A stretch of 64,000 nt of DNA, from contig JAZNXT010000138.1 in assembly GCA_045594005.1 (NCBI GenBank), forward strand, positions 9,034 through 73,033. The letters are read 5' to 3'. The notes under the pieces are model-generated. The model saw only the letters and a program-made list of their open reading frames with translations, searched no databases and was not told the DNA's origin. This document shows, piece after piece, positions 1-64,000 of this stretch. Position numbers and translations under genes: made by a program. How positions within the stretch are numbered: the stretch's first letter is position 1; the number at the start of each line of letters is the position of its first letter. This DNA comes from Victivallales bacterium (lineage in GTDB: Bacteria > Verrucomicrobiota > Lentisphaeria > Victivallales > UBA1829).

Positions 1-563
1 TCCTTGCGGGCATCGTAATGTTCCCCGGCGCGGAGTGCGTCATAGACAATGGGTCCGTTCCGTGTGATTTTCCAACCTTCTTTGGAGCTGACAAGCAGTC
101 CATCGGCATTGCGGATCTCCAGCCGCATTTTCGTATTGTCACGCCACGGCGCATATTCCAAAACCCACGGTCCCATTGTATGAATATCAAACCAACCCGT
201 ACCCAGCACCACACCAATGGCATTTCTGCCTTTTTTCAGCATGGAGGAAACATCGTAAGTGACATACAATGCGCGTTTATCGTACACGCTCACAATGGGA
301 TCCAAACGGTGATCACCCACTTTTTCCCCGTTGATATAAACTTCGTAATAGCCGAGTCCGCAGATCGCCAGCACGGCTCCTGCCGGATCCTCCACATCAA
401 ATTCCTTCCGCATCCACGGGGCTGACGGCTGATCTTTGACCCGGCAATGAAATTCGCTTTCATCCCGTTCTGTCACCCGGAAATCGGTATTGGTGAAATT
501 GCTGAAATCGCTTCTCAATGAACCGATCCATTTTGATTCGCTGTTGTCGGTAAAAAATTTCAT
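1..563 (-). CDS. alpha-L-rhamnosidase (GH78), N-terminal part; 3' end runs off the window
   Basis: My own minus-strand translation from ATG (563-561) stays open to base 1: MKFFTDNSESKWIGSLRSDF...GLGYYEVYINGEKVGDHRLDPIVSVYDKRALYVTYDVS...GPIVYDALRAGEHYDARK. This is the typical GH78 N-terminal signature. It is missing from the ORF track because it has no in-window stop. Confidence 0.75.
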   Translation of the reverse strand, partial: MKFFTDNSESKWIGSLRSDFSNFTNTDFRVTERDESEFHCRVKDQPSAPWMRKEFDVEDPAGAVLAICGLGYYEVYINGEKVGDHRLDPIVSVYDKRALYVTYDVSSMLKKGRNAIGVVLGTGWFDIHTMGPWVLEYAPWRDNTKMRLEIRNADGLLVSSKEGWKITRNGPIVYDALRAGEHYDARK

Positions 564-576
564 TGTGATATCTCCT

Positions 577-2652
577 TTAAAGGTAAAGCGTTTCCTGTTT
601 CTGTACTTCTTTCAAGGCATCTTTGAGCTGATCCAGCTTCCATTCCAGATTTTCCCGGTCCGTGGTATAGAGCATCGTAGCCTCCCACCCCAAACGGGAA
701 TCGGCATCCACCAGCGGGATCGTTTCCCGCACATTGCGTTCTTCATCGGCAAGGATCGCACGCATGAAAGAAAGAGCTTTGCGCTTTTCATCCTTCGTGC
801 TGTTTTCATCCTGTACAGTCAAACCGCGCTGATAAAACTGTTTCACATTCCGCATGGTACGGACACAATGGGCAAGAAAATCCCCCAGCAGCATCATGCG
901 CTGTGCCGTTTCTTTGCAATGTTCCGGCACGGAATCCAGCACAGAACGCAATTTTTCATTGCCGGAAATGAACAGGGCAAGTTCCTTTTCCGCCATTTCA
1001 ATATGAGCTTTGATCAGTTCGGCAGGCATCTTGAACGATTCCGCCATATACATCCAGCCGGTACCGTGCTTGATCCCGTTGTGATACTGATATTGGGGAT
1101 GCAGCGGATCGGGCAGCGGCACTCCGGGAAATGTAAAGGGAAAGACCGGTCCCACACGGAGCGATCCGTATTGATCGAAACCGCGGGCGGAGTGATAATA
1201 CATAGCATCGCTCCAATCACGCCATGCGGCAACCACCTGTGCTGCATTCTTTCTGCCGAAATCGCGGGCTGCGACCGCCAGCAGATGATCTTCATTCACC
1301 GTCAATTCCTCTGTAAATGCCGTTTTTGCCAATTCGGAAATAAAGGATGGCGTAAAACCGTAGTGATGACTTTCCATCGTGCCGGAAAGACCCCAATCCT
1401 GACGGGCTTTCAGCATATTTTCATACCGTTTCATCCACGCAAAGGGGAACGGCATGTACGGAACCACGCCGAAATCCCAGGTGGAACCTGCCGTATTGGT
1501 CATAGAGGTCAATTTGATCCCCCGCCGTGCCGCCACTTCCGCTTCGGAGGCAAAAACCGTTCCCGGTCCGGCACTGGTGATGGAATAATCTTCCACCCAG
1601 GTGGGAACTCCGCATTTTTCCACGCTTTCGTCCCCCATTTCAAAAGTCACATGCAATGTAATATCGGTGGGGATATGTTCCAGCAGTCTCAAGCGGTCTT
1701 CCGCAGGAGCCCAAAACCAGTTGTAGGTCCAGAAATAAAGCTCCAGATCGCTTTTGTATTTCCGTGTCACATCACGGACACGGACGAGCCAATCGCTCCA
1801 GTCCGCCACGGGCCAGAAACCGTTGATCGCCTTTTTTCCGCAGTTGGAACGGTCCCACCAATAGCCGCTGACACCTTCCTCACGGGAGGGAAATCCCACC
1901 GATTCACCCACAAAAACAAGTCCGCGGATCCCCGGTGCATTTTTGACAATGGCTCCATAAAGATCATCATAAAATTCTTCCGCATTGTCATCCAGCGGGT
2001 GACATCCCGCCGCCTGGGTATGCACATGGGGATACACATACACATCCAAGCCGTATTCCGCCGCTTTTTCCACCACTGCATTCAGATCGATCTTGCCGTT
2101 GCGGGTGATATCCGGTACTTCCCGGATGAAGATGATGATGGCATCCATGCCCGCGTGAGCGATCTGCGGCAGATATTCATCCGGAAAAATTTCCAGTTCC
2201 CAGCCGGAATGAGTCATACGCGGTGAAAAAAGCCGGGTGAATGTGCGGCTGCCTTTTTTCACAAAAACTTCGCCGCGCAAATTCAATTCATCTTCCAGCC
2301 GATAACATCCCTGCGCCGCTTCCCGGGCTGTCGCGCCCGTGATCCGTACCATATTTGCCTCTGCACTGATACGGCTGCGCCGTTCGTGATCCTCCGGCGC
2401 AACAGAGATGGTGATACAACATTCCGATCCCGTTTCCGCAATGGGCAGATCCAGATCAAAACTTTTACGGAAATAATCCTGCAAGTCTGCAGCCGCGCGG
2501 ATCAGAACTTTTTCCGCAGAAAGCGGCACGATCTTCCAGCTGCCGTCGATGACGATCTCATCCTCACTCTGCGGCAGAGCTTCCGGCGAACGGCGGGGGA
2601 TATGGACCTGCGCCAATCTTTTTCTGAAATCGTAATGCTGTTCTTTCTTCAT
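577..2652 (-). CDS. uncharacterised glycoside-hydrolase-like protein (function is a guess)
   Basis: 691-aa ORF in a tight operon, with a 6-nt gap to the upstream stop and a 13-nt gap to the rhamnosidase start. GGCGGAG RBS. The N-terminal IVIDGSWKIV...AAADLQDYF segment resembles the alpha/beta domain that precedes TIM barrels in GH20/GH67/GH115-type enzymes. I can name no diagnostic catalytic motif. Confidence 0.6.
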   Translation of the reverse strand: MKKEQHYDFRKRLAQVHIPRRSPEALPQSEDEIVIDGSWKIVPLSAEKVLIRAAADLQDYFRKSFDLDLPIAETGSECCITISVAPEDHERRSRISAEANMVRITGATAREAAQGCYRLEDELNLRGEVFVKKGSRTFTRLFSPRMTHSGWELEIFPDEYLPQIAHAGMDAIIIFIREVPDITRNGKIDLNAVVEKAAEYGLDVYVYPHVHTQAAGCHPLDDNAEEFYDDLYGAIVKNAPGIRGLVFVGESVGFPSREEGVSGYWWDRSNCGKKAINGFWPVADWSDWLVRVRDVTRKYKSDLELYFWTYNWFWAPAEDRLRLLEHIPTDITLHVTFEMGDESVEKCGVPTWVEDYSITSAGPGTVFASEAEVAARRGIKLTSMTNTAGSTWDFGVVPYMPFPFAWMKRYENMLKARQDWGLSGTMESHHYGFTPSFISELAKTAFTEELTVNEDHLLAVAARDFGRKNAAQVVAAWRDWSDAMYYHSARGFDQYGSLRVGPVFPFTFPGVPLPDPLHPQYQYHNGIKHGTGWMYMAESFKMPAELIKAHIEMAEKELALFISGNEKLRSVLDSVPEHCKETAQRMMLLGDFLAHCVRTMRNVKQFYQRGLTVQDENSTKDEKRKALSFMRAILADEERNVRETIPLVDADSRLGWEATMLYTTDRENLEWKLDQLKDALKEVQKQETLYL

Positions 2653-2658
2653 AATGTG

Positions 2659-3957
2659 TTACAACTCCGCCATAATGGAAAGTTTTTCTTCGATCGCAAC
2701 ATCAAGCAAACCAAGTTCATACAGAAAATCCAGCACCGTGTAACGGGTCCGGATCAACTGCGCCATACGGACAGCATGGACGAACTGTTCCCTGTCCAAT
2801 CCGATCCCGGAAGGCGTTACCGGACAGGATGCTTTTTCCAGCATGGCTTTCAATTCTTTGTAGGAGATCATCTGTTTGCGGAGGCGTTCCTGAAGTCGCG
2901 TCCAGTGTTCCCCGATCTCTTTTCTCCGTGCCGCAAGTGCTTCACCGGTACGGAATTTTGCCATCGCTGTCTTCTTCGGAGCTTCGCCGTAACAGCCGCG
3001 TGCCATGATCTGCGCGATCTCCGCCTCCCGTTCCGCCACGGTCAAACCTGCTTTCATACGGGGGACAAGTTCTTCAAAAGAGTGTTCCAGAATAAACTCA
3101 TGGAGCAGCGTGGATGCCAGAAGCCCGAGCCCCACTTTGAACCCGTGGGACACATCTTCGCCATTGAACATCAAGCCTTCCATTTCCCACACATGACTGC
3201 AGAGGTGTTCGGCTCCGGACGCGGGACGGCTGTCTTTCATCATCTGCATGGCATAACCGGTGGCGGCAAGACCGGCAAATACATTGAGCAGGTCTTTGCT
3301 GTCGGAAACCCAGTTGCGGATCTGCCCCTGAATCAGTTCCCACACATCGGGACGGATGGGATCTTCTCCCAATTCATCTGCAATGATCCAGTCCGCACCC
3401 GCCGGGATCTTGGTGAGCAGATCAGCATAACCGGATGCCATCATCGGCGCGGGAGCGGTGTTCAGAATATCCACATCCGCACACAACGCATAAGGCGCGG
3501 GACACGGCACTGTCTGCTTGGTCCCCTTCACGGAAAGCGCAGCTCCGGAAGATGTATAACCATCCACAGAACACGCGGTCGGCACACAGCAGTAGCGCAC
3601 GCCTTTGATGCCGGACGCACACTTCACCAGGTCATTGATCACGCCGGATCCCACAGCCACCGGCACGCAGTTTTCATCCATTTTTTCCGCCAGCATTTCC
3701 GAATAGGAAAAATCCGGATGCAGTTTCGGTGTGCCGGGAAAAATATATTCCGGAATGAGCGCAAATCCGGCAGCTGTCAACAATTCTTTTGCGCGTTTTC
3801 CGGCAACCAGCCAGGTATTATCGTCGGCGACCAGCCACGGTGTTTTTCCGGGAAAAACAGTTTTGAGCAGTTCAGGCAGAAAATCCAGCGCACCGGGAGC
3901 CAACAGAAAAGTATTGGTTTCCAGTCCTTCCGGGACAGCGATCACAGGCATAGACAT
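2659..3957 (-). CDS. sn-glycerol-1-phosphate dehydrogenase family protein (AraM/EgsA-like, DHQS-like iron-ADH superfamily)
   Basis: 432-aa ORF with an AAGGAG RBS before ATG 3957. It has the glycine-rich GSGVINDLVK motif and D/H/H metal-ligand contexts (ASGYADLL, SGAEHLCSHVWE, VSHGFKVG) typical of the G1PDH/AraM branch. Confidence 0.7.
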   Translation of the reverse strand: MSMPVIAVPEGLETNTFLLAPGALDFLPELLKTVFPGKTPWLVADDNTWLVAGKRAKELLTAAGFALIPEYIFPGTPKLHPDFSYSEMLAEKMDENCVPVAVGSGVINDLVKCASGIKGVRYCCVPTACSVDGYTSSGAALSVKGTKQTVPCPAPYALCADVDILNTAPAPMMASGYADLLTKIPAGADWIIADELGEDPIRPDVWELIQGQIRNWVSDSKDLLNVFAGLAATGYAMQMMKDSRPASGAEHLCSHVWEMEGLMFNGEDVSHGFKVGLGLLASTLLHEFILEHSFEELVPRMKAGLTVAEREAEIAQIMARGCYGEAPKKTAMAKFRTGEALAARRKEIGEHWTRLQERLRKQMISYKELKAMLEKASCPVTPSGIGLDREQFVHAVRMAQLIRTRYTVLDFLYELGLLDVAIEEKLSIMAEL

Positions 3958-3996
3958 AATAAAAACTCCTTAGCATTTTATGTTTTGCATTTTATG

Positions 3997-4037
3997 GAGG
4001 TGATTTCAAAAGTCATTCAGGACTTTTGAATTACCTC
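3997..4037. promoter_or_regulatory. imperfect palindrome in the 5' region of the 3957 operon
   Basis: gaggtgatttcaaaagtc / loop attcag / gacttttgaattacctc, with 10 perfect bp plus a 5-bp extension. It is preceded by a direct 10-mer repeat gcattttatg at 3973-3982 and 3987-3996. Role unknown. Confidence 0.3.
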
Positions 4038-4292
4038 TATGGAATTAATATATCTGCAATGCTGTTTTTTTGCAAGCACAAATACAGGTTTTTCAAAAAA
4101 AAGTTTCAGCCCGGAAAACCGGACTTTTCAAGGTGTGCGTTGTGTTTTTTGATTACTTTCCATCACCCCCCGGTCAACAGCAAAATAATTTTCCCTTTGA
4201 TATGAAGTCCGGTTCCCCTTTTTTTATGCCGGTCTCCTGCGGCTGATCTTCTTCCGACAGATCAGCCGTCACATATCAACTGCCATTCTTTC

Positions 4293-4799
4293 TTATTTTT
4301 TCTCATTCGGAATAAGGAAAATACTCCCCAAATCTGATTCGCCTTCTTCTAACGCCAAAGGCAGGGGATCATGAAACAAATTTTCTGATGACCCGTTAAG
4401 TGCAATTTGTGAAGAAAGCCATTTTATGTAGGTACTGCTGCCGGTTTGATACCCTTCTTTCTGAATCGTAACCTTTCTTTTCAGAATATCACGGTTATCC
4501 GGATCAGGATATACTCCCGGAGATCCCATATAAATGATATAATGCCATTGTCTGGGGGCATTTACCAGAAAACAACCGTTCTTATCGCTTATTGCACTTT
4601 CGGTGTATGATTTTTCCTCCGTCGATACCGTGTAATAGATTCTTGCACCGCAGACCGGTTCGCCGGTTTCTTCATCAAAGACCTGACCACGGATTGCTTG
4701 CGCAACTTCGCTCGTATGCGGCAGAAAAATACAACCCGGTAACAGTGTCACAAAAACTGAAACAGCAACTATGTAACGCAAAAAAAACTTGAACGGCAA
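4293..4799 (-). CDS. small putative lipoprotein with carboxypeptidase-regulatory-like beta-sandwich motif
   Basis: TTG start with a GAGGAG RBS 8 nt upstream. The N-terminus MPFKFFLRYIVAVSVFVTLLPGC is a signal peptide plus a lipobox-like LPGC. GQVFDEETGEPVCGARIYY resembles the CarboxypepD_reg fold. It lies 45 nt downstream of the 479-aa gene in a visibly AT-richer stretch. Confidence 0.6.
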   Translation of the reverse strand: MPFKFFLRYIVAVSVFVTLLPGCIFLPHTSEVAQAIRGQVFDEETGEPVCGARIYYTVSTEEKSYTESAISDKNGCFLVNAPRQWHYIIYMGSPGVYPDPDNRDILKRKVTIQKEGYQTGSSTYIKWLSSQIALNGSSENLFHDPLPLALEEGESDLGSIFLIPNEKK

Positions 4800-4843
4800 G
4801 GCTGAAACTCCTCATAAAAAACAAGCACTGAACTAATATAACA

Positions 4844-6283
4844 TTACGGAATAAAATTTTCAAGTGTTTCAACAACCGTTTCCAAAAAAGCCCAGTCAAT
4901 AACAAGGAAATTTTTCCCTTGGTATGAAATGTTCGGTTCCCCTTTTACTGTTCTTGTTCCCCATGCTGCATCCCATTGATACTTCATCTTAAAAATCATT
5001 TCATTTTCGTTCCATGTGCCACTGATATAAGCAACACCTCCGTTTTCTTTTGCAATATTGTTTTTTATACGTTGTACCACTTGCGGGAATGCGTTTTTCA
5101 TAAAATCTTTTTTTGATTTTTGCTGCCAGTTTTTTTTAATATCTTTTGTGGCTTGCTTATAAAAATTATTCCGTAGTTCATCATATGTTATTTTGATTTC
5201 AAAATCTTTATTTCTTCCGCTGTAGCACTGCATCAAATAGACCTTTGCCAGTTTGTATCCCTGATTATCAACTGCACTCAGCAGAGCGGCTTGAGATGTT
5301 TTCTTGCCATTCGATTCACTAATACTACCGAATCTACTTCCATGAGCATATAAAACAAATCCCCAGATCTGCCTCCAGTAAGTTTTGAAGGCAGCATACA
5401 TCTCATCAATGGAACGACAGAAAACCTTTTTCATTCCGTATGAACCGACATAAGAAATAACTTGCCCAATGGTTCCTCCGTGATTTATAAATAACCGTTT
5501 TTCCAAACTCCCGCCCTGAAGTAAATCAATACACAGCCAGACATTCGGGACATCCACTGTAATTGTGGTTTGATTCCCGTGTTTTTGAATATTTATATTC
5601 TGCATCCAGACGAATGCTTCATTCTCATCAAGCCGAACGCGTTCTGCAAGTTTTTTGATCAGGTAATCTGCCAGATAAAAGTTGGGAATCGGAATCGTGA
5701 CAGCATAGGTTGCCAAAGCATCCTCCTTGAGACATTTCCAGGAATAATCGTTCAGATCGACTGTTTTTTTGACTTTATTCCAAATACACTTACAATGCGG
5801 ATGAGGACGATATACGCCATCGTCCTGTCGGTAAAATCCCATTTTTTTCATAAAAGTATCGTCCTGCATTTGCTTCTCTGTCACAGTAACACCATCCATC
5901 GAACGGCATTTCTCACAATTTTCCTGCGATGCATCAAATGTAAATGCCTCAACATATTCAACTGTAGAACCGGAAAAAGCAGCATCAGATGTATCAAAAA
6001 ATGCAGTTGCTCCCGGAATCGCATATCCGAAACGGCAAATATTTTTACCTTTTGCCTCTCCTGTTACACCGCGGCAACCGTATTTTGATACAATCTTTTC
6101 CTTGATTTCTGCAGAAAGATGTTTTTTGCAATCCAAGTTCAATTTCTTTGCAATGTCAAGCGTCTCTGCACAAAACGCAACACACGCCGGATTGCCGCAG
6201 TGGATTCCCGGAAACAATCCGGAAAGTCGATCGCGTTTTTCAAATTCCTTCTGCAAAGATTGATCGATTGAAATATTCAGCAT
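4844..6283 (-). CDS. hypothetical protein with Mu F/SPP1 gp7-like Cys/His motif and a caspase-fold-like HG...C dyad
   Basis: The track ORF starts at TTG 6301. An AAAGGAG RBS sits 7 nt before ATG 6283, giving MLNISIDQSL... (479 aa). Motifs are CEKCRSMDG...RPHPHCKC, and GFVLYAHGS with KVYLMQCYSG 39 residues downstream. No signal peptide. Confidence 0.7.
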   Translation of the reverse strand: MLNISIDQSLQKEFEKRDRLSGLFPGIHCGNPACVAFCAETLDIAKKLNLDCKKHLSAEIKEKIVSKYGCRGVTGEAKGKNICRFGYAIPGATAFFDTSDAAFSGSTVEYVEAFTFDASQENCEKCRSMDGVTVTEKQMQDDTFMKKMGFYRQDDGVYRPHPHCKCIWNKVKKTVDLNDYSWKCLKEDALATYAVTIPIPNFYLADYLIKKLAERVRLDENEAFVWMQNINIQKHGNQTTITVDVPNVWLCIDLLQGGSLEKRLFINHGGTIGQVISYVGSYGMKKVFCRSIDEMYAAFKTYWRQIWGFVLYAHGSRFGSISESNGKKTSQAALLSAVDNQGYKLAKVYLMQCYSGRNKDFEIKITYDELRNNFYKQATKDIKKNWQQKSKKDFMKNAFPQVVQRIKNNIAKENGGVAYISGTWNENEMIFKMKYQWDAAWGTRTVKGEPNISYQGKNFLVIDWAFLETVVETLENFIP

Positions 6284-6346
6284 AAGCACAACTCCTTTCA
6301 ACTTATTTTGAATAGAATGTCTGCGTCAAATATTCAGTCTCAAGAA

Positions 6347-6385
6347 CACAAAAAACGGGGTCCGTCCCGAAGGACAGACCCCGTT
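6347..6385 (-). terminator. rho-independent terminator of nifJ
   Basis: On the minus strand: aacggggtctgtccttcgggacggaccccgtt followed by ttttttg. The stem has 9 + 4 bp and lies about 30 nt after the nifJ stop. Confidence 0.85.
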
Positions 6386-6415
6386 GAAAGATTCTTACAA
6401 GAATCGTTTGCTGAA

Positions 6416-9400
6416 TTACATCAGCTTACCGACTTCCTGATAGAAGCTCATGCGCTTTGCAGCATCCTTTTCAGCCTTTTCAAAGAGTGCTTCAGCTTCA
6501 GCCGGGTTGGCTTTGACCAGAGCTTTGTAACGGCCTTCGCTGCGGATGAAGTCCTGATAGCTGCCGGTAGCCGGTTTGGCATCCCAGGAGAACGGAGCTT
6601 CTGCAGCCGGATTGTAACGGTAGAGCGGCCAGTAACCGGCTTCCACAGCGCGTTTCTGCTCGGTCTGGGTCTTGCTCATATCGATACCGTGAGCGATACA
6701 GGGAGCGTAAGCGAAGATGATGGACGGACCTTCGTATGCTTCAGCTTCGCGGAACGCTTTGAGGACCTGGTTGCGGTCTGCACCGAGAGCCACACTTGCC
6801 ACATACACATAGCCGTAGCTCATGCACATGAAGCCCATGTTTTTCTTGTAGGTGCGTTTACCGCCTGCGGCGAATTTCGCCACAGCAGCAGTCGGAGTGG
6901 CTTTGGAGGACTGTCCGCCGGTGTTGGAGTACACTTCGGTGTCGAGAACGAGAATGTTCACATTCTTGCCCATTGCCACGACATGGTCGATACCGGCATA
7001 ACCGATATCGTTTGCCCAGCCGTCACCACCGATGATCCACACGCTCTTGTCGCAGAAGTAGTCGGAAAGTTCATTGACTTTCGCGAGAACCGGGCAATCA
7101 CATTCCGCTGCGCACTTGGCGATGACTGCCTTTGCGGCAGACTGAGCGGCGATGGCTTCCGGAGTCTTGCTGTTGTCCCAGTGAGCCAGTGCGCCGTTGA
7201 TAGCGTCTTTGAGTTCAGCCGGAGCTTCTTCAGCAGCCAGAACTTTTTCGCAGTATTCTTTGAGGGTGGAGCGGTTGGCATCCACAGCCATTCTCATACC
7301 GAAACCGAATTCGGCGTTGTCTTCAAAGAGAGAGTTCGCCCATGCCGGACCGCGACCTTCTTTGGTCTTGGTGTACGGGATGGTGGGGAACGTACCGCCG
7401 TAGATGGAGGAACAGCCGGTGGCGTTGGCGATGATCGCGTTTTCGCCGAAGAGCTGAGCCATGAGTTTCACATAGGGAGTTTCACCGCAACCGGCGCAGG
7501 CACCGGAGAATTCAAACAGCGGCTTGCGGAGCATCGCACCCTTGACAGTGGCAACGGTGTTCTTGCCCATGACGTTGTCCGGCGTGGCATCGAAGAATTT
7601 TTCGTTGGCATTTTCGCCGGCAGCGCGTTCGGCTTCCAGCGTGGACCAGACAATCGCCTGTTTGCCTTCTTTGGCTGTCATCGGGCACTGATCAAGACAG
7701 ACACCGCAACCGGTGCAGTCTTCGATATAGACCTGAAGTTTGAACTGGAGATCATCGCAAGCCGGGACAGCCGGTTTCACTGCGAAGGAAGCAGGTGCAT
7801 CGGCAAGGTCTTTCTGGCTGATGAGTTTCGTACGGATCGCAGCGTGGGGACATGCAGAAGCGCAGATACCGCACTGGATACAGTTTTCTTTGACCCACTT
7901 CGGAACGCGGGGAGCAATACCGCGTTTTTCCAGACACGCAGTGCCGGTGGGCAGAGTGCCGTCCACAGACATGGCGGAAACCGGGATGGAATCGCCTTCG
8001 TTGTGCATGGAGGGTTCGATGATCTTCTTGGCAAATTCGCTGGCATCATCCGGAATGAGTTTGCCCGGAGTGTAGTACGGAACACCGTCGAGAGATGCCG
8101 GAACGGGAACTTCCTGACAGGCATCAGCAGCAAGATCCACCAGTTTGTTGTTCATATCGACAACATCCTGACCTTTCTTACCGAAGGTCTTGGCGTTGAG
8201 GCTCTTCATACCTTCTTCGGCTTTTTCGTAGGGAACGATGCCGGAAAGTTTGAAGTAGGCAACCATCATAACGGTATTGGCACCTTTGCCGCGGAGACCC
8301 GGCTGGCTCTTGATGATGGCTTCTGCGTTGATATTGTAGAATTTGATCTTCTTGTTGATGATCGTTTCCTGCATATCGCGGGTCAGGTGGGAGAACACTT
8401 CGTCGTTGCTGTAATGGCTGTTCAGCAGGAAGGTACCGCCTTCTTTGATGCCCTTGAGCAGGTCATAACGGCCGATGTAAGCTGCGGTGGAGCAGGAAAC
8501 AAAGTCCGGGCTGGTGATCAGATAGGTGGATTTGATGGGGGAATCGGAGAAACGGAGATGAGAGCAGGTCAGACCGAAAGACTTCTTGGAGTCGTATGCG
8601 AAGTATGCCTGTGCATCTTTGTTCGTGTACATACCGATGATCTTGATGGTGGTCTTGTTGGCACCGACAGTACCGTCGCCGCCCAAACCGTAGAACATAC
8701 AGTTGGTGGTGCCTTCCGGTTCCGTCACGATCTCTTCATCAATGGTGAGAGAGGTGTTGGTCACGTCGTCGATGATACCGACAGTGAAGCCGTGGAACGG
8801 GTTGGAGGAAGCCAGGTGTTTGTAGATCGCCAGCACCATGGACGGGCTGAATTCTTTGGAGGAAAGACCATAACGGCCGCCGATGATGGTGATGGCGGGA
8901 TCGTTCACAGCCACTTTCACATCCAGGTACAGCGGTTCGCCGATGGCACCCGGTTCTTTGGTGCGGTCGAGAACAGCAATGCGTTTCACAGTCTTCGGCA
9001 GTGCAGCAAGGAACGCTTCGGTGCAGAAGGGACGGTACAGACGGACTTTGATCAAGCCGTATTTTGTGCCGCGTTTCGCATTCAGATAGGTGATGGCTTC
9101 TTCGATGGTTTCGCAGGAGGAACCCATGGCAACGATCACATCGGTGGCATCTTCCGCACCGACATAGTCGAAGAGTTTGTAGTTACGGCCAGTCACGGCT
9201 GCAACTTTGTCCATGTATTCCTGAACGATCGCCGGAGCGGCGTTGTAGAATTTGTTGACCGTTTCACGACCCTGGAAGTAAACGTCACCATTCTGTGCGC
9301 CGACTTTGGTGATGGGTTCTTCCGGACGCAGAGCGCGGGCGCGGAATTCTTCAATGTATTTGGGTTCAACAAGTTTCGCGATATCTTCATAGGAGATTTC

Positions 9401-9952
9401 TTCAAACTTGTGGAGTTCGTGAGAGGTACGGAAACCGTCAAAGAACTGCAGGAACGGAACTTTTGCTTTGTAGGTGGAGAGGTGAGCCACCAGAGCCATA
9501 TCCATTTCTTCCTGAACGCTGTTGGCGCAGAGCATGGCAAAACCGGTGTTGCGGCAAGCCATCACGTCGGAGTGGTCACCGAAGATCGCGAGAGACTGGC
9601 ATGCCAGCGCACGGGCGGTCACATGAAACACGGTGGGGAGCAATTCACCGGCGATTTTGTACATGTTCGGGATCATCAGGAGCAAGCCCTGAGAAGCCGT
9701 GTAGGTGGTGGTGAGAGAACCTGCTGCAAGACAGCCGTGAACGGCACCGGCGGCACCGGCTTCAGACTGCATTTCGGCAACGTTGACTTCTTTGCCCCAA
9801 ATGTTTTTCTTGTGTTCGCTTGCCCACTGATCGACCCATTCGCCCATGGTGGACGACGGAGTGATGGGGTAAATAGCTGCGGTTTCGCTCAATGCATAAG
9901 CGACGTACGCGGCGGCATAGTTACCGTCTTGTGTGTTGATTTTGCCCGGCAT
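6416..9952 (-). CDS. nifJ: pyruvate:ferredoxin (flavodoxin) oxidoreductase
   Basis: 1178 aa with a GGAGGA RBS. N-terminus DGNYAAAYVAYALSETAAIYPITPSS, two ferredoxin-type cluster motifs (CIQCGICASACP, CTGCGVCLDQCP) and the TPP motif GGDGWANDIGY. Length and order match single-chain PFOR. Confidence 0.97.
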   Translation of the reverse strand: MPGKINTQDGNYAAAYVAYALSETAAIYPITPSSTMGEWVDQWASEHKKNIWGKEVNVAEMQSEAGAAGAVHGCLAAGSLTTTYTASQGLLLMIPNMYKIAGELLPTVFHVTARALACQSLAIFGDHSDVMACRNTGFAMLCANSVQEEMDMALVAHLSTYKAKVPFLQFFDGFRTSHELHKFEEISYEDIAKLVEPKYIEEFRARALRPEEPITKVGAQNGDVYFQGRETVNKFYNAAPAIVQEYMDKVAAVTGRNYKLFDYVGAEDATDVIVAMGSSCETIEEAITYLNAKRGTKYGLIKVRLYRPFCTEAFLAALPKTVKRIAVLDRTKEPGAIGEPLYLDVKVAVNDPAITIIGGRYGLSSKEFSPSMVLAIYKHLASSNPFHGFTVGIIDDVTNTSLTIDEEIVTEPEGTTNCMFYGLGGDGTVGANKTTIKIIGMYTNKDAQAYFAYDSKKSFGLTCSHLRFSDSPIKSTYLITSPDFVSCSTAAYIGRYDLLKGIKEGGTFLLNSHYSNDEVFSHLTRDMQETIINKKIKFYNINAEAIIKSQPGLRGKGANTVMMVAYFKLSGIVPYEKAEEGMKSLNAKTFGKKGQDVVDMNNKLVDLAADACQEVPVPASLDGVPYYTPGKLIPDDASEFAKKIIEPSMHNEGDSIPVSAMSVDGTLPTGTACLEKRGIAPRVPKWVKENCIQCGICASACPHAAIRTKLISQKDLADAPASFAVKPAVPACDDLQFKLQVYIEDCTGCGVCLDQCPMTAKEGKQAIVWSTLEAERAAGENANEKFFDATPDNVMGKNTVATVKGAMLRKPLFEFSGACAGCGETPYVKLMAQLFGENAIIANATGCSSIYGGTFPTIPYTKTKEGRGPAWANSLFEDNAEFGFGMRMAVDANRSTLKEYCEKVLAAEEAPAELKDAINGALAHWDNSKTPEAIAAQSAAKAVIAKCAAECDCPVLAKVNELSDYFCDKSVWIIGGDGWANDIGYAGIDHVVAMGKNVNILVLDTEVYSNTGGQSSKATPTAAVAKFAAGGKRTYKKNMGFMCMSYGYVYVASVALGADRNQVLKAFREAEAYEGPSIIFAYAPCIAHGIDMSKTQTEQKRAVEAGYWPLYRYNPAAEAPFSWDAKPATGSYQDFIRSEGRYKALVKANPAEAEALFEKAEKDAAKRMSFYQEVGKLM

Positions 9953-10074
9953 AGATTTCCTCCTCTGCGGGTTATGTTATGGTTGAGAAAAAATTGTAAA
10001 TGAACAATATTCTGTAATATACAGCACTTTCACGATTTTTCAAGTGCAAATGAGATTTTTTTCCATTCTGAATA

Positions 10075-10767
10075 TTATTTGTCCGCCAATGCAGGGTCGG
10101 TCATCCCCAATTCCGCAAATGCCGCCGCCCGCAGACGGCAGCTGTCGCAATGTCCGCAGGGGTGTCCATCCTCATCGGGTCCGTAACAGCTGTGGGTCAG
10201 AGAATAATCGAATCCCAGCTCCAGTCCTTTCTGAATGATCTCGGTCTTCCGCAAATTCTGCAAAGGCGCGCGGATCTGGAATTCCCAGCCTTCATCCACG
10301 GCTTTTGTTCCGAGATTTGCACATTTCCGGAAGGCTTCAATGAACGCGGGACGGCAATCCGGATATCCGGAATAATCCAGCGAATTGACTCCGATGAAAA
10401 TATCCCGAGCCCCGATGGTCTCTGCAAAAGAAGCGGCAAAGGAAAGAAAAATGGTATTCCGTGCCGGGACATAGGTGATGGGAACATGATGTTCGCCATT
10501 GGCGGGATCGGCTTCCGGCACATCGATACTGCTGTCGGTCAGCGCGGAGCCGCCCCACAGCCGCATATCAAAAGAAATCCGGCAGAACTGTTTGACACCG
10601 ATAAAGTTGGCGATTTTTTCAGCACACGCCAATTCCACCTGATGCCGCTGTCCGTAATCGAACGACAACGCATAAAGTTCGTATCCCTCCGCCCTGGCAA
10701 TGGCAAGACAGGTAGCGGAATCCAGACCGCCGCTCAAAAGAATCACTGCTTTTCTTGTTTCACTCAT
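10075..10767 (-). CDS. queC: 7-cyano-7-deazaguanine synthase
   Basis: Trimmed to ATG 10767 (GAAGGAG RBS), giving [20 protein letters not shown] with the PP-loop SGGxDS. The C-terminal zinc motif is [10 protein letters not shown]. Confidence 0.93.
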
Positions 10768-10880
10768 CTCTGATCGCACTCCTTCTCTCAAAAAAATCAC
10801 AGTCCGGAATACAATACAGCCAGATCGCACTTTTTACAAGTCCACATTCACGCTTTTGCAGAATGAGTTTTTTTTATAGT

Positions 10881-10929
10881 CTTCAGTCTTCAGTCGGCAG
10901 TCTTCAGTCGGCAGTCTTCAGTCGGCAAA
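10881..10929. repeat. heptad-phased tandem repeat (cttcagt / cggcagt units)
   Basis: Seven consecutive 7-nt units read directly: cttcagt cttcagt cggcagt cttcagt cggcagt cttcagt cggcaaa. This is a 14-nt unit repeated 3 times plus an extra half unit. Confidence 0.9.
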
Positions 10930-10972
10930 GCCACGGGTTAGATGGATGAGCGGCTTCGCCGGAAGGGAAAAA

Positions 10973-11007
10973 GTCGGCAGTCGCCTTGTCCGACTTGTCC
11001 GACTGGG
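10973..11007. repeat. short related repeats (cggcagt unit again, then ccgacttgt / ccgactggg 9-mers)
   Basis: gtcggcagtcgccttgtccgacttgtccgactggg. It re-uses the cggcagt heptad and then shows a 9-nt direct repeat. Confidence 0.6.
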
Positions 11008-11149
11008 GGCAATGCATCTTTGGGGCTTTTTGCTTTTTCGCCATCTATCCTTAAATTAGGAACAGAGCGTTGAGGGAAAACAAATGATTCTGCGCAAAGC
11101 ACGCTTTTTAGCGTGCGGGATTAAAGCCTACGGGCGAGCCCTCATCCGC

Positions 11150-11190
11150 GTCCCGTAAGTCCCTGATGTCCCGAATGTCCCATCAGTCCT
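11150..11190. repeat. 9-nt periodic GTCCC array (5 units)
   Basis: GTCCC starts at 11150, 11159, 11168 and 11177, and GTCCT at 11186, with exact 9-nt spacing. On the minus strand this reads GGGAC every 9 nt. Confidence 0.85.
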
Positions 11191-11246
11191 CCCCAAACCA
11201 AAACGCCCCCCCGGTGCGGCTCCGCACAAACATCCCATAAAAAAAC

Positions 11247-12638
11247 TTACAATGCTTTGCACAGCAATTCTGTCATCAGATCACGGCAGATTTTGTACGG
11301 ATCTCCGTTCAACGGGATCTCCTCCATAAAATCCCACAATTTTCTGCGGCTCAAAAGATCGGCGGCGGCAGGAGAAAGCTGTTTACGGTCGAATGTCAAT
11401 TTTCCTTCTGCCATGCCGTAAGTTGCGCCGCGGAAGCCAATGAACAGCGGATCCAGCACATCTTCATTTTCCAATGCCAATGTGAGGAGAGCGCGATATG
11501 CTTTTGCGTCGGGGTTCCGGATGAAATCACGGTAATACAATGCATGTTTAAGTTTTACCGGATCGGTGAGATATTTTTCTGCGGGGAAATCACAGCCTAC
11601 AAATTCGCCGCTCTGACTGCGCAGGAGCAATTCTGTTTCTGTGGGTTGATAGTTCACTTCTTCGCCGTTGAGAGCTTTTGCCAGGATCTCAAACATTTCT
11701 TCAAAATTGGAATATCCCGGCTCGTATGCTTCGTAGCAAACGCCCTGCAGACCCAGTTTCCGGAATGTTTCCAAATCCTGTAAATAGCTCCATGTGCCAT
11801 GCTGAAACACACCGAAGCTCCCCTGGATCATGGCATTTTCGTGGACATAGACTTTTTGCGGGAAAGCGCGGCTCCATTCCTGCAAGCGTTTGAAGTGATA
11901 AGTATTTGCGCTGTCCGCATCCACTTCTTTTTCCAGAATGGCATCGGCGGCTTCCTTTGCCAGCTCCGGATCGGGAAATGTGCAATTTGCCAATGTATGT
12001 GTGGGTTTGCGGTAGAAAGTGTCGTACATGATATTGGTCATGTGTTGAAACGCCTGTGCTTTTTCCGGGATCCGGTAGCGTTTCACATACACATCGGTTT
12101 CAAATTTCAGATCGCTGCGGACTTCCAGTACCGCCTGCGTAAAAATATCCACAAAGGGCTGCCATTTTTCATTTTGCGGCAAGGCGCGGCATTTTGGACA
12201 TTGACAGAACATCAAACCATCTGCCGCCCGCATGTGAACATGTTTGATCTCCGGCGGCAGTTCTTTGAGCCATTGCCGTGCGCCGTATGCGTAGGCAGCG
12301 AGAGCTTCCGGCTCAAAACAGCAGGGATAAGTTTCACATTCCAAACGCTTTGTGAATGGTTCACCATTGATGTTTTTTGCAAAATAGCTGTGCTTCCAGT
12401 CGGAATAAGAAAGGAAGGTGCGCGGTCCGAATGTCATCAGAATAATATTCACTCCGGCGGCGCGACATTCTTCCAGGATCAGATCGCGATACCGTTTCCA
12501 TCCGTAGTCGTAATGGATGATGATGGTGTTCATGTTCAATTTTTTCATACGCCGGATAAAACGGCGCAGCTGTTCCGGCGTATGCCGCAACAGGCTTTCG
12601 CACGGATTGAATCCACGGATCTCAAAAGGTTTCATCAT
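11247..12638 (-). CDS. hypothetical protein (TIM-barrel-like, possibly carbohydrate-active)
   Basis: Trimmed to ATG 12638, which overlaps the upstream TGA by 1 nt (TGATGATG). 463 aa, MMKPFEIRGFNPCESLL...NTIIIHYDYGW, with the Cys motif MFCQCPKCR. I recognise no family. Confidence 0.7.
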   Translation of the reverse strand: MMKPFEIRGFNPCESLLRHTPEQLRRFIRRMKKLNMNTIIIHYDYGWKRYRDLILEECRAAGVNIILMTFGPRTFLSYSDWKHSYFAKNINGEPFTKRLECETYPCCFEPEALAAYAYGARQWLKELPPEIKHVHMRAADGLMFCQCPKCRALPQNEKWQPFVDIFTQAVLEVRSDLKFETDVYVKRYRIPEKAQAFQHMTNIMYDTFYRKPTHTLANCTFPDPELAKEAADAILEKEVDADSANTYHFKRLQEWSRAFPQKVYVHENAMIQGSFGVFQHGTWSYLQDLETFRKLGLQGVCYEAYEPGYSNFEEMFEILAKALNGEEVNYQPTETELLLRSQSGEFVGCDFPAEKYLTDPVKLKHALYYRDFIRNPDAKAYRALLTLALENEDVLDPLFIGFRGATYGMAEGKLTFDRKQLSPAAADLLSRRKLWDFMEEIPLNGDPYKICRDLMTELLCKAL

Positions 12639-13570
12639 CACACCGGGGTTGGAGTTTCTGCTTCGATCTCGGCAAAGGTCTTCCATTCCACTTCTTTGCC
12701 AAAGACTTTTTCAATGCGTTTCAGCAGCTCGTTCAAGCCTTCCAGACCGATTGCGCGTCCTTCGGAGAAAAGAGATTGCCAATGGGACAGGATCACCACA
12801 GGATCGCCCTTCTCCACCAGATCACGGATCCTGCCGCGTTTTCCATTTTCGCTCAACAGACAATCAATGCCGCATTTTGCGTTCAATAACGCCTGTTTTG
12901 CAGTTGCGGGATATTGCGTTCCCCAGAAGGGATCATCTGTATTTGCGGGGATCGTCACAACGCGTCCGGTTTTATCCGATTTATAAACCAGAGTCGGTCT
13001 TTCCACTTCATCGCTGCAATGCAGGAAATAGAAACAATGGTCGCGGTTCAACACCTTCCGGAACGCGATACCGATCCCGGCGGCATAGTTCACTTCATTA
13101 TCCAAACCGGTTGCCCAGGGCGATGTCACACCATCGGGTGTCAAACCCACATTATCCAGGATTTGGAGAGCAAGGCTCACATATTCTGCCACTTCCAGCG
13201 TGGAAAGTTTGCTGAAAAATTTATCTTCGCAGAGATGATGCACAGACTTATATTTATCGTTCCACGCCAGAAAATGAGTCAGGATCTCCGGTGTCAGAGA
13301 AAAATCCGGCATCACATAATCATGAACTGCCTTGATAAAACTTTTCTGCTCTCGGGGTGTCAAACAACAGATCTTCTCATCCAAACGCCCCAGACACGCG
13401 GGGATCGGTACAACGGAAAATTTACCTCTGGCACCATATTTCCGGGTGACAGATCCAAATTTTCTGACAAAGGATGCGGGGACGATTTTTTCGTGATGGC
13501 GTGTAAAGTCGTGATAACAGTACAGATTGACGGGTGCGCCGTCATCGATATTAAGGCTGAATGTCAACAT
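12638..13570 (-). CDS. hypothetical protein (weak NodB/deacetylase-like NIDDG motif)
   Basis: Trimmed to ATG 13570 (AAAGGGG upstream), giving MLTFSLNIDDGAPVNLYCYHDF... (310 aa). Translationally coupled to the downstream gene. The function call is weak. Confidence 0.65.
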   Translation of the reverse strand: MLTFSLNIDDGAPVNLYCYHDFTRHHEKIVPASFVRKFGSVTRKYGARGKFSVVPIPACLGRLDEKICCLTPREQKSFIKAVHDYVMPDFSLTPEILTHFLAWNDKYKSVHHLCEDKFFSKLSTLEVAEYVSLALQILDNVGLTPDGVTSPWATGLDNEVNYAAGIGIAFRKVLNRDHCFYFLHCSDEVERPTLVYKSDKTGRVVTIPANTDDPFWGTQYPATAKQALLNAKCGIDCLLSENGKRGRIRDLVEKGDPVVILSHWQSLFSEGRAIGLEGLNELLKRIEKVFGKEVEWKTFAEIEAETPTPV

Positions 13571-13734
13571 GGTTTTTGCCCCTTTCTTTTTTGGGATGAT
13601 CGTTTGACTGTGCATTAGTATAGCATGGGACAGGACAAATATCAACATACAATCACAAAAAAATTCTGTTCTGAACTTGAAAAAATGCCCCACAGCTATA
13701 TTTTAACTACATAAATAACACAATCTGATGGAGA

Positions 13735-14094
13735 ATGACAATGGAAGAAACGCTCATTACCACGCATCTGGTCAAAGCATTTGATCTGGGTGTTAATGGA
13801 AATTTGTACGGTGGAAGACTGCTGGACTGGCTGGATGAAGCCGGTGCGCTTTATGTTCACGATCGTTTTCATGCCTGTTTTGTAACATGGAAGATCGGCG
13901 AAACGGTCTTTCACAAACCGGTAAAACAGAATTCCATCGTAAAGATCCATGTAAGGAATGTGGATGTGCGCCGGTCATCTGTCGGTTTTGACCTTGTGGC
14001 AAAAGTCCGCGATGAAGAAGTGCTTACCACCTCTATGGTCTTTGTATGTGTAGATGCGGAAAGCGGCGTAAAAAGACCGATTTTTCCGGAATAA
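13735..14094 (+). CDS. acyl-CoA thioesterase (hotdog fold, YciA/BFIT-like)
   Basis: 119 aa with a GGAGA RBS. It carries GNLYGGRLLDWLDEAGALYV, typical of acyl-CoA thioester hydrolases. Confidence 0.8.
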   Translation: MTMEETLITTHLVKAFDLGVNGNLYGGRLLDWLDEAGALYVHDRFHACFVTWKIGETVFHKPVKQNSIVKIHVRNVDVRRSSVGFDLVAKVRDEEVLTTSMVFVCVDAESGVKRPIFPE

Positions 14095-14107
14095 ACAGGA
14101 GATTTTT

Positions 14108-16024
14108 ATGACAGATACCGTCCGATTCTGGCAGCTTTGCAACAATGGAACAGCCATCCGCTGGATCCCTGCAGAAACAGAAACACCCCATTATGACCAT
14201 GTGGAACTGGCAGGAAAAGAAACCGCACTGGTGATCTATTACGGAGTCAATGCCGATTCCACTCTTTCGCTGGAACTTCATTGCATTTATCCCATGCTGC
14301 GGTTGAAACCAAATGTGACTGTGGCATCCTTTCAGGCGGATCTCAAGGAAGAAGATCTGCCTGCACTCACCGTCAACGGAGAAATGCTGAAAGAATATCC
14401 GGAATCCTTTCTGTTCAATGGGGTTCTGACGATCATCAGCCGCACATCTGTTCCCGGATTGCGCGTCAAACGGGAAATTTTCCCCACAGACAATGATCCG
14501 GTGAATATGATCCGCATCACGCTTTTCAATGAAAGTACAGAAACGCTCCGGATCGATACGGTCAATAATCACGGACAAAAACTGGATCGCGGAGCCAGAG
14601 GGGTCTATATCCTGAACACAGCACTGCTGCCGGAAGGCGGAACCAGCCTTGCGCCCGGTGCGGAAACGACTTTTGCCCTGACCATTCAGGCACGGACAGC
14701 CGATCAGAAGATGCTTGTTTATGACAGTTTGAAAGAACTGCAGATGCGTCTGAACCGGGTAAAAGAACTGACCGCCCCCATGCAGCTGGAAACGGGGATC
14801 GCGGAATTGGATGCCGCATTTTATTTCTGCAAGATCCGGGCGGGCGAAAGCATTTTCCGTACCCGCGGCGGATATATGCACGGTCCCGGCGGGGAACGGT
14901 ATTACGCCGCGACATGGTGTAACGATGAATTGGAATATGCGGGACCGTGGTTTGCCTGGACCGGCGATGCACTGGCACTGGAGGCATCCTTCAATGCCTA
15001 TTGTCATTACATGCCGTTCATGGGACCGGATTACCGTGCCATCCCCAGCTCCATCATTTCGGAAGGGATCGACTTCTGGGAAGGTGCTGGGGATCGGGGC
15101 GATGCTGCCATGTATGCCTACGGGGCATCCCGTTTCGCGCTCACCTGCGGCAACAGGGAGATTGCGGAAAAACTGTGGCGGGGCATTGAATGGTGTCTGG
15201 AATACTGCCGGAGAAATCTGAATGAAGAAGGTGTGGTCAGATCGGATTCCGACGAAATGGAAAACAGATTTGAGTCCGGCAGTTTCAATCTCTGTACCTC
15301 CTCCCTCTATTACGGAGCCTTGAAAAGTGCGGCGGCGATGGCGGAAGAATTCGGCGAAAATAAAAAAGCAGACCTTTTCCGGGATCAGGCAAAAACGCTC
15401 CGTATCAATATGGAAAAATATTTCGGTGCGGAACTGCACGGATTCAAAACATACCGGTACTGCGACGGGAATACCACACTGCGATCCTGGATCGGGATCC
15501 CCCTGTGCATGGGGATCTTTGACCGGGCGGAAGATACAGTGAACGCATTGTATTCGGATTATCTGTGGTTCTACGATGGTATGCTGACAGAAGAAGGCTC
15601 CACGACCTATTGGGACCGCAGTCTGCTTTACGGCTTGCGCGGTGCCTTTGCCTCCGGAGTCAAAGCAGAACAGACCTGGCAAAAATTGCTGACCTATACG
15701 GAACACCGTCTGCTGGGCGATCATGTTCTCTACCCCATTGAAGCGTGGCCGGAAGGAGAAAAACGGCATCTTTCTGCGGAAAGTGCGCTTTATTGCCGTG
15801 TGATCACGGAAGGAATGCTGGGATTGGAACCGGTATCGAGCCATTCCTTCCGTGTGGCTCCGCATCTGCCGGAACAATGCGGATCGGCGGCATTGCGGGA
15901 GATCCGCGCCTTCGGGAAAATCTTTGATCTGACTGTTGACCGTGAATCGATCAAAGTCACCTGCCGCGGCATCACAAAGATTTATCCGGCGGAAGGCGGT
16001 ATTGTGGATCTTGCGGAGTTCTGA
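14108..16024 (+). CDS. hypothetical protein, possibly (alpha/alpha)6-barrel glycosidase-like
   Basis: 638 aa with an AGGAGA RBS, 13 nt after the thioesterase stop. Trp/Tyr-rich C-terminal half (WCNDELEYAGPWFAWTGD, YWDRSLLYGL). The antisense 614-aa ORF has shadow-like composition. The function is a guess. Confidence 0.7.
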   Translation: MTDTVRFWQLCNNGTAIRWIPAETETPHYDHVELAGKETALVIYYGVNADSTLSLELHCIYPMLRLKPNVTVASFQADLKEEDLPALTVNGEMLKEYPESFLFNGVLTIISRTSVPGLRVKREIFPTDNDPVNMIRITLFNESTETLRIDTVNNHGQKLDRGARGVYILNTALLPEGGTSLAPGAETTFALTIQARTADQKMLVYDSLKELQMRLNRVKELTAPMQLETGIAELDAAFYFCKIRAGESIFRTRGGYMHGPGGERYYAATWCNDELEYAGPWFAWTGDALALEASFNAYCHYMPFMGPDYRAIPSSIISEGIDFWEGAGDRGDAAMYAYGASRFALTCGNREIAEKLWRGIEWCLEYCRRNLNEEGVVRSDSDEMENRFESGSFNLCTSSLYYGALKSAAAMAEEFGENKKADLFRDQAKTLRINMEKYFGAELHGFKTYRYCDGNTTLRSWIGIPLCMGIFDRAEDTVNALYSDYLWFYDGMLTEEGSTTYWDRSLLYGLRGAFASGVKAEQTWQKLLTYTEHRLLGDHVLYPIEAWPEGEKRHLSAESALYCRVITEGMLGLEPVSSHSFRVAPHLPEQCGSAALREIRAFGKIFDLTVDRESIKVTCRGITKIYPAEGGIVDLAEF

Positions 16025-16142
16025 ACTGCCTGTTGCAAAAAAAACAACTGAAAGTTTTTCCGTTGCTGCTTGTAATCCGGAAGTTAAGCACTATATTACC
16101 TGTGATATAAGAAGTGTATTTTCAGTTTTGCCCGGAGTTTTC

Positions 16143-16991
16143 ATGAAAAAACAAGAAACTTATCTGTTCCATCCGCTGAAGGCAATAACACTGGTTTTTG
16201 AACGGTGGGACCTTTTGAAACAGTTTGTCCGCCGGTCGGTGGAGGAACGTTATCGCGGATCGGTATTCGGTCTGGTGTGGAGTTTTGCCCAGCCGCTGAT
16301 GATGCTGGCGGTCTATACATTTGTCTTTTCCACGATCTTCAAATCCAAAACGACTTTCGGCGGAGTGGCATCGGACATTCCCTTTTCGTTGTTTCTGCTG
16401 TGCGGGATGGCGGTTTTCGGGATGTTTTCTGAAGCGGTGAACGGCTGCTGCAATTCTGTGGCGACGCGTCCGAATTTTGTAAAAAAGGTGGTTTTCCCGC
16501 TGGAGGTCCTGCCGGTCAGTGCGGTGTTTTCCACCTTCATCCTGAATCTGGTCTGGTTTGTACTGCTCATCGGCGGGATGCTGGTGATGGTGCATAAAGT
16601 GTATTGGACGATGATCTTTCTGCCGTTGATTCTGATCCCGTTATTGCTGCTGTCGCTGGGCTGCGGTTTTATTGCGGCATCCATCAGCGTATATATCAAA
16701 GACTGTCAATATTTGATCGGTGTCTGTCTTCAAGTGCTGTTTTTCATGAGTCCGGTATTTTATTCCATGGACCGGATCCTGGAGTCAGATAAGGTGCCGC
16801 AGATCTGCAAAACGATCCTGCAGCTGAATCCGATCTATCCGCTGATCGAAAACACACGCAAGATCTTTCTGATCGGGGAAATGCCCAATTTTGTCTGGTT
16901 GGGGATTCTGACGGTTGTTTCATATATCATCTTCCACTTGGGAGCGGTGTTTTTTATCAAAACGAAGAAAGGATTTGCCGATGTCATCTGA
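16143..16991 (+). CDS. wzm: ABC-2 type polysaccharide/O-antigen export permease
   Basis: Trimmed to ATG 16143. 282 aa with the typical N-terminus WDLLKQFVRRSVEERYRGSVFGLVWSFAQPLMMLAVYTFVF and six hydrophobic spans. It overlaps the ATPase gene by 11 nt. Confidence 0.85.
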   Translation: MKKQETYLFHPLKAITLVFERWDLLKQFVRRSVEERYRGSVFGLVWSFAQPLMMLAVYTFVFSTIFKSKTTFGGVASDIPFSLFLLCGMAVFGMFSEAVNGCCNSVATRPNFVKKVVFPLEVLPVSAVFSTFILNLVWFVLLIGGMLVMVHKVYWTMIFLPLILIPLLLLSLGCGFIAASISVYIKDCQYLIGVCLQVLFFMSPVFYSMDRILESDKVPQICKTILQLNPIYPLIENTRKIFLIGEMPNFVWLGILTVVSYIIFHLGAVFFIKTKKGFADVI

Positions 16992-18306
16992 TGTGAATAC
17001 CAACGAATGTGTGTTTGATGACGATGTGATCATCGGGGTCCGCCATGTAACAAAAGTCTTTGAGATGTATGACAAGCCGCGACACCGTCTTCAGCAGATG
17101 ATGTTCGGCAAGTTCAAGAAATATTACAAGGAATTCAAAGCACTTGACGATGTGAGTTTTGAAGTTCGGCGCGGCGAATGTGTGGGGCTGATCGGGCGGA
17201 ACGGCTCGGGAAAATCCACGATCCTGCAGATCATCACAGGCACGCTTCAGCCGACGGACGGGGAAGTGTATATCAAGCCGGGTCTGCGGATCGCGGCACT
17301 GCTGGAACTGGGGAGCGGATTCAATCCGGAGTTTACCGGACGGGAAAATGTGTATCTCAATGCCAGTATTCTCGGATTCACGAAAGAGGAAACGGAAGCG
17401 ATGTTCCCGGCGATCGAAGAATTTGCGGAGATCGGGGAATTTATTGACCAGCCGGTGAAGACCTATTCTTCGGGGATGATGGTGCGTCTGGCGTTTTCGG
17501 TTCAGATCATGACGAATCCGGACATTCTCATCATTGACGAAGCTTTAGCGGTAGGTGATGCCAGATTTCAGGAAAAATGTCTTGCCGCCATGGGTAAGAT
17601 CTTCAAAGACAAAAACTGCACGGTACTTTTTGTGAGCCACAGTCAGCAGCAGGTGCAAGCCTTGTGCAACCGTTCGATCCTGCTGAAAAACGGGAAAAAG
17701 ATGTACGACGGCGAAGTGGAAACCGCCTTTCACACCTACAACACCAATGGCGAAGTAAATATTTCTCCCACTTTCGTGGATCTTTCTGATGTGGAAAGAT
17801 CTCATGTGGGGCTGCCGATGCGTATAAAATTGCTTTCTTTTGAATTGCTGGATCGGAAAGACAGCATAATTCCTGCCGGAGAAAAGCTGAAATACAAAGT
17901 AAGGATAGAAGGTTTGGATTTCTGTTCTGACTTCATGATTCGCATTCTTATTTTCACGGTCCAAAACAAATTTCCGGTATCCATGGTTTATACAGCTCCT
18001 GATTTCAGCATACAAAAAGGAGAAATCAAGGAATACATTTTTGAAATGGATATTTCGGCATTTGCCCCGGCGTGGTATTCGGCAACGCTTGTCCTTGCAA
18101 AATATATGGTCAATCATAAGCAACAGTTGTTTGACTCTATCCACCACTGTTGGTTTTTTTCTGTTACGGATGCCTCAAAAGATTTTTTCTATGGTCACTC
18201 ATGGGATTTACAATGGTGGGGACCCCAGAAACTCCCTGCATTGCAGCAACTTTTTCCTCAAGAAAGGAATGAAAACGAAGCATGGAAGAAATTACGAGAC
18301 TCATAA
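16981..18306 (+). CDS. wzt: polysaccharide ABC exporter ATP-binding protein with C-terminal extra (Wzt_C-like) domain
   Basis: Trimmed to ATG 16981. Walker A is GRNGSGKST, the signature is YSSGMMVRLAF, and Walker B is ILIIDEALAVGD. About 190 further residues follow the NBD, as in Wzt carbohydrate-binding domains. Confidence 0.9.
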   Translation: MSSDVNTNECVFDDDVIIGVRHVTKVFEMYDKPRHRLQQMMFGKFKKYYKEFKALDDVSFEVRRGECVGLIGRNGSGKSTILQIITGTLQPTDGEVYIKPGLRIAALLELGSGFNPEFTGRENVYLNASILGFTKEETEAMFPAIEEFAEIGEFIDQPVKTYSSGMMVRLAFSVQIMTNPDILIIDEALAVGDARFQEKCLAAMGKIFKDKNCTVLFVSHSQQQVQALCNRSILLKNGKKMYDGEVETAFHTYNTNGEVNISPTFVDLSDVERSHVGLPMRIKLLSFELLDRKDSIIPAGEKLKYKVRIEGLDFCSDFMIRILIFTVQNKFPVSMVYTAPDFSIQKGEIKEYIFEMDISAFAPAWYSATLVLAKYMVNHKQQLFDSIHHCWFFSVTDASKDFFYGHSWDLQWWGPQKLPALQQLFPQERNENEAWKKLRDS

Positions 18307-18504
18307 GTTTTCATTCTTCGATAACGTTGGGCAATCTTCACAGCTGTTGTCGTATTCGCTATGGGAAAGTATGGGCTATACAAACTCACGATTTTGTTTC
18401 ATTTTTCCAGAATGTGAAAATAGCTCCGGATCCGGAGGTAGTGAAGTACGCCATAAAAACGAATTGTGCAAAATAAAAAGATAGCGAAGATGGGAGAGAT
18501 TTTT

Positions 18505-19557
18505 ATGGAACAAATCAAAAAATTTATTACATGCAGCATTCCGATTACCGCTTGCAATTTGCGTTGTCACTATTGCTATATTACCCAAATGAATTTATGG
18601 AAAAACAAAAAAACAGGCTTTTCCTATTCTGCGGAACATATTGGTAAGTCTTTGACAAAAAAGAGATTGGGTGGAATTTGTATGTTTAACCTTTGTGGAG
18701 ATGGAGAAACGTTATTGCCTCAAGAAACAGTTGACATTGTCTATGCACTGCTACAAGAAGGACATTTTGTCACGATCATAACAAATGCAACATTAACAAA
18801 ACGGATCGAACAATTAATTGCATTCCCTGAAGATTTTCGGGAACGCTTGTTACTGAAATGCTCATTTCAATACTTTGAATTAAAACGACTTAATCTATTG
18901 GGACGTTTCTTTGATAATATACGAAAAGCACGAGCTGCGAATATTTCCATCACTTTGGAACTTGTTGCAAATGATGAAATGATCCCGGATATCCCGGAAA
19001 TAAAACGGCTTTCGGTTGAAAATTTAGGAGCTCCGTGCCATGTAGTAATTCCGCGAGTGAATAATGATCCCGCGCTTCCCGTACTTACAACATTGCCAGA
19101 AGACGAATTTTTGAAGACTTGGTCTGTTTTTGATTCGCCGCTTTTTGATTTTAAGCGGGAAATCTGGGGCATTAACCGTCGTAAATTTTTCTGTTATGCT
19201 GGAGCTTGGGGCGGATTGCTTGATATGGGAACAGGAGACTTTTACCAATGCTATCATGCACCGTGCCTTCAAAATCTTTTCAAAGATACGAATTCTCCAC
19301 TCTGCGAAATTCCTATCGGGCATGAATGCAAGATGGCACATTGCTATAATGGACATGCATTTCTTTCATTCGGCTGTATTCCCGATATGGGAAAAACACC
19401 CGGATATGATGAAATGCGAAATAGGATCTGCCCAGATGGGACTCAATGGTTATCCGAACGCATGAAAAAGTTTTGTGCGACAAAACTCTACGATTCCAAT
19501 AAAAGATGGGGAAAATTACATCAACGTTTCTTCCCTCCCAAGATAAAAAACGATTAA
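18505..19557 (+). CDS. radical SAM protein of unknown function in glycan locus
   Basis: Start chosen at ATG 18505 (GGGAGAG RBS). The CNLRCHYC (CxxxCxxC) motif sits near the N-terminus. The C-terminus is Cys-rich (FFCYAG...YQCYHAPC...PLCEIP...HECKMAHC...FGC). It lies in the lower-GC part of the locus. Confidence 0.85.
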   Translation: MEQIKKFITCSIPITACNLRCHYCYITQMNLWKNKKTGFSYSAEHIGKSLTKKRLGGICMFNLCGDGETLLPQETVDIVYALLQEGHFVTIITNATLTKRIEQLIAFPEDFRERLLLKCSFQYFELKRLNLLGRFFDNIRKARAANISITLELVANDEMIPDIPEIKRLSVENLGAPCHVVIPRVNNDPALPVLTTLPEDEFLKTWSVFDSPLFDFKREIWGINRRKFFCYAGAWGGLLDMGTGDFYQCYHAPCLQNLFKDTNSPLCEIPIGHECKMAHCYNGHAFLSFGCIPDMGKTPGYDEMRNRICPDGTQWLSERMKKFCATKLYDSNKRWGKLHQRFFPPKIKND

Positions 19558-19576
19558 ATTCACTGGAGGATTTACA

Positions 19577-20713
19577 ATGTTTGGCGTAAAAACTTTCCTA
19601 AAAAAACATTTCCCGCTTCGCGAAACAAATTTCAAAGAAGCGATTGATGATCTCAACTGTTCTGTAGAATCAATTGCAAGCAGTTATGGTATCCTAACCG
19701 AGGAAATTAAAAAACAAAAACATCTTGTTGCGTTATCAGAATCGCAGAATTCGGCAAAACACCGTTTTATTTCCATCGGAGTTCATTCCTACCGGAATCT
19801 GGGAGATATTGCGATTACCTATGCACAAAAGTGTTTTATTCACACGCATTTCCCAGACAGTCTCTTTTATCAAATTTCCATTTCTGAATATTTCAATCTG
19901 AAAGATCAGATTATAAATATAATTCGCCCGAATGATACGATTTTACTCTTTGGCGGAGGAAATTTTGGCGATGTTTATCCTGTTGCAGAAGAATTGCGAC
20001 GTTCAGTGATTTTGAATTTCCCCAAAAACAAAATCGTTATTTTTCCGCAAACATATCATTTTTCATCTTCTGAATCGGGAAAAACAGAAGAACAGAAAAC
20101 TGCAGCGATTTACAATCGCCATCGGGATTTGCATATTTTTGCGCGGGAGCAAACATCTTTTCTGTTAATGCAAAAGAACTTTCAAAAAATTCCGATTCAT
20201 TTGGTCCCGGATATGGTATTGACAGAAAGTTGGCATACAAACATTGTGCGATCGGGCGCAATATGTTGTTTGCGATCAGATAAGGAATCAAAACTCACAC
20301 CTCTTGAGAAGGCAAAAATCCGTGGGACTTTGTTAAAAATTTTACAGGTAAAAGAGCTGGACATGCTCATTCCCGGATGTAATCCGATCTCCATTGCTGA
20401 TCATCCGGTTCTTGTGAGCAATCACATGTTTGAATTCAATAAAACGAAACTGGTAGTAACAGATCGGCTTCATGGAATGATTTTTGCTGCGGTGACAAAA
20501 ACTCCATGTATTGTATTTGAAAATTATGATCATAAAATCCGTTCATTCTATAATACATGGCTAAAGGATTCCTTTCCGAACATCCGCTTGTTGGAAAACA
20601 TGGATCTTTTGGAACAGAATGTAAGAGAATTTCTATCTGCACCTCCTGAATCTACAGATATATCCCTGCTGCAAGGTTCCTATCGGGAACTGTTGAATAC
20701 TTTGACCCCGTAA
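19577..20713 (+). CDS. polysaccharide pyruvyl transferase family protein (CsaB/WcaK-like)
   Basis: 378 aa with a GGAGGA RBS. It has NLGDIAITYAQ near the N-terminus and the C-terminal VVTDRLHGMIFAAVTKTPCIVF motif typical of the PS_pyruv_trans family. Confidence 0.8.
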   Translation: MFGVKTFLKKHFPLRETNFKEAIDDLNCSVESIASSYGILTEEIKKQKHLVALSESQNSAKHRFISIGVHSYRNLGDIAITYAQKCFIHTHFPDSLFYQISISEYFNLKDQIINIIRPNDTILLFGGGNFGDVYPVAEELRRSVILNFPKNKIVIFPQTYHFSSSESGKTEEQKTAAIYNRHRDLHIFAREQTSFLLMQKNFQKIPIHLVPDMVLTESWHTNIVRSGAICCLRSDKESKLTPLEKAKIRGTLLKILQVKELDMLIPGCNPISIADHPVLVSNHMFEFNKTKLVVTDRLHGMIFAAVTKTPCIVFENYDHKIRSFYNTWLKDSFPNIRLLENMDLLEQNVREFLSAPPESTDISLLQGSYRELLNTLTP

Positions 20714-20729
20714 AACGGATTTCGCTGTT

Positions 20730-21767
20730 ATGGTTTCAATTATTGTTCCTGTTTACAATGTGAAAAAATATCTGCGGGAATGCCTTGACAGTGTTCTGGC
20801 TCAAACATTCTCCGATTTTGAAGTCATTTGTGTCAATGACGGATCCACAGACGGCAGTCCTGCCATTCTGGAAGAATATGCCGCGAAGGATCTGCGGATA
20901 AAAATAGTCCATCAGGAAAACTCCGGGCTTTCAGATGCGCGAAATACAGGTATGTCTTTTGCACAGGGAAAATATCTTTATTTTCTGGACAGTGATGACT
21001 GGATCGAACCGGACACATTGGAAGTCTGCCACAATACGGCAGAGGAAAATCAGCTGGATGAATTGATTTTCAACCGGATTGAATTTTACGAAAATGAAGA
21101 CATGGAAAATATGTTCCGGGAAAAAGAAAAGAGTCAATTCAGAACGACTGCCGTAATGGAAGGGAAAGCTCTTTTTGCGTCTGCCATGCAGAATGGCACA
21201 TTCCGCTCTCCGGTTCCGTTCCGTTTTTTACGCAGGGAATTTCTTCTTGAAAACGGTTTGCGCTTTTACAGCAAATTGATCCATGAGGATGATTTATTCT
21301 CAACACAATGTGCCTTTTTATCAAAGAGATCCATGTATATTGATAAATATTTTTACCATCAACGGCGCAGAGAAAATTCCATCATGACAAAACAGGTGTC
21401 TTTTCAGCGTTTTATTTCCTGTGCGATCATTCATCGTGAATTTTCTGCATTGCTGTTGGCTTGTATCGGAACCGAAGCAGAAAAAGCACTTGCGCTGTAT
21501 ATGGAGCGCAACTTATTTCGTGCGACTGCTTTCTATAAAAAGTTGGAAAAAGCAGAATTCTACGCAGAATATAAAAAATATCCGGAGTTGCAATCTTTCT
21601 ATGGGTTCCTGCCGCTTTCTGATGTGCAGAACAGAAAAAGTTACCGGGAGGGAGCCAAAGATAAAGCAGAAGAAATTACCTCCGGTCTGACCTGGAGATT
21701 GGGGCATATCCTTCTGTGGCTTCCGCTGAAGATCGTGCAGCTGTTGAAAGGGCGGAAAAATGGCTGA
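20730..21767 (+). CDS. family 2 glycosyltransferase (paralogue 1)
   Basis: The N-terminus is VSIIVPVYNVKKYLRECLDSVLAQTFSDFEVICVNDGSTDGS, with LDSDDW as the DxD motif. The C-terminal tail is LWLPLKIVQLLKGRKNG. Confidence 0.9.
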   Translation: MVSIIVPVYNVKKYLRECLDSVLAQTFSDFEVICVNDGSTDGSPAILEEYAAKDLRIKIVHQENSGLSDARNTGMSFAQGKYLYFLDSDDWIEPDTLEVCHNTAEENQLDELIFNRIEFYENEDMENMFREKEKSQFRTTAVMEGKALFASAMQNGTFRSPVPFRFLRREFLLENGLRFYSKLIHEDDLFSTQCAFLSKRSMYIDKYFYHQRRRENSIMTKQVSFQRFISCAIIHREFSALLLACIGTEAEKALALYMERNLFRATAFYKKLEKAEFYAEYKKYPELQSFYGFLPLSDVQNRKSYREGAKDKAEEITSGLTWRLGHILLWLPLKIVQLLKGRKNG

Positions 21768-22836
21768 AATATCTGTTGTCATTCCTGTTTACAATGTGGA
21801 GCAATACCTGCGGGAGTGTCTGGATTCATTATTGGCACAAACTTTTACAGATTGGGAAGCCATCTGCGTGAATGACGGTTCACCGGATGACAGTCTTTCC
21901 ATTTTGGAAAAATATGCAGCAGCAGATCAACGGTTTAAAATTATCTGCCGGGAAAACGGTGGTCTTTCCGCTGCCAGAAATACGGGTGTTCATGCAACAT
22001 CAGGAAAATATCTTTACTTTCTGGATAGTGATGATTGGATAAAACCGGAATTGCTGCAGCTCTGCTATGAAAAGGCGGAAAAATATCAGTTGGACATTTT
22101 ATATTTCGGCTTTATTCCTCTTTTTGAACACGGTCTTTCGTCTGATGAAAGTTATCCTTTTGATGAAAGTATTTGTAATCGTGTTTTCACTGGAACGGAC
22201 TTCTTTAAGACTGCAGAAACAACTCAAAGTTGGTATCCGGCGGCGTGGCTGCGTTTTTATAGAAGAAGTTTTTATACGGAACATAATTTGCAATATTGTG
22301 AGGGAATTCTTTATGAAGATCTACACCTCCATATTGGATCGGATCTCCTGGCTAAACGGGTGATGCCGTTGAAAGAAAAATTGTATTTTTACCGGATCCG
22401 TAAAAATTCGATTATGTCCCGACAAAAACAAATCCATGATCTTTACTCCAGATGGCTCATCCATAAAAGGATGAATATGGTTTTTCAAAAGTATTTCTCG
22501 GAAAATGATCCTGCCTTCATTCGTGCGATGTTGCTCAGAATACGCAAAAATACTGCGATGGCAACAACTATCTTAAAAAATCTGGATCCGAAAATTGTAT
22601 ATAAATACATTGCGGAACACCCTGAAATGAACGAGTTTTTCGTTTTTCTCTCAAATGAATTGGATATACAGAACGAAAATCAGAAAATGCAGGATATTCT
22701 TTTACAAAAACATGACTGCTTACAGGAAAAACTGGATTTTATACTGAATCATTCCATCTCCTACAAGGTCGGCAAGGCAGTCACATGGCTGCCGCAGAAG
22801 ATCATGCAACTGCTGAAAGGATGCAAAAATGGCTGA
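21760..22836 (+). CDS. family 2 glycosyltransferase (paralogue 2)
   Basis: The N-terminus is MAEISVVIPVYNVEQYLRECLDS...CVNDGSPDDS, with LDSDDW. The start overlaps the upstream stop by 8 nt (ATGGCTGA). The tail is SISYKVGKAVTWLPQKIMQLLKGCKNG. Confidence 0.9.
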   Translation: MAEISVVIPVYNVEQYLRECLDSLLAQTFTDWEAICVNDGSPDDSLSILEKYAAADQRFKIICRENGGLSAARNTGVHATSGKYLYFLDSDDWIKPELLQLCYEKAEKYQLDILYFGFIPLFEHGLSSDESYPFDESICNRVFTGTDFFKTAETTQSWYPAAWLRFYRRSFYTEHNLQYCEGILYEDLHLHIGSDLLAKRVMPLKEKLYFYRIRKNSIMSRQKQIHDLYSRWLIHKRMNMVFQKYFSENDPAFIRAMLLRIRKNTAMATTILKNLDPKIVYKYIAEHPEMNEFFVFLSNELDIQNENQKMQDILLQKHDCLQEKLDFILNHSISYKVGKAVTWLPQKIMQLLKGCKNG

Positions 22837-23944
22837 AATTTCAATCATCATGCCCGTTTACAATGTGGAAAAATATCTGACGGAATGTCTGGATTCCCTG
22901 CTGGCACAGACTTTTACAGACTGGGAGGCGATCTGTGTTAATGATGGATCAAAGGACAGCAGTCTTTCCATTCTTCAGCAATATGCGGAAAAAGACTGCC
23001 GGATCAGGATATTGGATCAGGACAACAGCGGAGCTGCCGCATCCCGCAACAATGGCATGAAACTTGCCACGGGCAGATACTGGATATTTCTCGACAGCGA
23101 TGACCGTTTCCTGCCGAAAATGCTGCAAAGTCTTTATGAAAACGCAACCGCGACCGACGCAGAAGTCACGATGTGCGCCTATGATGTTTTCGATTCAAAC
23201 TCCGGCAATACCTGTTATCGTTTTTTCTATCCGGAATATATGTCTGTATTAAATACATTCAGCTTGAAAGAGAAACACACGATACCATTGCAGGATTTTC
23301 AGCCGGCTCCGTGGGTCTATCTCTATCAAGCCGATTATATCCGGAAACTTGATCTGCGATTCCAGGATCTGCCGCGCTCCAATGATTTGTTTTTTACCCG
23401 CGCCGCATTGCTTCATGCCGACAGACTCGCCATAGTCAATAAAATTCTCGTAAATTACCGGGTGGGAATGACAACTAATCTGCAAAGCGGGAATTCAAAA
23501 TCGCCGTTGGCTTTTCTGCAGGCAATGTATGCGCTGGCAGATTATTTAAAAAAGAATGAACTCTTTACCATTTATAAGACACGTTTTGCCATTGACCTTC
23601 TGCGCTTGTGTAAATACAATCTTTCCACACAAAAAAATGAATCCGGCTTTACCGTATTGTTTGAGGAAATCCGGCAAAGTGTATTGCCCTGCTATTGGAA
23701 AAATATAAATATCACGGAAATTCCTGAAAAAACAACAGCATTTTATCAACGCATTTCCCAGGCGCAAACACCGATAGATTATTTTATCCTTTGGCAGAAA
23801 GACGAACAAATTATGCGAAACAATCTCTATGCTGAAATAGAAAAACAATCTGCTCTCTATGAAGCGATCAAAAATTCCGGATCCTATAAAATCGGCAGAT
23901 TTATTCTCACGCCTTTGGACTGGATCAGGAGATTATTCCGATGA
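22829..23944 (+). CDS. family 2 glycosyltransferase (paralogue 3)
   Basis: The N-terminus is MAEISIIMPVYNVEKYLTECLDS...CVNDGSKDSS, with LDSDDR. It shows the same 8-nt ATGGCTGA overlap. The tail is SGSYKIGRFILTPLDWIRRLFR. Confidence 0.9.
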   Translation: MAEISIIMPVYNVEKYLTECLDSLLAQTFTDWEAICVNDGSKDSSLSILQQYAEKDCRIRILDQDNSGAAASRNNGMKLATGRYWIFLDSDDRFLPKMLQSLYENATATDAEVTMCAYDVFDSNSGNTCYRFFYPEYMSVLNTFSLKEKHTIPLQDFQPAPWVYLYQADYIRKLDLRFQDLPRSNDLFFTRAALLHADRLAIVNKILVNYRVGMTTNLQSGNSKSPLAFLQAMYALADYLKKNELFTIYKTRFAIDLLRLCKYNLSTQKNESGFTVLFEEIRQSVLPCYWKNINITEIPEKTTAFYQRISQAQTPIDYFILWQKDEQIMRNNLYAEIEKQSALYEAIKNSGSYKIGRFILTPLDWIRRLFR

Positions 23945-25014
23945 AAGTTTCTATTGTCATTCCCGTTTATAATGTAGAGCTTTATCTGCGTCAGTGTCTG
24001 GAAAGCGTACTGGCACAGACTTTTTCTGACTTTGAAGCAATTTGTGTTAATGACGGCTCCACAGATGACAGCCTTGCGATTCTGAAAGAATTTGCCGCAA
24101 AAGATCCCCGGTTCAGGATCATTGAACAGCCCAACGGCGGACTTTCCGCCGCAAGAAATACAGGTGCTGAGAAAGCACAGGGGAAATATCTTTATTTCCT
24201 CGACAGTGATGATTGGATCGAACCGGATCTGCTGCAACGTTGTTATGAAACAGCAGAACTGTATGATACAGATGAGGTGATTTTCGGTTTCGTACCAGAA
24301 TATGAAGAAGGAGCTGAAAAACAAAATCTTGCACAAAAAGCTCTGTTTCCTCCCGGAGAAATAAAAAGCGGCAAAGAATATTTTACCGCAATGGAATTAG
24401 CAGGTTATTACCATCAGTGTGCCTGGATCCGTTTTATGAAACGGAATTTTTACAAACAAAACAGTTTTTCGTATATGCCTGGAGTTCTGTATGAAGATGC
24501 TATATTGCATATAACTGCCGATTTGTTGGCTGAACGCGTTGTGTATTTGGATATAGAGTTATATCATTACAGAATCAGAAATAAATCAATTATGCGCTCC
24601 TCATTCACATTCCGCAATATCTATTCTTACTGGTGCTGTGAAAGAAATGTTAATCTTCTACTGGAAAAATATTCTGAAATCCATGATCTTTGTCAGGCTC
24701 TTTTTTTATATCGTGCAGAAATTTTGCGTAGTACGGCAAAACGAATAGCACAAGTTCCAAAAAATGAACTTGAAGAAGGAATAAGAAAATATCCGGAAAT
24801 AAAATCTTTTCTGTTTTCGGTGAACACGATCAAAGCGGATCTGCATTATTTTGATATGATGATCCGGGATTACGGCTGGAATGAAACAGAAATCTTGCGA
24901 GAGAAAATGGATTTTATACTGCATCGTTCCATTTCTTATAAGGTCGGGAAAGTTATCATGTGGTTGCCGCAGAAGATCATGCAACTTCTGAAAGGGCTTT
25001 TCAAACATGGCTGA
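23941..25014 (+). CDS. family 2 glycosyltransferase (paralogue 4)
   Basis: The N-terminus is MKVSIVIPVYNVELYLRQCLES...CVNDGSTDDS, with an ATGA overlap to the upstream gene. By eye it is closest to paralogue 2. The tail is SISYKVGKVIMWLPQKIMQLLKGLFKHG. Confidence 0.9.
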   Translation: MKVSIVIPVYNVELYLRQCLESVLAQTFSDFEAICVNDGSTDDSLAILKEFAAKDPRFRIIEQPNGGLSAARNTGAEKAQGKYLYFLDSDDWIEPDLLQRCYETAELYDTDEVIFGFVPEYEEGAEKQNLAQKALFPPGEIKSGKEYFTAMELAGYYHQCAWIRFMKRNFYKQNSFSYMPGVLYEDAILHITADLLAERVVYLDIELYHYRIRNKSIMRSSFTFRNIYSYWCCERNVNLLLEKYSEIHDLCQALFLYRAEILRSTAKRIAQVPKNELEEGIRKYPEIKSFLFSVNTIKADLHYFDMMIRDYGWNETEILREKMDFILHRSISYKVGKVIMWLPQKIMQLLKGLFKHG

Positions 25015-26008
25015 AATTTCTGTCATCATCCCCGTTTACAATGTGGAGAAATATCTCGCGGAATGTCTGGAAAGCGTCCGGATCCAATCCTTTAAAGACT
25101 GGGAGGCGATTTGCGTCAACGATGGTGCCACAGACAACAGCCCTGCGATCCTGAAAGAGTTTGCAGCGAAGGATCCCCGGTTCAGGATCATTGAACAGGA
25201 AAACGGCGGACTTTCCGCCGCAAGAAATGCCGGAGTGCGCGCGGTCACCGGGAAATACATCTATTTTCTGGACAGCGATGATCTGATCACTCCGGATGCA
25301 TTGCAATGGATGTATGAAACTGCCGAACTGCACAAGACAGATCTTCTTCATTTCGCCGGGGAGCCGTTTTATGAGCCGGGCGTGGAAAAAGATCCTTTTG
25401 AAGAACAGGATTTTTTCAAAGGGCAGTATGGGGAATGTGTTTCCGGGGATGTGCTTCTTCTTCAGATGCTCCGGAAAAATGACTGGAATCCCGGTGTGGT
25501 TTACCGGTTCTACCGGAAAGATTTTTATACGGAAAATCATTTGTCTTTCCACGAAGGGGTCCTGCATGAAGATGAAGCATTTTCCCTGATCGCAGATCTT
25601 TCTGCAAAACGGACGATGCGGCAGAATAAGATCTGCTACCGCCGCCGCGTCCGGGCAGGATCCATTATGACGTTTTCCTCTGCGGCACGGCATCTTACAG
25701 GGTGTCTGACAGCATACGATGACATTCAGAAGTTTTTGAATACAAAACACTTTCCTGCGGAAGTGACAGATTTTATCCGGCGGCGTCTGGCGTGTCTGCT
25801 GCTCACGGCAAAAAAATATCTGCCGGAAGATCCGGATACAACACTTCTTCAGCGGATCGCGGATGCGGAAAAATTCATTGCAGAAGCGGAAGCGGCAGAT
25901 GAACGCGCCAACCGTAAATTTTTGGATCGTCTCTTTGCACCGCTGCGTTGTCTGCGTGAAAATGGATTGCGTTACACTCTCAAAAGGATTTTTGGTAAAA
26001 AATCTTGA
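25007..26008 (+). CDS. family 2 glycosyltransferase (paralogue 5)
   Basis: The N-terminus is MAEISVIIPVYNVEKYLAECLES...CVNDGATDNS, with the 8-nt ATGGCTGA overlap. The tail is CLRENGLRYTLKRIFGKKS. Confidence 0.9.
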   Translation: MAEISVIIPVYNVEKYLAECLESVRIQSFKDWEAICVNDGATDNSPAILKEFAAKDPRFRIIEQENGGLSAARNAGVRAVTGKYIYFLDSDDLITPDALQWMYETAELHKTDLLHFAGEPFYEPGVEKDPFEEQDFFKGQYGECVSGDVLLLQMLRKNDWNPGVVYRFYRKDFYTENHLSFHEGVLHEDEAFSLIADLSAKRTMRQNKICYRRRVRAGSIMTFSSAARHLTGCLTAYDDIQKFLNTKHFPAEVTDFIRRRLACLLLTAKKYLPEDPDTTLLQRIADAEKFIAEAEAADERANRKFLDRLFAPLRCLRENGLRYTLKRIFGKKS

Positions 26009-26076
26009 ATTTTTCCGTGCGCGTGATATATTATAAGCGTTGAAGAATATATTTTACCATCATCAGGAGTGCGAAT

Positions 26077-27444
26077 ATGAAAAAGATCCTTTGTATCGGA
26101 GCGGGGTATGTGGGCGGACCGACTATGGCAGTGGTCGCAGCAAAATGCCCGGATTATCAGGTTACGGTGGTGGACCAGAATGCAGAAAAGATCGCGGCGT
26201 GGAATTCGGATCATCTTCCGATCTATGAACCGGGTCTGGATGAGATCGTTTTCGCGCAGCGCGGCAAAAATCTTTTCTATTCCACAGACATTGTGAAGGG
26301 GATCAGGGAAGCGGATATTATTTTCGTTTCTGTGAATACGCCTACGAAACTCCACGGGATCGGCGCGGGCAAAGCCTCCGATCTGCAATATATCGAAAAA
26401 GCCGCGCGGATGATCGCGGAACACGCGGAAACCGACAAAGTGGTGGTGGAAAAAAGCACTCTGCCCGTCCGCACGGCGGCGGCACTGGAACGGATCCTCA
26501 GCCAGAATGCGAAGGGCAGAAAGTTCAGTGTTGTTTCCAATCCGGAATTTCTTGCGGAAGGGACGGCTATCGAAGATTTGTTCAATCCCGACCGCGTCCT
26601 TATCGGCGGTTCCGATACGCCGGAAGGTCGGCACGGCGTGGATGAGATCGTGGCGATTTATGCGCAATGGGTCCCCCGCGACCGCATCGTTACCACAAAT
26701 CTGTGGTCCAGCGAACTGACCAAACTGGTTTCCAATGCGTTGCTTGCACAGCGTATTTCTGCAGTCAACGGGCTTTCCGCGCTCTGCGAAGAAACGGGTG
26801 CGGATATTGACGAAGTGGCGGCGGCGGCAGGCAGGGACAAACGGATCGGCTCAAAATTCCTGAAAGCGGGGATCGGATTCGGCGGTTCCTGTTTCAAAAA
26901 AGATTTGCTGAATCTGGTTTATCTCTGTGAATTTTACGGTCTGCCGGAAGTTGCGGCATTCTGGGAAAACGTGTTGAAGATCAATGAGTTTCAGGCAAAG
27001 CGTTTTGTGCAGAAGGTCCTCAGCAATATGTTCAATACCGTCACCGGGAAAAAGATCGCCATCTTCGGTTATGCGTTCAAGGAAAATACCGGAGACACCC
27101 GGGAAACGCCGTCAAAAACAGTGGCAGATCTGCTGATCAACGATGGAGCTGTTCTGGCGATCCACGACCCCAAAGCATTGCCCAATGCCCGCACGGAAAT
27201 GGCGTATGCCGGTGACGCGGTGACCTTCTGTGAAGATCCCTACGAAGCGGTGAAAGACGCCCATGCGCTGCTGGTGCTGACGCCGTGGGAATGTTTCAAC
27301 GAACTGGATTATAAAAAGATCTTCGACAGCATGAGCAAGCCCGCGTTCCTTTTTGACGGGCGCAATAAACTGGATCACAATGCGCTGTTTGAAATGGGCT
27401 TCAATGTGTTCCCCATCGGAAAAGATGCGAAAACGCATTTCTGA
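26077..27444 (+). CDS. ugd: UDP-glucose 6-dehydrogenase
   Basis: 455 aa with an AGGAG RBS. N-terminal Rossmann motif KILCIGAGYVGGPT and catalytic-Cys context GFGGSCFKKD. Length and layout match the long UGDH type. Confidence 0.95.
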   Translation: MKKILCIGAGYVGGPTMAVVAAKCPDYQVTVVDQNAEKIAAWNSDHLPIYEPGLDEIVFAQRGKNLFYSTDIVKGIREADIIFVSVNTPTKLHGIGAGKASDLQYIEKAARMIAEHAETDKVVVEKSTLPVRTAAALERILSQNAKGRKFSVVSNPEFLAEGTAIEDLFNPDRVLIGGSDTPEGRHGVDEIVAIYAQWVPRDRIVTTNLWSSELTKLVSNALLAQRISAVNGLSALCEETGADIDEVAAAAGRDKRIGSKFLKAGIGFGGSCFKKDLLNLVYLCEFYGLPEVAAFWENVLKINEFQAKRFVQKVLSNMFNTVTGKKIAIFGYAFKENTGDTRETPSKTVADLLINDGAVLAIHDPKALPNARTEMAYAGDAVTFCEDPYEAVKDAHALLVLTPWECFNELDYKKIFDSMSKPAFLFDGRNKLDHNALFEMGFNVFPIGKDAKTHF

Positions 27445-27452
27445 TCTCTGCT

Positions 27453-28520
27453 ATGAGTTGTAAAGTTTCCATCATCGTCCCGGTTTACAATGGTGAAGCG
27501 TTCCTGCGGGAATGTCTTGACAGCGTCAGACAACAGACCTTGACGGATTTTGAAGTCATCTGCATTGATGACGGCTCCGCGGATTCCTCTGCAGAAATTC
27601 TCCGTGAATATGCAGAAAAAGATCCCCGTTTCAAAGCGGTCTGCCGGGAAAACCGGGGTGTTTCCGCGACCAGAAACGAAGGGTTGGCTCTTGCACAGGG
27701 TGATTATATTCTGACATTGGATTGCGATGATCTCTATCCTTCCCGCCATGTTCTTGAAGCAATGGTGGAAGCGGCGAAAGCACAGAATGCCGATATCGTG
27801 GGCGGATCTCTCGGAGAGTTTTTTCCGGACGGCAGAAAGATTCTGGAATTCAGCGGCAAAAAATCCGGCTATACATTTACGCGGAATGGGTGGCTGGATT
27901 TTTCAGATTTTGCATTTGAATACGGCTGCCCGCGATTCCTTTTCCGGCGGTCGTTGCTGAAACAGTACAAACTGTGCTATCCGCCTTACAGGGCTTATGA
28001 AGATCCCGTTTTTCTGGTAAAAGTGATGGCGGTTACGAAAAAATTTTATGCCATTCCGGATCTGGTCTATCTGTACCGGCAGCGGGAAAAGCAGATCGCT
28101 TACACCGCAGATAAGATCCGGGATATCGTCTGCGGCGGCTGTGACATCATGTTTATGGCGTATGATAACGGTTTTACGAAACTTCACGAAAAATATGCAA
28201 CGCAATTTTTCGGGGATTTCTCCGAAGAAAATGCAGTGGGTTCGCTCTGTATGAAAATGATCGTTGCGGGAGATGAAACGGTGACGGATCGCCTGTTCCA
28301 AACTTCCCTTGAAGCCAATGATGACCGACTTCTTCCGCCGCTGCAGAAGATCCTCGGAAAAGATGTGAAAGCGAGTCATTTCAGCCGGACTTATTTCAGA
28401 TCTTCGGAATGGCGCAGCAGGATCAAACGCTATGAATTACGCCGCAAGGTACGCGGTTTCTTTATCTGTCTGAAGGAAAACGGATTGAGCTACACGCTCA
28501 AACGACTATTTGTACATTGA
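27453..28520 (+). CDS. family 2 glycosyltransferase (paralogue 6)
   Basis: The N-terminus is KVSIIVPVYNGEAFLRECLDSVRQQTLTDFEVICIDDGSADSS, with LDCDD. The tail CLKENGLSYTLKRLFVH is of the same type as paralogue 5. Confidence 0.9.
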   Translation: MSCKVSIIVPVYNGEAFLRECLDSVRQQTLTDFEVICIDDGSADSSAEILREYAEKDPRFKAVCRENRGVSATRNEGLALAQGDYILTLDCDDLYPSRHVLEAMVEAAKAQNADIVGGSLGEFFPDGRKILEFSGKKSGYTFTRNGWLDFSDFAFEYGCPRFLFRRSLLKQYKLCYPPYRAYEDPVFLVKVMAVTKKFYAIPDLVYLYRQREKQIAYTADKIRDIVCGGCDIMFMAYDNGFTKLHEKYATQFFGDFSEENAVGSLCMKMIVAGDETVTDRLFQTSLEANDDRLLPPLQKILGKDVKASHFSRTYFRSSEWRSRIKRYELRRKVRGFFICLKENGLSYTLKRLFVH

Positions 28521-28755
28521 TTGTTTTTACAGAAAAATCTTCCGTATTCCGGGAATCAATGACAATATATAGCACTATCAAACGGACATTCAAGAAAATG
28601 GTTTTATCAAAAAACATGTTTCTATAATATACTTCCCCATCAGAAAATTACAAAAAAGATTATGGTAATTTCATTGATTTTTTACAGATGACAACTTGAT
28701 TTTTTCTTTTTCTCATCCATATTTATACACAGCAAGCGGAACGAAAGGATTTTTT

Positions 28756-29733
28756 ATGAACCGGATCATTGTCACAGGGGGAGCGGGATTTATCGGATCG
28801 GCACTGGTGCGCTGGCTGATCCGGGAAACCGGTGATGCTGTCTGCGTGCTGGATAAACTCACTTACGCCGGGAATCCGGACGCATTGGCAGAAGTCGCCG
28901 CAGATCCGCGTTACAATTTCGTGAAAATGGATATCTGCGACCGCGCCGGAGTCCGGAAACTTTTTGCAGATTTCAAGCCGACTCACATTATGCACCTTGC
29001 GGCGGAATCCCACGTGGACCGCTCCATTGCATCCGGAGAAGAATTCATCCGCACCAATATCGACGGCACATTCAATCTGCTGGAAGCGGCACGGGAATAC
29101 GGAAAACTGGTCATGTTTCACCATATTTCCACCGATGAAGTGTATGGAGATCTGCAGGAAGGCGCGTTCACGGAAGAAAGCCCTGTCCGCCCCAGCAGTC
29201 CCTATTCCGCCAGCAAAGCGGCTGCCGATCATCTTGTCCGTGCCTGGTATCGCACTTACGGACTGCCGACCATCGTAACAAACTGTTCCAATAATTTCGG
29301 ACCGTGGCAGCATCCGGAAAAACTGATCCCCCACATGATCCACCATGCCGTCACCGGGCAATCGCTGCCGATTTACGGCAACGGATGTCAGGTGCGGGAC
29401 TGGCTGTATGTGGAAGACCATGTCCGCGCCCTGTATCTTGCGGTGACGCGCGGCAAAGCGGGCAGCACCTACAACATCGGAGCAAACTGCGAATACAGGA
29501 ATATCGATCTTGTGAAAAAGATCTGCGGCATACTGGATGAACTCAAGCCCCGTCCGGACGGAAAATCTTATACGGAACAGATCGAATTCGTGGCAGACCG
29601 TCCCGGACACGATGTGCGCTATGCCATCAATGCAGGAAAGATCAGAAAAGATTTACACTGGCTGCCGGAATTTGATTTTGAAACGGCACTACGCAAAACC
29701 GTGATATGGTATCTCAATAAAGGGTCTTTCTGA
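28756..29733 (+). CDS. rfbB: dTDP-glucose 4,6-dehydratase
   Basis: Trimmed from a TTG-extended track ORF to ATG 28756. It has [20 protein letters not shown] and [12 protein letters not shown] (YxxxK). The C-terminus is typical of RmlB. Confidence 0.93.
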
Positions 29734-31186
29734 TCAGATCGCGCCAGACTGTTTCGCCCGCCGCCTGACGGAATACAGAAAACGAGGCGAGGCAGGTTCC
29801 CATCACTCCCGGCACCAATGCACTCTGACCTGCCGCAAAAAAGTTTTCCGCCGGCAGTTTCCCGAACAGCCGTGCCTGACCGCAGATGCTCCGGGTTCCG
29901 TAAGCACTGCCCGTGGGCGGATCGTAGTCCAGACAAGTCAGCGGGGAACCGGATTCCACAACTGTGAGATGGTCTTTCAGCTGCGGATAAATGCCGGTGA
30001 TCTCCTGTTGGATCTCATCACAAAGATGCGTCTTGAAGTTCTGATATTCCTCCTGTTTCAGGCGTTCGCGGTGCGAAATCCTGAATCCTTCCGGCAAATG
30101 TTCCAGCCGCATGGTGCGGAACGCGGAAATGGAAGTTTTGCCGTCTTCACGGCTGATCTGGATCCCGGTACTGGAGGAATTTCTGCCGTCCAGCAGGATC
30201 GAATCCACATCGTTTGCAGTAAAATAAGAGGTCAGCCCTGCGGGTATCTCCACACCATCATCCACCAGAAAATAGGCACAGAAAAAGCTGCAGGATTCCT
30301 GCATCCGCCGGACACGCCGCAGGAAGGACGGTGTGCGTGCATTTTCCGGCAGTAAAGACGCGATGGCAGAAGGGTGTACAGTGAAAAACACCTGCTCCAC
30401 GGAAACGCTGGAACCATCGGAAAAATATGCGGTATTTTCGTCTTTGAACGGCAGAAGTTCCGCAGAGGTACGGATCTCGATATCCAGTTTTGCCGCTTCC
30501 CGTTTGAATCCGTCGATCATGGAATCGCCGCCGCGATGCGGACGGGCAAGATCGTGATGCAGCGCGTAGGATACCCGTGCATGAAAACTCACAGGTGCTT
30601 CATTGAAGGGCGTTCCGTGGCACATGGCAAAACTGCCTGCGGCAGTCATTGCGGCGGGATCGGTCAAATTCAATTCATTGCGCCAGACTTCCTCCACCGT
30701 TTGGATATCGCTGCCGGAAATGGTCAGTTCCAGCGGGGAAAGATCCCGCAGATCCGCCATGGGAGTGCTTTGCCAGATTTGCCGTTCCTGTTCAAAAAGT
30801 TTGCGGAGCGCATCGGCGGAACCGGGGAACGCGCGGCAGAATATATCTTCCGTCCCGGCATGTCCGCATCCGGCGGGCAGAAAAATATCGTGTGCGCCGT
30901 CCCGGAGGACGATCCGGTGGGGGATGGGTGTTCCGCCGACCATATCATCCATTCCCAATATCTGCATCATTTGAGTCATCACACCGGAAAAACCGCCGGT
31001 AAAATGATAGCCGGTATCGAAAAACGCGCCTTTGCGTCTGAACCGCCGCAGATATCCGCCGATCTCCGGCTGGGAATCAACAAGCAGCACCGGTCTTCCG
31101 GTCTTTGCCAGCAGCAGAGCGAGGGTCATGCCGCCGGCACCTGCACCGACGACCAGTGTTTTTTTTCTGTGAGCAACGGGAATCAT
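29714..31186 (-). CDS. CrtI/phytoene-desaturase-like FAD-dependent oxidoreductase
   Basis: 490 aa with the N-terminal dinucleotide fold [40 protein letters not shown] overlap with the fabG stop. Its 3' end overlaps the convergent rfbB by 20 nt. Confidence 0.8.
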
Positions 31187-31911
31187 ATCACCAGACCGCC
31201 GTTGACGGCAATGACCTGACCGTGGATATAGGTGCTGTCCGGTCCGCAGAGGAAGCTGACCACTCCTGCGATCTCCTCCGTTTTTCCGGCACGGTGCAGC
31301 GGGATCAGCGGCAGGAATTGTTCTTTTGGCAGATCTCTGGTCATATCCGTTTCGATCACGCCGGGCGCGACCACATTCACCAGGATCCCTTTTCTGCCGA
31401 CTTCCCGCGCCAATGCCTTTGCCGCTCCGATGAGCGCGGCTTTGGATGCAGAATAATTCACCTGCCCCGCCTGTCCGGTCTGACCGGATGCCGAACTGAT
31501 GATCACGATCCTTCCCCGTTTTTTTGCCAGCATCCCGAAGACCAGCGGCTGAACGGTGTTGTAGAATCCCTCCAGATTGGTGGAGAGAACGTTATCCCAT
31601 TCATTTTCATCCATAAACACAAAAAGATTGTCCCGGCTGATCCCGGAATTGTAGATCACTGCATCCGGCGGAGCATCGGAAGGGAAGGCTTCAGCAAGGA
31701 CGGCACGGGATCCGGAGCGGTCGCACACATCCAATTCCAGGATAGTGGCAGAACTGCCCGCTTCGGAGACCGCCTGAACGAGAGATTCCGAATCGCTGCC
31801 TTTTTTCCGGCAGGTGGCAAAAATATCGAATCCGTCTTTTGCAAGGCGGATGGCGATGGCGCGGCCGATCCCGCGGCAGCCGCCGATGATGAGAGCTTTT
31901 TTCGTATTCAC
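31183..31911 (-). CDS. fabG: 3-oxoacyl-ACP reductase (SDR)
   Basis: 242 aa with KALIIGGCRGIGRAIA and YSASKAALIGAAKAL (YxxxK). It sits between the KS and the oxidoreductase in one operon. Confidence 0.9.
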   Translation of the reverse strand: MNTKKALIIGGCRGIGRAIAIRLAKDGFDIFATCRKKGSDSESLVQAVSEAGSSATILELDVCDRSGSRAVLAEAFPSDAPPDAVIYNSGISRDNLFVFMDENEWDNVLSTNLEGFYNTVQPLVFGMLAKKRGRIVIISSASGQTGQAGQVNYSASKAALIGAAKALAREVGRKGILVNVVAPGVIETDMTRDLPKEQFLPLIPLHRAGKTEEIAGVVSFLCGPDSTYIHGQVIAVNGGLVI

Positions 31912-31917
31912 TGTTTT

Positions 31918-33165
31918 TCACTCCTTCCAGCGTCTGAACAGCAATGCGGTGTTGTGACCGCCGAAGCCCAGACTGTTGACTATGGCATATTCTGTATTGA
32001 CTTGTTTTGCATCCAATGCCGTCACATCCAGATCACATTCCGGATCCTGATCTGTACAGTTGATGGTGGGCGGCACGATCCCCGTGCGCAAAGTCTGAAT
32101 GGCAGAGATCGCGCCGATGGGTCCGGATGCACCGATGGTATGACCGATCATACTCTTGATGGAGTTCACGGCAATATGGTCTGCGTGCGTGCCGAATACA
32201 CTGCGGATCGCACGACATTCGCTGACATCGTTGGCTTTTGTGGCGGTCCCGTGGGCGGCGATATGCCCGATTTCTTCCGGTACGCAACCGCCGTGACACA
32301 TGGCTGTTTTCATGGCACGGGCAATACCGTCCCCTGCGGGATCGGGTGCAGTGATATGATATGCGTCGCAGGTCGCACCGTATCCGGCAAATTCCGCCAA
32401 TATTTCCGCGCCCCGTTTCCGGGCGTGTTCCAATTCCTCCAGCACCAGAAGACCTGCTCCTTCGGAAAAGACGAAACCATCCCGGTTTTTATCAAACGGA
32501 CGGCTTGCTTTCTGCGGATCGTCATTGCGCGTACTCAACGCCGTGAGTGCCGCAAATCCGGAAAGGAGAGAAGGCGTGATACAGGCTTCCGAACCGCCTG
32601 CAAGCATCACATCCGCATCCCCCCGTTTGATCATCCAGAACGCCTCTCCAAGACCGTGCGCACCGGAGGCGCAGGCGGAAGCCGCAGAAAAATTGCATCC
32701 TTTGAACCCGTAACGGATCCCCAGTATCCCGGAGGCATTGTTGGAAATGAAGGTGGGGATGTAAAACGCGGAAACGCCGGACGCACCGCGGTTGGCACAG
32801 GCAATGATATTTTTTTCCAGCACCTCCAGACCGCCGGATCCGGATGCGGCAAGAACGCCGCAGCGATAAAGATCCAGCGCAGGATCATGGGGTCCCAGTC
32901 CCGCTTGTGTCATGGCTTCGTGAGCGGCGGCAACGGCAAAGCGGGTGTACCGGGCAAACCGCCGTTCCTCTTTTTTATTCACATTCTGCAATTCCAGATC
33001 GCGTACTTCGCCGCCGAATCTCACCGGCATACCGGACACATCAAAAAGGGTGAGCGGCGCGATCCCGCTTCTGCCGTGGATCAGCGTATCCCACAAGGCA
33101 TCCACACTGTTTCCGCCGCAGGAAACGGATCCCATCCCGGTAATGACGACACGCCGTTCTTTCAT
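31918..33165 (-). CDS. beta-ketoacyl-ACP synthase (FabF/FabB-type, Cys-His-His)
   Basis: Trimmed to ATG 33165 (AGGAGA RBS), giving MKERRVVITGMG. The active-site contexts are SACASG, AAHGTATKAND and IGHTIGASG. ATGA overlap with the upstream hydrolase stop. Confidence 0.92.
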   Translation of the reverse strand: MKERRVVITGMGSVSCGGNSVDALWDTLIHGRSGIAPLTLFDVSGMPVRFGGEVRDLELQNVNKKEERRFARYTRFAVAAAHEAMTQAGLGPHDPALDLYRCGVLAASGSGGLEVLEKNIIACANRGASGVSAFYIPTFISNNASGILGIRYGFKGCNFSAASACASGAHGLGEAFWMIKRGDADVMLAGGSEACITPSLLSGFAALTALSTRNDDPQKASRPFDKNRDGFVFSEGAGLLVLEELEHARKRGAEILAEFAGYGATCDAYHITAPDPAGDGIARAMKTAMCHGGCVPEEIGHIAAHGTATKANDVSECRAIRSVFGTHADHIAVNSIKSMIGHTIGASGPIGAISAIQTLRTGIVPPTINCTDQDPECDLDVTALDAKQVNTEYAIVNSLGFGGHNTALLFRRWKE

Positions 33166-34169
33166 TGTTTTTCTCCTGTAAAGCCGTGTTGTTTCAGCCA
33201 ATCCAGCAATTCGCCGGACCATTTTGCAGTTTCCGGGAATTTTTCTTTTTCGCGTGCGGTCATCAACCCCATTCCATGGGGACCGTGTTCATAAATGATG
33301 GTTTTATGGTCGATATTGTTTTCCGTGAGCGCACGATCCAGCATCCGTGCATTTTCCGGATCCACGCAGGTATCCTCCAATGTCTGCCACAAAAATGACG
33401 GGGGGAAATCCGGAGTGATCTGCTGTTCCAGAGAAAGTTTCTTCACCAGTTCATCCGGCGGATTTTTTCCGATGAGATTGGCGCGGCTTATGGCGTGGGC
33501 ATATCCTTTTTCCATCGTCACCACCGGATAACAGAACACCACAAAATCGGGCGTGGCGCGTACCTGATCCACCGGATCGTTTTCCGGAAGGGTGTGTGCA
33601 GTGGGTTCCCGCCAGGTGCAGGCAAGCCCTGCAAGATGTCCGCCTGCGGAAAATCCCATAGTACCGATCCGGTCGGGATCGATCCCGAGCTGCGGCGCAT
33701 AATAACGGATCAGCCGGATCACACGCTGTGCGGATTCCACCATTGCCGGATGGCGTTTGAAATGCCCGAACATGGAACCGAGGGGATATTTCACCGCGAT
33801 CCCGGCAATACCGTTTTGAGCGAGAAATTCTGCGATCGCGCGTCCTTCCTTCTCAAAAGCCAGCACACCGTATGCGCCGCCGGGATACACGATCACCGCG
33901 GGGATCTTTCCGGCAGATCTTTTTTCCGGCAGATGAATGGTAAAACAGTTCATCCCGTCATCATCAAAGATATGATAAAAGCGTTGTTTTTTTTCTTGCG
34001 GAGCGTGGGGAACAGCATCATTTTTCCGGTTGGGAAAAGAAAAGAGAAATGCCAGATTGTGGCGGATCTTTGTAAAATAATCGACCACGGGCGTAAAAAT
34101 GCTGCGTGTTTCCGGTTGCTGTGCCGTCATAGCGGATCCTGTCCTGTTGCTTTGAAATTTTCTGTTCAT
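33162..34169 (-). CDS. alpha/beta hydrolase (esterase/lipase-like)
   Basis: It has the GFSAGGHLA nucleophile elbow and an oxyanion-type VIVYPGGAYG. The start is uncertain (ATG 34169 or 34130). The track start at 34283 would run through the strong plus-strand promoter at 34272-34300. Confidence 0.75.
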   Translation of the reverse strand: MNRKFQSNRTGSAMTAQQPETRSIFTPVVDYFTKIRHNLAFLFSFPNRKNDAVPHAPQEKKQRFYHIFDDDGMNCFTIHLPEKRSAGKIPAVIVYPGGAYGVLAFEKEGRAIAEFLAQNGIAGIAVKYPLGSMFGHFKRHPAMVESAQRVIRLIRYYAPQLGIDPDRIGTMGFSAGGHLAGLACTWREPTAHTLPENDPVDQVRATPDFVVFCYPVVTMEKGYAHAISRANLIGKNPPDELVKKLSLEQQITPDFPPSFLWQTLEDTCVDPENARMLDRALTENNIDHKTIIYEHGPHGMGLMTAREKEKFPETAKWSGELLDWLKQHGFTGEKQ

Positions 34170-34271
34170 CAATAATGTCAATATATAATAAATTGCAGAA
34201 AAATCAAGTATTCCACCGTTTTTTTCTGTGCGGCGGATCGAATTTTTTTGAAAAAAAATGAGAATCACATC

Positions 34272-34300
34272 TTGACAAATCATCAGTCACGGTGTAGAAT
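34272..34300 (+). promoter_or_regulatory. sigma70-like promoter of the Phe-leader / DAHP synthase-pheA operon
   Basis: TTGACA (34272-34277), a 17-nt spacer, then TAGAAT (34295-34300). It lies about 30 nt upstream of the leader ATG. Confidence 0.55.
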
Positions 34301-34332
34301 AAATGGAGTAAACAACAGGAAATATCAACAAA

Positions 34333-34425
34333 ATGAATCTGAACAGCAAGTTTTTCTTTTACTTTTTCAGCTTCGCTTTCTTCTTTAGAACGCGGAGTCC
34401 GCTTGCTGTTGCTTCTTCCATTTGA
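34333..34425 (+). CDS. Phe-rich leader peptide (pheL-like)
   Basis: Hand translation gives ATG AAT CTG AAC AGC AAG TTT TTC TTT TAC TTT TTC AGC TTC GCT TTC TTC TTT AGA ACG CGG AGT CCG CTT GCT GTT GCT TCT TCC ATT TGA, i.e. MNLNSKFFFYFFSFAFFFRTRSPLAVASSI. Nine Phe and one Tyr fall within 12 residues. It sits directly upstream of a terminator/antiterminator and of pheA. Confidence 0.7.
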   Translation: MNLNSKFFFYFFSFAFFFRTRSPLAVASSI

Positions 34426-34455
34426 TCCTGAACCAGGAAAAACAACAAAATACGG

Positions 34456-34490
34456 ACTCCGCTCCTGACAAAGGCAGCGGAGTTTTTTTT
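34456..34490 (+). terminator. attenuator terminator upstream of DAHP synthase-pheA
   Basis: ACTCCGCT (34456-63) pairs with AGCGGAGT (34476-83), 8 perfect bp, followed by a T8 run to 34490. The competing 10-bp helix is GCGGAGTCCG (34392-34401) with CGGACTCCGC (34453-34462). Confidence 0.8.
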
Positions 34491-34548
34491 ATGCAGAAAA
34501 ACAATAAAAAGATCATCAGAACATAACAAAATGAAAGGACACTGAAAA

Positions 34549-35574
34549 ATGATCATCATCCTCAAAGAGAATCCCGAAGCAAAACAAATGAACGATCTTT
34601 CCGCATGGCTGCAGGAACAGGGAGTGGAACTCCACGCCACCAAAGGGCTGCATCAGACCATCCTCGGATTGATCGGTGATACCTCCCGTATCGATATCGA
34701 TCTGATCAAACAGATGGATATTGTGGACGATGTGAAACGCGTGCAGGAACCTTTCAAATGCGCCAACCGCAAATTCCACCCGCTGGATACAAAGATCACG
34801 CTGAAAAACGGTACCGTGATCGGCGGCGGTAATATGACCGTGATGGCAGGTCCCTGCTCCGTGGAATCGGAAGAACAGATCATTACCGTGGCACAGAGCG
34901 TGAAGGCTTCCGGAGCAAATCTTCTCCGTGGCGGTGCTTTCAAACCCCGTACATCGCCTTACGCGTTCCAGGGTTTGCGCGGCGAAGGGATCCGCCTCCT
35001 GCTGGAAGCAAAAAAAGTTACCGGTCTGCCCATCGTCACAGAGATCATGGATCTTTCCCAGCTGGACCTTTTTGCGGATGTGGATGTGATTCAGGTAGGC
35101 GCACGCAATATGCAGAACTTTGAACTGCTCAAACAGTTGGGACATTGCAAGAAACCCATTCTGCTGAAACGCGGGCTGGCAAATACGTATCAGGAACTGC
35201 TGATGAGTGCCGAATATATCATGGCATCCGGCAATGAATCGGTGATGCTCTGCGAACGCGGGATCCGCACATTCGAGACCTACACACGGAATACGCTGGA
35301 TATTTCCGCAATCCCCGCCCTCAAGACGCTCTCCCATCTGCCGGTGATCATCGACCCCAGCCACGCGGCGGGTCACGCACGGTTCGTCAATCCCCTCGCC
35401 CTTTCCGCCATCGCGGCGGGTGCGGATGGGTTGATCATTGAAGTCCACAACAATCCCTCCAAAGCGTTGTGCGACGGTGTGCAATCTCTCACCATGGAAG
35501 ATTTCGCCGCCCTCATGCCCCGTCTGAATGTGATGAAAGATGCCCGCATGACCTGCGAAACGATAGGAAAATAA
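34549..35574 (+). CDS. 3-deoxy-7-phosphoheptulonate (DAHP) synthase, type I-beta with N-terminal ferredoxin-like regulatory domain
   Basis: 341 aa. Core motifs are GPCSVESEEQ and FKPRTSPYAFQGL. The roughly 70-aa N-terminal extension (MIIILKENPEAKQMNDLSAWLQEQGVELH...) resembles that of Thermotoga-type enzymes. Confidence 0.93.
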   Translation: MIIILKENPEAKQMNDLSAWLQEQGVELHATKGLHQTILGLIGDTSRIDIDLIKQMDIVDDVKRVQEPFKCANRKFHPLDTKITLKNGTVIGGGNMTVMAGPCSVESEEQIITVAQSVKASGANLLRGGAFKPRTSPYAFQGLRGEGIRLLLEAKKVTGLPIVTEIMDLSQLDLFADVDVIQVGARNMQNFELLKQLGHCKKPILLKRGLANTYQELLMSAEYIMASGNESVMLCERGIRTFETYTRNTLDISAIPALKTLSHLPVIIDPSHAAGHARFVNPLALSAIAAGADGLIIEVHNNPSKALCDGVQSLTMEDFAALMPRLNVMKDARMTCETIGK

Positions 35575-35577
35575 ATC

Positions 35578-36747
35578 ATGGAAGATCACTATAAAGACGG
35601 AAATATCTCTCCGCTGAAAGAAAGCCGTGCAGAGATCGATACTATTGATTCCGAAATACTTGCGTTGTTTCAGAAACGCATGGATCTCTGCGCAAAAATC
35701 GGTGAAGAAAAACAGGCGCACGGTCTGCCGCTGGAACATCCGGAACGGGAACGGGAAATTTTGCTGAAGGTCACAAAAGATTCCCCCTCCGATCTGGCGG
35801 CATCCGCACGGATGCTTTTCAGTACACTCTTTGAATTGAGCAAAGCCTATCAACGCCGTCTGACTCCGAAAGGTTCGGAATTTGCACGGACACTGCAGCT
35901 TGCGGCGGAAAACGCGGAACACAATTTCCCGGAATCGGCACGGATCGCCTGTTGCGGTCTGCCGGGAGCCTACGCTCAAATCGCAGCAGACCGGATGTTT
36001 CCGCTGGCGGATATTTCCTATTTCAACAGTTTTTCCGCCGTATTTCAGGCAGTGGAAAAAGATTTCTGTTCCTACGGTGTCCTGCCGGTGGAAAATTCCA
36101 GTGCCGGAACCGTGGATGCAGTTTATGACCTGATGAAAGATCACAAGTTCTACATCGTGCGGAGTCTGCGGCTGAAAGTGCGTCATTCCCTGCTGCTGCC
36201 GCCGGGCGTGAAACTTGCCGGTGTGAAAGAAGTCATTTCCCATGAACAGGCATTGAAACAATGCAGCATCCGTCTGAATCAATTTGGGGACATCAAACAG
36301 ACCACAGCACCCTCCACCGCGTGGGCGGCGCGTTATGCGGCGACTTGCGGCAGAAAAGATGTGGCTGTCATTGCCAGTCCGGAGTGTGCGCCGCTTTACG
36401 GTTTGACTCTGGCGGAACGCTCCATTCAAAACAATGATTTCAATTTTACGCGATTCATCTGTATTTCCAAGAAACCGGAGATCTATCACGGCTCCGACCG
36501 GATCAGCATCATGGCGGCATTGCCTCATAAAGCGGGCAGTCTGAACAGCCTGCTTTCCCGGTTCGCCGCACTGGGATTGAACCTGACGAAACTGGAAAGC
36601 CGTCCCATTCCCGGAGAAGATTTTGAATATCTTTTCTACTTTGATTTTGAGGCGGATCTGATGAATGAGGAAGTGCGGTCGCTCCTGGCTGAACTTTCCG
36701 AAGAAAGTGAAAATTTTGTTTTTCTGGGGAATTACCGCTGTCTGTGA
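35578..36747 (+). CDS. pheA: bifunctional chorismate mutase / prephenate dehydratase (P-protein)
   Basis: 389 aa. It has an N-terminal CM helix (LKESRAEIDTIDSEILALFQKRMDL), a PDT domain with the TRF motif (NFTRFICI), and an ACT domain with ESRP (TKLESRPIPG). Confidence 0.93.
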   Translation: MEDHYKDGNISPLKESRAEIDTIDSEILALFQKRMDLCAKIGEEKQAHGLPLEHPEREREILLKVTKDSPSDLAASARMLFSTLFELSKAYQRRLTPKGSEFARTLQLAAENAEHNFPESARIACCGLPGAYAQIAADRMFPLADISYFNSFSAVFQAVEKDFCSYGVLPVENSSAGTVDAVYDLMKDHKFYIVRSLRLKVRHSLLLPPGVKLAGVKEVISHEQALKQCSIRLNQFGDIKQTTAPSTAWAARYAATCGRKDVAVIASPECAPLYGLTLAERSIQNNDFNFTRFICISKKPEIYHGSDRISIMAALPHKAGSLNSLLSRFAALGLNLTKLESRPIPGEDFEYLFYFDFEADLMNEEVRSLLAELSEESENFVFLGNYRCL

Positions 36748-36825
36748 TGTTGAAAAATGCCGCATTTCATGGTATATTAAATGCGGTATGTTTGAGATCT
36801 CAACGGCAGGAAGGAAAATAAAAAG

Positions 36826-37470
36826 ATGTCATACTACACACGATTCACAGAAAACGGCTGGAACCCGGAAGAATGGCAGATCGTGCGCAGTCCGCGGTGG
36901 CTGGATGTGAGCCATTGGGAACAGTACAGCGACCATATTGCAAATTATGTACCTGCCGATTTGAAGCCGGAAGATATGCAGATGGGACGGGATCGCACCG
37001 GAGAAAGTTATATCAGTATGCTTTTGAAAACGCCGGTCAACGGCAGCAGCCGCATTTCCACGGTGTGCGCATTTGACAGCCGCATGGCTCCGCTTCTGGT
37101 TCTTTCCAAAGAATTGGGAGATGTCCACCATGAACATCTGGAAGTGGTTTTGTACGACCGCGGGATCAATCTGTGGCATCACTTTTTCCATGACGGCAAA
37201 CCCTCCTGGAAACTGATCGGATTCATTGAACTGGATCTCAAGATCGGCGAAAAATATACGCTCTCGGCAGAAATGCGCTTTACGCATAAAGGCAAATTTC
37301 TCATCATGGCGTGCAACGAACATTCTTTCGGCTGCCGTATTGCAGACGACTGGAGTGATACTTATTATGTGGGCTTCACCGGCTGTGAAGGCAGAAACCG
37401 TTTTTATGATTTCCGCCTGACTCCCGGTGCAAGTGAATCCGAAGCCATGAAGGAAAGGACATCCGACTGA
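36826..37470 (+). CDS. hypothetical protein
   Basis: 214 aa with a GGAAGGA RBS. The composition looks coding and the antisense ORF looks like a shadow. I recognise no family; it may be a beta-sandwich protein. Confidence 0.65.
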   Translation: MSYYTRFTENGWNPEEWQIVRSPRWLDVSHWEQYSDHIANYVPADLKPEDMQMGRDRTGESYISMLLKTPVNGSSRISTVCAFDSRMAPLLVLSKELGDVHHEHLEVVLYDRGINLWHHFFHDGKPSWKLIGFIELDLKIGEKYTLSAEMRFTHKGKFLIMACNEHSFGCRIADDWSDTYYVGFTGCEGRNRFYDFRLTPGASESEAMKERTSD

Positions 37471-37539
37471 AAAATTTTTATTTGAATTGAAGCGAAAACG
37501 ATTCAGAACTTTTGAGGAATTTTGAAATTACCTCATTCA

Positions 37540-37630
37540 TCATTGCGGGGTGCTGCTGTCAAAAAAACAGCGGCTGAGATCATACCCATTGAACCTGATC
37601 CGGATAATACCGGCGAAGGGAACAATATCA
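37540..37630 (+). promoter_or_regulatory. TPP (THI-box) riboswitch controlling thiC
   Basis: gcGGGGTGCtgctgtc...cagcggCTGAGAtcatACCCattgAACCTGATCcGGATAATaCCgGCGaAGGGAAc matches the conserved TPP aptamer elements in order. It ends about 70 nt before the thiC ATG. Confidence 0.92.
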
Positions 37631-37701
37631 AAACAACTGATTTCCGGCGTTGCATACCAGCCTCCCCCGCGTAAACTCAAAACGAGAAGGAGAAAAGAAG
37701 T

Positions 37702-38991
37702 ATGTCAACCCAGATGACAGCCGCACAGAACGGCGAAATCACTCCGCAGATCCGTACAGTGGCGGAGTACGAAAACCGCAGCGTCGAATTTATCCGCGAA
37801 CGCGTTGCCGACGGCAGGATCGTGATCCCCGCCAATATCCACCACAAAAATCTGAATCCCGTCGGGATCGGCAGAGAACTCCTGACCAAGATCAATGCCA
37901 ATATCGGCAATTCCGCCAATTCCAGCTGTGCCGGAGCGGAAAAACAGAAACTCGCTCACGCCGTGAAATACGGAGCCGATACCGTGATGGATCTGAGTAC
38001 CGGCGGCGGGATCGATCTCATCCGCAAAGCGATCATTGAAGCAAGCCCCATTCCCGTCGGCACAGTTCCCATTTATCAGATCGTGGCAGAACACGGATCC
38101 GATGATTTTGACGGAAAATATATCCTTGAAGCCATTGAAAAACAGGCACAGCAGGGCGTGGACTATATGACCATTCACGCAGGCTTGCTCCAGCATCATG
38201 TGCCGATGGCAATGAAACGCACGCTGGGGATCGTGAGCCGCGGCGGGTCTCTCCTTGCCCGCTGGATGAAACAGCATAATGCCGAAAACCCGTTCTATAC
38301 CCATTTTGACGAAATCCTGGAGATCTGCCGCGAACACGATGTGACGCTCTCCCTCGGTGACGGGCTCCGTCCTGGATGTCTTGCCGATGCCTCCGATGAA
38401 GCACAGTTTGCCGAACTGGATACATTGGGGGAACTGGTCCGCCGCTGCCGTGCCGCCGGAGTGCAGGCAATGGTGGAAGGACCCGGTCATGTGCCGTACA
38501 ATGAAATCGAAATGAACATGAAACGGGAACGGGAAGTCTGCGGAGATGCTCCGTTCTATATTCTCGGTCCGGTGGTGATCGATTGCGCACCCGGATACGA
38601 TCATATCACAGCAGCTATCGGCGGGACTGCAGGCGCGTATCACGGTGCCGCCATGTTGTGCTATGTGACACCGATGGAACACCTCGGTCTGCCGGAAGCG
38701 GAAGATGTCCGCAACGGTGTGATCGCCTTCAAGATCGCAGCACATGCCGCCGATGTGGCATTGCAGAAACCCGGAGCCGATCGCCGCGATCATGCCATCT
38801 CCCTTGCCCGTGCCGCGTTCGATTGGGAAAAACAGTTTGATCTTGCATTGGATCCCGAACGGGCGCGGGAATTCCGGAAACGGGCGGAAGATGCCGCCGG
38901 AGTCAAAGTGCAGCACGGATCGGAATACTGCACCATGTGCGGACCGGATTTCTGTTCCATGCGGATCAGCCGCGATCTGAAAAAAGATTGA
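37702..38991 (+). CDS. thiC: phosphomethylpyrimidine synthase
   Basis: 429 aa with a GAAGGAG RBS. It has the conserved ThiC core ([20 protein letters not shown]) and the C-terminal [12 protein letters not shown] cluster motif. Confidence 0.97.
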
Positions 38992-39004
38992 TATTGTCCG
39001 GATG

Positions 39005-39040
39005 ACTTTCCCGTTGAGATCACAGCGGGAAAGTTTTTTT
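39005..39040 (+). terminator. rho-independent terminator after thiC
   Basis: ACTTTCCCG (39005-13) pairs with CGGGAAAGT (39026-34), followed by a T7 run. Confidence 0.85.
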
Positions 39041-39082
39041 GAAAGTTCACTTATTTTTCTGCGGTAAAAAATTTTTTCCTGC

Positions 39083-39110
39083 TTGACACTGCATGATCTT
39101 TGATTATATT
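39083..39110 (+). promoter_or_regulatory. sigma70-like promoter of the APE-like locus
   Basis: TTGACA (39083-88), a 16-nt spacer, then TATATT (39105-10). It lies between the thiC terminator and the first KS gene. Confidence 0.5.
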
Positions 39111-39184
39111 ATAATAATTGCGGCAACAAGGTGTTTTTTTACCGCAATGAAAGAAGAAGAACAACAAATAACAACGGATCAGGC

Positions 39185-40414
39185 ATGACAAATACACGCA
39201 GAGCAGTCGTTACCGGTATCGGGGTGATCAGCCCTTCAGGCAATTCTGCCATCGAGCTTTATGATTCCCTGAAAAACGGCCGTTCCGGCGTCCGCGGGAT
39301 GACGGAATGGAAAGACTATTTCGGCAAGGTCATTGCCAATGCACCCGTCACACTGGACCCGGCACGGATCAAACAGATCAACCGGAAAGTCCGCCGGACG
39401 ATGGGTAATGCCGCGTTGTTTTCCGGTCTGGCGGCACAGGAAGCTGTCCTTCAGAGCGGGATCGATCCGGCGGAATTCACCAATGGCAGGACAGCTGTGG
39501 TGATCGGCTCCACCGTGGGGAGTGCATCCAGTATGGCGGAAGCGTGCATTGCGGAGAATGAAGGCAGGAGAGATGATCTTTCCAGCTGTCATTTTTTCCG
39601 TATGATGAGCCATTCCTCCAGTTTCAATGTGGCGGATCTTTTCGGGATCAACGGGATCCAGCTTTCCCCCTGTGCCGCATGTGCTTCCGGGCTTCAGGCA
39701 CTGGGGACCGCGCAGGAACTGATCCGGCTGGGAAAAGCGGATGTGGTTCTGGCCGGCGGTTCGGATGAATCCACCAGTCTTGTGGCATCCTCCTTCCAGC
39801 TGCTCTACGCGCTGGCGGAAGAAGAAACTGCCGAACCCGATAAACTGCCCCGTCCCTTTGACGCAAACCGCACCGGGCTTGTCTGCGCGGAAGGCGCGGG
39901 GATCCTGGTGGTGGAAGAATATGAACACGCGAAAAATCGGGGAGCGGAGATCCTTTTTGAGATCGCCGGTTATGCCACAAACTGTTCCGGATGGCATGTG
40001 AGCCATTCCGATGAAATGCAGATCGCCAACTGTATGCGTACAGCCATGCAGGATGCGGGGATCAATGCGGATGAGATCGACTATGTGAGTGCCCATGCCA
40101 CCGGCACGAAAGTGGGTGATCAGGCGGAAGCGGCGGCGATCCGGCAGGTCCTCGGGGACAAGGTGCCGGTATCCAGTCTGAAGGGTCATATCGGGCATAC
40201 GCTGGGGGCGTCCGGTGCATTGGAGCTGGCGGCAGTCCACGGGATGATGAAAGACGGGATCGTGCTGCCTACGCGGAATCTGGAAACGGTCACGGACTGT
40301 GCAGGGATCTGTCTGCCGCAGAACATTATGGAACACCGGGTCCGCACCTTTGTGAAAAACAGCATTGCCTTCGGCGGAGTGAACACCAGTATGGTTTGCA
40401 GGGTCATTGATTAA
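39185..40414 (+). CDS. beta-ketoacyl-ACP synthase (Cys-His-His; ApeR/ApeO-like)
   Basis: Trimmed from a GTG-extended ORF to ATG 39185, giving MTNTRRAVVTGIGVISPSG. Active-site contexts are CAACASG, SAHATGTKVGD and IGHTLGASG. Confidence 0.92.
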   Translation: MTNTRRAVVTGIGVISPSGNSAIELYDSLKNGRSGVRGMTEWKDYFGKVIANAPVTLDPARIKQINRKVRRTMGNAALFSGLAAQEAVLQSGIDPAEFTNGRTAVVIGSTVGSASSMAEACIAENEGRRDDLSSCHFFRMMSHSSSFNVADLFGINGIQLSPCAACASGLQALGTAQELIRLGKADVVLAGGSDESTSLVASSFQLLYALAEEETAEPDKLPRPFDANRTGLVCAEGAGILVVEEYEHAKNRGAEILFEIAGYATNCSGWHVSHSDEMQIANCMRTAMQDAGINADEIDYVSAHATGTKVGDQAEAAAIRQVLGDKVPVSSLKGHIGHTLGASGALELAAVHGMMKDGIVLPTRNLETVTDCAGICLPQNIMEHRVRTFVKNSIAFGGVNTSMVCRVID

Positions 40415-40451
40415 ACATACAAAAAACAAAACGAACGGAGAGAAAAAGAAG

Positions 40452-40730
40452 ATGAACAGAGATGAGATCGTTCAGGCAGTCAATTCCATTTTTATTGACC
40501 GTTTTGAATTTGATGAAGCGGAATTGACGCCCGAAAAGAAGATCTTTGACGATCTGGAACTGGACAGTCTGGATATTGTGGATATGATCGTGGGACTTCA
40601 GCAGAAATTCGGAGTGAATCTGCGTGAAAACAAAGATATCCGGGAAGCAAAAACACTGGATGATGTGTATAACATTTTTGAAAAACTGATCGCGGAACAT
40701 CCGGAGATCGCCGATAAGATCCGCAGTTGA
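40452..40730 (+). CDS. acyl carrier protein
   Basis: Trimmed to ATG 40452 (GGAGAG RBS). 92 aa with the phosphopantetheine-attachment context LELDSLDIVDMIVGLQQKFG. Confidence 0.9.
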   Translation: MNRDEIVQAVNSIFIDRFEFDEAELTPEKKIFDDLELDSLDIVDMIVGLQQKFGVNLRENKDIREAKTLDDVYNIFEKLIAEHPEIADKIRS

Positions 40731-40735
40731 GAGAT

Positions 40736-41491
40736 ATGACCTTCCTGCGCAGTTTCGCCATTTATTTTTCCACCGTGTTCTGGGCGGTCCTCTATTGGGG
40801 GATCGTGCTTGTGCCGCTGCTGCTTTCCCTGTTTCTGCCGGTGAGGATCCGTCAGAAATTTGTACGGATCCTGCTGCTGTGGTTCGGTCTTCTTACCATC
40901 CATGGGGCATGGCGGCCGTTTTTCCGGGTGAGTTTCAAAGATCTTTCCGGCAGTCCGCTGACACCGGGTGTGGTGGCGGTCAATCACCGGGCGGCGACAG
41001 ATGCGTTTCTGGTGGCGATGCTGCACAGCAGTTGTGCGCAGACCGTGAACGGCTGGCCGATGCGGACTCCCATTATCGGGACGGTGGCATATCTGGCGGG
41101 ATATTTGAATATCACCAACTGGAGTTTTGAAAAATTGCGTTCACGCGCGGAAACCGTTATAAAGTCAGGGGATGTGATCGTATCATTTCCGGAAGGGACG
41201 CGCTCGGAATCGAAAGAAATGAACCCGTTTCACAGCGGGATCTTTCAACTGGCTCTGGAATTGAATCTGCCGGTCCATATTTTGTGTATCGCGGGGAATG
41301 AGTTTATGCCGGACCGGAAATTCCGTTTCCGCTGTTTCAGGAAGGTGCTGACCCGCAGGATCGTATCCCTTTCCGCAGAAGAAGTACAGAATTGCGGCAC
41401 GGCATTTGCCTTGAAAAAAACGGTATTCCGGATGATGAAAGAAGAACTTGCACGGATGGATGAGGAGTTGGAAAATGAAAACAGAATTTGA
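40736..41491 (+). CDS. lysophospholipid acyltransferase (PlsC/LPLAT family)
   Basis: It has NHRAATD (the HX4D motif) and FPEGTRS, with N-terminal membrane spans. It overlaps the next gene by 17 nt. Confidence 0.85.
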   Translation: MTFLRSFAIYFSTVFWAVLYWGIVLVPLLLSLFLPVRIRQKFVRILLLWFGLLTIHGAWRPFFRVSFKDLSGSPLTPGVVAVNHRAATDAFLVAMLHSSCAQTVNGWPMRTPIIGTVAYLAGYLNITNWSFEKLRSRAETVIKSGDVIVSFPEGTRSESKEMNPFHSGIFQLALELNLPVHILCIAGNEFMPDRKFRFRCFRKVLTRRIVSLSAEEVQNCGTAFALKKTVFRMMKEELARMDEELENENRI

Positions 41492-42767
41492 ACTCAAAGA
41501 TGACATTTCGTTTCTGCCGGAGGCGGAATTGCGCGCGGCACAGGATAAATTGCTTTCCGAACAGATCCGTTACTGCCGCGAAAACTCCCCGTTCTACCGC
41601 AAAAAACTGGCAGATCTGCCCGGGGATATGGTGGTGGATTTTGACTCATTGCAGCAGTTGCCCACCACAAGTAAAAGCGATCTTGCGGAACACAATGAAG
41701 AATTTTTCGCGCTCCCCATGGAGCAGATCTCCGATATCTGTTTTACCAGCGGCACCACCGGCAATCCCTGCCGGATCGTGTATTCCGCCGGAGATTTGGA
41801 CCGGTTGGGATACAACGATGCCGTGGGATTCGTTTCCGCCGGGATGACAGCCAGTGATAAAGTTCTGCTCACCTGCACCATCGACCGCTGTTTCATTGCG
41901 GGGCTTGCCTATTACAACGGTGCGGTCAAGACCGGAGCCGCCGCCATCCGGAACGGTTTGAACTCTGTGGAAAGCCACGCCTCCATCATTGCATCGGTCC
42001 AGCCGGAAGCGATCGTGGGTGTTCCCAGCTTCATTGCAAAACTGGGGCAATATCTTTCTGACAACGGGATCGATACCTCCTGCGTGAAACGGATCATCTG
42101 TATCGGCGAACCCATCCGCACGAAAACGATGCAGCTGACTCCCCTCGGACAGAAACTGGAAGAATTCTGGCCCGGCGCAGTCCATTCCACTTATGCCTCC
42201 AGCGAGATCGTGACCAGTTTCACGGAATGTTCCGCACGGTGCGGCGGGCATCCCCCTGCCGATCTTGCCATTGTGGAAATTCTGGATGATGACGGCAACC
42301 GCGTCCCCGATGGTGAATGTGGCGAAGTGACAGTGACACCGCTTCAGGTGGCAGGGATGCCGCTGGTGCGGTTCCGGACCGGGGACATCAGTTTTCTGAT
42401 CCCGGAAAAATGTTCCTGCGGCAGAAACACCAAACGGCTCGGTCCCATTCTCGGACGGAAAGCACAAATGCTGAAAGTCCACGGGACAACACTTTTCCCC
42501 AATGCCTTTTTCCATATTCTTGACGGGATCGACGGTGTGACGGAATACTACATGGAAGTCAGCGGCTGCGCACTTTCCGATGAGATCAAAATTTTTGTGG
42601 CGTGCCGCAACGGGGAAACGCCGGAATCATTGAACATCTCCGAAAAACTTTACAGCAGGACCCGGATCCATGTACCGGTCTGTGCGGTGAGTGCGGAAGA
42701 AGCGCGGAAAAAAGTTTTCGGTGTTTCCCGGAAACCGGTCCGGTTCTTCGACCTGCGGAAATTTTGA
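41475..42767 (+). CDS. adenylate-forming enzyme, PaaK / coenzyme F390 synthetase-like (ApeH-like starter ligase)
   Basis: Trimmed to ATG 41475 (GAGGAG RBS). It carries TSGTTGNPCRIVYS, the (S/T)SGTTG.P motif of the PaaK-like clade. 430 aa. Confidence 0.85.
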   Translation: MKTEFELKDDISFLPEAELRAAQDKLLSEQIRYCRENSPFYRKKLADLPGDMVVDFDSLQQLPTTSKSDLAEHNEEFFALPMEQISDICFTSGTTGNPCRIVYSAGDLDRLGYNDAVGFVSAGMTASDKVLLTCTIDRCFIAGLAYYNGAVKTGAAAIRNGLNSVESHASIIASVQPEAIVGVPSFIAKLGQYLSDNGIDTSCVKRIICIGEPIRTKTMQLTPLGQKLEEFWPGAVHSTYASSEIVTSFTECSARCGGHPPADLAIVEILDDDGNRVPDGECGEVTVTPLQVAGMPLVRFRTGDISFLIPEKCSCGRNTKRLGPILGRKAQMLKVHGTTLFPNAFFHILDGIDGVTEYYMEVSGCALSDEIKIFVACRNGETPESLNISEKLYSRTRIHVPVCAVSAEEARKKVFGVSRKPVRFFDLRKF

Positions 42768-42779
42768 GGTGCGGCGGAT

Positions 42780-44228
42780 ATGATCATACCTTTTGACAAA
42801 AGCAAATACGATTATTCTACGGAAGAAATTCTGGAAAACATCACCGGAAGCCGTCTGCTTTCGGCAGAGATCGAATTCAACCGGAGCTGCAATTATCTCT
42901 GTCCCTACTGCTATGCTGCGGGGAACAGCGATCACGCGCAGCTTGATCCGGCAGTGGCGACCGATGCCATCCGGCAGGTCCACGCGCTGGGAGCCAGAAA
43001 GATCGTGGTACTGGGTGGAGAACCGCTCCTCTGCAAACAGTTGAAAGCCAATATTGAACTCATCACCGGCGAACTGGGTATGGGTGCGGAGATCTTCACC
43101 AACGGTGCTTTGATCAATGAAGACTGGGCAAAATTTTTCTTTGAACACGGCTGCCGCGTGGTGGTCAAACTCAATTCGCTCCGTCCGGAAGTACAGGAAC
43201 GCCTGACAGGTGTTCCCAATGCGCTGGACAAGGCATTTCACGCCATTCGCGTTTTGAAAGATGCCGGATTCGATTCGGAGATGCTGGTGGCAAGTTCTGT
43301 GATCTCTGCCGAAAATGAACAGGAAGTGGCAGAACTCTGGAAATATTTGCGGCGCAACGGCATCAAGCCCTATCTGGAGATCATGACTCCTCAGGGAAGA
43401 TTGCTGGAAAACCGGGATCTGGAAGTGCATCCCCGCAGATTGAAGGAGATCTTTGATGAGATCGCCGCATTCGACAATGCCAACGGTTACGACTGGGAAC
43501 CCCAGCCGCCGCTGGTCGGCTCAAAATGCCTGCGTCATCTGTATTCCTGCGTGATCGGAGCCACCGGAAATGTTACCCCGTGTGTGGGTCTGACGGAAGT
43601 ATTGGGCAATATTTACGAACGGAAACTTTCCGATATTCTCAGCACCAGTGTGGTATTACGGAAACTCAAAGATTTCCGCAACACCATCAAAGGTCCCTGC
43701 AAGACCTGTGAAAAAGCGGACAGCTGCTACGGCTGCCGCGGCGCGGTCTATCAGCTGACCGGGGATTATCTTGCCTCCGATCCGCTCTGCTGGAAGAATT
43801 GCGATACCCTTCTGGATCAGCCCTATCCCCTGCCCTGCGACGCACAGCAATGGCTGCCGCACCGTCCGCCTATGACTATGGTGGATGAACTGATTGAGTT
43901 CGGGGAATGGACAAAAGTCACGGCACGGATCAAGCCTGACAACCGTTTTCTGCGCGATGGCGTGCTTGACAACGAAGCTCTGCCGGAGATCGTGGCACAA
44001 GCCTGTGCTGTCATGACCGGTTTTGAACGGAACGATCACGATCTGGGTGGATTCCTTACCGGCTTGCGGTCCATCCGTTTTCTCCATCCTGTCCGCAGCG
44101 GTGATCTTCTGATCCTCCAGCTCCACGAATCCGGTCATGTGGATAACTATCATACTCTTGATTTCAAAGCAGTTCTGGAAGATGGGACCCTTTGTGCGGA
44201 AGGAGAACTTTCAATATGCGAAATCTGA
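42780..44228 (+). CDS. radical SAM / SPASM-like enzyme fused to C-terminal ApeI/FabA-like hotdog domain
   Basis: Single 482-aa ORF. The rSAM motif is C37-x3-C41-x2-C44 (CNYLCPYC). A Cys-rich block spans C250 to C337 (CLRHLYSC..TPCVG..GPCKTCEKADSCYGCRG..DPLCW). Residues 359-482 start with LPHRPPMTMVDEL, the hotdog entry motif. Confidence 0.85.
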   Translation: MIIPFDKSKYDYSTEEILENITGSRLLSAEIEFNRSCNYLCPYCYAAGNSDHAQLDPAVATDAIRQVHALGARKIVVLGGEPLLCKQLKANIELITGELGMGAEIFTNGALINEDWAKFFFEHGCRVVVKLNSLRPEVQERLTGVPNALDKAFHAIRVLKDAGFDSEMLVASSVISAENEQEVAELWKYLRRNGIKPYLEIMTPQGRLLENRDLEVHPRRLKEIFDEIAAFDNANGYDWEPQPPLVGSKCLRHLYSCVIGATGNVTPCVGLTEVLGNIYERKLSDILSTSVVLRKLKDFRNTIKGPCKTCEKADSCYGCRGAVYQLTGDYLASDPLCWKNCDTLLDQPYPLPCDAQQWLPHRPPMTMVDELIEFGEWTKVTARIKPDNRFLRDGVLDNEALPEIVAQACAVMTGFERNDHDLGGFLTGLRSIRFLHPVRSGDLLILQLHESGHVDNYHTLDFKAVLEDGTLCAEGELSICEI

Positions 44229-44791
44229 TTTTTTTTCTGATTTTTCTTTTTTCTGCGGGGATCGCGGCAGGTGAAATGCCCGCAGTGGTTCAGGCGGATT
44301 TTATTCAGACGCGTTTTCTGAAAGATCTGGAAATGGAGATCAGGATCACCGGAAGCATGGTTTATGAACGGAACGGCAGGATCCGCTGGGAGGTCAAAGA
44401 TCCGGTCAAAAGTATCACGGTCATCGGGAAAGATTTTTTGCGGCATTACGATGGGGATACCGGAAAAGTTGCTGAACTCAAAGGCAAGGATGCCTCCTGG
44501 GTGAAACTGCTCCATTCCAGTTTTTCCGACTGGCTTTCCGGCGATATGAAAAAACTGGCGGAGAATCAGGATTGCACCGTGGAAAAGATCTCGGAGCAGG
44601 AATTCCGTTTTACTGCCCGGGAAAAGGATAAGGGCTTATTCAAAACGCTTTTCATCACATTCAATAAGGGGAAAAACGGGATCAGCAGGATCCTGCTGGA
44701 AGAACATTCCGGCGATACGATGAAAATTGAGTTCCGCGCCGTCAAACACGATCCGGTACTGCCGGATTCCATTTGGAAAATTACAGAATGA
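44216..44791 (+). CDS. LolA-like outer-membrane lipoprotein carrier family protein (ApeL-like)
   Basis: Trimmed to ATG 44216 (GGAAGGAG RBS). It has the signal peptide MRNLIFFLIFLFSAGIAAG, then FIQTRFLKDLEMEIRITGSMVYERNGRIRWEV, typical of LolA-fold proteins. Confidence 0.8.
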   Translation: MRNLIFFLIFLFSAGIAAGEMPAVVQADFIQTRFLKDLEMEIRITGSMVYERNGRIRWEVKDPVKSITVIGKDFLRHYDGDTGKVAELKGKDASWVKLLHSSFSDWLSGDMKKLAENQDCTVEKISEQEFRFTAREKDKGLFKTLFITFNKGKNGISRILLEEHSGDTMKIEFRAVKHDPVLPDSIWKITE

Positions 44792-47721
44792 ATGAGCGGA
44801 TCGAACAATGGATCATCTGGATCGGGAAGCACCGCAAATGGTGTTTTTCCGCCCTGATCCTTGCGGCGATCCTTTCCGGAGCGGCACTTTATTTCAAGGG
44901 AGCGTTCACCAATGATGTGCGTCATCTTTTTCCGGAAAATGCGGAATCGGGCAGGACCTTCAAACTGCTTTCGGAAAGTCATCTTGCGGATCTGATCCAG
45001 CTGGAATTCATCTGTACGGATGAAACACAAACAGTGCAGGATCACGAAAGATGGCTGGATGAAGTCTATCGGAAAATGCAGCAGTCGGACAGGATCCGGA
45101 ATGTGGTATTCCGTTACCGTGCCGACGATCCCGTGGCGCAGATGGGGGATTTTGCGGATACGCTCCCCCGGTATCACACTCCCGACATTCTGAAAAGCTG
45201 TGATCCGGAGGAGGCTGCCGCCAATGCGTTGAAACGCCTTGCCATGCCGGGAAGTGCCAAAGCATTGCGCAGTCAGCCCTTCCCGCAGGTCTCCGGGAAA
45301 GTGATGAAAGAGCTTCAGTTACTGGACCGTTATTCCGGCATGGATCTTGCGCCGGAAGTGCCGTATTTTGCCTCAAACGATCTGAAACGGGCGATGATCG
45401 TTTTTGAATCGGATATTGCCGTGGGGGATGCCGATGCCGTCCGTGCGCTTTATGCGGAATTGGATACGCTCCTTTCTCCCCTGCCGGACGGCTTGCGGTT
45501 CCGGATCGTTTCCGGTGCGAATCACACATTGGGCAATGAGGAGGTTCTGAAACGGGATGCAGCCATCGCAGGTACGCTTTCGACCGTACTTTTTCTGCTG
45601 TTGTTTCTGATTTTTTACCGTCGTGATCCCGGTGCGCTGTGGATCCCGGTGATCCCTGCATTTGCATCACTGCTGGCATTGGGTGTAATGACACTGTTTT
45701 TCAATGAGATCTGTATGTATGTGATCGGGCTCGGCAGCTGCATCACGGGGCTTGCCATTGATCAGGGGATCCATATTTATTCTGCGTGCAGAGGATGCGA
45801 TGCGAAAAAAAAAGCGGCGGCACTGGCGAACCCCATGATCCTTTCCACGGCAACTACGGTGATCGTATTTATATTTCTGGCTTTTACAGGGATCCATGCC
45901 TATCATCAGCTGGCATTGTTTGCGGGTCTTTCGCTGGTATTGAGCTGTATCTTTGCCCTGTTCGTGCTGCCGTCACTGCTGAATACGGAAAAAGTCAGCG
46001 ACCCGCGCGATCCGCCGGAGTGGAATTTGAAGTTTGCCCGTACAGGAACGCTTGTTTTGCTCGTTGGCGGCGTGGCGGCATTGCCGTTCCTGTCTGTCAA
46101 TTTTGATTTGAAATCATTGGACGGGACACCTGCATCTGTTTTGGCGGAAGAGGAAGACTTCAACGCGGTCTGGCGGGAGGGAAGCATGAAGACGGCACTG
46201 CTTGCGGCATCCACGGATTCGCCGGATAAATCACTGGAAAGACTTCTTGCCGTAAAAGAAAAAGTGCGCAATATCGGGATCGCCCTGCCGCCGGAACCTT
46301 CCGCAGAGCGTCAGGAACAGAACCGGAAATCATGGCGGACAGCAGAAACAGCGGAACACATTGCAAAGTTGAAAAAAGCGACAGCGGATGCCTGTGTGAA
46401 GAAAGGACTTCCCGCAAAATTTTTCGATCCCTTTTTCGAGCGGCTGGATCGTGCCATCCGATCTGATGATCTGACCACGCCGGAACTTCTCCGGAGCGTA
46501 ATGAACAAAATGGGGAAAGACAACGGCAAGACCGTTGCCGCCATTGCCATGTTTGAGGAAACACCGGACAATGTGCGTGCGGTGCGTCATGCGATCCGCG
46601 ATCTTGAACTGGATAACGAAGCGGCGGTGATCTCCGGGACAGCTTTCAGGCAGATGATCAGTTATGATCTCTCCCTGCGTTTTCTGCTGCTGATGCCGCT
46701 GTGCATCATCGGAGCGATCGCATTGGCGGTATGGATGCTGCGGAAGATTTCCCATGTGCTGCTTGCGTTGATTCCGGTCGTTTCCGCGTTCTGCGGGCTG
46801 TTCATCGCGGGAGCATTGACAAATTATGAGATCACGCCTGCCGCCGGATTTGCCCTGATCATTCTTACCGGAATCGCCATCGACTACGGTGTTTATGCGG
46901 TCCATCTGGTTCAGAATCCGGAAAAACGCTCCATCCGCAGTTCCGTTCTGCTTTCGGCTCTGACCACCATTTTCGGAGCGGGCGCACTCATTTTTTCCCG
47001 GCATCCCGCTCTTTTCGGGACGGGTGTGGTGCTTTCGCTGGGGATCACCATTGCCTGTTTCGGCGGATTGTATCTGGTGCCGGCACTGGCAAAAAAAATC
47101 AAAGTTTCCGTACTGCTCGGCTGTATGATCCCATTATTTTTCTGTGCGTGTACGGCAACGGGGGGGACACCATTGGCGGATCATCCCCGGAAAATACAGT
47201 TGGAAAAAGCTGCGGATCTTCTTCCCGGCGGAGAAGGGATCGTTCATTTGCAGGCAAAAGCACTCTGCCGTTTCCGGGATATGGAACACGCTATGATCCT
47301 GGCGGGAAAGATCGATCCCGTACAGAAAAAAATCGAGTTGGCAGGGATCAGCAGCGCAGGGACTCTGATTTTCAAAACGGACGGAAAAGATTGTGTGCCG
47401 GGACCGGGCATCCCCGACAACGCAAAACAGATCTTCCGTCAGATCCCGGAAGACACGGCAAACATTTTTCTTTTTAATACAGATCAAGCCCTTGCAGAAA
47501 ATACTGCAGACGGATATATTACTCTGAAAGCACAGGACGGGACCGGGAGTCTGTTTCAGCAGCAGCCCGACGGCGCGCTGCGTCTGACGGAACGGTGGAA
47601 CACACGCCATTGGCATTGTCATTACGATGCCGATGGAAAAACGATCCGTTACCGCCGGTATGGTATTTTGCGCGGCTATGAACTGGAATTGACATTGACC
47701 AAGATCTGCAGAAGGAAATAA
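44788..47721 (+). CDS. MMPL/RND-like predicted exporter (ApeM-like) with about 200-aa C-terminal extension
   Basis: ATG 44788 forms an ATGA overlap with the LolA-like stop. It has two blocks of multiple hydrophobic spans separated by soluble regions, as in MMPL exporters. After an A8 tract (47091-47098) comes a lipoprotein-signal-like KKIKVSVLLGC segment and then a soluble domain. Confidence 0.85.
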   Translation: MNERIEQWIIWIGKHRKWCFSALILAAILSGAALYFKGAFTNDVRHLFPENAESGRTFKLLSESHLADLIQLEFICTDETQTVQDHERWLDEVYRKMQQSDRIRNVVFRYRADDPVAQMGDFADTLPRYHTPDILKSCDPEEAAANALKRLAMPGSAKALRSQPFPQVSGKVMKELQLLDRYSGMDLAPEVPYFASNDLKRAMIVFESDIAVGDADAVRALYAELDTLLSPLPDGLRFRIVSGANHTLGNEEVLKRDAAIAGTLSTVLFLLLFLIFYRRDPGALWIPVIPAFASLLALGVMTLFFNEICMYVIGLGSCITGLAIDQGIHIYSACRGCDAKKKAAALANPMILSTATTVIVFIFLAFTGIHAYHQLALFAGLSLVLSCIFALFVLPSLLNTEKVSDPRDPPEWNLKFARTGTLVLLVGGVAALPFLSVNFDLKSLDGTPASVLAEEEDFNAVWREGSMKTALLAASTDSPDKSLERLLAVKEKVRNIGIALPPEPSAERQEQNRKSWRTAETAEHIAKLKKATADACVKKGLPAKFFDPFFERLDRAIRSDDLTTPELLRSVMNKMGKDNGKTVAAIAMFEETPDNVRAVRHAIRDLELDNEAAVISGTAFRQMISYDLSLRFLLLMPLCIIGAIALAVWMLRKISHVLLALIPVVSAFCGLFIAGALTNYEITPAAGFALIILTGIAIDYGVYAVHLVQNPEKRSIRSSVLLSALTTIFGAGALIFSRHPALFGTGVVLSLGITIACFGGLYLVPALAKKIKVSVLLGCMIPLFFCACTATGGTPLADHPRKIQLEKAADLLPGGEGIVHLQAKALCRFRDMEHAMILAGKIDPVQKKIELAGISSAGTLIFKTDGKDCVPGPGIPDNAKQIFRQIPEDTANIFLFNTDQALAENTADGYITLKAQDGTGSLFQQQPDGALRLTERWNTRHWHCHYDADGKTIRYRRYGILRGYELELTLTKICRRK

Positions 47722-47727
47722 CAAGTT

Positions 47728-48123
47728 ATGGATTCGATCATCGGAAATGAATTGCGGAAACGCCTGAAAGATCTTTCCGCATTGGAAAATAAAGAAAACA
47801 CATATTGCTGCCGGATCTTTTTCGACCGGGCGTTCCGTGGATTTGAAGGACATTTTGAAGGCAATCCGGTAGTCCCCGGTGTCTGTCTGATAGAACTGAT
47901 CCGGGTTCATACGGAGGAGATCCTGCAGAAAGAATTGATCGTGAAAGAGATCGGTCAATGCAAATTCCGCAGTCCGTTCCTTGCCGGTATGGAAGGGGAA
48001 TGTATCACTCAAATCAGAGAAGCGGACGGCGGCATTTTTTCTGTTCAGGCGGAGATCCGGAACGACAGCGGCTCTGCCTGTAAGATGAAGCTGGTTCTGA
48101 CAGAAAGGGCGGCGGCACGATGA
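47728..48123 (+). CDS. 3-hydroxyacyl-ACP dehydratase, hotdog fold (ApeP/FabZ-like)
   Basis: 131 aa with the catalytic-His motif context FEGHFEGNPVVPGVCLIELI. Confidence 0.85.
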   Translation: MDSIIGNELRKRLKDLSALENKENTYCCRIFFDRAFRGFEGHFEGNPVVPGVCLIELIRVHTEEILQKELIVKEIGQCKFRSPFLAGMEGECITQIREADGGIFSVQAEIRNDSGSACKMKLVLTERAAAR

Positions 48124-48596
48124 GAAGAAAAAAAAGTTATTTTCAACAGCAGGAAGGCGATCCCGCGCCGCTGGTTCAGGAAGTGAAACGCCGTGTGGCA
48201 TTCAGCGAAGTGGATGCCATGGCGGTGGTATGGCACGGGAATTATCTGCGTTTTTTTGAAGCGGCACACACGGAACTCATGAACCGGATCGGATTGGGAT
48301 TTGCGGAATATGCAAAAGAACGGATCGCCGCACCCATGGTTCAGGCACATGTGGATTATCATGCGCCGCTGCTGCTGGATGAAGAGTTTACCGTCCGGGC
48401 GGAATTATATTGGAACGAAGGCGCACGGCTGGATATCGCCTATACCATCACCGGAGAAGACGGCAAGATCCGTGTCAGCGGATATACCGTACAAATGTTC
48501 TGCGGTTTGGATGATCACGCGCCCTGCATTTTTCCGCCGCCGGTGGCGGCACGGATGCGGGAACGCTGGCAGAACGGTGAATTTTATCAGGGATGA
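48120..48596 (+). CDS. 4HBT/YbgC-type acyl thioesterase (ApeK-like)
   Basis: ATGA overlap with the dehydratase stop. It has RVAFSEVDAMAVVWHGNYLRFFE, the typical 4-hydroxybenzoyl-CoA thioesterase-family N-terminus with catalytic Asp. Confidence 0.85.
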   Translation: MRRKKSYFQQQEGDPAPLVQEVKRRVAFSEVDAMAVVWHGNYLRFFEAAHTELMNRIGLGFAEYAKERIAAPMVQAHVDYHAPLLLDEEFTVRAELYWNEGARLDIAYTITGEDGKIRVSGYTVQMFCGLDDHAPCIFPPPVAARMRERWQNGEFYQG

Positions 48597-49687
48597 TGGC
48601 GATGAAAAAAGATGTTTCCTGCGTCATTACACACACAGCGGCAGTCACGCCCGCCGGAACGGGTATGGCGGAACAAATCCGCACCCTTTATAACGGGATT
48701 CAGCATTTTTCCCTGCCGGAACATTTTGACAGCCGCGGCACACAGCTGGGGGTGATCCATTCTCTGGACAGGACCGGCAGCAGATCCAGAGCGTTGGCTC
48801 TGTTGAAAATGCTGCGGGATGCCGTGGATTTTCCCATTCCTGAAGAAGGAACAAAACTTTTTCTTGCCACGACTGTGGGTGCGGTGGACCTGTTGGAACA
48901 GGGGGAAGTCTGCGACGGGACAATCGCGTTGCTGGAAGAAGCCAAAACACTGTTCGGGATCGGAAATGCCACACTCATCGCGGCGGCGTGCGCATCGGGT
49001 CAGACCGCTGCCGCAGTGGCGATGGAACAGTTGAAAAATCACAGTTGCGATCACGCACTGGTCATCGGCTGCGATGCCGTAAGCGAATTTGTTACCACAG
49101 GGTTTACGGCATTGGGGGCAACTGCCGGAAAAGATGTCTGCCGCCCTTACGATACCAACCGGTGCGGTCTGACACTGGGTGAAGCGGCATGCGCGTTGCT
49201 CCTGACGCGGCAGGATCTTGCAGAAAACGGGATCGGCAGGATCGTTGCCGTGGCGGAAAATTGTGATGCGAGCCATATCACCGCGCCCGATCTGGAAGGG
49301 ACGACACTCCGGAGAGCCATTGCACAGGCACTTGATGCCGCAGGCGGGTCAATCGGGGGGATCATCGGACACGGCACGGGAACGCTTTACAACGATCTGG
49401 CGGAAGTCAATGCCCTTTCTCATGTTTTCGGGAACGGGGAAAATGTACCGCCGCTTTTTTCGTTGAAGGGAAATTTCGGGCATACGCTGGGTGCGACCGG
49501 AGTTTTGCAGATCGCTCTCGGTTTGGAGATCTCCCGCAGAAAACTGCTGCCGCCGCAGGCAGGTTTGCGCGAAGGCATGATCCCCTCCGTTTCAAAAGAA
49601 GCGCAGGAATTGACTTCCGGCAGACTGTTGAGTCTGAATGTGGGATTCGGCGGTTTGAACAACGCATTGATCCTGGAGGCGTTATGA
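48593..49687 (+). CDS. beta-ketoacyl synthase (Cys-His-His; ApeO-like)
   Basis: ATGA overlap upstream. Active-site contexts are AAACASG, IGHGTGTLYND and FGHTLGATG. Confidence 0.9.
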   Translation: MMAMKKDVSCVITHTAAVTPAGTGMAEQIRTLYNGIQHFSLPEHFDSRGTQLGVIHSLDRTGSRSRALALLKMLRDAVDFPIPEEGTKLFLATTVGAVDLLEQGEVCDGTIALLEEAKTLFGIGNATLIAAACASGQTAAAVAMEQLKNHSCDHALVIGCDAVSEFVTTGFTALGATAGKDVCRPYDTNRCGLTLGEAACALLLTRQDLAENGIGRIVAVAENCDASHITAPDLEGTTLRRAIAQALDAAGGSIGGIIGHGTGTLYNDLAEVNALSHVFGNGENVPPLFSLKGNFGHTLGATGVLQIALGLEISRRKLLPPQAGLREGMIPSVSKEAQELTSGRLLSLNVGFGGLNNALILEAL

Positions 49688-50319
49688 TGGAACTTGCGCT
49701 CAAAGCCGGAGCATTGATCCGGACAAATACAGACGGTACCGTATCGGCAGAAATGCTGAACAGACCGGAACACTGGGAACAGATCCCGAACCTGAACGCA
49801 TTGCGTCTGCTTCTGACAGAACAGCCATTCATTCCCAAAGGGGATATGGATGATTTCGGACGGGGCAGTATCGCAGTCCGTTATGCCATGCTGGCGGCTC
49901 TGCTCACAGCCGCAGATCACGGCGGAAATATCAGCACGGATACCGGGATCATCGGTTGGAACGGACGGGGATGCACAAAGGAAAATCTGCGGTATTGGCA
50001 GGATTATACCGGGAATGATAAAATTGCCGGACGGGGCGGACTTTTTGTGGCGACACTGCCCACGATCCCGTATTGCGAAGCGGCGATCACACTGGGGTGT
50101 CACGGAGCTTCCGCCTATTTTCACACGGAGGCGGATACGGCGGAACTTTTCGCACTACTTTCCGATCGTGCGGGCGAACACTTCATTGCGGGAGAGATTA
50201 CGGAGGATTCCGCGTGTATGCTGCTCCTTTCCAAAGGAAAAAACGACACACAAATATCAGCCGGTCTGCCCTCGCTGGAAGCATTGTTTCACGCACTGAA
50301 AAAGGATCTGCCGAAATGA
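49684..50319 (+). CDS. KS N-terminal-like protein lacking active-site Cys (chain-length-factor-like, ApeC-like)
   Basis: 211 aa with ATGA overlaps on both sides. The thiolase-like segment TLPTIPYCEAAITLGCHGASAYF has no ACASG-type nucleophile motif. Confidence 0.7.
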   Translation: MMELALKAGALIRTNTDGTVSAEMLNRPEHWEQIPNLNALRLLLTEQPFIPKGDMDDFGRGSIAVRYAMLAALLTAADHGGNISTDTGIIGWNGRGCTKENLRYWQDYTGNDKIAGRGGLFVATLPTIPYCEAAITLGCHGASAYFHTEADTAELFALLSDRAGEHFIAGEITEDSACMLLLSKGKNDTQISAGLPSLEALFHALKKDLPK

Positions 50320-51905
50320 GATTTGCCTGTATCATTCCGTTATACAATCACGCAAAAACAGTCCTGCCGGTGGCACAGGGTGCAAAAAAACATATCAGCG
50401 ATGTACGGATCGTGGACGACGGCAGTACGGATCTGCCGGAAAATTTTGAAGAAGAGTTGAAAAATTCCGGCATTAAACTGATCCGGCATGAAGTCAATGC
50501 AGGCAAGGGAGCCGCGTTGAAAACGGCGGCAAAACTGCTGGCGGAAGAAAAGATTGACTATATGATCGTGCTGGATGCCGATGGTCAGCATGATCCCGAT
50601 GATATTCCGAAGTTTACGGATGCAGTGGAACAGAATCGCGCATCTGTCGTGATCGGGTGCCGGGATTTCAATACGGAAAATGTGCCGGGCTCCAGCAGAT
50701 TCGGCAGAAAATTTTCCAATTTCTGGTGTTATGTGGAAACGGGGAAATATTGTGACGATACTCAAAGCGGCTTCCGGGCTTATCCGGTAGAGGCGTTCAA
50801 TGCTTTGAAATTATATTGCGACCGTTATAATTTTGAGATCGAAGTGCTGGTAAAGCTCATTCGTGCCGGATTCACACCGGTGGATATCCCCATAAAAGTG
50901 ACGTATGAACCGCGTGGGAAAAGGATCAGCCATTTTCATCCGTGGAAAGACAATTTCCGTTTATCGCTGCTCCATACGGCACTGGTGGCGCGCCGGCTTC
51001 TGCCCATCCCGTACAAACGCCTTGCGCCGGAAACGAACTTGAGTGCAAAACGCGGCAACCGGCTCGGGATCGGTTTCTTCCGGGTACTGCTGGCATTGGG
51101 TGGATTCCGGATCGCATTGTTCTGCGCATGGATCGTCACCTGGTTTTATGCGGTCTTTGATAAAAAAGCATTTGCCGCCGCAGAAGGATATCTGCGTTTG
51201 CGCTTTCCCGCAGAACGGAAACTCAAAAAACATTTTCACCGTCTGATCTATGAACTGGCAAAGATCCTGATCCTTTCCGCACGGCAGGGAAGCGGGAAAG
51301 AATTGCCCGTGGAGGAAAGAGGAACGGAATTTCTGCCGGAAGACGGGGAAAGTGCCGTGCCGCTGCTGGCACATTTCGGCTGTTGGCAGATGTCCATGAG
51401 TCTGCTGGGGAAACCGGGCAGAGAAGCCTGTATCATGGCACGGCCGGACTACAATCAGAACATGGATAAATTTCTTGCCTTGAAGGATCCGCAGAAAAAA
51501 TTCCGTGTGATCTCCACCGAAAGTTTTTCCGGCGGTCTGGTGGAAGCTGCCGCCGCATTGGAACAGGGGACCAGTGTGATCGTGATGGGAGACCGGGCAG
51601 TTTCCGGAACGGCTTTGGCAAAAGTTCCCTATTTCGGCGGGACCATTGAACTGCCGCTGTCCCCGTGGATGCTGGCGGCACGGTGCCGGAAAAAAGTGAT
51701 CCCGGTCTTTGCGGAACTGGCGGAGAAACCGTACCGGATCATCCTGCATTATTGCAAGGGGATCGATTTTCAGGATATGGATGCCGATCATCGGATCAGG
51801 CAATCCGATCTGCTTCCAGCCATGGAAGAATACGGCAAACTGCTTCAGGAAATGGCGGAAAGATGTCCGTATCAGGTTTTCCGGTTCGGAAATGAACAAA
51901 AATAA
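50316..51905 (+). CDS. GT2 glycosyltransferase fused to LpxL/HtrB-like lipid acyltransferase
   Basis: Trimmed to ATG 50316 (ATGA overlap). The N-terminal half has IIPLYNHAKTV...VDDGSTD...VLDADGQHDP. The C-terminal half resembles late lipid A acyltransferases (LLAHFGCWQMS). 529 aa. Confidence 0.85.
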   Translation: MRFACIIPLYNHAKTVLPVAQGAKKHISDVRIVDDGSTDLPENFEEELKNSGIKLIRHEVNAGKGAALKTAAKLLAEEKIDYMIVLDADGQHDPDDIPKFTDAVEQNRASVVIGCRDFNTENVPGSSRFGRKFSNFWCYVETGKYCDDTQSGFRAYPVEAFNALKLYCDRYNFEIEVLVKLIRAGFTPVDIPIKVTYEPRGKRISHFHPWKDNFRLSLLHTALVARRLLPIPYKRLAPETNLSAKRGNRLGIGFFRVLLALGGFRIALFCAWIVTWFYAVFDKKAFAAAEGYLRLRFPAERKLKKHFHRLIYELAKILILSARQGSGKELPVEERGTEFLPEDGESAVPLLAHFGCWQMSMSLLGKPGREACIMARPDYNQNMDKFLALKDPQKKFRVISTESFSGGLVEAAAALEQGTSVIVMGDRAVSGTALAKVPYFGGTIELPLSPWMLAARCRKKVIPVFAELAEKPYRIILHYCKGIDFQDMDADHRIRQSDLLPAMEEYGKLLQEMAERCPYQVFRFGNEQK

Positions 51906-51916
51906 AGTCTGCGCAG

Positions 51917-51944
51917 TTGAAAAGCGCGGAATATATGCTATAAT
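51917..51944 (+). promoter_or_regulatory. possible internal sigma70-like promoter before ACP2
   Basis: TTGAAA (51917-22), a 16-nt spacer, then TATAAT (51939-44), inside the 88-nt gap before ATG 51994. Confidence 0.45.
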
Positions 51945-51993
51945 ATGCAAAAAGAAATCAATAATCACTGAAAAATCCCGGAGAAAACAGAAC

Positions 51994-52269
51994 ATGGATG
52001 AAGCAACACAGGCATTCCGCAAGGAATTGAAAGAAAATCTGATCGACTGGCTGCAGCTTTTGGATAAAACACCCGAAGATGTGGTGGATGAAGAACCCCT
52101 TTTCAATACCGGCATGGGATTGGATTCATTGGATGCTGTGGAAATCGTGATCCTGATGCAGAGGAAATACGGGATCGCACAGGCAGAAGTGGAAAACGGC
52201 GATAAACGCGCCATCTTTGCCACCTTTGCCTCTCTTGCGGATTTCATTGCGGAAAAACGCACGAAATAA
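51994..52269 (+). CDS. acyl carrier protein (second ACP)
   Basis: Trimmed to ATG 51994 (GGAGA RBS). 91 aa with the attachment context GMGLDSLDAVEIVILMQRKYG. Confidence 0.88.
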   Translation: MDEATQAFRKELKENLIDWLQLLDKTPEDVVDEEPLFNTGMGLDSLDAVEIVILMQRKYGIAQAEVENGDKRAIFATFASLADFIAEKRTK

Positions 52270-52312
52270 ACCATAGCGGCACTCAAAAAAAAACAAAACG
52301 GGATCTTCCACA

Positions 52313-54211
52313 ATGGCACGCGCAGGTATCAGCGGGATCGGGATCAAATCCGCACTCGGCGGCAACAGGACCGAAACTTTGAAAAATCTTTTTGCAGATT
52401 TCCCCGCACTTCCCGGCGGTACAGACCGTTATCAGACAGAATTGGATCTGCCTGTTTTTACGCTGCCGGAAAAAAAGGATCCGGAATTCTTTTTTGAATG
52501 GCCCGTCTATCTGCTTCAGCACGCATTGGAAGAAGCTCTCTCCCACGCGAATCTGACGCTTGATGATCTGAAAAACAAGCGCGTCGGCGTGGCTGTCGGC
52601 ACCACCGTGGCATGTCAGCTGAACAGTCTTTGTGCTTACACGAAATTGCGGAACGGTGATACGGCAGATGCCAAACCGTTTCTCCGTTATGTGCTGGGTA
52701 TGCCGGCGGAATATGTGCGCCGCACATTGAATTTGAACGGACCGGCAGTGACGATCTCCAATGCCTGTGCCTCCGGAGCCGATGCGGTGATGCTGGGGCT
52801 GAACTGGCTGAAAAATGAGGAATGTGATCTGGTCATTGCAGCCGGATGCGATTCTGTGGAAAAAGTTTCCCTCAACGGATTCAACGCATTGCGGGTCTGT
52901 TCCGCCGAACCGTGCCGTCCCTTTGATGCAAAACGAAGCGGCTTGAATTTGGGTGACGGTGCCGGTGTGGTGATTTTGGAAGATCCCGCGCAAGCAGAAA
53001 AACGGGGGATCAGAGTTGAATATGAAGTTGCCGGAGCGGGAAAGACTGCCGACGGATTCCACATCACCCAGCCGGAAGGATCCGGTGCGGAACTGGAACG
53101 GGCGATCCGTCTTGCGCTGAAAGAAAGCGCACTTGCGCCGGAAGATATTGATTTTATCAATGCGCACGGAACGGGTACGCTGGTGAATGACCGTGTGGAA
53201 GGTTCGGTATTGCCGCGGATCTTCGGGAACGGATTGCTTTATCACTCCACCAAAGCGATGACCGGGCATACGCTGGGGGCGGCGGGAACTCTGGAACTGA
53301 TCCTGACGATGCTGATGCTGAAGGAGAAAAAAATCTGCGCGAGTCACCGTTTTGAAACACTGCCGGAAGAATTGACTGTCCCACCGGTGCAGGAAGTAAC
53401 GCCTGTTGCGGGAAATGCTGCAGTTTCCACCTCTCTTGCTTTCGGCGGATCCAATACAGCACTGGTCGTAAAACGCATTGACTCTGACAAAAAAGAACAA
53501 ACAGCCGCGGAAGATCAAGATCTTTTCATCGCCGCCGCCTGCGTGCAGGAAAATGGCGCGCCGGATAAAGATACAGTGCTGGCAGTCTGCCGGAAATATG
53601 CCATGCGGCGGATCGACCGGTTGACACAGCTGGCAGTGGTGACTGCCGACAAACTGGCAGAACACCTTGATCCCCGGGAAGAAACGGCATTGATCACAGT
53701 CACATCCTACGGACCGATGGCGACCAGCTGCAAAGTTCTGGACGATATTCTGGATTTCCCGGAAAACCAGATCCTGCCCACCGGATTTTCCCATTCTGTG
53801 GTGAATGCGGCGGCTTCCTACATTGGAGCCGCACTGAAACTGCACGGACCCACCTTTGCCATTGCCGGATTTGAAGATCCCTTCCGCGAAGGGGTGAAAC
53901 TGGCAAAAAGTCTGCTCACAGGCGGGCGTTGCAGCAAAGTCATGCTCGTTGCACTGGATGAAGAAAACATCATCCGTGATGCGGCGGAACCGCTGCGGAA
54001 AAGCGGTATTCCCCTGCGTGCGGAAGGCAGCTGCGGATTGCTTCTGACGCTGGATCCGGCGCAAAACCGCTGCGGAAAACTGGAATTGACAGATGATACC
54101 GCTGCAGAAAGGCTCCTGCCCTGCGGGATCCCGGCAGATCTTCTTCCGCAGTTGGGAAATCACACAAATACAGTCCGTTTGAACAAATTGCACCCATCTC
54201 ATTGGAATTAA
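52313..54211 (+). CDS. beta-ketoacyl synthase fused to C-terminal KS-N-like (chain-length-factor-like) domain
   Basis: 632 aa. The first roughly 385 residues form a complete KS (SNACASG, NAHGTGTLVND, TGHTLGAAG, FGGSNTALVV). After a charged linker (DSDKKEQTAAEDQD) comes a second thiolase-like half without the Cys motif (PTGFSHSVVNAAASYIGAALKLHGP). Confidence 0.88.
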   Translation: MARAGISGIGIKSALGGNRTETLKNLFADFPALPGGTDRYQTELDLPVFTLPEKKDPEFFFEWPVYLLQHALEEALSHANLTLDDLKNKRVGVAVGTTVACQLNSLCAYTKLRNGDTADAKPFLRYVLGMPAEYVRRTLNLNGPAVTISNACASGADAVMLGLNWLKNEECDLVIAAGCDSVEKVSLNGFNALRVCSAEPCRPFDAKRSGLNLGDGAGVVILEDPAQAEKRGIRVEYEVAGAGKTADGFHITQPEGSGAELERAIRLALKESALAPEDIDFINAHGTGTLVNDRVEGSVLPRIFGNGLLYHSTKAMTGHTLGAAGTLELILTMLMLKEKKICASHRFETLPEELTVPPVQEVTPVAGNAAVSTSLAFGGSNTALVVKRIDSDKKEQTAAEDQDLFIAAACVQENGAPDKDTVLAVCRKYAMRRIDRLTQLAVVTADKLAEHLDPREETALITVTSYGPMATSCKVLDDILDFPENQILPTGFSHSVVNAAASYIGAALKLHGPTFAIAGFEDPFREGVKLAKSLLTGGRCSKVMLVALDEENIIRDAAEPLRKSGIPLRAEGSCGLLLTLDPAQNRCGKLELTDDTAAERLLPCGIPADLLPQLGNHTNTVRLNKLHPSHWN

Positions 54212-54245
54212 AAATATATCAAAACATATCACAGGAGAACAAAAC

Positions 54246-55556
54246 ATGGCTCACATTGTTTTGAAAAAAGATCAGATCATCGGCACGATCAAACCCATGC
54301 ACGCAGTCAACAACGGTCCCACCGTGGCGCGTGCGGATCAAACCAGAGGCAACTTTGATACATTCAAGGCGGCAAAGATCCCCTTTGCCCGGAATCATGA
54401 TGCCTCCCATTGTTCTGCCTACGGCGGACCGCATACCGTGGATGTGAACTGCATTTTCACCAATTTCGATGCCGATGAAAATGATCCGGCATCCTACGAT
54501 TTCGTGCTGACCGATCAGTATCTGGAAAATACACTCAAAGCGGGTACACAGATCTTCTACCGTCTGGGTGCCTCCATTGAACACTGGATCAAAAAATATA
54601 ATACGCTCCCCCCGAAGGATTTTCACAAATGGGCGCGGATCTGCGAACACATCATTGCGCACTACAATGAAGGCTGGGCAGACGGGTTCCGTTGGAATAT
54701 CGAATACTGGGAAATCTGGAACGAACCGGATCTGGATCCCGATGACAGCCCCAACAAACGTTGTTGGGGCGGCACCGAAGCACAATTCCACGAGCTGTAC
54801 CGCATTGCGGCAAGACATCTGAAAAACCGTTTCCCCACACTGAAGATCGGCGGTCCTGCCATCGCGGGAAATATGGCTTGGGGGGAACGCTTCATCACCG
54901 CCATGGCAAAAGACAATGTGCCGATGGATTTCTTCTCCTGGCACCGCTATACGGTGGATCCGTATCAGATCGCGGAACGGCAGAAACTCGTCCGGGAAAT
55001 GCTGGATAAAAACGGTTATACCGAAACGGAAAGTATCCTCAACGAATATAATTATGTCCGCGGCTGGGGTGCAGACTGGATCTATTCTCTGGAACAGATG
55101 ACCGGTCTGAAGGGCGCGGCGTTCACTGCCGGATGCTTCTGCACCGGACAGAACAGCGGTCTGGATATGCTCATGTACTACGATGCACGGGTCGGCTGCG
55201 GGATGAACGGGATGTTCCACCAGCTGACGCTCCGTCCCATCAAAGGATATTATGTTTTCACGGCGTTCTCCGAGTTGTATGAACTCAAAAACCATGTGGA
55301 ATGTTCCTGCGATGATCCGCTGGTCTATGTGACCGCCGCCGCAAACGGAGATGAAGCGCGTATCCTCGTGAGCAATTATAAGGAAGATGATTCCACGCCC
55401 GCGACAGAAATCACAGTGAGCGGACTGAAAAATCCGGAAGTGGTGCTGACCGATGCCGGTCACGACGGCGAAGAGATCCCCGTGAAACTGGATAAAAACG
55501 GGAATCTGAAACTGACTCTGGAACGCAATGCCTTTGCGCTGATCCGCTCGAAATAA
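54246..55556 (+). CDS. clan GH-A glycoside hydrolase (GH39-like)
   Basis: 436 aa with an AGGAGA RBS. The WEIWNEPD motif (acid/base Glu of clan GH-A) and the N-terminal MHAVNNGP context resemble GH39-type enzymes. The family assignment is tentative. Confidence 0.75.
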   Translation: MAHIVLKKDQIIGTIKPMHAVNNGPTVARADQTRGNFDTFKAAKIPFARNHDASHCSAYGGPHTVDVNCIFTNFDADENDPASYDFVLTDQYLENTLKAGTQIFYRLGASIEHWIKKYNTLPPKDFHKWARICEHIIAHYNEGWADGFRWNIEYWEIWNEPDLDPDDSPNKRCWGGTEAQFHELYRIAARHLKNRFPTLKIGGPAIAGNMAWGERFITAMAKDNVPMDFFSWHRYTVDPYQIAERQKLVREMLDKNGYTETESILNEYNYVRGWGADWIYSLEQMTGLKGAAFTAGCFCTGQNSGLDMLMYYDARVGCGMNGMFHQLTLRPIKGYYVFTAFSELYELKNHVECSCDDPLVYVTAAANGDEARILVSNYKEDDSTPATEITVSGLKNPEVVLTDAGHDGEEIPVKLDKNGNLKLTLERNAFALIRSK

Positions 55557-55586
55557 TCACCCGGAAAGAAGAAAAGAAGTCTGATC

Positions 55587-56504
55587 ATGAAACTTGGACT
55601 GATCTTTGCAGTCTGTGCCGGTCTGACGGCAATGGGTGCGGGTATCGTTTCCAGCAACGCCGCAAAAAAATCCCTGAATCTGGGATTGATCCAAGGGGTG
55701 GCATCTGTATTCCTTGCCATTCTGACATTTGCTCTCGCCGGTGGCAAGATCCTCTGGACGGGCAGCGGTCATGAGATTTGGATCAACTTTTTTGTGTTCC
55801 TTGCCGGTGCCGGAAATTTTATTGTGTTCCTGCTGCTGGAACGGGCAATGCGCTATGGACATAACGGGCTGATCTGGTCGATCGTCAATTCCGCGCTGAT
55901 CTTCCCATTCCTTATGGGGATCGTGATTTTCGGTGTGGAGGCTTCCGTCTGCCGGTGGCTGGGTGCCGCGGCGATCGTCGCAGGGATCTTCACGGCAAAA
56001 ATGAAGAAATCCGGCGGCGACACGACGGAAGAAAAAGGAAACGACAACAGCAACCGTGCATGTATGCTCTGGACTTTGGCGGCATTTCTCATGGCGGGGA
56101 TCACACAATCTTCGGTGAATATCCCATCTTATCTGGACGGGATCGGGAATATTTCCAATCTCCAGAAGGGGTTTGTGATGCAGCTGGGTATGATCGCAGC
56201 GGCGGCGGCAACTCTGCCTTTCATGTTGGATCTGAAGGAATTGAAACGCGATTGGAAACCAACGGTGGGCATGAGTCTTTTCCTTACCGTGATGAACGGT
56301 TTGTTCCTGTGCGTATTCCTTTACAGCAGTTGTGACCTGCTGAAAGAAGCGGGTGCGGGCGCGATCGCCTATCCGGTGATCGTGGGTGTGACGATCACGG
56401 CGTTCTCCCTTTACAGCGTGACGGTTCTGAAAGAAAAACTATCGGTGATGACGGTCGTCTCCACGATCCTGACGGTCTGCGGTGTGGTGATGGTGGCATT
56501 ATGA
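55587..56504 (+). CDS. DMT-superfamily membrane transporter
   Basis: 305 aa with about 10 hydrophobic spans in two halves. ATGA overlap with the next DMT gene. Confidence 0.7.
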   Translation: MKLGLIFAVCAGLTAMGAGIVSSNAAKKSLNLGLIQGVASVFLAILTFALAGGKILWTGSGHEIWINFFVFLAGAGNFIVFLLLERAMRYGHNGLIWSIVNSALIFPFLMGIVIFGVEASVCRWLGAAAIVAGIFTAKMKKSGGDTTEEKGNDNSNRACMLWTLAAFLMAGITQSSVNIPSYLDGIGNISNLQKGFVMQLGMIAAAAATLPFMLDLKELKRDWKPTVGMSLFLTVMNGLFLCVFLYSSCDLLKEAGAGAIAYPVIVGVTITAFSLYSVTVLKEKLSVMTVVSTILTVCGVVMVAL

Positions 56505-57403
56505 GCTGGATCGCGTTTGTGTTGATTGTGACTTCCGCCGGACTTCACGCGGGCTGGAATCTTCTTGCAAAAAAATCGAAGATGACTCCGGCATTTTATA
56601 CGATCCTCTGTACGATCTGCGCGTTTTTCTGGTGGCATACGGTGCTGTGGACACCTTTGGAGATTTCAGAACTGCCGTTGCGGTTCTGGCTTTGTCTGGC
56701 AGGATCCATTGCCAGCGATGTGCTGTACTGTTTCGGGCTTTCCGCCGCCTACAACCGGCTGGAAATGTCAACAGCATATCCCATGATCCGTGCGCTGCCG
56801 CTGCTTTTCATTGCGTTGCTGACCACGGTGCTGGGATTGGGTGCGCCTCTGTCTCTTGCCGCGGTCACGGGGATGGTGGTGGTGTTCGCCGGATGTCTGC
56901 TGATGCCGTTGACAGATCTGACTCATTTCCGCTGGCAGAATTATCTGAACAAAGATATTCTTTTTGTGATCCTGGTGGCATTAGGCACGACCGGTTATAC
57001 GATTTTTGACAGTCAGGCGATCCGGACGATCACGGAAAATGTTTCCGGGATCAGCAAACCGATGATCTCCCTCACCTATTATGCCACCCGTGTGATCACG
57101 CTGACCATTACACTGTGGTGTCTGGTGCTGTTGAGTCCGGCAGGCAGAGCAGTGGTGCGGGATGTCTGGATACGACGGGACCGGATTGCGGTTTATGCGG
57201 GACTTTTTGCATCCTGTTCCTATGTGCTGGTGCTGCTCTCCATGGGGTATGTGACCAATGTTTCCTTTGTGCAGGTATTCCGTCAGATGGGAATGTTGAT
57301 CGGCGTGGCACTGGGGATCTTTCTCCTGAAAGAAAAATGTACTTTACCCAAGATCATCGGTGTGACACTCATCGTGCTGGGTCTGATCCTTACAGTGTTA
57401 TAA
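56501..57403 (+). CDS. EamA/DMT-family membrane transporter
   Basis: 300 aa and polytopic. The N-terminus is SAGLHAGWNLLAKKS. It has a two-repeat architecture typical of EamA. Confidence 0.8.
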   Translation: MSWIAFVLIVTSAGLHAGWNLLAKKSKMTPAFYTILCTICAFFWWHTVLWTPLEISELPLRFWLCLAGSIASDVLYCFGLSAAYNRLEMSTAYPMIRALPLLFIALLTTVLGLGAPLSLAAVTGMVVVFAGCLLMPLTDLTHFRWQNYLNKDILFVILVALGTTGYTIFDSQAIRTITENVSGISKPMISLTYYATRVITLTITLWCLVLLSPAGRAVVRDVWIRRDRIAVYAGLFASCSYVLVLLSMGYVTNVSFVQVFRQMGMLIGVALGIFLLKEKCTLPKIIGVTLIVLGLILTVL

Positions 57404-57424
57404 ACAGAAACGGAAGAATATATT

Positions 57425-58249
57425 ATGATCAAATTGGTTGCATTCGATCTGGACGGGACTCTGCTGGATGAAGAAAAACAGCTGCCGCCCAATTTTTATC
57501 AAATCGCGGAACGGCTGCTGGATCATGGTGTCCGGGTGGTCATTGCCAGCGGCAGACAATATCAGAATCTGTATGAACAGTTCGCACCATTGGCGGACCG
57601 GTTCAGTTATTTGAGTGAAAACGGTGCATTTTTCTTTGAAGACGGAAAATGTATCATGCAGCACTCCCTGCCGCGGGAACGCTGGGAACCGATCTTTCTT
57701 CTGGCGGAAAGTCTGCCTACTGCCACACCGATCCTTGCCGGAGCGAAAGCCGGATATGTCCGTACGCCGGCCACGGAAGATTTTTTCCGGAACTGGTGTC
57801 TTTATTATGCGGCGCGTGATCTTTCTGCGGATCCGCTGGAAACGGCATTCCGGAACGATCACATTGTGAAGATCGCAGTGTATGACAGAGAAAGCACGGA
57901 AAAAAATTGTACGCCGCTTTTTGAACAGTTCGGAAACGTGTTCAACATTTCCCTTTCCGGAAAAAACTGGCTTGATATTATGGAAGTCGGTGTGAATAAA
58001 GGTGTTGCATTAACAGAATTTATTGAAAAAGTCGGGATCCGGAAAGATGAATGTCTTGCATTCGGGGATTATCTGAACGATGCGGAAATGCTTCAGAGCG
58101 TGGAATACGGATACGCCATGAAGAATTCACATCCGGATGTCCTCAAAATCGCGAAATATGTAGCTCCGGCAAACACCGAAAACGGCGTGATGCGCGTTCT
58201 GAAACGCCATTTCCCGGAACTCCTCTCCGATCTGGTGGCAGAAGATTGA
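57425..58249 (+). CDS. Cof-type HAD-IIB sugar phosphatase
   Basis: It has the FDLDGTLL motif I, and C-terminal GDYLNDAEML followed by YAMKNSHPDVLKIAKYV, typical of the Cof/YidA subfamily. Confidence 0.9.
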   Translation: MIKLVAFDLDGTLLDEEKQLPPNFYQIAERLLDHGVRVVIASGRQYQNLYEQFAPLADRFSYLSENGAFFFEDGKCIMQHSLPRERWEPIFLLAESLPTATPILAGAKAGYVRTPATEDFFRNWCLYYAARDLSADPLETAFRNDHIVKIAVYDRESTEKNCTPLFEQFGNVFNISLSGKNWLDIMEVGVNKGVALTEFIEKVGIRKDECLAFGDYLNDAEMLQSVEYGYAMKNSHPDVLKIAKYVAPANTENGVMRVLKRHFPELLSDLVAED

Positions 58250-58278
58250 ACAACGGTACATGCGGTTCTGCTTTTTTT
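58238..58278 (+). terminator. probable rho-independent terminator overlapping the HAD gene 3' end
   Basis: GCAGAA...GAAC / GTTCTGC, a stem with an internal bulge, followed by a T7 run (58272-58278). Confidence 0.6.
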
Positions 58279-58396
58279 CAAGTCTTTTCCGGAGAGGTTA
58301 TTGAATTTTCCGCAAAGGGGATTATATTACTTTTGAAAGAGAAAAATACGCCGTCAAAATGTGCAAGCTCAAAGAGAAAGTCGGAAAATATTTTTT

Positions 58397-59128
58397 ATGA
58401 AAAAGATCGTTTATATACTGCTTTGCGGGGTGTGTCTGGGATCGCTTGTCTGTGCGGTCACAGGATGCAGACAGGAAGAAAAACAGAAAGCTCCGGTCGT
58501 CCGGAAAGCTCCTGCGGAAAGGCTGTACGGCGAAAAAGAAGTACGGATCCTGCTGCTGGATCAGATGTCACCGGAAATGATTTTGGCTGATCACGCCGAT
58601 AAAATGACCTATGACGGCGTCATTTATCTTGCGGCAAACGGGCTGAAATTGAATCCGGAATTGATCTCGCGCACGCTTGACAAAGGTTCGTTGCCGGTTG
58701 TCACTTATATTCTGGAACGGGAAAATAATTACTTCGATACGAAAGGCGATGCCATCCGTTTGATGCACCTCTTTTCCGAAAATAATCGCCGTATGCATGT
58801 GGGGACCCTGATCGCAAAAGGTGTCAAACCGACGGGCAAAGTGTTTTTGAAAAGCTGTGCGGAAGGGGATTATACCCTGGTGAAATTGATGCTGCAAAAC
58901 GGGATCGATGCCAATGTGAAGGATGCGGACGGAAACACTGCGCTTCATCTTGCAGCCGCGTCAAAGGATCTGCTGTCTGTCAAACTGCTGGTCGAAGCGG
59001 GTGCGGATCTTACGGCAAGGGACAAAAACGGCAAAACGCCTGCGGATCTTGCGGCGACGGACAAACTGCGGAAATATTTTGAAGAATTGAACACAAAACC
59101 GGAACAATCAACCGAAAAAATAAAATAA
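58397..59128 (+). CDS. ankyrin-repeat lipoprotein
   Basis: Trimmed to ATG 58397, giving MKKIVYILLCGVCLGSLVCAVTGC (signal peptide plus lipobox). ANK repeats are DGNTALHLAAASKDLLSVKLLVEAGADLTARDKNGKTPADLA. Confidence 0.85.
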   Translation: MKKIVYILLCGVCLGSLVCAVTGCRQEEKQKAPVVRKAPAERLYGEKEVRILLLDQMSPEMILADHADKMTYDGVIYLAANGLKLNPELISRTLDKGSLPVVTYILERENNYFDTKGDAIRLMHLFSENNRRMHVGTLIAKGVKPTGKVFLKSCAEGDYTLVKLMLQNGIDANVKDADGNTALHLAAASKDLLSVKLLVEAGADLTARDKNGKTPADLAATDKLRKYFEELNTKPEQSTEKIK

Positions 59129-59140
59129 GGAATCAACACC

Positions 59141-59944
59141 ATGTTGACAAAATTCTTTCAGACTCTGTGCTGTGCCGTGATCGGCGTAACCTTTCTTTTC
59201 CTTTTTACGGCTTGCGGCGAAAAGGAAACAGCCTCCGCACCCGTCCGTACCTTCACGGTGGGATTTGATGCGGAATTTCCGCCCTACGGCTACAGAGATG
59301 AAAAGACCGGCGAATATGTGGGGCTGGATCTGGATCTTGCCCGGGAAGTTGCCAAACGCAACAACTGGCAGTTTGTGGCAAAACCCATCAACTGGGATGC
59401 CAAAGATATGGAGCTGAACTCCGGAGCAATCGACTGCATCTGGAACGGTTTTACCATCAACGGCAGAGAAGAAGCCTACACTTGGACGGAACCCTATGTT
59501 GACAACAGTCAGGTGGTGCTTGTCCTGAAAGATTCCGGCATTGCGAAACTGGCAGATCTCGCCGGAAAGACTGTGGCAGTCCAGACCGATACTCCGGTGA
59601 AAAAAGCACTGGAAGCCGGCGGCAAACAGGAAGCACTGGGTAAAACATTCAAACAGCTGAAAGTGACTCCCAACTACAACAATGCCATTATGGAACTGGA
59701 ATCCGGCGGTGTGGATGCCGTGGCTCTGGATATCGGTGTTGCCATTGACAAATTGAAAAGCGGCAAATTCGCTATGCTGAGCGAAGTGGTGATCACGGAA
59801 AAATACGGTGTCGGCTTCAAGAAAGGCAATACGGAACTGCGCGATCAGGTGCAGAAAACCTTCAAGGAAATGGTGGCAGACGGCACTGCCGCGAAGATCT
59901 CCGGCAAATATTTCAAAGGCAAAAACATCATCATCCTGAAGTAA
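59141..59944 (+). CDS. amino-acid ABC transporter substrate-binding lipoprotein
   Basis: 267 aa with a LFTACGEK lipobox. The family 3 SBP core is FDAEFPPYGYRD...WDAKDMELNSGAIDCIWNGFT. Confidence 0.9.
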   Translation: MLTKFFQTLCCAVIGVTFLFLFTACGEKETASAPVRTFTVGFDAEFPPYGYRDEKTGEYVGLDLDLAREVAKRNNWQFVAKPINWDAKDMELNSGAIDCIWNGFTINGREEAYTWTEPYVDNSQVVLVLKDSGIAKLADLAGKTVAVQTDTPVKKALEAGGKQEALGKTFKQLKVTPNYNNAIMELESGGVDAVALDIGVAIDKLKSGKFAMLSEVVITEKYGVGFKKGNTELRDQVQKTFKEMVADGTAAKISGKYFKGKNIIILK

Positions 59945-59945
59945 G

Positions 59946-60833
59946 ATGAAATCTCTGCGAACCCTTCTTTTTCTGCTGCTTGCATTTTTCTGCGTTTCGG
60001 CGAGTCCCTGCGTCTTCGGGGAAACGGTGTCTGCTCCTGCTCCGGCATTGAAGTCTGATACTCTCCGGGATCCGCTGCTGGACCTTGCCAATGAAACCAT
60101 TGCAGAAAATAACAGCGATGCCGTTGCCGAAACGCAACAGGCGGCTCAACCGGCAAAAAAGAAGGTGTCGCTGCCGAAGATCCTGAAAGATTTGGGAAAA
60201 GGATTCCTTGTTTCCGTAGCGATTTTTTTCCTGACGCTGTTTTTTGCATTGCCGCTGGGCTTGCTCATTGCGTTCGGGCGTATGTCGAAGTTCGCACCGG
60301 TCAACTGGCTCTTCCGTCTTTATATTTCCGTGATGCGCGGAACACCGCTGATGCTTCAGCTGCTGGTGTGGTATTTTGCGCCGTATTACATTTTCGGTGT
60401 AAATCTGGGGAAATTGTCCTTTTGCGGGATCGAATTCCGTTTCACGGCAGTCATCATCGGATTTTCCCTGAACTATGCGGCATATTTTGCCGAGATCTAC
60501 CGGGCGGGGATCGAAGCGATCCCACGGGGACAATATGAAGCGGCATCCGTGCTTGGCTATACGAAAAGTCAGACTTTTTTGCGGATCGTGCTGCCTCAGG
60601 TGATCAAGCGGATCATTCCGCCGGTGACCAATGAAACGATCACACTGGTGAAGGATACATCTCTGGCGTTTTCCCTTTCCGTGCTGGAGATGTTCACCGT
60701 AGCAAAACAGATCGCCAGCGCACAGACAACTATGATCCCCTTCGTGGTGGCAGGCGTCTTCTATTACATCTTCAACTTTATTGTGGCGTTCGGCATGGAA
60801 CAGCTTGAAAAGAAATTGAATTATTACAGGTGA
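59946..60833 (+). CDS. amino-acid ABC transporter permease (His/Glu/Gln/Arg type) with N-terminal extension
   Basis: The permease core has an EAA-like loop (YFAEIYRAGIEAIPRGQYEAASVLGY). About 85 extra N-terminal residues include a signal-like segment. Confidence 0.9.
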   Translation: MKSLRTLLFLLLAFFCVSASPCVFGETVSAPAPALKSDTLRDPLLDLANETIAENNSDAVAETQQAAQPAKKKVSLPKILKDLGKGFLVSVAIFFLTLFFALPLGLLIAFGRMSKFAPVNWLFRLYISVMRGTPLMLQLLVWYFAPYYIFGVNLGKLSFCGIEFRFTAVIIGFSLNYAAYFAEIYRAGIEAIPRGQYEAASVLGYTKSQTFLRIVLPQVIKRIIPPVTNETITLVKDTSLAFSLSVLEMFTVAKQIASAQTTMIPFVVAGVFYYIFNFIVAFGMEQLEKKLNYYR

Positions 60834-60838
60834 CCGGC

Positions 60839-61588
60839 ATGAACGATGTATTCAAAATCGAACATATCTCAAAAAGTTTCGGCACCACACAAGTGCTGAA
60901 AGATATTTCCCTTTCCGTGAAAGCCGGGGAAGTTGTGGCGATCATCGGACCCTCCGGATCCGGAAAAACCACATTTCTGCGCTGTGCCACACTGCTGGAG
61001 ACCATGGACAGCGGAAATATGTTCTACGGTGATCTGCTGGTTGTGAAAAACGGCGTGTACGCAAAAGAAAGACTGGCGAGAGCACGGAGCAGATTCGGGC
61101 TGGTCTTCCAGAATTTCAATCTGTTTCCTCATTATTCCGTACTGAAAAATATCACCGATGCCCCCATCTGCGTGCAGAAACGGAATGCGGCAGAAGTCAG
61201 ACAGGAAGCCATGAACCTCCTGAAAAAAATGGGGCTTGCCGGAAAAGAAAACGCCTATCCCTGCGAACTTTCCGGCGGTCAGCAGCAGCGCGTATCCATT
61301 GCCCGCGCACTGGCATTGAATCCCGATATCCTCTTTTTCGATGAACCGACTTCCGCTCTGGATCCGGAACTGACTCACGAAATTCTGAAAGTCATCCGCA
61401 GTCTGGCAGAAGAATCCATGACCATGGTCATCGTGACTCATGAAATCGATTTTGCCTCGCAGGTTGCCGACCGCATCATCTTTATGGCGGACGGCGTGAT
61501 CGTGGAGGAAGGTCCCGCTCTGGAACTGGTCAATCATCCGAAAGAAGAACGCACACGCACATTCCTCGCCGGAATGAAAAACACTTGA
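60839..61588 (+). CDS. amino-acid ABC transporter ATP-binding protein (GlnQ-like)
   Basis: Start taken at ATG 60839, after the permease stop. Motifs are GPSGSGKTT, LSGGQQQRVSIARAL and ILFFDEPTSALD. Confidence 0.93.
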   Translation: MNDVFKIEHISKSFGTTQVLKDISLSVKAGEVVAIIGPSGSGKTTFLRCATLLETMDSGNMFYGDLLVVKNGVYAKERLARARSRFGLVFQNFNLFPHYSVLKNITDAPICVQKRNAAEVRQEAMNLLKKMGLAGKENAYPCELSGGQQQRVSIARALALNPDILFFDEPTSALDPELTHEILKVIRSLAEESMTMVIVTHEIDFASQVADRIIFMADGVIVEEGPALELVNHPKEERTRTFLAGMKNT

Positions 61589-61641
61589 TCACGCTCATAA
61601 CACACGCACGGCGCGGCAGCAGACCGGCTTCGCCGGTCGTT

Positions 61642-61693
61642 CCCCGAAACAAAAAAAACGAACCCGCAAAGGTTCGTTTTTTTTGTTTCGGGG
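61642..61693. terminator. long perfect hairpin, bidirectional terminator between convergent genes
   Basis: ccccgaaacaaaaaaaacgaacc / loop cgcaaa / ggttcgttttttttgtttcgggg, 23 perfect bp with internal A8/T8 runs. Confidence 0.8.
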
Positions 61694-61697
61694 GACA

Positions 61698-61722
61698 GCA
61701 GCAGCGCGTTCCGCGCTGCTGC
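61698..61722. terminator. second GC-rich hairpin next to the bidirectional terminator
   Basis: gcagcagcgcg ttc cgcgctgctgc: 11 perfect bp with a 3-nt loop. It lies 17 nt from the aminotransferase stop. Confidence 0.5.
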
Positions 61723-61738
61723 GCTGCCGCGCCGGATT

Positions 61739-63013
61739 TTATGCGTTGTTTTCCAGCAGTTTGTTCACTCCTGCCAGTTTCACGCAAACGCAGAAAAGTT
61801 CGATCGCGATTTTAAGTTCATCGTATGTGGGATAAGTGGGAGCCAACCGGATATTGGAATCCGCCGGATCTTTCCGGTAGGGGAATGTGGCACCGGCATT
61901 GGTCAGAGTCACACCGGCATCTTTTGCCAATGCCACGGTAGCTTTTGCGCATCCGGGCAATGTATCCAGAGCCACAAAATAACCGCCCAGCGGTTTGGTC
62001 CATTCAGCCAGACCGGAACCGGCAAGTTCCCGATCGAGAGTTTCCAGCACCACATCGAATTTCGGCTTGAGTTCCGCCGCCAGTTTTTCCATGTGTTCCC
62101 GGACGCCTTCGGGATTTTTCAGATAGGAAACGGTACGCAGCTGATTGAGTTTATCGTGACCGATGGTCTGCATACCCATGTGTTTTTTGATTTCCGCGAT
62201 ATTGTTGGGGCTTGCCGCCACCAGAGCCACACCCGCGCCGGGGAATGTGATCTTGGAAGTGGAGAAGAAATAGAACACGCGATCCGGATTCCCGGCTTTT
62301 TCGCAGACATCAAAAATATCTCTGATACTGTTTTTGGAATAGATATGATGCACGCCGTAGGCATTATCCCACATGATCCGGAAGTCGGGAGCCGCCGTCT
62401 TCATGGAGCCGAGGCGTTCCACCGTTTCATCGCTGTAAATGATCCCCTGAGGATTGGAATACAGCGGCACACACCAGATCCCCTTGATGGAATCATCTTC
62501 CGCCACCAGTTTTTCCACCAGATCCATATCCGGTCCGGTCTTGGTCATGGGAATGGTGATCATTTCGATCCCCAGATCTTCGCAGATCCCGAAATGACGG
62601 TCATATCCGGGACTGGGACAGAGGAATTTCACTTTATCCAATTTGGACCACGGCGTATTTCCGCCGGTCCCGAAAAGCATACAGCGCACAATGGCATCGT
62701 ACATCAGATTCAAACTGGAGTTCCCGCCGATAATGATTTTTTCCATAGGAATGGAAAGCAGTTCGGAAAAAAGTTTTTTCGCTTCGGGGATCCCGTCCAG
62801 TCCGCCGTAATTGCGGGCATCCACACCATCTTCTGTGGTATATTTTGTGAGCGCGAGAAGGATCCCGTTTGTGAGGTCAAGCTGCGTTCCCGCAGGTTTC
62901 CCGCGGGACATATCCAATTTCAGATGCTGTGCCTGATAAGCAGCATACTGTTTTTCAAGCTCCTCTTTCAAAACAAGAAGCTGTGCCTTGGAATAATTCC
63001 GGATGTTTTCCAT
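61739..63013 (-). CDS. class I/II PLP-dependent aminotransferase
   Basis: 424 aa with the N-terminal LDMSRGKPAGTQLDL and the PLP-Lys context FFSTSKITFPGAG. Confidence 0.9.
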   Translation of the reverse strand: MENIRNYSKAQLLVLKEELEKQYAAYQAQHLKLDMSRGKPAGTQLDLTNGILLALTKYTTEDGVDARNYGGLDGIPEAKKLFSELLSIPMEKIIIGGNSSLNLMYDAIVRCMLFGTGGNTPWSKLDKVKFLCPSPGYDRHFGICEDLGIEMITIPMTKTGPDMDLVEKLVAEDDSIKGIWCVPLYSNPQGIIYSDETVERLGSMKTAAPDFRIMWDNAYGVHHIYSKNSIRDIFDVCEKAGNPDRVFYFFSTSKITFPGAGVALVAASPNNIAEIKKHMGMQTIGHDKLNQLRTVSYLKNPEGVREHMEKLAAELKPKFDVVLETLDRELAGSGLAEWTKPLGGYFVALDTLPGCAKATVALAKDAGVTLTNAGATFPYRKDPADSNIRLAPTYPTYDELKIAIELFCVCVKLAGVNKLLENNA

Positions 63014-63069
63014 ATTTTTTCTTCCTTACTCGCTTGTGTAATAAGTATATTTCTTCAAACAGGTCAATC

Positions 63070-63110
63070 TATAATATACAACCGTTTCCCGCCATTTCAA
63101 CAGCAGGAAA
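63070..63110. terminator. hairpin downstream of the ABM gene
   Basis: aaccgtttcc / 16-nt loop / ggaaacggtt, followed by a T-run on the plus strand. It most likely ends the minus-strand ABM transcript as the weak arm of a bidirectional terminator. Confidence 0.5.
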
Positions 63111-63146
63111 CGGTTTTTTTGCGCAAAACAGCAAACAAAAATGATA

Positions 63147-63437
63147 TTATGCCACAGGCTTGCCCAGCACAAAAACCTGAAGATCACCCACGATCATCGG
63201 GGCAATAGCATCGCCGAACGCCACAAAATGAGGCTGTTTCATGTGGGAATCCAGCACTTCCTGATTCTCCCACTGTTCATGGAAGATCCAGCTGCCCGCT
63301 TTCCCTTCCACCGCGTTGCAATGATAAAAAATATTGCCCGCATCCATACGGGAGCCTTCGATCAGCGGCAACAGACATTTTTCAGCTTCAGCGGCACATT
63401 CGCTGCGGACATTGAGAATTGCAATGACTTCGACCAT
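63147..63437 (-). CDS. antibiotic-biosynthesis-monooxygenase (ABM) domain protein
   Basis: Only the last 96 aa of the 260-aa track ORF look real: MVEVIAILNVRSECAAEAEKCLLPLIEGSRMDAGNIFYHCN...WENQEVLDSHMKQPHFVAF. ATG 63455 is an alternative start. Confidence 0.75.
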   Translation of the reverse strand: MVEVIAILNVRSECAAEAEKCLLPLIEGSRMDAGNIFYHCNAVEGKAGSWIFHEQWENQEVLDSHMKQPHFVAFGDAIAPMIVGDLQVFVLGKPVA

Positions 63438-63557
63438 TTTGATTGTTCCTTTCATCTTTGGTTTCAGAAAATATAATGGCAAAAATTCATTTTTCAAGTT
63501 GCAAAATCTCTTTTGCTCCGCTATATTGAACATAATGAAACAGAATGGATCAAAATC

Positions 63558-64000
63558 ATGAACAATAATCCTCAAAAAGATCTCCTCCTCCATACCTGCT
63601 GCGGACCCTGTGCCGCCGGATGTGTAGGCACACTCGCAAATGCAGACCGCAAGTTCGTGATGTATTTTTCCAATTCCAATCTTTCCGATAAAGAAGAATA
63701 TGAACGCAGACTCGAAGCCGCAAAAAAAGTCGCAGAGATCTGCGGGGCGGAATTGATCGCCGATCCCTACGACCACGAAGCATGGCTCAAAACTGTGCGC
63801 GGATATGAAAATGAACCGGAACGCGGCGCACGGTGCAGACTCTGTTTCCAGTTTTCTCTCTCTCGGACTGCACAAATGGCAGAACAGAAAGCAATGAACT
63901 TTGCCACCACACTCACCGTGAGTCCTCATAAATCATCCAAACTGATTTTTGAGATCGGCAGCGCGTGGACTCTTTTTGAACCGTGGGATTTCAAGAAAAA
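63558..64000 (+). CDS. queH: epoxyqueuosine reductase QueH (DUF208), 5' part; runs off the window
   Basis: My own translation from ATG 63558 gives MNNNPQKDLLLHTCCGPCAAGCVG...ERGARCRLCF...LTVSPHKSS. The HxCCxPC and CxxC motifs are diagnostic of QueH. Confidence 0.85.
   Translation, partial: MNNNPQKDLLLHTCCGPCAAGCVGTLANADRKFVMYFSNSNLSDKEEYERRLEAAKKVAEICGAELIADPYDHEAWLKTVRGYENEPERGARCRLCFQFSLSRTAQMAEQKAMNFATTLTVSPHKSSKLIFEIGSAWTLFEPWDFKK

Follow-up and report, generated by a model that had tools for sequence, protein, structure and literature searches.

The two genes that lie between nifJ and an Fe-ADH gene in the 64,000-nt window (the whole stretch of Victivallales DNA analysed here) appear to form a polymorphic toxin-immunity module, a reading to which we give a probability of roughly two in three, and its family is confined to the Lentisphaerota as far as sampled. 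The evidence comes from domain modularity, residue conservation, a fold prediction, gene linkage and the deletion of the toxin gene in related strains, and none of the outcomes which the preliminary description had listed as refuting was seen. The kind of system is known; the toxin domain, the non-phage carrier and the delivery route are most likely new. In the proposed mechanism the 479-aa product of the larger gene would be an effector that stays cytoplasmic in the producer because it is made without a signal peptide, and its N-terminal carrier domain would probably bind metal and act as a trafficking handle. Some route would deliver it to the periplasm of neighbouring cells, where a His/Cys dyad would cleave a periplasmic or cell-envelope substrate, and the 168-aa lipoprotein encoded by the smaller gene, anchored in the periplasm, would neutralise it and so shield the producer and its kin. 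Effectors which are injected and act in the periplasm, such as those of the type VI pairs Tlde1-Tldi1 and Tae-Tai, likewise combine a protein without signal peptide with a periplasmic or lipoprotein immunity partner.

A two-gene islet of low GC content

Both genes are read from the minus strand (Table 1). The GC content was 0.394 over positions 3958-6346 versus 0.497 for the whole window, which is within the lowest 2% of equal-size windows, and the GC3 values of the two genes (0.36 and 0.39) are below the gene mean of 0.54 (sd 0.08), so that windowed GC and GC3 both bear out the preliminary description of a two-gene islet which is AT-richer than its flanks. The islet is bounded on the upper side by the nifJ terminator, which is indeed a genuine hairpin, while on the other side a 335-nt AT-rich spacer between the lipoprotein gene and the Fe-ADH gene holds a terminator-like hairpin. 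The neighbours of the pair in the window are nifJ, queC, Fe-ADH and glycosidase genes, and repeats, an integrase or a tRNA were not seen on either side of the islet, in agreement with the earlier remark that no other phage or mobility gene is nearby. In different species the cassettes are found at different chromosomal sites, with FTHFS, hisF/Tat or ackA as flanks at other loci, and the GC content of the cassette is below that of its flanks in 8/9 loci.

The larger gene starts with the ATG at 6283, which is preceded by an AAAGGAG ribosome-binding site. An alternative TTG start at 6301 was rejected, as it lies inside this site and the homologs begin with MLNxxI instead. The lipoprotein gene has a TTG start at 4799 with GAGGAG 5' of it, as described before, and is separated from the larger gene by 44 nt, rather than the 45 nt first reported.

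Table 1. Features of the islet and its boundaries, in positions of the window
Feature	Position	Strand	Basis
Larger gene, 479-aa predicted effector made up of carrier domain, helical adaptor and His/Cys domain	4844..6283	-	ORF, start, family alignment, profile search
AAAGGAG ribosome-binding site of the larger gene (8 nt 5' of its ATG at 6283)	6292..6298	-	read from sequence
N-terminal carrier domain, aa 1-185	5729..6283	-	local HMM matches in 57 proteins, tail clustering, alignment
Cys-rich first half of carrier, aa 24-86, FPGxxCGNxxCxxxC...C...CRFGF	6026..6214	-	near-invariant alignment columns
MuF/gp7-type motif, aa 116-168, D..x..CxxC...G...PHPxCKC	5780..5938	-	Pfam and PHROG matches in relatives
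Helix-helix-strand adaptor, aa 203-243	5555..5677	-	conservation, repeats, model helices
Core alpha/beta His/Cys domain, aa 244-357	5213..5554	-	conservation, model, Foldseek
Codon of His314, putative catalytic His, end of strand IWGFVLYAHG	5342..5344	-	conservation, model
Codon of Cys353, putative catalytic nucleophile, end of strand KVYLMQC	5225..5227	-	conservation, model
Lineage-specific, mostly helical insertion between Cys strand and tail, aa 358-435	4979..5212	-	tail comparison, model
Conserved C-terminal tail of payload domain, aa 436-479	4847..4978	-	family alignment
Intergenic spacer, 44 nt, with GAGGAG ribosome-binding site (4808-4813)	4800..4843	-	sequence
Smaller gene (TTG start), 168-aa lipoprotein, candidate for immunity	4293..4799	-	ORF, homolog linkage, retention
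Signal peptide and lipobox, aa 1-23, LLPGC (Cys23 codon 4731-4733)	4731..4799	-	sequence, alignment
Lipoprotein-family signature motif, aa 84-101	4497..4550	-	alignment
Intrinsic terminator of upstream nifJ, islet upper boundary	6354..6385	-	hairpin, 14 pairs
Terminator-like hairpin 3' of lipoprotein gene	4108..4125	-	consensus match only
Segment missing from variants L028, L032 and L033 (toxin gene with ribosome-binding site)	4898..6317	.	blastn (L028), nifJ-lipoprotein adjacency (L032, L033)

Carrier, adaptor and payload of the 479-aa protein

The 479-aa protein had been called an orphan, a label which does not hold because 170 cluster representatives came up in an exhaustive profile search. 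The two motifs singled out earlier, one of MuF type (CEKCRSMDG at residues 123-131 and RPHPHCKC at 159-166) and one with an HG...C layout (GFVLYAHGS at 308-316 and KVYLMQCYSG at 347-356), are not due to chance because their positions are near-invariant across divergent copies. Judged by sequence comparison, the protein is modular, with an N-domain and a C-terminal domain which each occur in other combinations as well. Its N-terminus is hydrophilic on inspection, consistent with the stated lack of a signal peptide.

The alignment of 25 carriers shows five conserved cysteines in the first half of the carrier domain (29, 34, 38, 70 and 83), which probably form a metal site. The Cys and His positions of the second motif are invariant or near-invariant in the same carriers, and the motif has a MuF-like spacing (D-x-[RTR/xxC]-x-x-[H/C]...G...P-x-H/x-P-x-C-x-C) with the same layout as in Mu gpF and SPP1 gp7; relatives with a short loop have a 17-residue VF-to-NC[KR]C spacing, equal to that of Mu gpF. 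With regard to profile searches, the proposed MuF relationship stands for the family, with 12/25 members matching the 'minor head protein' phrog_115 (best 2.3e-7) and 9/25 the 'head morphogenesis' phrog_4728 (best 3.1e-8), but it does not reach Pfam standards: Phage_Mu_F (PF04233) was matched by 7/25 members (best 2e-4), at most with 22.5 bits against a gathering cutoff of 29.6, and only over profile positions 68-110 of 112, i.e. the last 40 or so. The window protein itself gave no match to PF04233 at E<=1, and among MuF-type profiles only a faint one to phrog_1657 (E=0.028). We conclude that at profile level the carrier of about 175 aa is related to MuF/gp7 phage head proteins.

Clustering of the tails showed the carrier joined to at least 10 types of C-terminal module, consisting of the HG...C domain and at least nine unrelated others. 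Sister fusions include a Tlde1_dom domain (31.2 bits, cutoff 30.1), a CHAP-like module (E=4e-4) and DUF4347-like modules (E=6e-5), and small lipoprotein or multi-TM ORFs are found 3' of carrier-family genes. Tlde1 is a type VI secretion toxin of the L,D-transpeptidase type directed at peptidoglycan, and that a sister protein carries it on this N-domain is a point which the window pair has in common with Tlde1-Tldi1. DUF4347 is the domain found in PA0256, which is a putative antibacterial effector delivered by Hcp (PMC8262886).

The payload is preceded by a LysM- or HTH-like adaptor with the family consensus vYxxxxGDTxxxLAxxVGLDxxExxKWA, which gives only weak profile matches to LysM or homeodomain-type models, and is repeated three times in some relatives. 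The core domain has the conserved features VPN, D253, GGxxG, WG, HG and QCxS, and in 87 domain copies with about 30% identity His314, Gly315 and Cys353 are conserved in 99%, 98% and 98%, respectively; the His and Cys are separated by 39 residues, exactly as the preliminary description had it. Payload tails end 32-130 aa past the Cys and have their own motif, W..xW...GYxGxNxxGxD, which in the window protein reads WDAAWG...SYQGKNFLVIDW, with alignment columns W247, Y260, N264 and D269 invariant or near-invariant.

A structure model of the payload (pLDDT 87.8, pTM 0.82) has the order beta-alpha-beta-alpha-beta(HG)-alpha-beta(QC), and places strands 112-121 (IWGFVLYAHG) and 153-158 (KVYLMQC) of the model next to each other, with His-Gly and Cys at their C-terminal ends. 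The best PDB neighbours in Foldseek were SAVED-CHAT and caspases-2, -3, -7 and -11, with probabilities of 0.8-0.99 (0.97-0.98 for SAVED-CHAT 8tl0, up to 0.99 for caspase-2) and E-values of 0.013-0.4, none reaching E<=1e-3, and with modest TM-scores (query 0.27-0.30, target up to 0.50). At sequence level there was no significant match for the domain in Pfam, NCBIfam, PADLOC or PDB, and 41 payload members gave no match at E<=1 to Peptidase_C14, CHAT or any clan-CD Pfam model. Alignment to the DUF4347-like modules with hhalign gave a probability of 5.5%, with His aligned to His and Cys to Cys. The caspase-fold reading proposed earlier keeps its strand-HG/strand-C layout and its nearest folds, but lacks a sequence match and strong Foldseek statistics, and going by the model the payload is predicted to be a caspase-fold-like His/Cys domain.

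Zhang et al. 2012 (PMC3482391) described domains named 'Tox-Caspase (H, C)' which form the C-terminal tips of polymorphic toxins. The HG...C domain shares with these, and with CHAT proteases and caspases, a His followed by a Cys, each after a hydrophobic beta-strand, with Gly after the His, as well as the modelled alpha/beta core, and with Tox-Caspase also the terminal position in RHS and other carriers. It differs from Tox-Caspase in that neither Peptidase_C14 nor CHAT nor any other Pfam model matches its sequence, in its leading helical adaptor and variable insertion, and in its own signature, where the conserved core features are followed by W..W...GYxGxN..G.D. Relatives of the domain were only seen in Lentisphaerota, a phylum absent from the Tox-Caspase list of that survey (PMC3482391). 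If the payload is a toxin, it represents an undescribed toxin-domain family which has no sequence relative in Pfam, NCBIfam or PDB but shows a clear putative catalytic signature. This family and the lipoprotein family that goes with it are ready for curation.

Independent support for the toxin reading comes from the sister fusions to Tlde1 and CHAP-like modules and from the placement of the domain at RHS tips. It was found on RHS-repeat proteins of up to 2287 aa, as well as on helical-repeat carriers, on a MuF-like carrier and in stand-alone proteins (loci L012 and L015). In one RHS protein (P0062) the sequence DPLGLW is at residue 620 and the domain starts directly after it at around residue 638, and at locus L011 an RHS tip with the domain is followed by a lipoprotein gene and an orphan toxin fragment. 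Both the position behind the core 'DPxGL' motif (P0062, L011) and the small gene and orphan toxin fragment downstream are as in RHS toxins with an encapsulated tip, whereas the window copy differs from RHS toxins in being on a MuF-like carrier of about 175 aa without signal peptide. In every case it is the last module at the C-terminal end of the protein, with no further toxin domain behind it. Together, the different carriers, the C-terminal-most position, the adjacent small gene and the orphan cassettes are features of polymorphic toxins.

The lipoprotein family, its linkage and strain variation

The signal peptide and lipobox of the 168-aa protein read MPFKFFLRYIVAVSVFVTLLPGC, in line with the earlier prediction, and the lipobox Cys is invariant in the family alignment, with canonical lipoboxes in the homologs (LLSGC, LLASC and IMTSC). 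Residues 36-83 match PF13620 (E=2.3e-6) and PF13715 (E=2e-5), although with 28.3 bits the CarboxypepD_reg (PF13620) gathering cutoff of 32.3 is not reached; homologs are annotated as CarboxypepD_reg proteins, which have a transthyretin-like beta-sandwich, and the lipoprotein is likely to be a relative of these. It differs from them in its lipobox, in being found as a family only beside HG...C genes, and in its own signature motif QWHYIIYMGSPGVYPDPD, a QWHYxxYxGSPGxxPxP pattern in which W85, Y87, Y90, G92, S93, P94, G95, P98 and P100 are invariant.

Six independent contexts, all in Lentisphaerota (the window species, L005, L011, L012, L015/L030 and L031), have a homolog of this lipoprotein next to an HG...C gene, and all family members with sufficient flanking sequence have an HG...C neighbour. 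Conversely, some lipoprotein gene is adjacent in 9/9 resolved HG...C contexts, with a lipoprotein of a different kind in the other three, so that the suggested co-occurrence of the two genes is strong in both directions. Three kinds of lipoprotein are found beside the same domain, i.e. the 168-aa family, a Cys-rich type of about 72-86 aa and a 202-aa family, with the first two both present at L005, and the neutralising partner is therefore only a candidate. In 3/6 pairings (L012, L015/L030 and L031) the two genes are convergent and not co-transcribed, an arrangement which is atypical for toxin-immunity operons.

Comparison of the window with variant L028 by blastn showed that the segment with the toxin gene and the ribosome-binding site in front of it is deleted, with flanks which are 99% identical, leaving the last 54 nt or so of the toxin gene and an intact lipoprotein gene. 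Two further assemblies of the window species (L032 and L033) have the same nifJ-lipoprotein adjacency. Loss of the toxin with retention of the immunity candidate at strain level suggests active kin competition in natural populations.

Linkage alone cannot tell immunity from a substrate or partner, and the pair could instead consist of a protease which processes or self-releases, with the lipoprotein as its substrate, anchor or export helper. In large secreted proteins, clan-CD-like domains often have a releasing or processing role as peptidases (PMC3482391), and the convergent orientation in three contexts, being unusual for immunity genes, would also fit such a pair. We consider this unlikely, as the lipoprotein gene stays intact in the peptidase-deleted strains, and the two proteins would be in different compartments of the producer because the lipoprotein is exported and signal peptides are missing from the HG...C proteins. 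Furthermore, no toxin domain follows the HG...C domain, the RHS core motif just upstream already supplies release in the RHS proteins, and bona fide toxin domains such as Tlde1 are present on the same carrier. Such a protease-partner arrangement would resemble the maturation of surface proteins. The 168-aa lipoprotein is the probable immunity protein of the HG...C effector.

Phage context, delivery and target

MuF polymorphic toxins have been reported from phages and prophages only, where portal and terminase genes adjoin them (Jamet et al. 2017, PMC5576092), one example being Bxa of Bacteroides stercoris, which belongs to a temperate phage (PMC11699363). The window protein has in common with these toxins (PMC5576092, PMC11699363) the MuF/gp7 motif in the N-domain, the interchangeable C-terminal modules and the adjacent small gene for a putative immunity protein. 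It differs from them in that its carrier family matches only the last 40 or so of the 112 Pfam positions, below the cutoff, has a distinct five-Cys module as its first half, and has relatives in no phage context. The cargos of MuF toxins are typically nucleases and ADP-ribosyltransferases, whereas the cargos and partners here (Tlde1, CHAP-like modules, lipoproteins) point to the periplasm.

Searches with three different profiles found no relatives in 2.9 million viral contigs, and in tblastn searches of 50,697 phage genomes there was no match to the window N-domain, with E-values of only 0.05-0.9 for its most MuF-like relative. There was no portal or terminase neighbourhood at the window locus or the other loci examined, and in four other species the homologs are at unrelated chromosomal sites with no phage genes beside them. 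The preliminary description had taken the pair to be phage-derived with its phage context lost; of this, only a remote, lineage-wide ancestry remains, as no relative was found in a prophage or viral contig. A recently degraded prophage, which on its decay left a classical MuF toxin-immunity pair behind, would account for the motif and the PHROG head-protein matches, for the low GC content and strain-level presence or absence, and for the small gene, since immunity ORFs follow MuF toxins (PMC5576092). It is improbable all the same given the lack of viral relatives, the phage-free sites in other species, the restricted MuF match beside a different Cys-rich module, and flanks in which repeats, integrase and tRNA were not seen; moreover, the L028 polymorphism is a deletion within the islet and not an empty attachment site.

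The structural similarity to SAVED-CHAT, a defence protease and the best neighbour of the model, together with an N-domain resembling a phage structural protein, the lack of a signal peptide and the position in a low-GC variable islet, would also be compatible with intracellular anti-phage defence or abortive infection, in which a MuF-like sensor or mimic activates a caspase/CHAT-like protease. This is very unlikely, however, since neither the two proteins nor their relatives have a PADLOC match, an exported lipoprotein is the obligate neighbour, the same payload is found inside RHS proteins with Sec signal peptides, and the peptidoglycan-directed Tlde1 and CHAP-like modules on the same carrier would make no sense in the cytoplasm.

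With regard to delivery of the effector of the toxin-immunity module, no apparatus was identified in the scanned part of the window, where the genes are metabolic and polysaccharide genes, and 10 further window genes were all polysaccharide or ABC genes. In comparison with the type VI pairs, the 479-aa protein has none of the adaptor domains PAAR, VgrG, Hcp, MIX or DUF4123 in Pfam searches, and no type VI genes were found near any locus examined. One tentative, rather doubtful possibility is that the Cys-rich MuF-like N-domain serves as loading signal for an unrecognised Lentisphaerota delivery apparatus which carries a repertoire of periplasm-acting effectors. The apparatus could be a phage-head or GTA-like particle which has been domesticated, or a contact-dependent injector of another kind, and the repertoire would comprise Tlde1 and the CHAP-like and DUF4347-like modules, together with the caspase-fold-like domain and several modules of unknown nature. 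If true, this would be a MuF-type polymorphic toxin system independent of phages. In any case, that a little-studied PVC-group phylum has a MuF-like carrier at ordinary chromosomal sites, joined to at least 10 types of cargo, raises the question of how such effectors exit the cell.

Bacteria of the Lentisphaerota (Victivallales and relatives) are regularly present in the gut and the environment but little understood, and some of the relatives found here come from gut metagenomes. This origin, and the ability of RHS and caspase-like toxins to target eukaryotes (PMC3482391), would allow for an effector directed against a eukaryotic host or protists, with an unrelated envelope function for the lipoprotein. 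Such a target is most improbable, as the two-way lipoprotein linkage and the retention of the lipoprotein gene after toxin loss point to self-protection, for which only antibacterial toxins create a need, and the sister cargos include peptidoglycan enzymes.

Gene content and composition of the islet

Both genes of the two-gene islet were confirmed as co-oriented on the minus strand, with a gap of 44 nt between them. An alternative TTG start of the large gene at 6301 was discarded since it lies inside the ribosome-binding site and homologs use the ATG. The AT-richness noted in the preliminary description was borne out, as the GC content of 0.394 (window: 0.497) is among the lowest 2% of equal-size windows, and GC3 is 0.36 and 0.39 for the two genes (gene mean 0.54). 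In the window, neither mobility genes nor flanking repeats other than short chance matches were found, and since strains differ by a deletion internal to the islet, insertion of a mobile element was not adopted as an explanation. Low GC recurs in the window only in a polysaccharide-synthesis cluster, where genes for an ABC transporter ATPase, a radical SAM protein and a polysaccharide pyruvyl transferase accompany a row of five family-2 glycosyltransferase genes; this cluster is likely a surface-glycan locus subject to horizontal exchange.

Features in the window and in related loci
Sequence	Feature	Position	Strand	Remarks
Window	AT-rich non-coding spacer, 335 nt	3958-4292	minus	Separates lipoprotein and Fe-ADH genes; promoter-like hexamers
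Window	Terminator-like hairpin in spacer	4108-4125		
Window	Inverted repeat in spacer	~4239-4270		
Window	Lipoprotein gene (168 aa)	4293-4799	minus	TTG start, GAGGAG 5' of it
Window	Large gene (479 aa)	4844-6283	minus	ATG start, 8 nt after AAAGGAG ribosome-binding site
Window	Islet	3958-6346		
Window	Segment absent from L028	4898-6317		
Window	nifJ terminator	6354-6385		14-pair hairpin
Window	Polysaccharide-synthesis cluster	16915-26008	plus	Low GC ~18.5-26 kb; six genes with GC 0.38-0.43
L005	Two small lipoprotein genes	3216-3452, 3459-3719		Tandem
L001	Small lipoprotein gene	9443-9661		
L023	Small lipoprotein gene	9473-9700		
L011	Orphan C-terminal HG...C fragment	1478-1798		Starts ...ITEAHPMQCYSVYKG
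L013	Non-RHS carrier locus	3844-9695		
L014	Non-RHS carrier locus	3865-7730		Carrier broken into two ORFs
L027	MuF-like motif, other C-terminus	1044-2876		
L020	MuF-like motif, other C-terminus	998-2694		
L007	Cas9-Cas1-Cas2 locus	1-4606		Directly beyond queC

Modular architecture of the 479-aa protein

Direct searches of Pfam, NCBIfam, PADLOC and PDB sequences with the 479-aa protein gave nothing significant, and the sole lead was a PHROG 'head morphogenesis' family (E=0.028) exactly over the Cys motif. The missing PADLOC match argues against an intracellular anti-phage defence protein, which we consider very improbable. Full-length homologs form 11 clusters (39-100% identity, one named Lentisphaeria) in which all motifs are kept, and all six genome hits are Lentisphaerota. 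Only 8 proteins came back when the domain profile was run against a word-indexed database. Exhaustive profile searching across 1.84 billion cluster representatives gave 170 relatives, so the protein, previously described as an orphan, is modular instead. These relatives fall cleanly into two sets: residues 1-175 recur N-terminally on proteins with other C-termini, and residues ~205-365 reappear at the very end of other proteins, including ones of 2287, 1911, 868, 856 and 805 aa. The long carriers of the C-terminal domain are RHS-repeat proteins, the two longest starting with Sec-type signal peptides, and in the relative P0062 the domain begins directly after the RHS core 'DPLGLW' motif, the canonical site of an RHS-encapsulated toxin. 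Polymorphic toxins are defined by such exchange in both directions, with one conserved carrier taking different cargos and one cargo riding on different carriers (PMC3482391).

Two near-identical loci ~7 Mb apart in the Victivallales genome OY787460 (L013 and L014) encode a non-RHS carrier built of helical repeats with the HG...C domain at its end, followed 17 nt downstream by a 202-aa lipoprotein and then by a second copy of the N-terminal part of the carrier. In seven relatives (P0016, P0030, P0036, P0052, P0067, P0085 and P0132) the ~45-aa helical adaptor in front of the His/Cys core, which may be LysM-like or HTH-like, occurs three times at ~95-aa spacing, a pattern suggestive of repeated binding units that may recognise a cell-wall ligand. 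A LysM identity of this leading sub-domain was not adopted, as LysM was touched by only 1/41 members (E=0.0085).

All motifs quoted in the preliminary description were found at the spacing it gave (CEKCRSMDG at 123-131, RPHPHCKC at 159-166, GFVLYAHGS at 308-316 and KVYLMQCYSG at 347-356), including the 39 residues between His314 and Cys353. The first half of the N-terminal carrier contains five Cys (FPGxxCGNxxCxxxC...C...CRFGF) and the second ends in CxxC...HPxCxC, equivalent to the D-x-RTR-x-x-H...G...PP...NCRC motif of the genuine MuF proteins gpF (phage Mu) and gp7 (SPP1), and the Mu gpF spacing recurs in those relatives of the window protein that have a short loop. Pfam Phage_Mu_F was matched by 7/25 members, at positions 68-110 of 112 only and below the cutoff (best 22.5 vs 29.6 bits), whereas phrog_115 'minor head protein' was matched by 12/25 (best 2.3e-7), phrog_4728 'head morphogenesis' by 9/25 (best 3.1e-8), and four more MuF-type PHROG families were also matched. 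Given these PHROG matches and the partial, sub-cutoff Pfam matches, the earlier MuF assignment is correct as remote homology of the motif-bearing sub-domain, not as membership of the Pfam family.

Besides HG...C, at least nine more unrelated C-terminal modules occur on the carrier, among them a Tlde1 domain above the Pfam cutoff, Tlde1 being a peptidoglycan toxin of the L,D-transpeptidase type associated with type VI secretion. CHAP-like amidase and DUF4347-like H...C modules also occur as cargos, and DUF4347 is the domain present in PA0256, which has been put forward as an antibacterial effector delivered by Hcp (PMC8262886). These Tlde1 and CHAP-like cargos speak against a eukaryote-directed effector, the least probable of the alternatives considered here. 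Another cargo, on P0018, P0019, P0083 and P0096, has the conserved motif LPKSPEEAIKKGF..APD...YHRNKGQxGNxKYYHPxTGQEVVFDKxGxIV, did not match Pfam, and is possibly one more toxin domain not yet described. At L027 and L020, where the MuF-like motif is joined to other C-termini, the genes that follow encode small multi-transmembrane proteins rather than lipoproteins, which fits cargo-specific immunity genes and suggests that some cargos are membrane-acting.

Over 87 copies of the C-terminal domain (~30% identity) His314, Gly315 and Cys353 are conserved in 99%, 98% and 98%, respectively, with further conservation of VPN (246-247), D253, GGxxG (269-273), WG (307-308), G319, Q352 and S355. The family also shares the tail motif W..xW...GYxGxNxxGxD after a variable insertion, and thus residues 358-479 of the window protein are part of the HG...C domain. 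The full-length AlphaFold model was poor (pLDDT 68), and fold searches against PDB and BFVD gave only noise, e.g. EF-2 and ribosomal protein S24e. A domain model built from a 38-sequence alignment was confident (pLDDT 87.8, pTM 0.82), with a small helix-helix-hairpin adaptor followed by beta-alpha-beta-alpha-beta(...AHG)-alpha-beta(...MQC). The top Foldseek match in PDB was the SAVED-CHAT protease 8tl0 (probability 0.97-0.98), followed by caspase-2 (probability up to 0.99, TM 0.46-0.50 on target) and caspases-7, -3 and -11, all with weak E-values of 0.013 and above. Sequence methods gave no link to clan CD: PDB-sequence profile searches matched only the homeodomain-like helices of the adaptor, and hhalign against the DUF4347-like modules was non-significant (5.5% probability), albeit with His on His and Cys on Cys. 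The strand-His-Gly / strand-Cys layout of the earlier description is present in the model, and we therefore take a caspase/CHAT-like cysteine peptidase as the best-supported putative mechanism, not as demonstrated membership. An L,D-transpeptidase (YkuD) or sortase identity of the His...Cys pair was rejected, as spacing, motif and predicted alpha/beta topology disagree with what is generally known of those families.

Candidate lipoprotein partners

The 168-aa protein begins with a signal peptide that has a lipobox Cys; it also contains the invariant motif QWHYxxYxGSPGxxPxP and a segment resembling CarboxypepD_reg (E=2e-6, under the cutoff). Its homologs adjoin HG...C genes in six independent contexts: in tandem in the window species; at a different chromosomal site in L005 (toxin 59% and lipoprotein 51% identical); 3 nt downstream of an RHS tip in L011; convergent with a stand-alone 231-aa toxin in L012 (Lentisphaerota strain zth2, complete genome; lipoprotein 38% identical, E=2e-18); and convergent in L015/L030 and in L031. 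The linkage also holds when the search starts from the lipoprotein: its family is similarly small (7 clusters), and every member with sufficient flanking DNA has an HG...C neighbour. A protease-substrate or processing pair is the strongest of the alternatives and itself unlikely. In L011 the lipoprotein gene is directly followed by an orphan HG...C fragment, a layout resembling the orphan toxin cassettes of RHS/CDI loci.

In the remaining three resolved contexts the HG...C gene is adjoined by a different lipoprotein, either of the 202-aa family (Victivallales genome) or of ~72-86 aa and Cys-rich (L001 and L023, the latter type also in L005). These small lipoproteins, encoded directly 3' of full-length N+HG...C genes in three other species and absent from the window species, have a cysteine run at or just after the lipobox (e.g. 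MSCCRCCC, ACIHTCCCC, CTCCCLFLTSC) and an acidic helical tail, and may be an alternative or second candidate immunity factor. The common denominator across contexts is an exported lipoprotein beside a toxin without signal peptide.

Phage context, strain variation and proposed function

Published MuF toxins have been reported exclusively from phages and prophages (PMC5576092; cf. Bxa, PMC11699363), whereas the window family is without phage context: as described before, no other phage or mobility gene lies near the pair, relatives have no portal or terminase neighbours, and three different profiles found no relative on viral contigs. When phage genomes were searched by tblastn, the N-domain of the window protein gave no match, and the most MuF-like relative gave marginal ones (E 0.05-0.9), several on 'head morphogenesis' genes. 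Cassette GC is below that of the flanks in 8/9 loci, and the sites are chromosomally unrelated between species (nifJ/Fe-ADH, FTHFS, hisF/Tat, ackA), consistent with horizontal exchange.

In the same-species assembly L028, with flanks 99% identical, only the final ~54 nt of the toxin gene are left while the lipoprotein gene is intact, and the independent assemblies L032 and L033 have the same nifJ-lipoprotein adjacency. This is toxin loss with immunity retained, a familiar pattern for toxin-immunity loci, and it speaks against a role of the lipoprotein limited to helping the toxin. This genotype, together with the terminal position of the HG...C domain, its placement on RHS proteins, the sister cargos and the lipoprotein linkage, argues against all four alternatives, including a recently decayed prophage remnant, which is improbable.

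We favour, with a confidence of about 0.66, a polymorphic toxin-immunity pair in which the effector would stay cytoplasmic in the producer cell, the MuF-like carrier would steer it to an export or injection route, the clan-CD-like His/Cys domain would attack an envelope or periplasmic substrate of target cells, and the periplasmic lipoprotein would give immunity. That the carrier tags its cargo for an unrecognised, phage-independent delivery apparatus is a tentative and rather doubtful extension. While this kind of system is already well known, the toxin-domain family with its distinctive signature and no curated model, the cognate lipoprotein family, and a MuF-like carrier family working outside phages in a little-studied phylum are new.

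Strains also differ at a CRISPR locus located only kilobases away from the islet (a few kb): the same-species strain L007 has Cas9-Cas1-Cas2 where L008/L009 and the window (~11-13.7 kb) have two uncharacterised genes.

What the first reader, a model, noticed from the sequence alone, without database searches (positions are those of the whole stretch)
29714..34169. Translationally coupled hydrolase / KS / FabG / CrtI-like oxidoreductase operon that supplies the ketoreductase missing from the APE-like locus
Seen: four minus-strand genes are joined by ATGA overlaps (33162-33165 and 31183-31186) and a 6-nt gap.
- An alpha/beta hydrolase with GFSAGG.
- A complete Cys-His-His KS.
- An SDR ketoreductase.
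- A 490-aa phytoene-desaturase-like flavoenzyme.

The main lipid locus at 39-54 kb has KS, CLF, DH, TE and ACP genes but no ketoreductase.

Established: canonical APE loci include a FabG-like reductase (ApeQ) but no CrtI-like desaturase. CrtI-like genes next to FAS genes have been proposed, not proven, to act in ladderane lipid formation in anammox bacteria.

Inference: the two loci work as one split system. The flavoenzyme would perform an extra desaturation or isomerisation of the acyl/polyene chain.
Basis: partly seen in the sequence, partly recalled or inferred. Interest (0 to 1): 0.55.

Follow-up and report, generated by a model that had tools for sequence, protein, structure and literature searches.

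The report
Detached reductase–flavoenzyme module of lipid cluster
Four tightly linked genes (esterase, chain-extending enzyme, ketoreductase, flavin enzyme) are the split-off part of the neighbouring aryl-polyene-like lipid gene cluster of a gut or rumen Lentisphaeria bacterium; in most related anaerobes the same reductase–flavoenzyme pair sits directly in front of that cluster, whose product is still unknown.

Summary
Four minus-strand genes (esterase, FabF, FabG-type reductase, 490-aa flavoenzyme) are joined by two ATGA overlaps and a 6-nt gap. The 39-54 kb locus has no ketoreductase, and no other SDR lies in the 64 kb.

The main inference, one split system, is strongly supported by synteny.
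- In 80 genome loci found through the flavoenzyme, FabG lies directly upstream in 74 of 75 testable cases. These come from Lentisphaerota (including cultured Victivallis vadensis), Verrucomicrobiota, Nitrospirota, Desulfobacterota and Omnitrophota.
- Genes of the same cluster lie within 10 kb in 66 of 69 loci, usually as FabG-Flav-KS1-ACP-AT-ligase-rSAM-LolA-RND-DH-TE-KS.
- The closest relatives carry esterase-FabF-FabG-Flav contiguous with the cluster.
- The split, by four unrelated housekeeping genes, is lineage-specific.

The FabG is ApeQ-like: its best solved relative is A. baumannii ApeQ, and it is 36% identical to a housekeeping FabG.

The flavoenzyme has a CrtI/amine-oxidase fold but fails every CrtI-family cut-off. 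Its reaction is unknown.

This is not a canonical APE locus. It is the radical-SAM plus "phytoene-dehydrogenase-like" type first noted in Kuenenia and Desulfotalea in 2009, an orphan cluster family. I rate it a new member of a known kind, of moderate interest.

The parts
33162..34169 (-). Alpha/beta-hydrolase (BD-FAE / acetyl-esterase-like) with GFSAGG. The probable true start is 34130 (322 aa). It is a lineage-specific accessory gene.
   Evidence: BD-FAE 67 bits; PaeX-like 161 bits, below cut-off. The homologue sits in the same position in L001-L008, L044, L082, L084, L085 and L163.
31918..33165 (-). FabF-type beta-ketoacyl-ACP synthase II with Cys-His-His-Lys intact. Its start overlaps the esterase stop (ATGA). 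It is a lineage-specific accessory gene.
   Evidence: TIGR03150 532 bits against a cut-off of 494; active site; 47% identical to a housekeeping FabF. It is present only in the closest relatives.
31183..31911 (-). ApeQ-like 3-oxoacyl-ACP reductase (SDR). It is the only ketoreductase in the window and a core gene of the cluster family.
   Evidence: It lies directly upstream of the flavoenzyme in 74 of 75 loci. It is the most conserved cluster gene, with median identity 63%.
29714..31186 (-). FAD flavoenzyme of 490 aa with a CrtI/amine-oxidase fold. It belongs to a distinct family with the motifs FDTGYHF, MCHGT, FHARVSY and ESCSFF. It is a core gene of the cluster family.
   Evidence: (pLDDT 89; TM 0.73 to 4REP), (669 family representatives at E<=1e-30).
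34180..34207 (-). Sigma-70-like promoter match upstream of the esterase. This is weak evidence.
   Evidence: 9 of 12 matches.
34549..38991 (+). Spacer between the two halves, not part of the system: DAHP synthase, chorismate mutase/prephenate dehydratase, a 214-aa unknown, a TPP riboswitch (37536-37639) and thiC.
   Evidence: These genes are not linked to the cluster in any other locus except the 86%-identical relative L082.
39083..39112 (+). Strong promoter-like site before KS1, preceded by the terminator at 39004-39035 after thiC.
   Evidence: 11 of 12 matches.
39131..40414 (+). KS1 (PRK09116-like ketosynthase; probable start 39185). In most relatives it lies immediately downstream of the flavoenzyme.
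40407..40730 (+). ACP1 (probable start 40452).
40727..41491 (+). Lysophospholipid-type acyltransferase (ApeD-like).
41448..42767 (+). PaaK/FlxY/ApeH-like aryl-acid adenylating ligase (probable start 41475).
   Evidence: (FlxY 414 bits, below the cut-off of 520).
42780..44228 (+). Radical SAM/SPASM enzyme, orthologue of Kuste3343, fused to a C-terminal FabZ/ApeP-like hot-dog domain (43797-44225).
   Evidence: (39% identity, 1e-81), and (6QSR_B, E 3e-17).
44192..44791 (+). LolA-like carrier (ApeL-like; probable start 44216).
44773..47721 (+). RND/MMPL exporter (ApeM-like).
47728..48123 (+). ApeI/FabZ-like dehydratase.
   Evidence: (weak match; the homologue is PF22818 ApeI-like).
48120..48596 (+). 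4HBT thioesterase (ApeK-like).
48593..49687 (+). KS2, a short ketosynthase that keeps Cys-His-His.
49684..50319 (+). Conserved protein of unknown function.
50316..51905 (+). Glycosyltransferase family 2 fused to a lipid-A-type acyltransferase (ApeJ-like). The start is inferred from a 4-nt overlap.
51994..52269 (+). ACP2, a second acyl carrier protein.
52313..54211 (+). KS3 with a C-terminal PF13723/AmcG-like half-KS domain (a KS-CLF-like fusion).

Best explanation
The four genes at 34169-29714 are a detached transcription unit of the aryl-polyene-like type II PKS/FAS lipid cluster at 39.1-54.2 kb.

Ancestrally the cluster was contiguous: esterase-FabF-FabG-Flav-KS1-ACP-AT-ligase-rSAM-LolA-RND-DH-TE-KS2-x-GT-ACP-KS3. 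In this lineage the first block was inverted, and four housekeeping genes now lie between the halves.

How it most likely works:
1. The PaaK/ApeH-like ligase loads an acid starter on an ACP. This is inferred.
2. KS1, KS2 and KS3 extend it with malonyl units. This is inferred.
3. In every round the FabG encoded here reduces the beta-keto group with NADPH, as the ApeQ equivalent. Homology and synteny are shown; activity is inferred.
4. The ApeI-like DH, together with the ApeP-like domain fused to the radical SAM enzyme, dehydrates the intermediate, giving an unsaturated chain.
5. The flavoenzyme is always co-encoded and usually translationally coupled with this reductase. I think it uses FAD to modify C-C or C=C bonds of the ACP-bound or finished chain. 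In these strict anaerobes that would be an oxygen-independent desaturation, double-bond isomerisation or saturation, probably in concert with the radical SAM enzyme. This is inferred from the fold and context only.
6. TE, acyltransferases, GT, LolA and RND attach the product to a lipid anchor and export it to the outer membrane, by analogy with ApeD/J/K/L/M.
7. FabF and the esterase are additions of the rumen/gut Lentisphaeria clade. They may provide extra elongation capacity and ester hydrolysis or remodelling. This is speculative.

My probabilities:
- The operon belongs functionally to the cluster: about 0.9.
- FabG is the cluster's ketoreductase: about 0.85.
- The flavoenzyme acts on the chain's carbon skeleton: about 0.55. 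The direction of the reaction is open.
For: Synteny:
- In 80 species-representative genome loci retrieved through the flavoenzyme, FabG is directly upstream on the same strand in 74 of 75 testable loci.
- KS1 is directly downstream in 45 of 63 loci.
- At least one gene of the partner cluster lies within the flanks in 66 of 69 loci.
- The closest relatives L001, L002, L004, L084 and L085 have esterase-FabF-FabG-Flav-KS1 and onward contiguous.
- L003, L005-L008, L044 and L163 have the block at the other end of the same same-strand cluster.
- In the reverse direction, from the radical SAM gene, 17 of 26 metagenome loci with a visible KS1 upstream region have FabG-Flav there.

No other reductase: there is no other SDR in the window.

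The FabG is ApeQ-like:
- The best solved relatives are A. baumannii ApeQ 7CAW/6NRP at 219 bits. The best FabG scores 185 bits and AbFabG 7CAZ scores 144 bits.
- The lid loop is 3 residues shorter than in FabG, as reported for ApeQ.
- It is 36% identical to a bona fide housekeeping FabG but 51-80% identical to cluster FabGs of other phyla.
- In A. baumannii the housekeeping FabG cannot replace ApeQ (PMC8041823).

The split is stable: it is conserved in an 86%-identical relative.

Independent splits at other breakpoints keep FabG-Flav together. L024 has a stand-alone FabG-Flav-KS1 operon with 4-nt overlaps among sugar genes.

Flavoenzyme: the model is confident (pLDDT 89) and has a CrtI/amine-oxidase fold.
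Against: - There are no expression, genetic or chemical data. Co-function rests on synteny in other genomes.
- Here the two halves have separate promoter-like sites and a terminator between them, so co-regulation is not shown.
- The FabG fails the curated cut-offs of the APE-type model TIGR01831 (246 against 339) and of FlxB (260 against 340). It just passes one FabG equivalog (278 against 273).
- The aryl-recognising Leu185 of ApeQ is Val here and Phe in Victivallis.
- The rest of the genome is unseen, so a second FabG or a dual housekeeping role cannot be excluded.
- The flavoenzyme is one of the less conserved genes (median 33% identity).
- It is only 22-28% identical to Kuste3336, Kuste3607 and CrtI. 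Nothing tells desaturase from isomerase, saturase or amine oxidase.
- The loci were ascertained through the flavoenzyme or the radical SAM gene, not through FabF or the esterase.
Confidence: 0.72

Rival explanations
1. The operon is part of housekeeping fatty-acid synthesis (fabF-fabG), and its position near the lipid cluster is coincidental.
For: - The KS passes the fabF equivalog cut-off and is 47% identical to a housekeeping FabF.
- FabG just passes one FabG equivalog model.
- The two loci are separate transcription units here.
Against: - There is no fabD, acpP, fabH or fabZ nearby.
- A true housekeeping fabD-fabG-acpP-fabF-rnc operon (L136) has a FabG only 36% identical to this one.
- The FabG's best solved relative is ApeQ.
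- The pair or the whole block is physically inside the cluster in nearly all relatives.
Confidence: 0.05
2. The flavoenzyme is a reductase (saturase or enoyl reductase) rather than a desaturase or isomerase. With KS, KR and DH it would complete a dedicated fatty-acid-like cycle, or partly saturate the polyene, so the product is an alkyl or partly saturated lipid and not a pigment.
For: - It is an obligate partner of the ketoreductase and often of KS1, as expected for an enzyme used in each elongation round.
- No other enoyl reductase is in the cluster.
- All hosts are strict anaerobes with little use for an antioxidant polyene.
- From my own knowledge, the CrtI superfamily includes saturases.
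Against: - No known bacterial enoyl-ACP reductase has this fold.
- There is no second nucleotide-binding domain for NAD(P)H.
- There is no direct evidence.
Confidence: 0.2
3. The flavoenzyme acts on the starter or head group rather than on the growing chain. It could be an amine/amino-acid oxidase-type enzyme, or a desaturase of an aryl-propionyl-type starter that replaces the 4-hydroxybenzoate supply anaerobes lack.
For: - Many of the best fold matches are amine oxidases: NicA2, MAO and 6-hydroxynicotine oxidase.
- The cluster has no TAL/UbiC-type starter enzyme.
- The ligase is of the PaaK (phenylacetate) type.
Against: - The best fold and sequence matches are carotenoid desaturases: 4REP at TM 0.73 and 4DGK.
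- The gene is tied to FabG and KS1, not to the ligase.
- Amine oxidases normally use O2.
Confidence: 0.15
4. The flavoenzyme is a genuine carotenoid desaturase (CrtI/CrtD) that happens to lie next to FAS-like genes.
For: The top NCBIfam hit is CrtD, and the best solved sequence match is CrtI.
Against: - The scores are far below the cut-offs: CrtD 53 against 550 and crtI_fam 34 against 238.
- There are no crtB/crtE-type neighbours in the window or the loci.
- The gene is always embedded in the FAS-like cluster.
- The anammox homologues Kuste3336 and Kuste3607 did not complement crtI (PMC4790861). They are only distant relatives of this protein.
Confidence: 0.03

Closest known systems
Aryl polyene (APE) gene clusters of E. 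coli, Xenorhabdus and Acinetobacter (ApeA-R), in particular the ketoreductase ApeQ
   Same: - The same parts list is present: an ApeH-like ligase, several KS genes, two ACPs, ApeI/ApeP-type dehydratases, an ApeK-like thioesterase, ApeD/ApeJ-like acyltransferase and glycosyltransferase, and LolA/RND export.
- The FabG here is most similar to solved ApeQ and shares its short lid loop.
   Different: - Canonical APE clusters have neither a radical SAM/SPASM enzyme nor a CrtI-like flavoenzyme (gene table in PMC8253772).
- Here the ApeP-like domain is fused to the radical SAM enzyme.
- All KS paralogues keep the catalytic Cys.
- The reductase is encoded 5 kb away on the other strand.
- The FabG fails the TIGR01831 cut-off.
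- The hosts are strict anaerobes.
The 'unusual FASII' clusters Kuste3335-3352 of Kuenenia stuttgartiensis and DP1853-1860 of Desulfotalea psychrophila (Rattray et al. 2009, PMC2649909). I recall, but did not check, that genome-mining tools label this type 'ladderane' or 'arylpolyene'.
   Same: - They show the same combination: FabG, FabF paralogues, ACPs, FabZ, a phenylacetyl-CoA-ligase-like enzyme, a glycosyltransferase, a membrane transporter, a radical SAM enzyme and an amine-oxidase-family 'phytoene dehydrogenase'.
- The radical SAM enzyme here is a clear orthologue of Kuste3343 (39% identity, 1e-81).
- The same cluster occurs in Desulfobacterota.
- The product is unknown in all cases.
   Different: - The flavoenzyme here is only 22-28% identical to Kuste3336 and Kuste3607. 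It shares little beyond FAD motifs plus F[KR]RKG and ESCSFF.
- Kuenenia has extra SAM methylases and a B12 radical SAM enzyme.
- Here an esterase and a canonical FabF are added.
- I did not compare sequences of the Desulfotalea proteins.
Anammox 'Cluster I' (Kuste3603-3608) with the phytoene-dehydrogenase homologue Kuste3607
   Same: - It also combines FAS-like KS, ACP and FabZ genes with a CrtI-like flavoenzyme and a radical SAM enzyme.
- The ESCSFF and F[KR]RKG motifs are shared with the flavoenzyme family here.
- Second-tier relatives of the family bridge to Kuste3607 better than to CrtI.
   Different: - Cluster I is anammox-specific and has a B12-type radical SAM enzyme.
- It has no ligase, LolA, RND or GT, and no KR.
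- Identity to the flavoenzyme here is 22%.
Flexirubin biosynthesis cluster (Flx proteins, Bacteroidota)
   Same: The ligase, FabG and LolA each have a flexirubin model (FlxY, FlxB, LolA2) as best or second-best NCBIfam hit.
   Different: - All scores are below the curated cut-offs.
- There is no Flx hit for the flavoenzyme or the radical SAM enzyme.
- No tyrosine ammonia lyase or DarA/DarB was seen.
CrtI/CrtD phytoene-desaturase family (FAD-dependent carotenoid desaturases and isomerases)
   Same: - The overall fold matches: TM 0.73 to gamma-carotene desaturase 4REP, and 4DGK is the best sequence match.
- The N-terminal GxGxxG and C-terminal FAD motifs are present.
   Different: - Identity is about 14-23%.
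- All curated family cut-offs are missed by a wide margin.
- The family-specific invariant residues (C189, H190, H202, R204, ESCSFF) are absent from CrtI.
- The genomic context is fatty-acid/polyketide-like, not isoprenoid.

Membership tests
ApeQ-type ketoreductase of aryl-polyene clusters | SDR fold with the Ser-Tyr-Lys triad and a Gly-rich NADPH motif | tested here: met
   adh_short, KR and adh_short_C2 all match. The sequence shows GGCRGIG, SSASG and YSASK.
ApeQ-type ketoreductase of aryl-polyene clusters | Closer to characterised ApeQ than to housekeeping FabG | tested here: met
   7CAW/6NRP (AbApeQ) score 219 bits. The best FabG scores 185 bits, E. coli FabG 172 bits and AbFabG 7CAZ 144 bits. 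Identity to the housekeeping FabG of L136 is 36%.
ApeQ-type ketoreductase of aryl-polyene clusters | Substrate-lid linker 2-3 residues shorter than in FabG (PMC8041823) | tested here: met
   The alignment to ApeQ has no gap in the lid linker. The alignment to S. aureus FabG needs a 3-residue gap there.
ApeQ-type ketoreductase of aryl-polyene clusters | Leu185 (aryl recognition) in place of the Phe of FabG | tested here: inconclusive
   The residue is Val in the window protein (PGVIETD) and Phe in the Victivallis orthologue.
ApeQ-type ketoreductase of aryl-polyene clusters | Passes the curated model for the APE-associated FabG relative (TIGR01831) | tested here: not met
   The score is 245.8 bits against a cut-off of 338.85.
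ApeQ-type ketoreductase of aryl-polyene clusters | Encoded inside an APE-type cluster | tested here: inconclusive
   In this window the gene lies 5 kb away on the opposite strand. In relatives it is inside or directly at the cluster in 66 of 69 loci.
ApeQ-type ketoreductase of aryl-polyene clusters | Reduces beta-ketoacyl (polyenoyl)-ACP of the cluster's own ACP | not testable with these tools
   This needs an enzyme assay.
Housekeeping FabG/FabF (type II FAS) | Curated equivalog cut-offs | tested here: inconclusive
   FabF passes clearly: TIGR03150 at 532 against 494. FabG passes NF004200 marginally (278 against 273) but fails TIGR01830 (248 against 298).
Housekeeping FabG/FabF (type II FAS) | fabH/fabD-fabG-acpP-fabF gene context | tested here: not met
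   There is no fabD or acpP in the window. For contrast, see the true fab operon in L136.
CrtI / phytoene desaturase family | Curated family cut-offs (TIGR02734 crtI_fam, TIGR02733 CrtD) | tested here: not met
   The scores are 34.1 against 238.1 and 52.7 against 549.7.
CrtI / phytoene desaturase family | FAD-binding Rossmann fold plus the CrtI-type substrate domain | tested here: met
   The model has pLDDT 89. Foldseek gives 4REP at TM 0.73, with 5MOG and 4DGK among the hits. The profile matches 4DGK at E 3e-12.
CrtI / phytoene desaturase family | Carotenoid pathway context (crtB/crtE) or activity on phytoene | tested here: not met
   No isoprenoid genes were identified in the loci. My tblastn labelling of the loci used only this window's proteins, and the ORFs flanking the L024 trio, scanned against Pfam, are sugar genes. 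Activity was not testable.
Canonical aryl-polyene BGC (ApeA-R type) | ApeH-like ligase, KS set, ACPs, ApeI/P dehydratases, ApeQ, ApeK, ApeD/J and ApeL/M | tested here: met
   All are present as homologues, most below curated cut-offs. ApeQ is supplied by the detached operon.
Canonical aryl-polyene BGC (ApeA-R type) | No radical SAM or flavin tailoring enzyme; product is a yellow aryl-polyene lipid | tested here: not met
   A radical SAM/SPASM enzyme and a CrtI-like flavoenzyme are core genes here. The product was not testable.
Kuste3335-3352 / DP1853-1860-type FAS-like cluster | Kuste3343-type radical SAM/SPASM enzyme next to a PaaK-like ligase, FabG, KS paralogues, ACP and GT | tested here: met
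   The radical SAM enzyme is 39% identical to Kuste3343 (1e-81).
Kuste3335-3352 / DP1853-1860-type FAS-like cluster | Amine-oxidase-family 'phytoene dehydrogenase' orthologous to Kuste3336 or DP1860 | tested here: inconclusive
   Identity to Kuste3336 is 28% over 128 aa. The gene numbering DP1860 to DP1855 would fit the order Flav-KS1-ACP-AT-ligase-rSAM, which is inference only.

The most novel reading that the evidence does not exclude
The obligate ketoreductase-flavoenzyme pair, together with the radical SAM enzyme fused to an ApeP-like dehydratase domain, defines an anaerobe-specific pathway. That pathway would remodel an ACP-bound polyenoyl or acyl chain without oxygen, by desaturation, isomerisation, cross-linking or cyclisation, into a lipid class not yet described.

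The flavoenzyme would then be the first CrtI-fold enzyme shown to act on fatty-acyl/polyketide-ACP substrates. It would also serve as a functional model for the unexplained 'phytoene dehydrogenase' homologues of anammox ladderane clusters.
Probability: 0.3. Interest if true: 0.75.

Novelty: new member of a known kind. Interest (0 to 1): 0.4.

Why it matters
APE-like clusters that carry a radical SAM enzyme and a 'phytoene-dehydrogenase-like' flavoenzyme were noticed in 2009 during the search for ladderane biosynthesis. Genome mining keeps flagging them in non-anammox anaerobes, including Desulfobacterota, Verrucomicrobiota and Omnitrophota, and now gut and rumen Lentisphaeria. No product or enzyme function is known for them.

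This analysis shows four things:
- The ketoreductase and the flavoenzyme form an almost inseparable pair across at least five phyla.
- The pair can be moved away from the rest of the cluster without being lost.
- The radical SAM enzyme is fused to a dehydratase protomer.
- A cultured organism, Victivallis vadensis DSM 14823, carries the contiguous version (L013).

These points give concrete handles for reconstitution experiments. There is also a practical lesson for cluster-calling software: here the essential reductase lies outside the main locus.

Tried and rejected
- An exact look-up of the window's flavoenzyme in the assembly index found nothing on record. Context therefore came from homologues.
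- I tested whether the DAHP synthase and prephenate dehydratase between the halves supply an aromatic starter. They are not linked to the cluster in any other locus, and thiC has its own TPP riboswitch. I rejected this idea.
- L136 looked like a flavoenzyme-less FabG-KS pair. It turned out to be the housekeeping fabD-fabG-acpP-fabF-rnc operon.
- My first label 'KS-DH fusion' for 52313-54211 was wrong. The C-terminal part is a PF13723/AmcG-like half-KS.
- Pfam on the C-terminal extension of the radical SAM enzyme gave nothing usable. A profile against PDB sequences did.
- Seven literature searches found no characterised product or enzyme for this cluster type or this flavoenzyme family.
- From the radical SAM gene, the 10-kb flanks are too short to see the pair when it lies at the far end of the cluster. 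The raw 17 of 37 is therefore a lower bound.
- I did not search outward from the esterase or the FabF. Their restriction to the cluster is known only from loci found through other genes.

Full report
**1. What is in the sequence**

On the minus strand, four ORFs follow each other from about 34.2 kb to 29.7 kb:
- An alpha/beta-hydrolase at 33162-34169. The longest ORF runs to 34283, and the likely start is 34130.
- A ketosynthase at 31918-33165.
- An SDR at 31183-31911 with a GTG start.
- A 490-aa flavoprotein at 29714-31186.

- ATGA at 33165-33162.
- Six bases (31917-31912) between the KS stop and the SDR start.
- ATGA at 31186-31183.

The family scans give the following:
- The hydrolase is BD-FAE/Abhydrolase_3, similar to acetyl- and aryl-esterases but below their cut-offs.
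- The KS is a FabF that passes the TIGR03150 cut-off (532 against 494).
- The SDR is of the FabG type. It just passes one FabG model and falls below the cut-offs of FlxB and of TIGR01831.
- The flavoprotein has NAD_binding_8 plus Amino_oxidase domains, with only weak N-terminal hits to CrtD and CrtI models (53 and 34 bits against cut-offs of 550 and 238).

The KS has Cys, His, Lys and His in place. The same junction pattern (4-nt overlap, short gap, 1-4-nt overlap) is found in relatives.

**2. The partner locus**

The plus-strand locus at 39.1-54.2 kb encodes the following genes, mostly joined by 4-nt overlaps:
- KS1 and ACP1.
- A lysophospholipid-type acyltransferase.
- A PaaK/FlxY/ApeH-like ligase.
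- A radical SAM/SPASM protein.
- LolA and an RND/MMPL exporter.
- An ApeI/FabZ-like dehydratase and a 4HBT thioesterase.
- KS2 and a conserved unknown protein.
- A glycosyltransferase fused to a lipid-A-type acyltransferase.
- A second ACP at 51994-52269.
- KS3, which carries a C-terminal half-KS domain.

The locus contains no SDR. tblastn with the FabG finds no other SDR anywhere in the 64 kb, and no fabD is present.

Between the two loci lie four unrelated genes: DAHP synthase, chorismate mutase/prephenate dehydratase, a 214-aa unknown and thiC, which has its own TPP riboswitch. A terminator and a strong promoter-like site precede KS1, and a weaker promoter-like site precedes the hydrolase.

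**3. Comparative test of the 'split system' idea**

The flavoprotein's homologues are annotated only as FAD-dependent or NAD(P)-binding proteins of Lentisphaeria. A profile of 16 of them retrieved 263 matches in species-representative genomes, of which the best 80 were kept. They come from:
- Lentisphaerota, including Victivallis vadensis DSM 14823.
- Verrucomicrobia and Kiritimatiellales.
- Nitrospirota/Thermodesulfovibrionia.
- Desulfobacterota.
- Omnitrophota.

I mapped the window's proteins onto these loci by tblastn:
- A FabG orthologue lies directly upstream on the same strand in 74 of 75 testable loci.
- KS1 lies directly downstream in 45 of 63 loci.
- At least one gene of the partner cluster lies within the 10-kb flanks in 66 of 69 loci.

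The usual order is FabG-Flav-KS1-ACP-AT-ligase-rSAM-LolA-RND-DH-TE-KS2-x-GT-(ACP)-KS3.

The closest relatives fall into two arrangements:
- hydrolase-FabF-FabG-Flav-KS1 and onward, contiguous (L001, L002, L004; also L084 and L085 in metagenomes).
- KS3-hydrolase-FabF-FabG-Flav at the far end of one same-strand cluster (L003, L005-L008, L044, L163).

The hydrolase and FabF occur only in this rumen/gut clade.

The intervening housekeeping genes accompany the cluster in no other locus except an 86%-identical relative, which shares the split. The split is therefore a young, lineage-specific rearrangement: an inversion of the four-gene block, with four genes now lying between the halves.

Other lineages split the cluster at other points but keep FabG and the flavoprotein together:
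- In L024 a FabG-Flav-KS1 operon with 4-nt overlaps stands alone among sugar-utilisation genes.
- Some human-gut contigs carry the complementary part, starting at the ACP (L113, L115, L117).

In the reverse direction I started from the radical SAM gene:
- 17 of 26 metagenome loci with a visible region upstream of KS1 have FabG-Flav there.
- I count 2 of the other 9 as carrying the pair on the same contig.
- The 10-kb flanks do not reach the far end of the cluster, so these figures are lower bounds.

**4. Identity of the reductase**

The FabG's best solved relatives are A. baumannii ApeQ (7CAW, 7CAX and 6NRP; 219 bits). Ordinary FabGs score lower: at most 185 bits, with E. coli FabG at 172 and A. 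baumannii FabG (7CAZ) at 144.

- The alignment to ApeQ has no gap in the lid linker, whereas FabG needs a 3-residue insertion there. This matches the feature described for ApeQ (PMC8041823).
- The FabG is 36% identical to a genuine housekeeping FabG from a fabD-fabG-acpP-fabF-rnc operon.
- It is 51-80% identical to the cluster-associated FabGs of other phyla, and it is the most conserved gene of the cluster.
- In A. baumannii the housekeeping FabG could not replace ApeQ in vitro. A dedicated reductase is therefore expected for such systems.

Against full membership:
- The TIGR01831 cut-off is missed.
- The aryl-contacting Leu185 of ApeQ is Val here and Phe in Victivallis.

**5. The flavoprotein**

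The AlphaFold model is confident (pLDDT 89). Its best structural match is a gamma-carotene desaturase (4REP, TM 0.73). Nicotine and monoamine oxidases, plant PDS and CrtI follow. The best sequence match among solved structures is CrtI 4DGK, at E 3e-12. It therefore has the CrtI/amine-oxidase fold at about 14-23% identity.

- The family has its own invariant residues: FDTGYHF, C189-H190-G191, H202/R204, ESCSFF and [11 protein letters not shown].
- At E<=1e-30 the family has 669 representatives among 1.84 billion 50%-identity cluster representatives.
- It is only 22-28% identical to the two Kuenenia 'phytoene desaturase' homologues Kuste3336 and Kuste3607, using sequences from the supplement of PMC4790861.
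- It shares F[KR]RKG and ESCSFF with Kuste3607. Second-tier relatives link it to the Kuenenia proteins more strongly than to CrtI.
- The Kuenenia proteins did not complement crtI.

Nothing available here separates desaturase, isomerase, saturase and oxidase chemistry. All hosts are strict anaerobes, so an oxygen-dependent reaction is unlikely. That last point is inference.

**6. What kind of cluster this is**

The parts list matches aryl-polyene clusters (ApeA-R; PMC8253772). Canonical APE clusters, however, have neither a radical SAM enzyme nor a flavoenzyme.

The radical SAM/SPASM protein here is a clear orthologue of Kuste3343 (39% identity, 1e-81). Rattray et al. described the same combination in 2009 for Kuste3335-3352 and for Desulfotalea DP1853-1860, with similar clusters in Geobacter and Pelobacter. 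That combination is:
- FabG and FabF paralogues.
- ACPs.
- A phenylacetyl-CoA-ligase-like enzyme.
- A glycosyltransferase.
- A membrane transporter.
- A radical SAM enzyme.
- An amine-oxidase-family 'phytoene dehydrogenase'.

Clusters annotated as 'ladderane' in non-anammox Desulfobacterota, Verrucomicrobiota and Omnitrophota remain unexplained (PMC9902471). A gut Victivallis-related genome was reported simply to contain 'an aryl polyene cluster' (PMC8863827). No product is known. As of 2026 no experiment links even the anammox clusters to a product.

**7. Mechanism proposed**

Shown:
- Gene content, coupling and synteny.
- The ApeQ-like nature of the FabG.
- The CrtI-type fold of the flavoprotein.
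- Orthology of the radical SAM enzyme to Kuste3343.
- A FabZ/ApeP-like hot-dog domain fused to the radical SAM enzyme. The profile matches 6QSR chain B at E 3e-17 and the anammox FabZ 8AYC at 1e-9. That 6QSR is the Xenorhabdus ApeI:ApeP complex is my recollection, not verified here.

Inferred:
1. The ligase loads an acid starter on an ACP.
2. KS1-KS3 extend it.
3. The detached FabG reduces each beta-keto intermediate.
4. The ApeI-like DH, with the ApeP-like domain of the radical SAM protein, dehydrates the intermediate.
5. The flavoprotein, always co-encoded with the reductase, changes C-C or C=C bonds of the chain without oxygen, possibly preparing or following the radical SAM step.
6. TE, acyltransferases, GT, LolA and RND anchor and export the lipid.

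FabF and the esterase are clade-specific additions of uncertain role.

**8. Rivals**

- Housekeeping FAS. The gene context, the identity pattern and the synteny argue against it.
- True carotenoid desaturase. The model scores and the context argue against it.
- Flavoprotein as saturase or enoyl reductase. This remains open.
- Flavoprotein as a starter or head-group enzyme. This also remains open.

**9. Verdict**

The flavoenzyme's reaction stays hypothetical.

The feature is a rearranged member of an already noticed but uncharacterised cluster family. It is not a new kind of system. Interest is moderate, because the family is widespread in anaerobes, touches the unsolved ladderane question, and has a cultured carrier in which it could be tested.

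Noticed in passing
window 42780-44228 (C-terminal part 43797-44225): The radical SAM/SPASM enzyme carries a conserved C-terminal domain of about 140 aa that Kuste3343 lacks. Its profile matches FabZ/ApeP-type hot-dog dehydratases (6QSR_B at E 3e-17; anammox FabZ at 1e-9). The catalytic His of the IPHKPP motif is Gln in the Desulfobacterota-type and Omnitrophota homologues examined (L058, L067, L078). The radical SAM enzyme may therefore be built into the dehydratase heterodimer.
   Followed up: partly
window 51994-52269 (+): A second acyl carrier protein (91 aa, DSLD motif, PP-binding 27 bits) is hidden inside a longer TTG ORF between the GT/acyltransferase gene and KS3. It is conserved in 25 loci.
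   Followed up: yes
window 52313-54211 (+): KS3 is a full ketosynthase fused to a C-terminal PF13723/AmcG-like half-KS domain, which looks like a KS-CLF fusion. All four KS paralogues in the window keep Cys-His-His, so none is a classical Cys-less chain-length factor.
   Followed up: partly
L024 8710-12693; also L026 and L031; L113, L115 and L117: In some Lentisphaeria the FabG-Flav-KS1 trio is a stand-alone operon with 4-nt overlaps among glycoside-hydrolase and LacI genes. Some human-gut contigs carry the complementary cluster starting at the ACP without the trio. These are independent splits at a different breakpoint. Whether the two kinds of contig come from the same genomes was not established.
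   Followed up: partly
window 37536-37639 (+): A TPP riboswitch (RF00059, 70 bits) lies upstream of thiC (37702-38991). A strong intrinsic-terminator-like hairpin follows at 39004-39035.
   Followed up: yes
window 29714-29733: The 3' end of the flavoenzyme gene overlaps the 3' end of the convergent dTDP-glucose-4,6-dehydratase-like gene (28696-29733, +) by 20 nt. The same convergent neighbour is seen in the 99% and 86% relatives (L081, L082).
   Followed up: partly
window 4001-6000 and 18001-24000: These stretches have G+C of 0.39-0.41 against about 0.50-0.55 elsewhere. They lie upstream of a block of glycosyltransferase and nucleotide-sugar genes starting near 26 kb, so they may be horizontally acquired surface-polysaccharide genes.
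   Followed up: no
L136 3106-7145: A metagenome contig has the housekeeping fabD-fabG-(acpP)-fabF-rnc operon placed divergently right next to the ACP-AT-ligase-rSAM part of this cluster type, with no KS1, FabG or Flav trio in view.
   Followed up: partly
P0148 (1009 aa) and P0153 (1044 aa), relatives of the flavoenzyme: Two double-length members of the flavoenzyme family each match the profile twice, as tandem fusions. Desulfotalea is reported to have two adjacent 'phytoene dehydrogenase' genes (DP2405 and DP2406), so some lineages may use a pair of these enzymes.
   Followed up: no
window 54246-55556 (+): A GH39-like glycoside hydrolase lies directly after KS3. Homologues (36-38% identity) also lie a few kb downstream of the stand-alone FabG-Flav-KS1 trio in L024, L026 and L031. 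This may be coincidence or a loose association.
   Followed up: no

Follow-up and report, generated by a model that had tools for sequence, protein, structure and literature searches.

The enterobacterial pheL-pheA attenuator (RF01859; Zurawski 1978; Gavini & Pulakat 1991; PMC3082878) has a short promoter-proximal ORF with a run of Phe codons, alternative 1:2, 2:3 and 3:4 helices, and a terminator before a chorismate mutase/prephenate dehydratase gene, with tRNA-Phe charging as its signal. In the proteobacterial pheM-pheST system of E. coli (Springer et al. 1985, as cited in PMC11802643) a Phe-codon leader peptide likewise controls a terminator, but the target is a tRNA synthetase rather than a biosynthetic operon. 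Outside Proteobacteria, the same source describes aroR-aroF of the actinobacterium Corynebacterium glutamicum (Neshat et al. 2014, in PMC11802643), in which a Phe/Tyr leader with the motif Phe-Tyr-Phe precedes an operon headed by a DAHP synthase gene and reportedly responds to limitation for Phe, not Tyr. A predicted motif found 5′ of aroF in Acholeplasma and environmental sequences, uORFC-13-1 (24 sequences; Brewer et al. 2021, PMC8632094), combines a promoter, a ribosome-binding site, a start codon, a U-rich stretch encoding ‘at least one’ Phe and an adjacent terminator before a DAHP synthase gene. His and Leu leaders are described in Firmicutes (PMC2965389, PMC9413887, PMC5314783), and Bacteroides may have pheL genes (PMC3082878). 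The T-boxes of Firmicutes aromatic genes share the tRNA-charging signal and the terminator/antiterminator output, but sense uncharged tRNA directly and have no ORF. The attenuator survey of Vitreschak et al. in 2004 reportedly includes candidates in Bacteroidetes/Chlorobi and Thermotogales.

We describe here a locus of this kind in the window, the whole 64-kb stretch of Victivallales DNA that was analysed. It very probably allows a gut-type Lentisphaeria bacterium to set transcription of its DAHP synthase-pheA operon by the level of charged tRNA-Phe, through ribosome-mediated attenuation. The sequences show the elements themselves, that they are mutually exclusive, that they are conserved and covary, and which genes follow; from these we infer the regulation. 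The elements listed above for pheL-pheA all have counterparts here, with tRNA-Phe charging as the presumed signal, but RNA homology is not detected: over 34338-34490 the model of Rfam RF01859 (Phe_leader) scores 15.3 bits at E = 5.9, below its 55-bit gathering score, so the leader is not a member of that family. The leader has 30 codons where pheL has 15, its stop codon lies 22 nt past segment 2 where that of pheL lies at or before segment 2, its 1:2 element is two-part, the DAHP synthase gene comes first and pheA second, and the host belongs to Lentisphaerota. Compared by description, uORFC-13-1 shares the elements given above, and aroR-aroF shares leader-peptide attenuation outside Proteobacteria of an operon headed by a DAHP synthase gene, but has a far shorter motif; the DAHP synthase of the window differs in carrying an FXD domain.

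An initial annotation, made from the sequence of this stretch, had held that such an attenuator would be noteworthy outside Proteobacteria. It is noteworthy, and with precedents in Corynebacterium, Acholeplasma, Firmicutes and possibly Bacteroides it is not surprising in kind. No earlier report of leader-peptide attenuation in Lentisphaerota and this gene context was found in the literature searched. The locus extends classical leader-peptide attenuation to this PVC phylum and supplies a concrete RNA element for annotation, the mini-ORF being one that gene callers now miss or label a hypothetical protein.

The promoter and leader ORF have the following parts.
34272-34300, + strand: sigma-70-type promoter (TTGACA at 34272-77, 17-nt spacer, TAGAAT at 34295-34300).
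34317-34322, + strand: Shine-Dalgarno-like AGGAAA, with its GG 13 nt 5′ of the leader ATG.
34333-34425, + strand: leader ORF of 30 codons, MNLNSKFFFYFFSFAFFFRTRSPLAVASSI, with an ATG start and a TGA stop at 34423-25.
34351-34386, + strand: regulatory codon run, codons 7-18, with nine Phe (four TTT, five TTC) and one Tyr (TAC).

The promoter matches the consensus at 11 of 12 positions and is the top-scoring site across 33800-35000; transcription would start near 34307. Between it and the operon lies the ORF with its start codon and ribosome-binding site, the 13-nt spacing from that site to the ATG being long. The ORF is rich in codons for the product amino acid of the downstream DAHP synthase and chorismate mutase/prephenate dehydratase, Phe accounting for 30% of its codons but for 3.6% of those of DAHP synthase, pheA and thiC (42 of 1162). 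No other mini-ORF in the 64 kb scanned combines enrichment for a single residue with a following terminator. Direct reading confirmed the coordinates of the TTGACA-17-TAGAAT promoter of the initial annotation and its 30-codon ORF with nine Phe and one Tyr within 12 codons, and profile matches bore out the DAHP synthase-pheA operon and the N-terminal domain that it had named.

The regulated genes are as follows.
34549-35574, + strand: DAHP synthase with an N-terminal ferredoxin-like (FXD) domain, assigned from profile matches.
35578-36747, + strand: chorismate mutase/prephenate dehydratase (pheA-type), with CM_2 and PDT matches and a weak ACT match.

The first gene matches DAHP_snth_FXD at residues 1-67 (E 1e-20) and DAHP_synth_1 (E 1e-76), and scores 470.7 bits with NCBIfam NF006421 (cut-off 335). 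Its start is 59 nt 3′ of the T-run end at 34490, and its ribosome-binding site, AAGGA at 34535-39, is 45 nt past the T-run. The pheA gene starts 3 nt past the DAHP synthase stop, and the gene pair is kept across the Lentisphaeria loci. Entry to the aromatic pathway is expected to be under control at two levels, by the transcriptional leader and by allosteric domains, FXD and the weakly matched ACT of PheA. An ORF of 749 aa on the minus strand (34516-36765) was dismissed; it is antisense to two genes with strong family matches.

The RNA segments of the leader are given below.
34342-34351, + strand: outer helix, 5′ strand of the anti-antiterminator, AACAGCAAGT, pairing with 34401-34410 in the minimum free energy (MFE) fold.
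34370-34376, + strand: segment 1, GCTTCGC, codons 13-15, pairing with 34392-34398.
34392-34401, + strand: segment 2, GCGGAGTCCG, codons 20-23, with segment 1 or segment 3 as its partner.
34401-34410, + strand: outer helix, 3′ strand, GCTTGCTGTT, pairing with 34342-34351.
34453-34462, + strand: segment 3, CGGACTCCGC, the 3′ strand of the antiterminator, overlapping the 5′ arm of the terminator.
34454-34490, + strand: intrinsic terminator, with a stem of 34454-66 and 34472-85 (RNAfold) and a T-run at 34483-34490.

Segment 2 is the exact reverse complement of segment 3, giving a perfect 10-bp antiterminator; an equally long perfect helix from the leader to the 5′ arm of the terminator arose in one of 5000 dinucleotide-preserving shuffles (P ~2e-4). 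The intrinsic terminator, a hairpin followed by a U-run, separates the leader ORF from the first structural gene. The hairpin alone has -19.6 kcal/mol, and in its perfect core ACTCCGCT (34456-63) pairs with AGCGGAGT (34476-83). An automated terminator scan permitting loops of 3-8 nt missed it because its apparent loop is 12 nt. Antiterminator and terminator exclude each other through the shared strand (34453-62 overlaps 34454-66). Over the Phe codons, a 1:2 structure of two parts, 34342-51 pairing with 34401-10 and 34370-76 with 34392-98, has its 5′ strand in or beside the regulatory codons and sequesters segment 2; a small stem (34378-81 with 34387-90) adjoins segment 1. With segment 2 locked in this way the locus has all four segments of an attenuator. 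None of 200 shuffles folds as well as the whole leader (z = -3.5), and the MFE structure consists of the 1:2 element and the terminator.

These results agree with the initial annotation on the perfect pairing of 34392-34401 with 34453-34462 and on mutual exclusivity, and amend it elsewhere. Its 8-bp terminator core stands, but the T8 that it placed after the stem is 34483-34490, and the stem ends on the first T of that run. Invoking the logic of pheL-pheA and pheM, it had described segments 2, 3 and 4 and missed the 1:2 structure; the stop codon that it gave lies 22 nt past segment 2.

We compared 14 distinct DAHP synthase loci of Lentisphaeria (protein identity 75-94%). The element is conserved in 12 of them, with an ATG mini-ORF of 29-33 codons, an in-frame Phe/Tyr run using both TTT and TTC, segment 2 (TTTAGAA-N-GCGGRG), segment 3, segment 4 and the T-run. 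From the end of the T-run to the DAHP synthase gene is 28-63 nt, with one exception of 170 nt. In every one of the 12, the stop codon falls 25-34 nt past the start of segment 2, and segment 3 follows 27-47 nt later. The promoter is kept in place in 11 of the 12 leaders by eye (TTGACA or TTGCAA, ~17 nt, TAnnnT), and AGGA/GGAG-type purine-rich motifs lie ~4-16 nt 5′ of the leader ATG in the 11 relatives with that region covered, the extract of the twelfth (L179) stopping short of the promoter region.

A plain MAFFT alignment of whole leaders misplaced the terminator arms of three sequences (L175, L180, L162), and the covariation alignment was built from blocks. In it the 2:3 helix is paired in 77.8% of cells (slid registers, 37-48%), the 3:4 helix in 85% (38-54%) and the inner 1:2 helix in 86.5% (35-58%), figures that include four core pairs biased towards pairing by hand-anchoring of the blocks on GCGG/CCGC. 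Seven pairs of the 2:3 helix and five of the 3:4 helix have changed on both sides, and in each helix the score was reached by none of 500 shuffles, a statistic that overstates independence in a set of 12 related sequences. Compensatory changes were sought in the inner 1:2 helix across the same 12 sequences and none was found. The outer helix has an equivalent in all 12 homologues, with differing sequences (dG -12.7 to -18.1, z -1.6 to -5.8). Segments 2, 3 and 4 change together, as GCGGAG/CTCCGC/GCGGAG, GCGGGG/CCCCGC/GCGGGG or GCGGGC/GCCCGC/GCGGGC. Near segment 2 the peptide varies (RTRSP versus RKRGG) while the pairing is retained, and in the Phe run the residue is retained while TTT and TTC vary, which points to selection on the RNA at the former and on codon identity at the latter.

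A chance arrangement is conceivable in a T-rich intergenic region, since the region is AT-rich and Phe codons arise easily from T-runs. Against it are the shuffle tests, the conservation and covariation across 12 lineages and the uniqueness of the element in the window; the comparative data effectively refute it, and we give it practically no weight.

The mini-ORF might instead be an independent gene for a hydrophobic peptide with a terminator of its own, DAHP synthase and pheA being served by another promoter or by unregulated read-through. The ORF is indeed conserved, a promoter and a ribosome-binding site precede it and a terminator follows, and gene callers have annotated small ORFs here in some contigs. 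Yet no promoter-like site was found in the 59 nt between the T-run and the DAHP synthase ATG, the ORF is always linked to aromatic-pathway genes, and RNA pairing is retained despite variation in the C-terminal half of the peptide. Covariation of segment 2, inside the ORF, with a terminator arm would be needless for such a gene, and we regard this explanation as highly improbable.

Equally improbable, in our estimate, is that the main target of the leader is translation or mRNA stability, through a masked ribosome-binding site or a processing site, rather than termination. Sequester hairpins do replace terminators in some attenuators outside Proteobacteria (PMC1262725, PMC9413887), but here a T-run directly follows the 3:4 hairpin in 12 of 12 homologues, and the DAHP synthase ribosome-binding site is outside all predicted helices. 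The initial annotation had proposed that stalling at Phe codons chooses between antiterminator and terminator, and had named a mini-ORF and helices lacking conservation in relatives as grounds for abandoning the idea; both are conserved in 12 of the 14 loci and the helices covary, which supports the proposal.

The RNA starting near 34307 would first fold into the two-part 1:2 structure, locking segment 2, and a ribosome translating the leader would melt that structure. When Phe-tRNA is scarce, a ribosome stalled at roughly codons 7-14 would occupy segment 1 and the outer 5′ strand, leaving segment 2 free. The emerging segment 3 could then pair with it to form the 10-bp antiterminator, blocking the terminator, and RNA polymerase would continue into aroF(FXD)-pheA. 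When Phe-tRNA is plentiful, the ribosome would reach the TGA at 34423-25, in the stretch that separates segment 2 from segment 3; there it may by sheer size, together with the inner 1:2 hairpin re-forming in its wake, hold the two segments apart, so that the 3:4 hairpin and T-run would end transcription near 34490. If the leader were not translated, 1:2 would persist, making termination the default. In this account we infer where the ribosome stalls, in what kinetic order the RNA folds, that ribosome and polymerase are coupled, and that the outcome responds to Phe.

In E. coli trpL and pheL, the terminating ribosome masks segment 2. Here the stop is past segment 2, so a terminating ribosome would sit between segments 2 and 3 and leave segment 2 unmasked. 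The step by which a ribosome that has not stalled would promote termination is conjectural and unlike that of the E. coli textbook case.

With segment 1 masked, the antiterminator state has -28.8 kcal/mol and the terminator state -31.1; such near-equal energies fit kinetic control of the switch. When ribosome footprints were simulated, equilibrium folding failed to recover the switching in full-length or shortened RNA: in the full-length RNA the MFE structure retains the terminator at most stall positions, and shortened transcripts favour the 2:3 helix even without a ribosome. The attenuation model therefore depends on the order of co-transcriptional folding. Automatic arm detection failed in five sequences of the footprint series, from which the state energies alone were retained.

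Alternative hairpins by themselves do not identify a sensor, and the switch could be real with the Phe codons incidental, the signal being read by an RNA-binding protein, an uncharged tRNA as in a T-box, or a small ligand. T-boxes are usual for Firmicutes aromatic genes (PMC2965389). The T-box model RF00230 gave no match in the window at the gathering threshold or across 34200-34560 at E up to 10, and neither T-box nor riboswitch models matched in 18 related loci. At gathering and permissive Rfam thresholds the leader gave chance-level matches alone, and no Rfam 15 family covers it or the related leaders. The sole real Rfam match in the window is a TPP riboswitch at 37536-37639. No conserved unpaired aptamer-like core was seen, the conserved bases being the paired segments and the Phe/Tyr codons. 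In addition, of 145 other loci sampled with related DAHP synthase genes, mostly Clostridia, 88 (~60%) have a Phe/Tyr leader ORF 5′ of the gene; the same test for in-frame Phe/Tyr enrichment after an ATG gave 2 loci when run on the reverse complement and 1.2 when run on shuffles. A sensor other than the translating ribosome seems very unlikely.

Contig scans with the DAHP synthase in genomes and metagenomes gave, among the matches listed, almost all Clostridia-like sequences at 62-73% identity and one Victivallaceae contig. A covariance model of the segment 1-segment 2 region (R1), built from the 12 Lentisphaeria leaders, finds a single copy in the window at 73.6 bits, the window being a training sequence. 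It gave no clear link between Clostridial and Lentisphaeria leaders, the best Clostridial score being 28.6 bits (E ~5e-4) and the others at E of at least 0.06. A gapless antiterminator test of the Clostridial leaders, a crude one that omits the terminator loop, gave no signal (6.84 versus 6.43 bp). Among 16 leaders with a ‘GGYAAGG’ motif, a duplex-energy test gave a mean z of -1.2, with 4 of 16 below -2, which is weak per sequence; most have a pairing strand at the same position, and compensating changes are visible by eye in L027 and L022.

We suggest tentatively that the window element may belong to a large undescribed family or design of Phe/Tyr attenuators that accompanies FXD-type DAHP synthase genes in Lentisphaeria as well as Clostridia (Oscillospiraceae, Lachnospiraceae and relatives), and that gene and leader may have been transferred horizontally as a unit. 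If so, ribosome-coupled attenuation would be common in Clostridia, where T-boxes are assumed for this job and where work on B. subtilis suggests that RNA polymerase outruns ribosomes. The leader ORFs offer a natural test for transcription-translation coupling in the Clostridia and Lentisphaeria lineages, and their presence at ~60% of the 145 loci with no Rfam model suggests that ribosome-mediated attenuation is under-counted outside Proteobacteria.

The Tyr content of the leaders follows operon content. Their Tyr share is 0.23 where pheA follows the DAHP synthase gene and 0.44 otherwise; under the family proposal, the ratio of Phe to Tyr codons would be tuned to the products of the operon. Within Lentisphaeria, the leader of a DAHP synthase-aroK-aroC operon (L175) has five Phe and four Tyr.

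The region ahead of the DAHP synthase (DAHPS)-pheA operon is very probably a genuine Phe-sensing leader-peptide transcription attenuator, judged by sequence comparison, and classical ribosome-mediated attenuation is its best explanation. The near-consensus promoter, leader ORF, Phe run, antiterminator pairing and terminator of the initial annotation were all found as described. TTGACA (34272-77), a 17-nt spacer and TAGAAT (34295-34300) agree with the consensus at 11 of 12 positions and form the top-scoring site across 33800-35000 in our promoter scan. The 30-codon ORF (34333-34425, ATG to TGA) encodes MNLNSKFFFYFFSFAFFFRTRSPLAVASSI; codons 7-18 (FFFYFFSFAFFF) comprise nine Phe (four TTT, five TTC) and one Tyr among them, compared with a Phe share of 3.6% of codons in the three closest large genes. 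Segment 2, GCGGAGTCCG (34392-34401), and segment 3, CGGACTCCGC (34453-34462), are exact reverse complements; of 5000 dinucleotide-preserving shuffles, one produced an equally long perfect helix between leader and terminator arm. In the terminator, a core stem joins ACTCCGCT (34456-63) to AGCGGAGT (34476-83); RNAfold gives a longer stem (34454-66 with 34472-85), followed by the T-run at 34483-34490. The automatic terminator scan passes over this hairpin for one reason, an apparent loop of 12 nt. None of 200 shuffles folds as well as the leader (z = -3.5). The whole 64 kb contains no second single-residue-enriched mini-ORF with a downstream terminator, and the promoter scan found no promoter-like site between the leader T-run and the DAHPS start.

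In the untranslated leader the minimum-energy fold combines the terminator with a two-part upstream structure, which encloses the Phe codons and sequesters segment 2. The attenuator therefore has the complete set of four segments (1:2, 2:3, 3:4); the initial annotation had segments 2, 3 and 4 right and overlooked the 1:2 structure. Further elements of the leader are:

34317-22, + strand, Shine-Dalgarno-like AGGAAA, read in the sequence
34342-51 (AACAGCAAGT) with 34401-10 (GCTTGCTGTT), + strand, outer 1:2 helix, minimum-energy fold
34370-76 (GCTTCGC) with 34392-98 (GCGGAGT), + strand, inner 1:2 helix, minimum-energy fold

Conservation was assessed in 14 distinct Lentisphaeria DAHPS loci. The proposed check for Phe-rich mini-ORFs upstream of orthologous operons came out positive: a homologous leader is present in 12 of the 14 (the window and, from other contigs, L161, L162, L164, L167, L169, L171, L173, L175, L179, L180 and L001). 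Common to the 12 are an ATG-initiated ORF, 29-33 codons long and bearing a Phe/Tyr run; a segment 2 conserved as TTTAGAA-N-GCGG(G/A)G; and a hairpin whose T-run stops 28-63 nt ahead of the DAHPS ATG (170 nt in L179). A TTGACA or TTGCAA box, ~17 nt, TAnnnT and then a purine-rich ribosome-binding site occur in 11 of the 12, the L179 extract being too short. The near-identical pair L177 and L181 (DAHPS, chorismate mutase (CM)/shikimate kinase (SKI) fusion, aroC) has no leader upstream of 3001, in a region that is GC-rich and unlike the other Lentisphaeria loci; leader control is therefore not universal in the class.

Segment 3 covaries with both of its partners, in keeping with the mutual exclusion claimed for the two helices. 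The antiterminator helix (2:3) has 77.8% of cells paired versus 37-48% in slid registers, with seven two-sided pair changes, and the terminator helix (3:4) has 85% versus 38-54%, with five; 0 of 500 shuffles reach the score of either, counts that overstate independence because the alignment, four blocks hand-anchored on the GCGG and CCGC cores, holds 12 related sequences. Most telling is the joint change of segments 2, 3 and 4: GCGGAG/CTCCGC/GCGGAG in the window and L161, GCGGGG/CCCCGC/GCGGGG in most Lentisphaeria loci and GCGGGC/GCCCGC/GCGGGC in L175. Such joint change is required only by segment 3 pairing alternatively with both partners. The peptide near segment 2 varies (RTRSP in the window, RKRGG in most) yet the pairing is retained, and in the Phe/Tyr run residues are retained while TTT and TTC interchange; both contrasts point in the same direction.

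The outer 1:2 helix is found in all 12 leaders (dG -12.7 to -18.1, z -1.6 to -5.8) with clearly unlike sequences, for example CAGCAAGU/GCUUGCUG, CAGCAUCC/GGAUG-CUG and GCAACCGA/UCGGUUGU. The inner helix has 86.5% of cells paired in the 12-sequence alignment versus 35-58% in slid registers, with no pair altered on both sides and a score no better than chance, attained by 444 of 500 shuffles. Its changes are one-sided and G-U wobble only, as expected because its 5′ strand consists of Phe codons.

With codons 7-14 in the A site, a stalled ribosome would lie over or unwind both the outer 5′ strand and segment 1, so that 34392-34401 stays free. At codons 16-18 a stall would start to cover segment 2, and across these codons the predicted upstream-pairing probability of segment 3 in a footprint scan falls from ~0.8 to 0.15. 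In 12 of 12 leaders the stop codon follows the first base of segment 2 by 25-34 nt and precedes segment 3 by 27-47 nt, which places the terminating ribosome between the two; there it would sterically block the long-range 2:3 helix, and the inner 1:2 hairpin could re-form behind it. In E. coli trpL it is segment 2 that the terminating ribosome covers, and likewise in pheL (PMC3082878). The window leader would work like E. coli pheL-pheA, but with its terminating ribosome past segment 2. The attenuation reading of the initial annotation is supported by comparison, with the amendments that the stop-codon geometry is not textbook and that precedents exist outside Proteobacteria. Computed window energies (1:2 state -29.6 kcal/mol; antiterminator with segment 1 masked, -28.8; terminator hairpin alone, -19.6) fit a kinetically set switch. 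Equilibrium folding with simulated ribosome footprints did not reproduce the switch, which would depend on co-transcriptional folding order and ribosome-polymerase coupling.

The first regulated gene (34549-35574) encodes a DAHP synthase whose N terminus carries a ferredoxin-like (FXD) regulatory domain (PF18152, E 1e-20; PF00793, E 1e-76; NCBIfam NF006421, 470.7 bits, cut-off 335). The second (35578-36747) starts 3 nt past it and encodes chorismate mutase (CM_2) and prephenate dehydratase (PDT) with a weak ACT match. A 749-aa frame antisense across both (34516-36765, -) is almost certainly a shadow ORF rather than a gene. Phe bias is strongest in the leaders of the window and L161 (nine Phe, one Tyr each), while others before DAHPS-pheA mostly have five or six Phe and one Tyr, apart from L162 and L180 (three Tyr each) and L061, the Thermoguttaceae locus (two Phe, four Tyr). 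The leader of L175, before the common-pathway genes DAHPS-aroK-aroC, has five Phe and four Tyr. Among the matches listed, the Tyr share of leader loci is 0.23 with a prephenate dehydratase gene downstream versus 0.44 otherwise, a comparison confounded by phylogeny, which points to a Tyr share tracking operon content in the expected direction. In L162 a second DAHP synthase (1618-2646), lacking the FXD domain and ending a trpB-trpA cluster, lies directly upstream of the leader and FXD-DAHPS-pheA-aroB operon.

Named DAHPS homologues at 74-81% identity are all from Lentisphaeria or Lentisphaerae metagenome-assembled genomes; the top genome match among those listed is a Victivallaceae genome (79%), and contig L161 is 94% identical with the same upstream gene order. 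These matches place the window in Lentisphaerota, probably Victivallales. The DAHPS searches returned mostly Clostridia-like contigs, and the 62-73% identity of these among the matches listed, high across phyla, suggests that the gene was transferred horizontally between Clostridia and Lentisphaeria, perhaps together with its leader. Among the matches listed, 88 of 145 loci with enough upstream sequence, mostly Clostridia, have a Phe/Tyr-rich ATG mini-ORF ahead of an FXD-type DAHPS (≤400 nt upstream, at least six Phe/Tyr in 10 codons), against control counts of 2 (reverse complement) and 1.2 (dinucleotide shuffles). These Clostridia-type ORFs, such as MKRNIFAAEYFYFYFINKS and MTTMSSAAQFYFYYYYFFTQKK, lie ~80-250 nt ahead of the DAHPS start. 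A slightly different cut-off (at least six in 12 codons) gives an ORF in 94 non-Lentisphaeria loci among the matches listed, 83 of them with a hairpin and T-run between ORF and gene. The 18 loci tested against Rfam 15 families gave no match.

An Oscillibacter-like subgroup (L019 3810-3966, L020, L021, L022, L027, L035, L082), with peptides like ...AAEYRYFSFTYYFGKAYFGLAEN, has the window-type design, in which an inner hairpin (GCUUUACC...GGUAAGGC) spans the Phe/Tyr codons and is accompanied by an outer helix and a strong terminator. Its strand CGGUUUGGCUG, 14-15 nt past GGYAAGG, is complementary to the distal terminator 5′ arm and loop (CAGCCAAACCG). In L019 GGUUUGGCUG is exactly complementary to CAGCCAAACC, both partners are changed in L027 (GGCC with GGCC), and L022 has wobble-pair compensation; duplex statistics are weak per sequence (mean z -1.2). 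R1, a covariance model from the 12 Lentisphaeria leaders, gave only marginal matches in Clostridia, most at the leader position. The two sets of leaders may share descent or may have converged. Phe/Tyr leaders seem abundant in Clostridia, which makes them worth systematic study. A Tyr-rich mini-ORF (MTSFTYYYNAKSYGFNYAFLF...) also precedes DAHPS, itself followed by a prephenate dehydratase gene, in L061, whose MAG carries the label Thermoguttaceae (Planctomycetota); provided the binning is correct, such leaders extend to a second PVC phylum.

With 15.3 bits against Rfam Phe_leader (gathering score 55), the window leader falls outside that RNA family. That such a leader would be noteworthy outside Proteobacteria holds for the phylum, which is new, and less so in general, given precedents or candidates in Corynebacterium, Acholeplasma, Firmicutes and Bacteroides. 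In C. glutamicum, aroF is preceded by aroR, a Phe-Tyr-Phe leader with a reported response to Phe limitation (Neshat 2014, via PMC11802643), and the uORFC-13-1 motif is predicted upstream of Acholeplasma aroF (PMC8632094). Bacillus, Peptostreptococcaceae and Erysipelotrichales have His leaders (PMC2965389, PMC9413887), and Streptococcus has a Leu leader (PMC5314783). A survey upstream of pheA listed Bacteroides and Desulfobacterium as possible carriers of pheL genes (PMC3082878); it would miss the window leader because pheA is second in this operon. In the literature covered, which takes in only part of the subscription journals, no such leader was found for Lentisphaerota, other PVC phyla or Clostridial DAHPS. 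The mechanism is textbook, and the comparative support is unusually clean.

Neighbouring features are:

31918-33222, - strand, beta-ketoacyl synthase
39131-40414, + strand, beta-ketoacyl synthase
37702-38991, + strand, thiC (ThiC_Rad_SAM, E 1e-182)

Between pheA and thiC, a candidate 214-aa ORF (36826-37470, +) has no Pfam or NCBIfam match, and promoter-like sites lie just ahead of it (36750-36778 and 36792-36819). A TPP riboswitch (RF00059, 37536-37639, +, 70.1 bits, E 9.8e-12) stands directly upstream of thiC, an ordinary arrangement. The flanks (29714-34283, -, and 39131-40414, +) also include a BD-FAE/alpha-beta hydrolase and an FAD amine-oxidase-like protein. They may form a fatty-acid or polyketide-like cluster, with transcription diverging from the leader promoter. 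One mechanical ORF (33162-34283) runs over that promoter; its L161 homologue is called shorter, at 322 aa.
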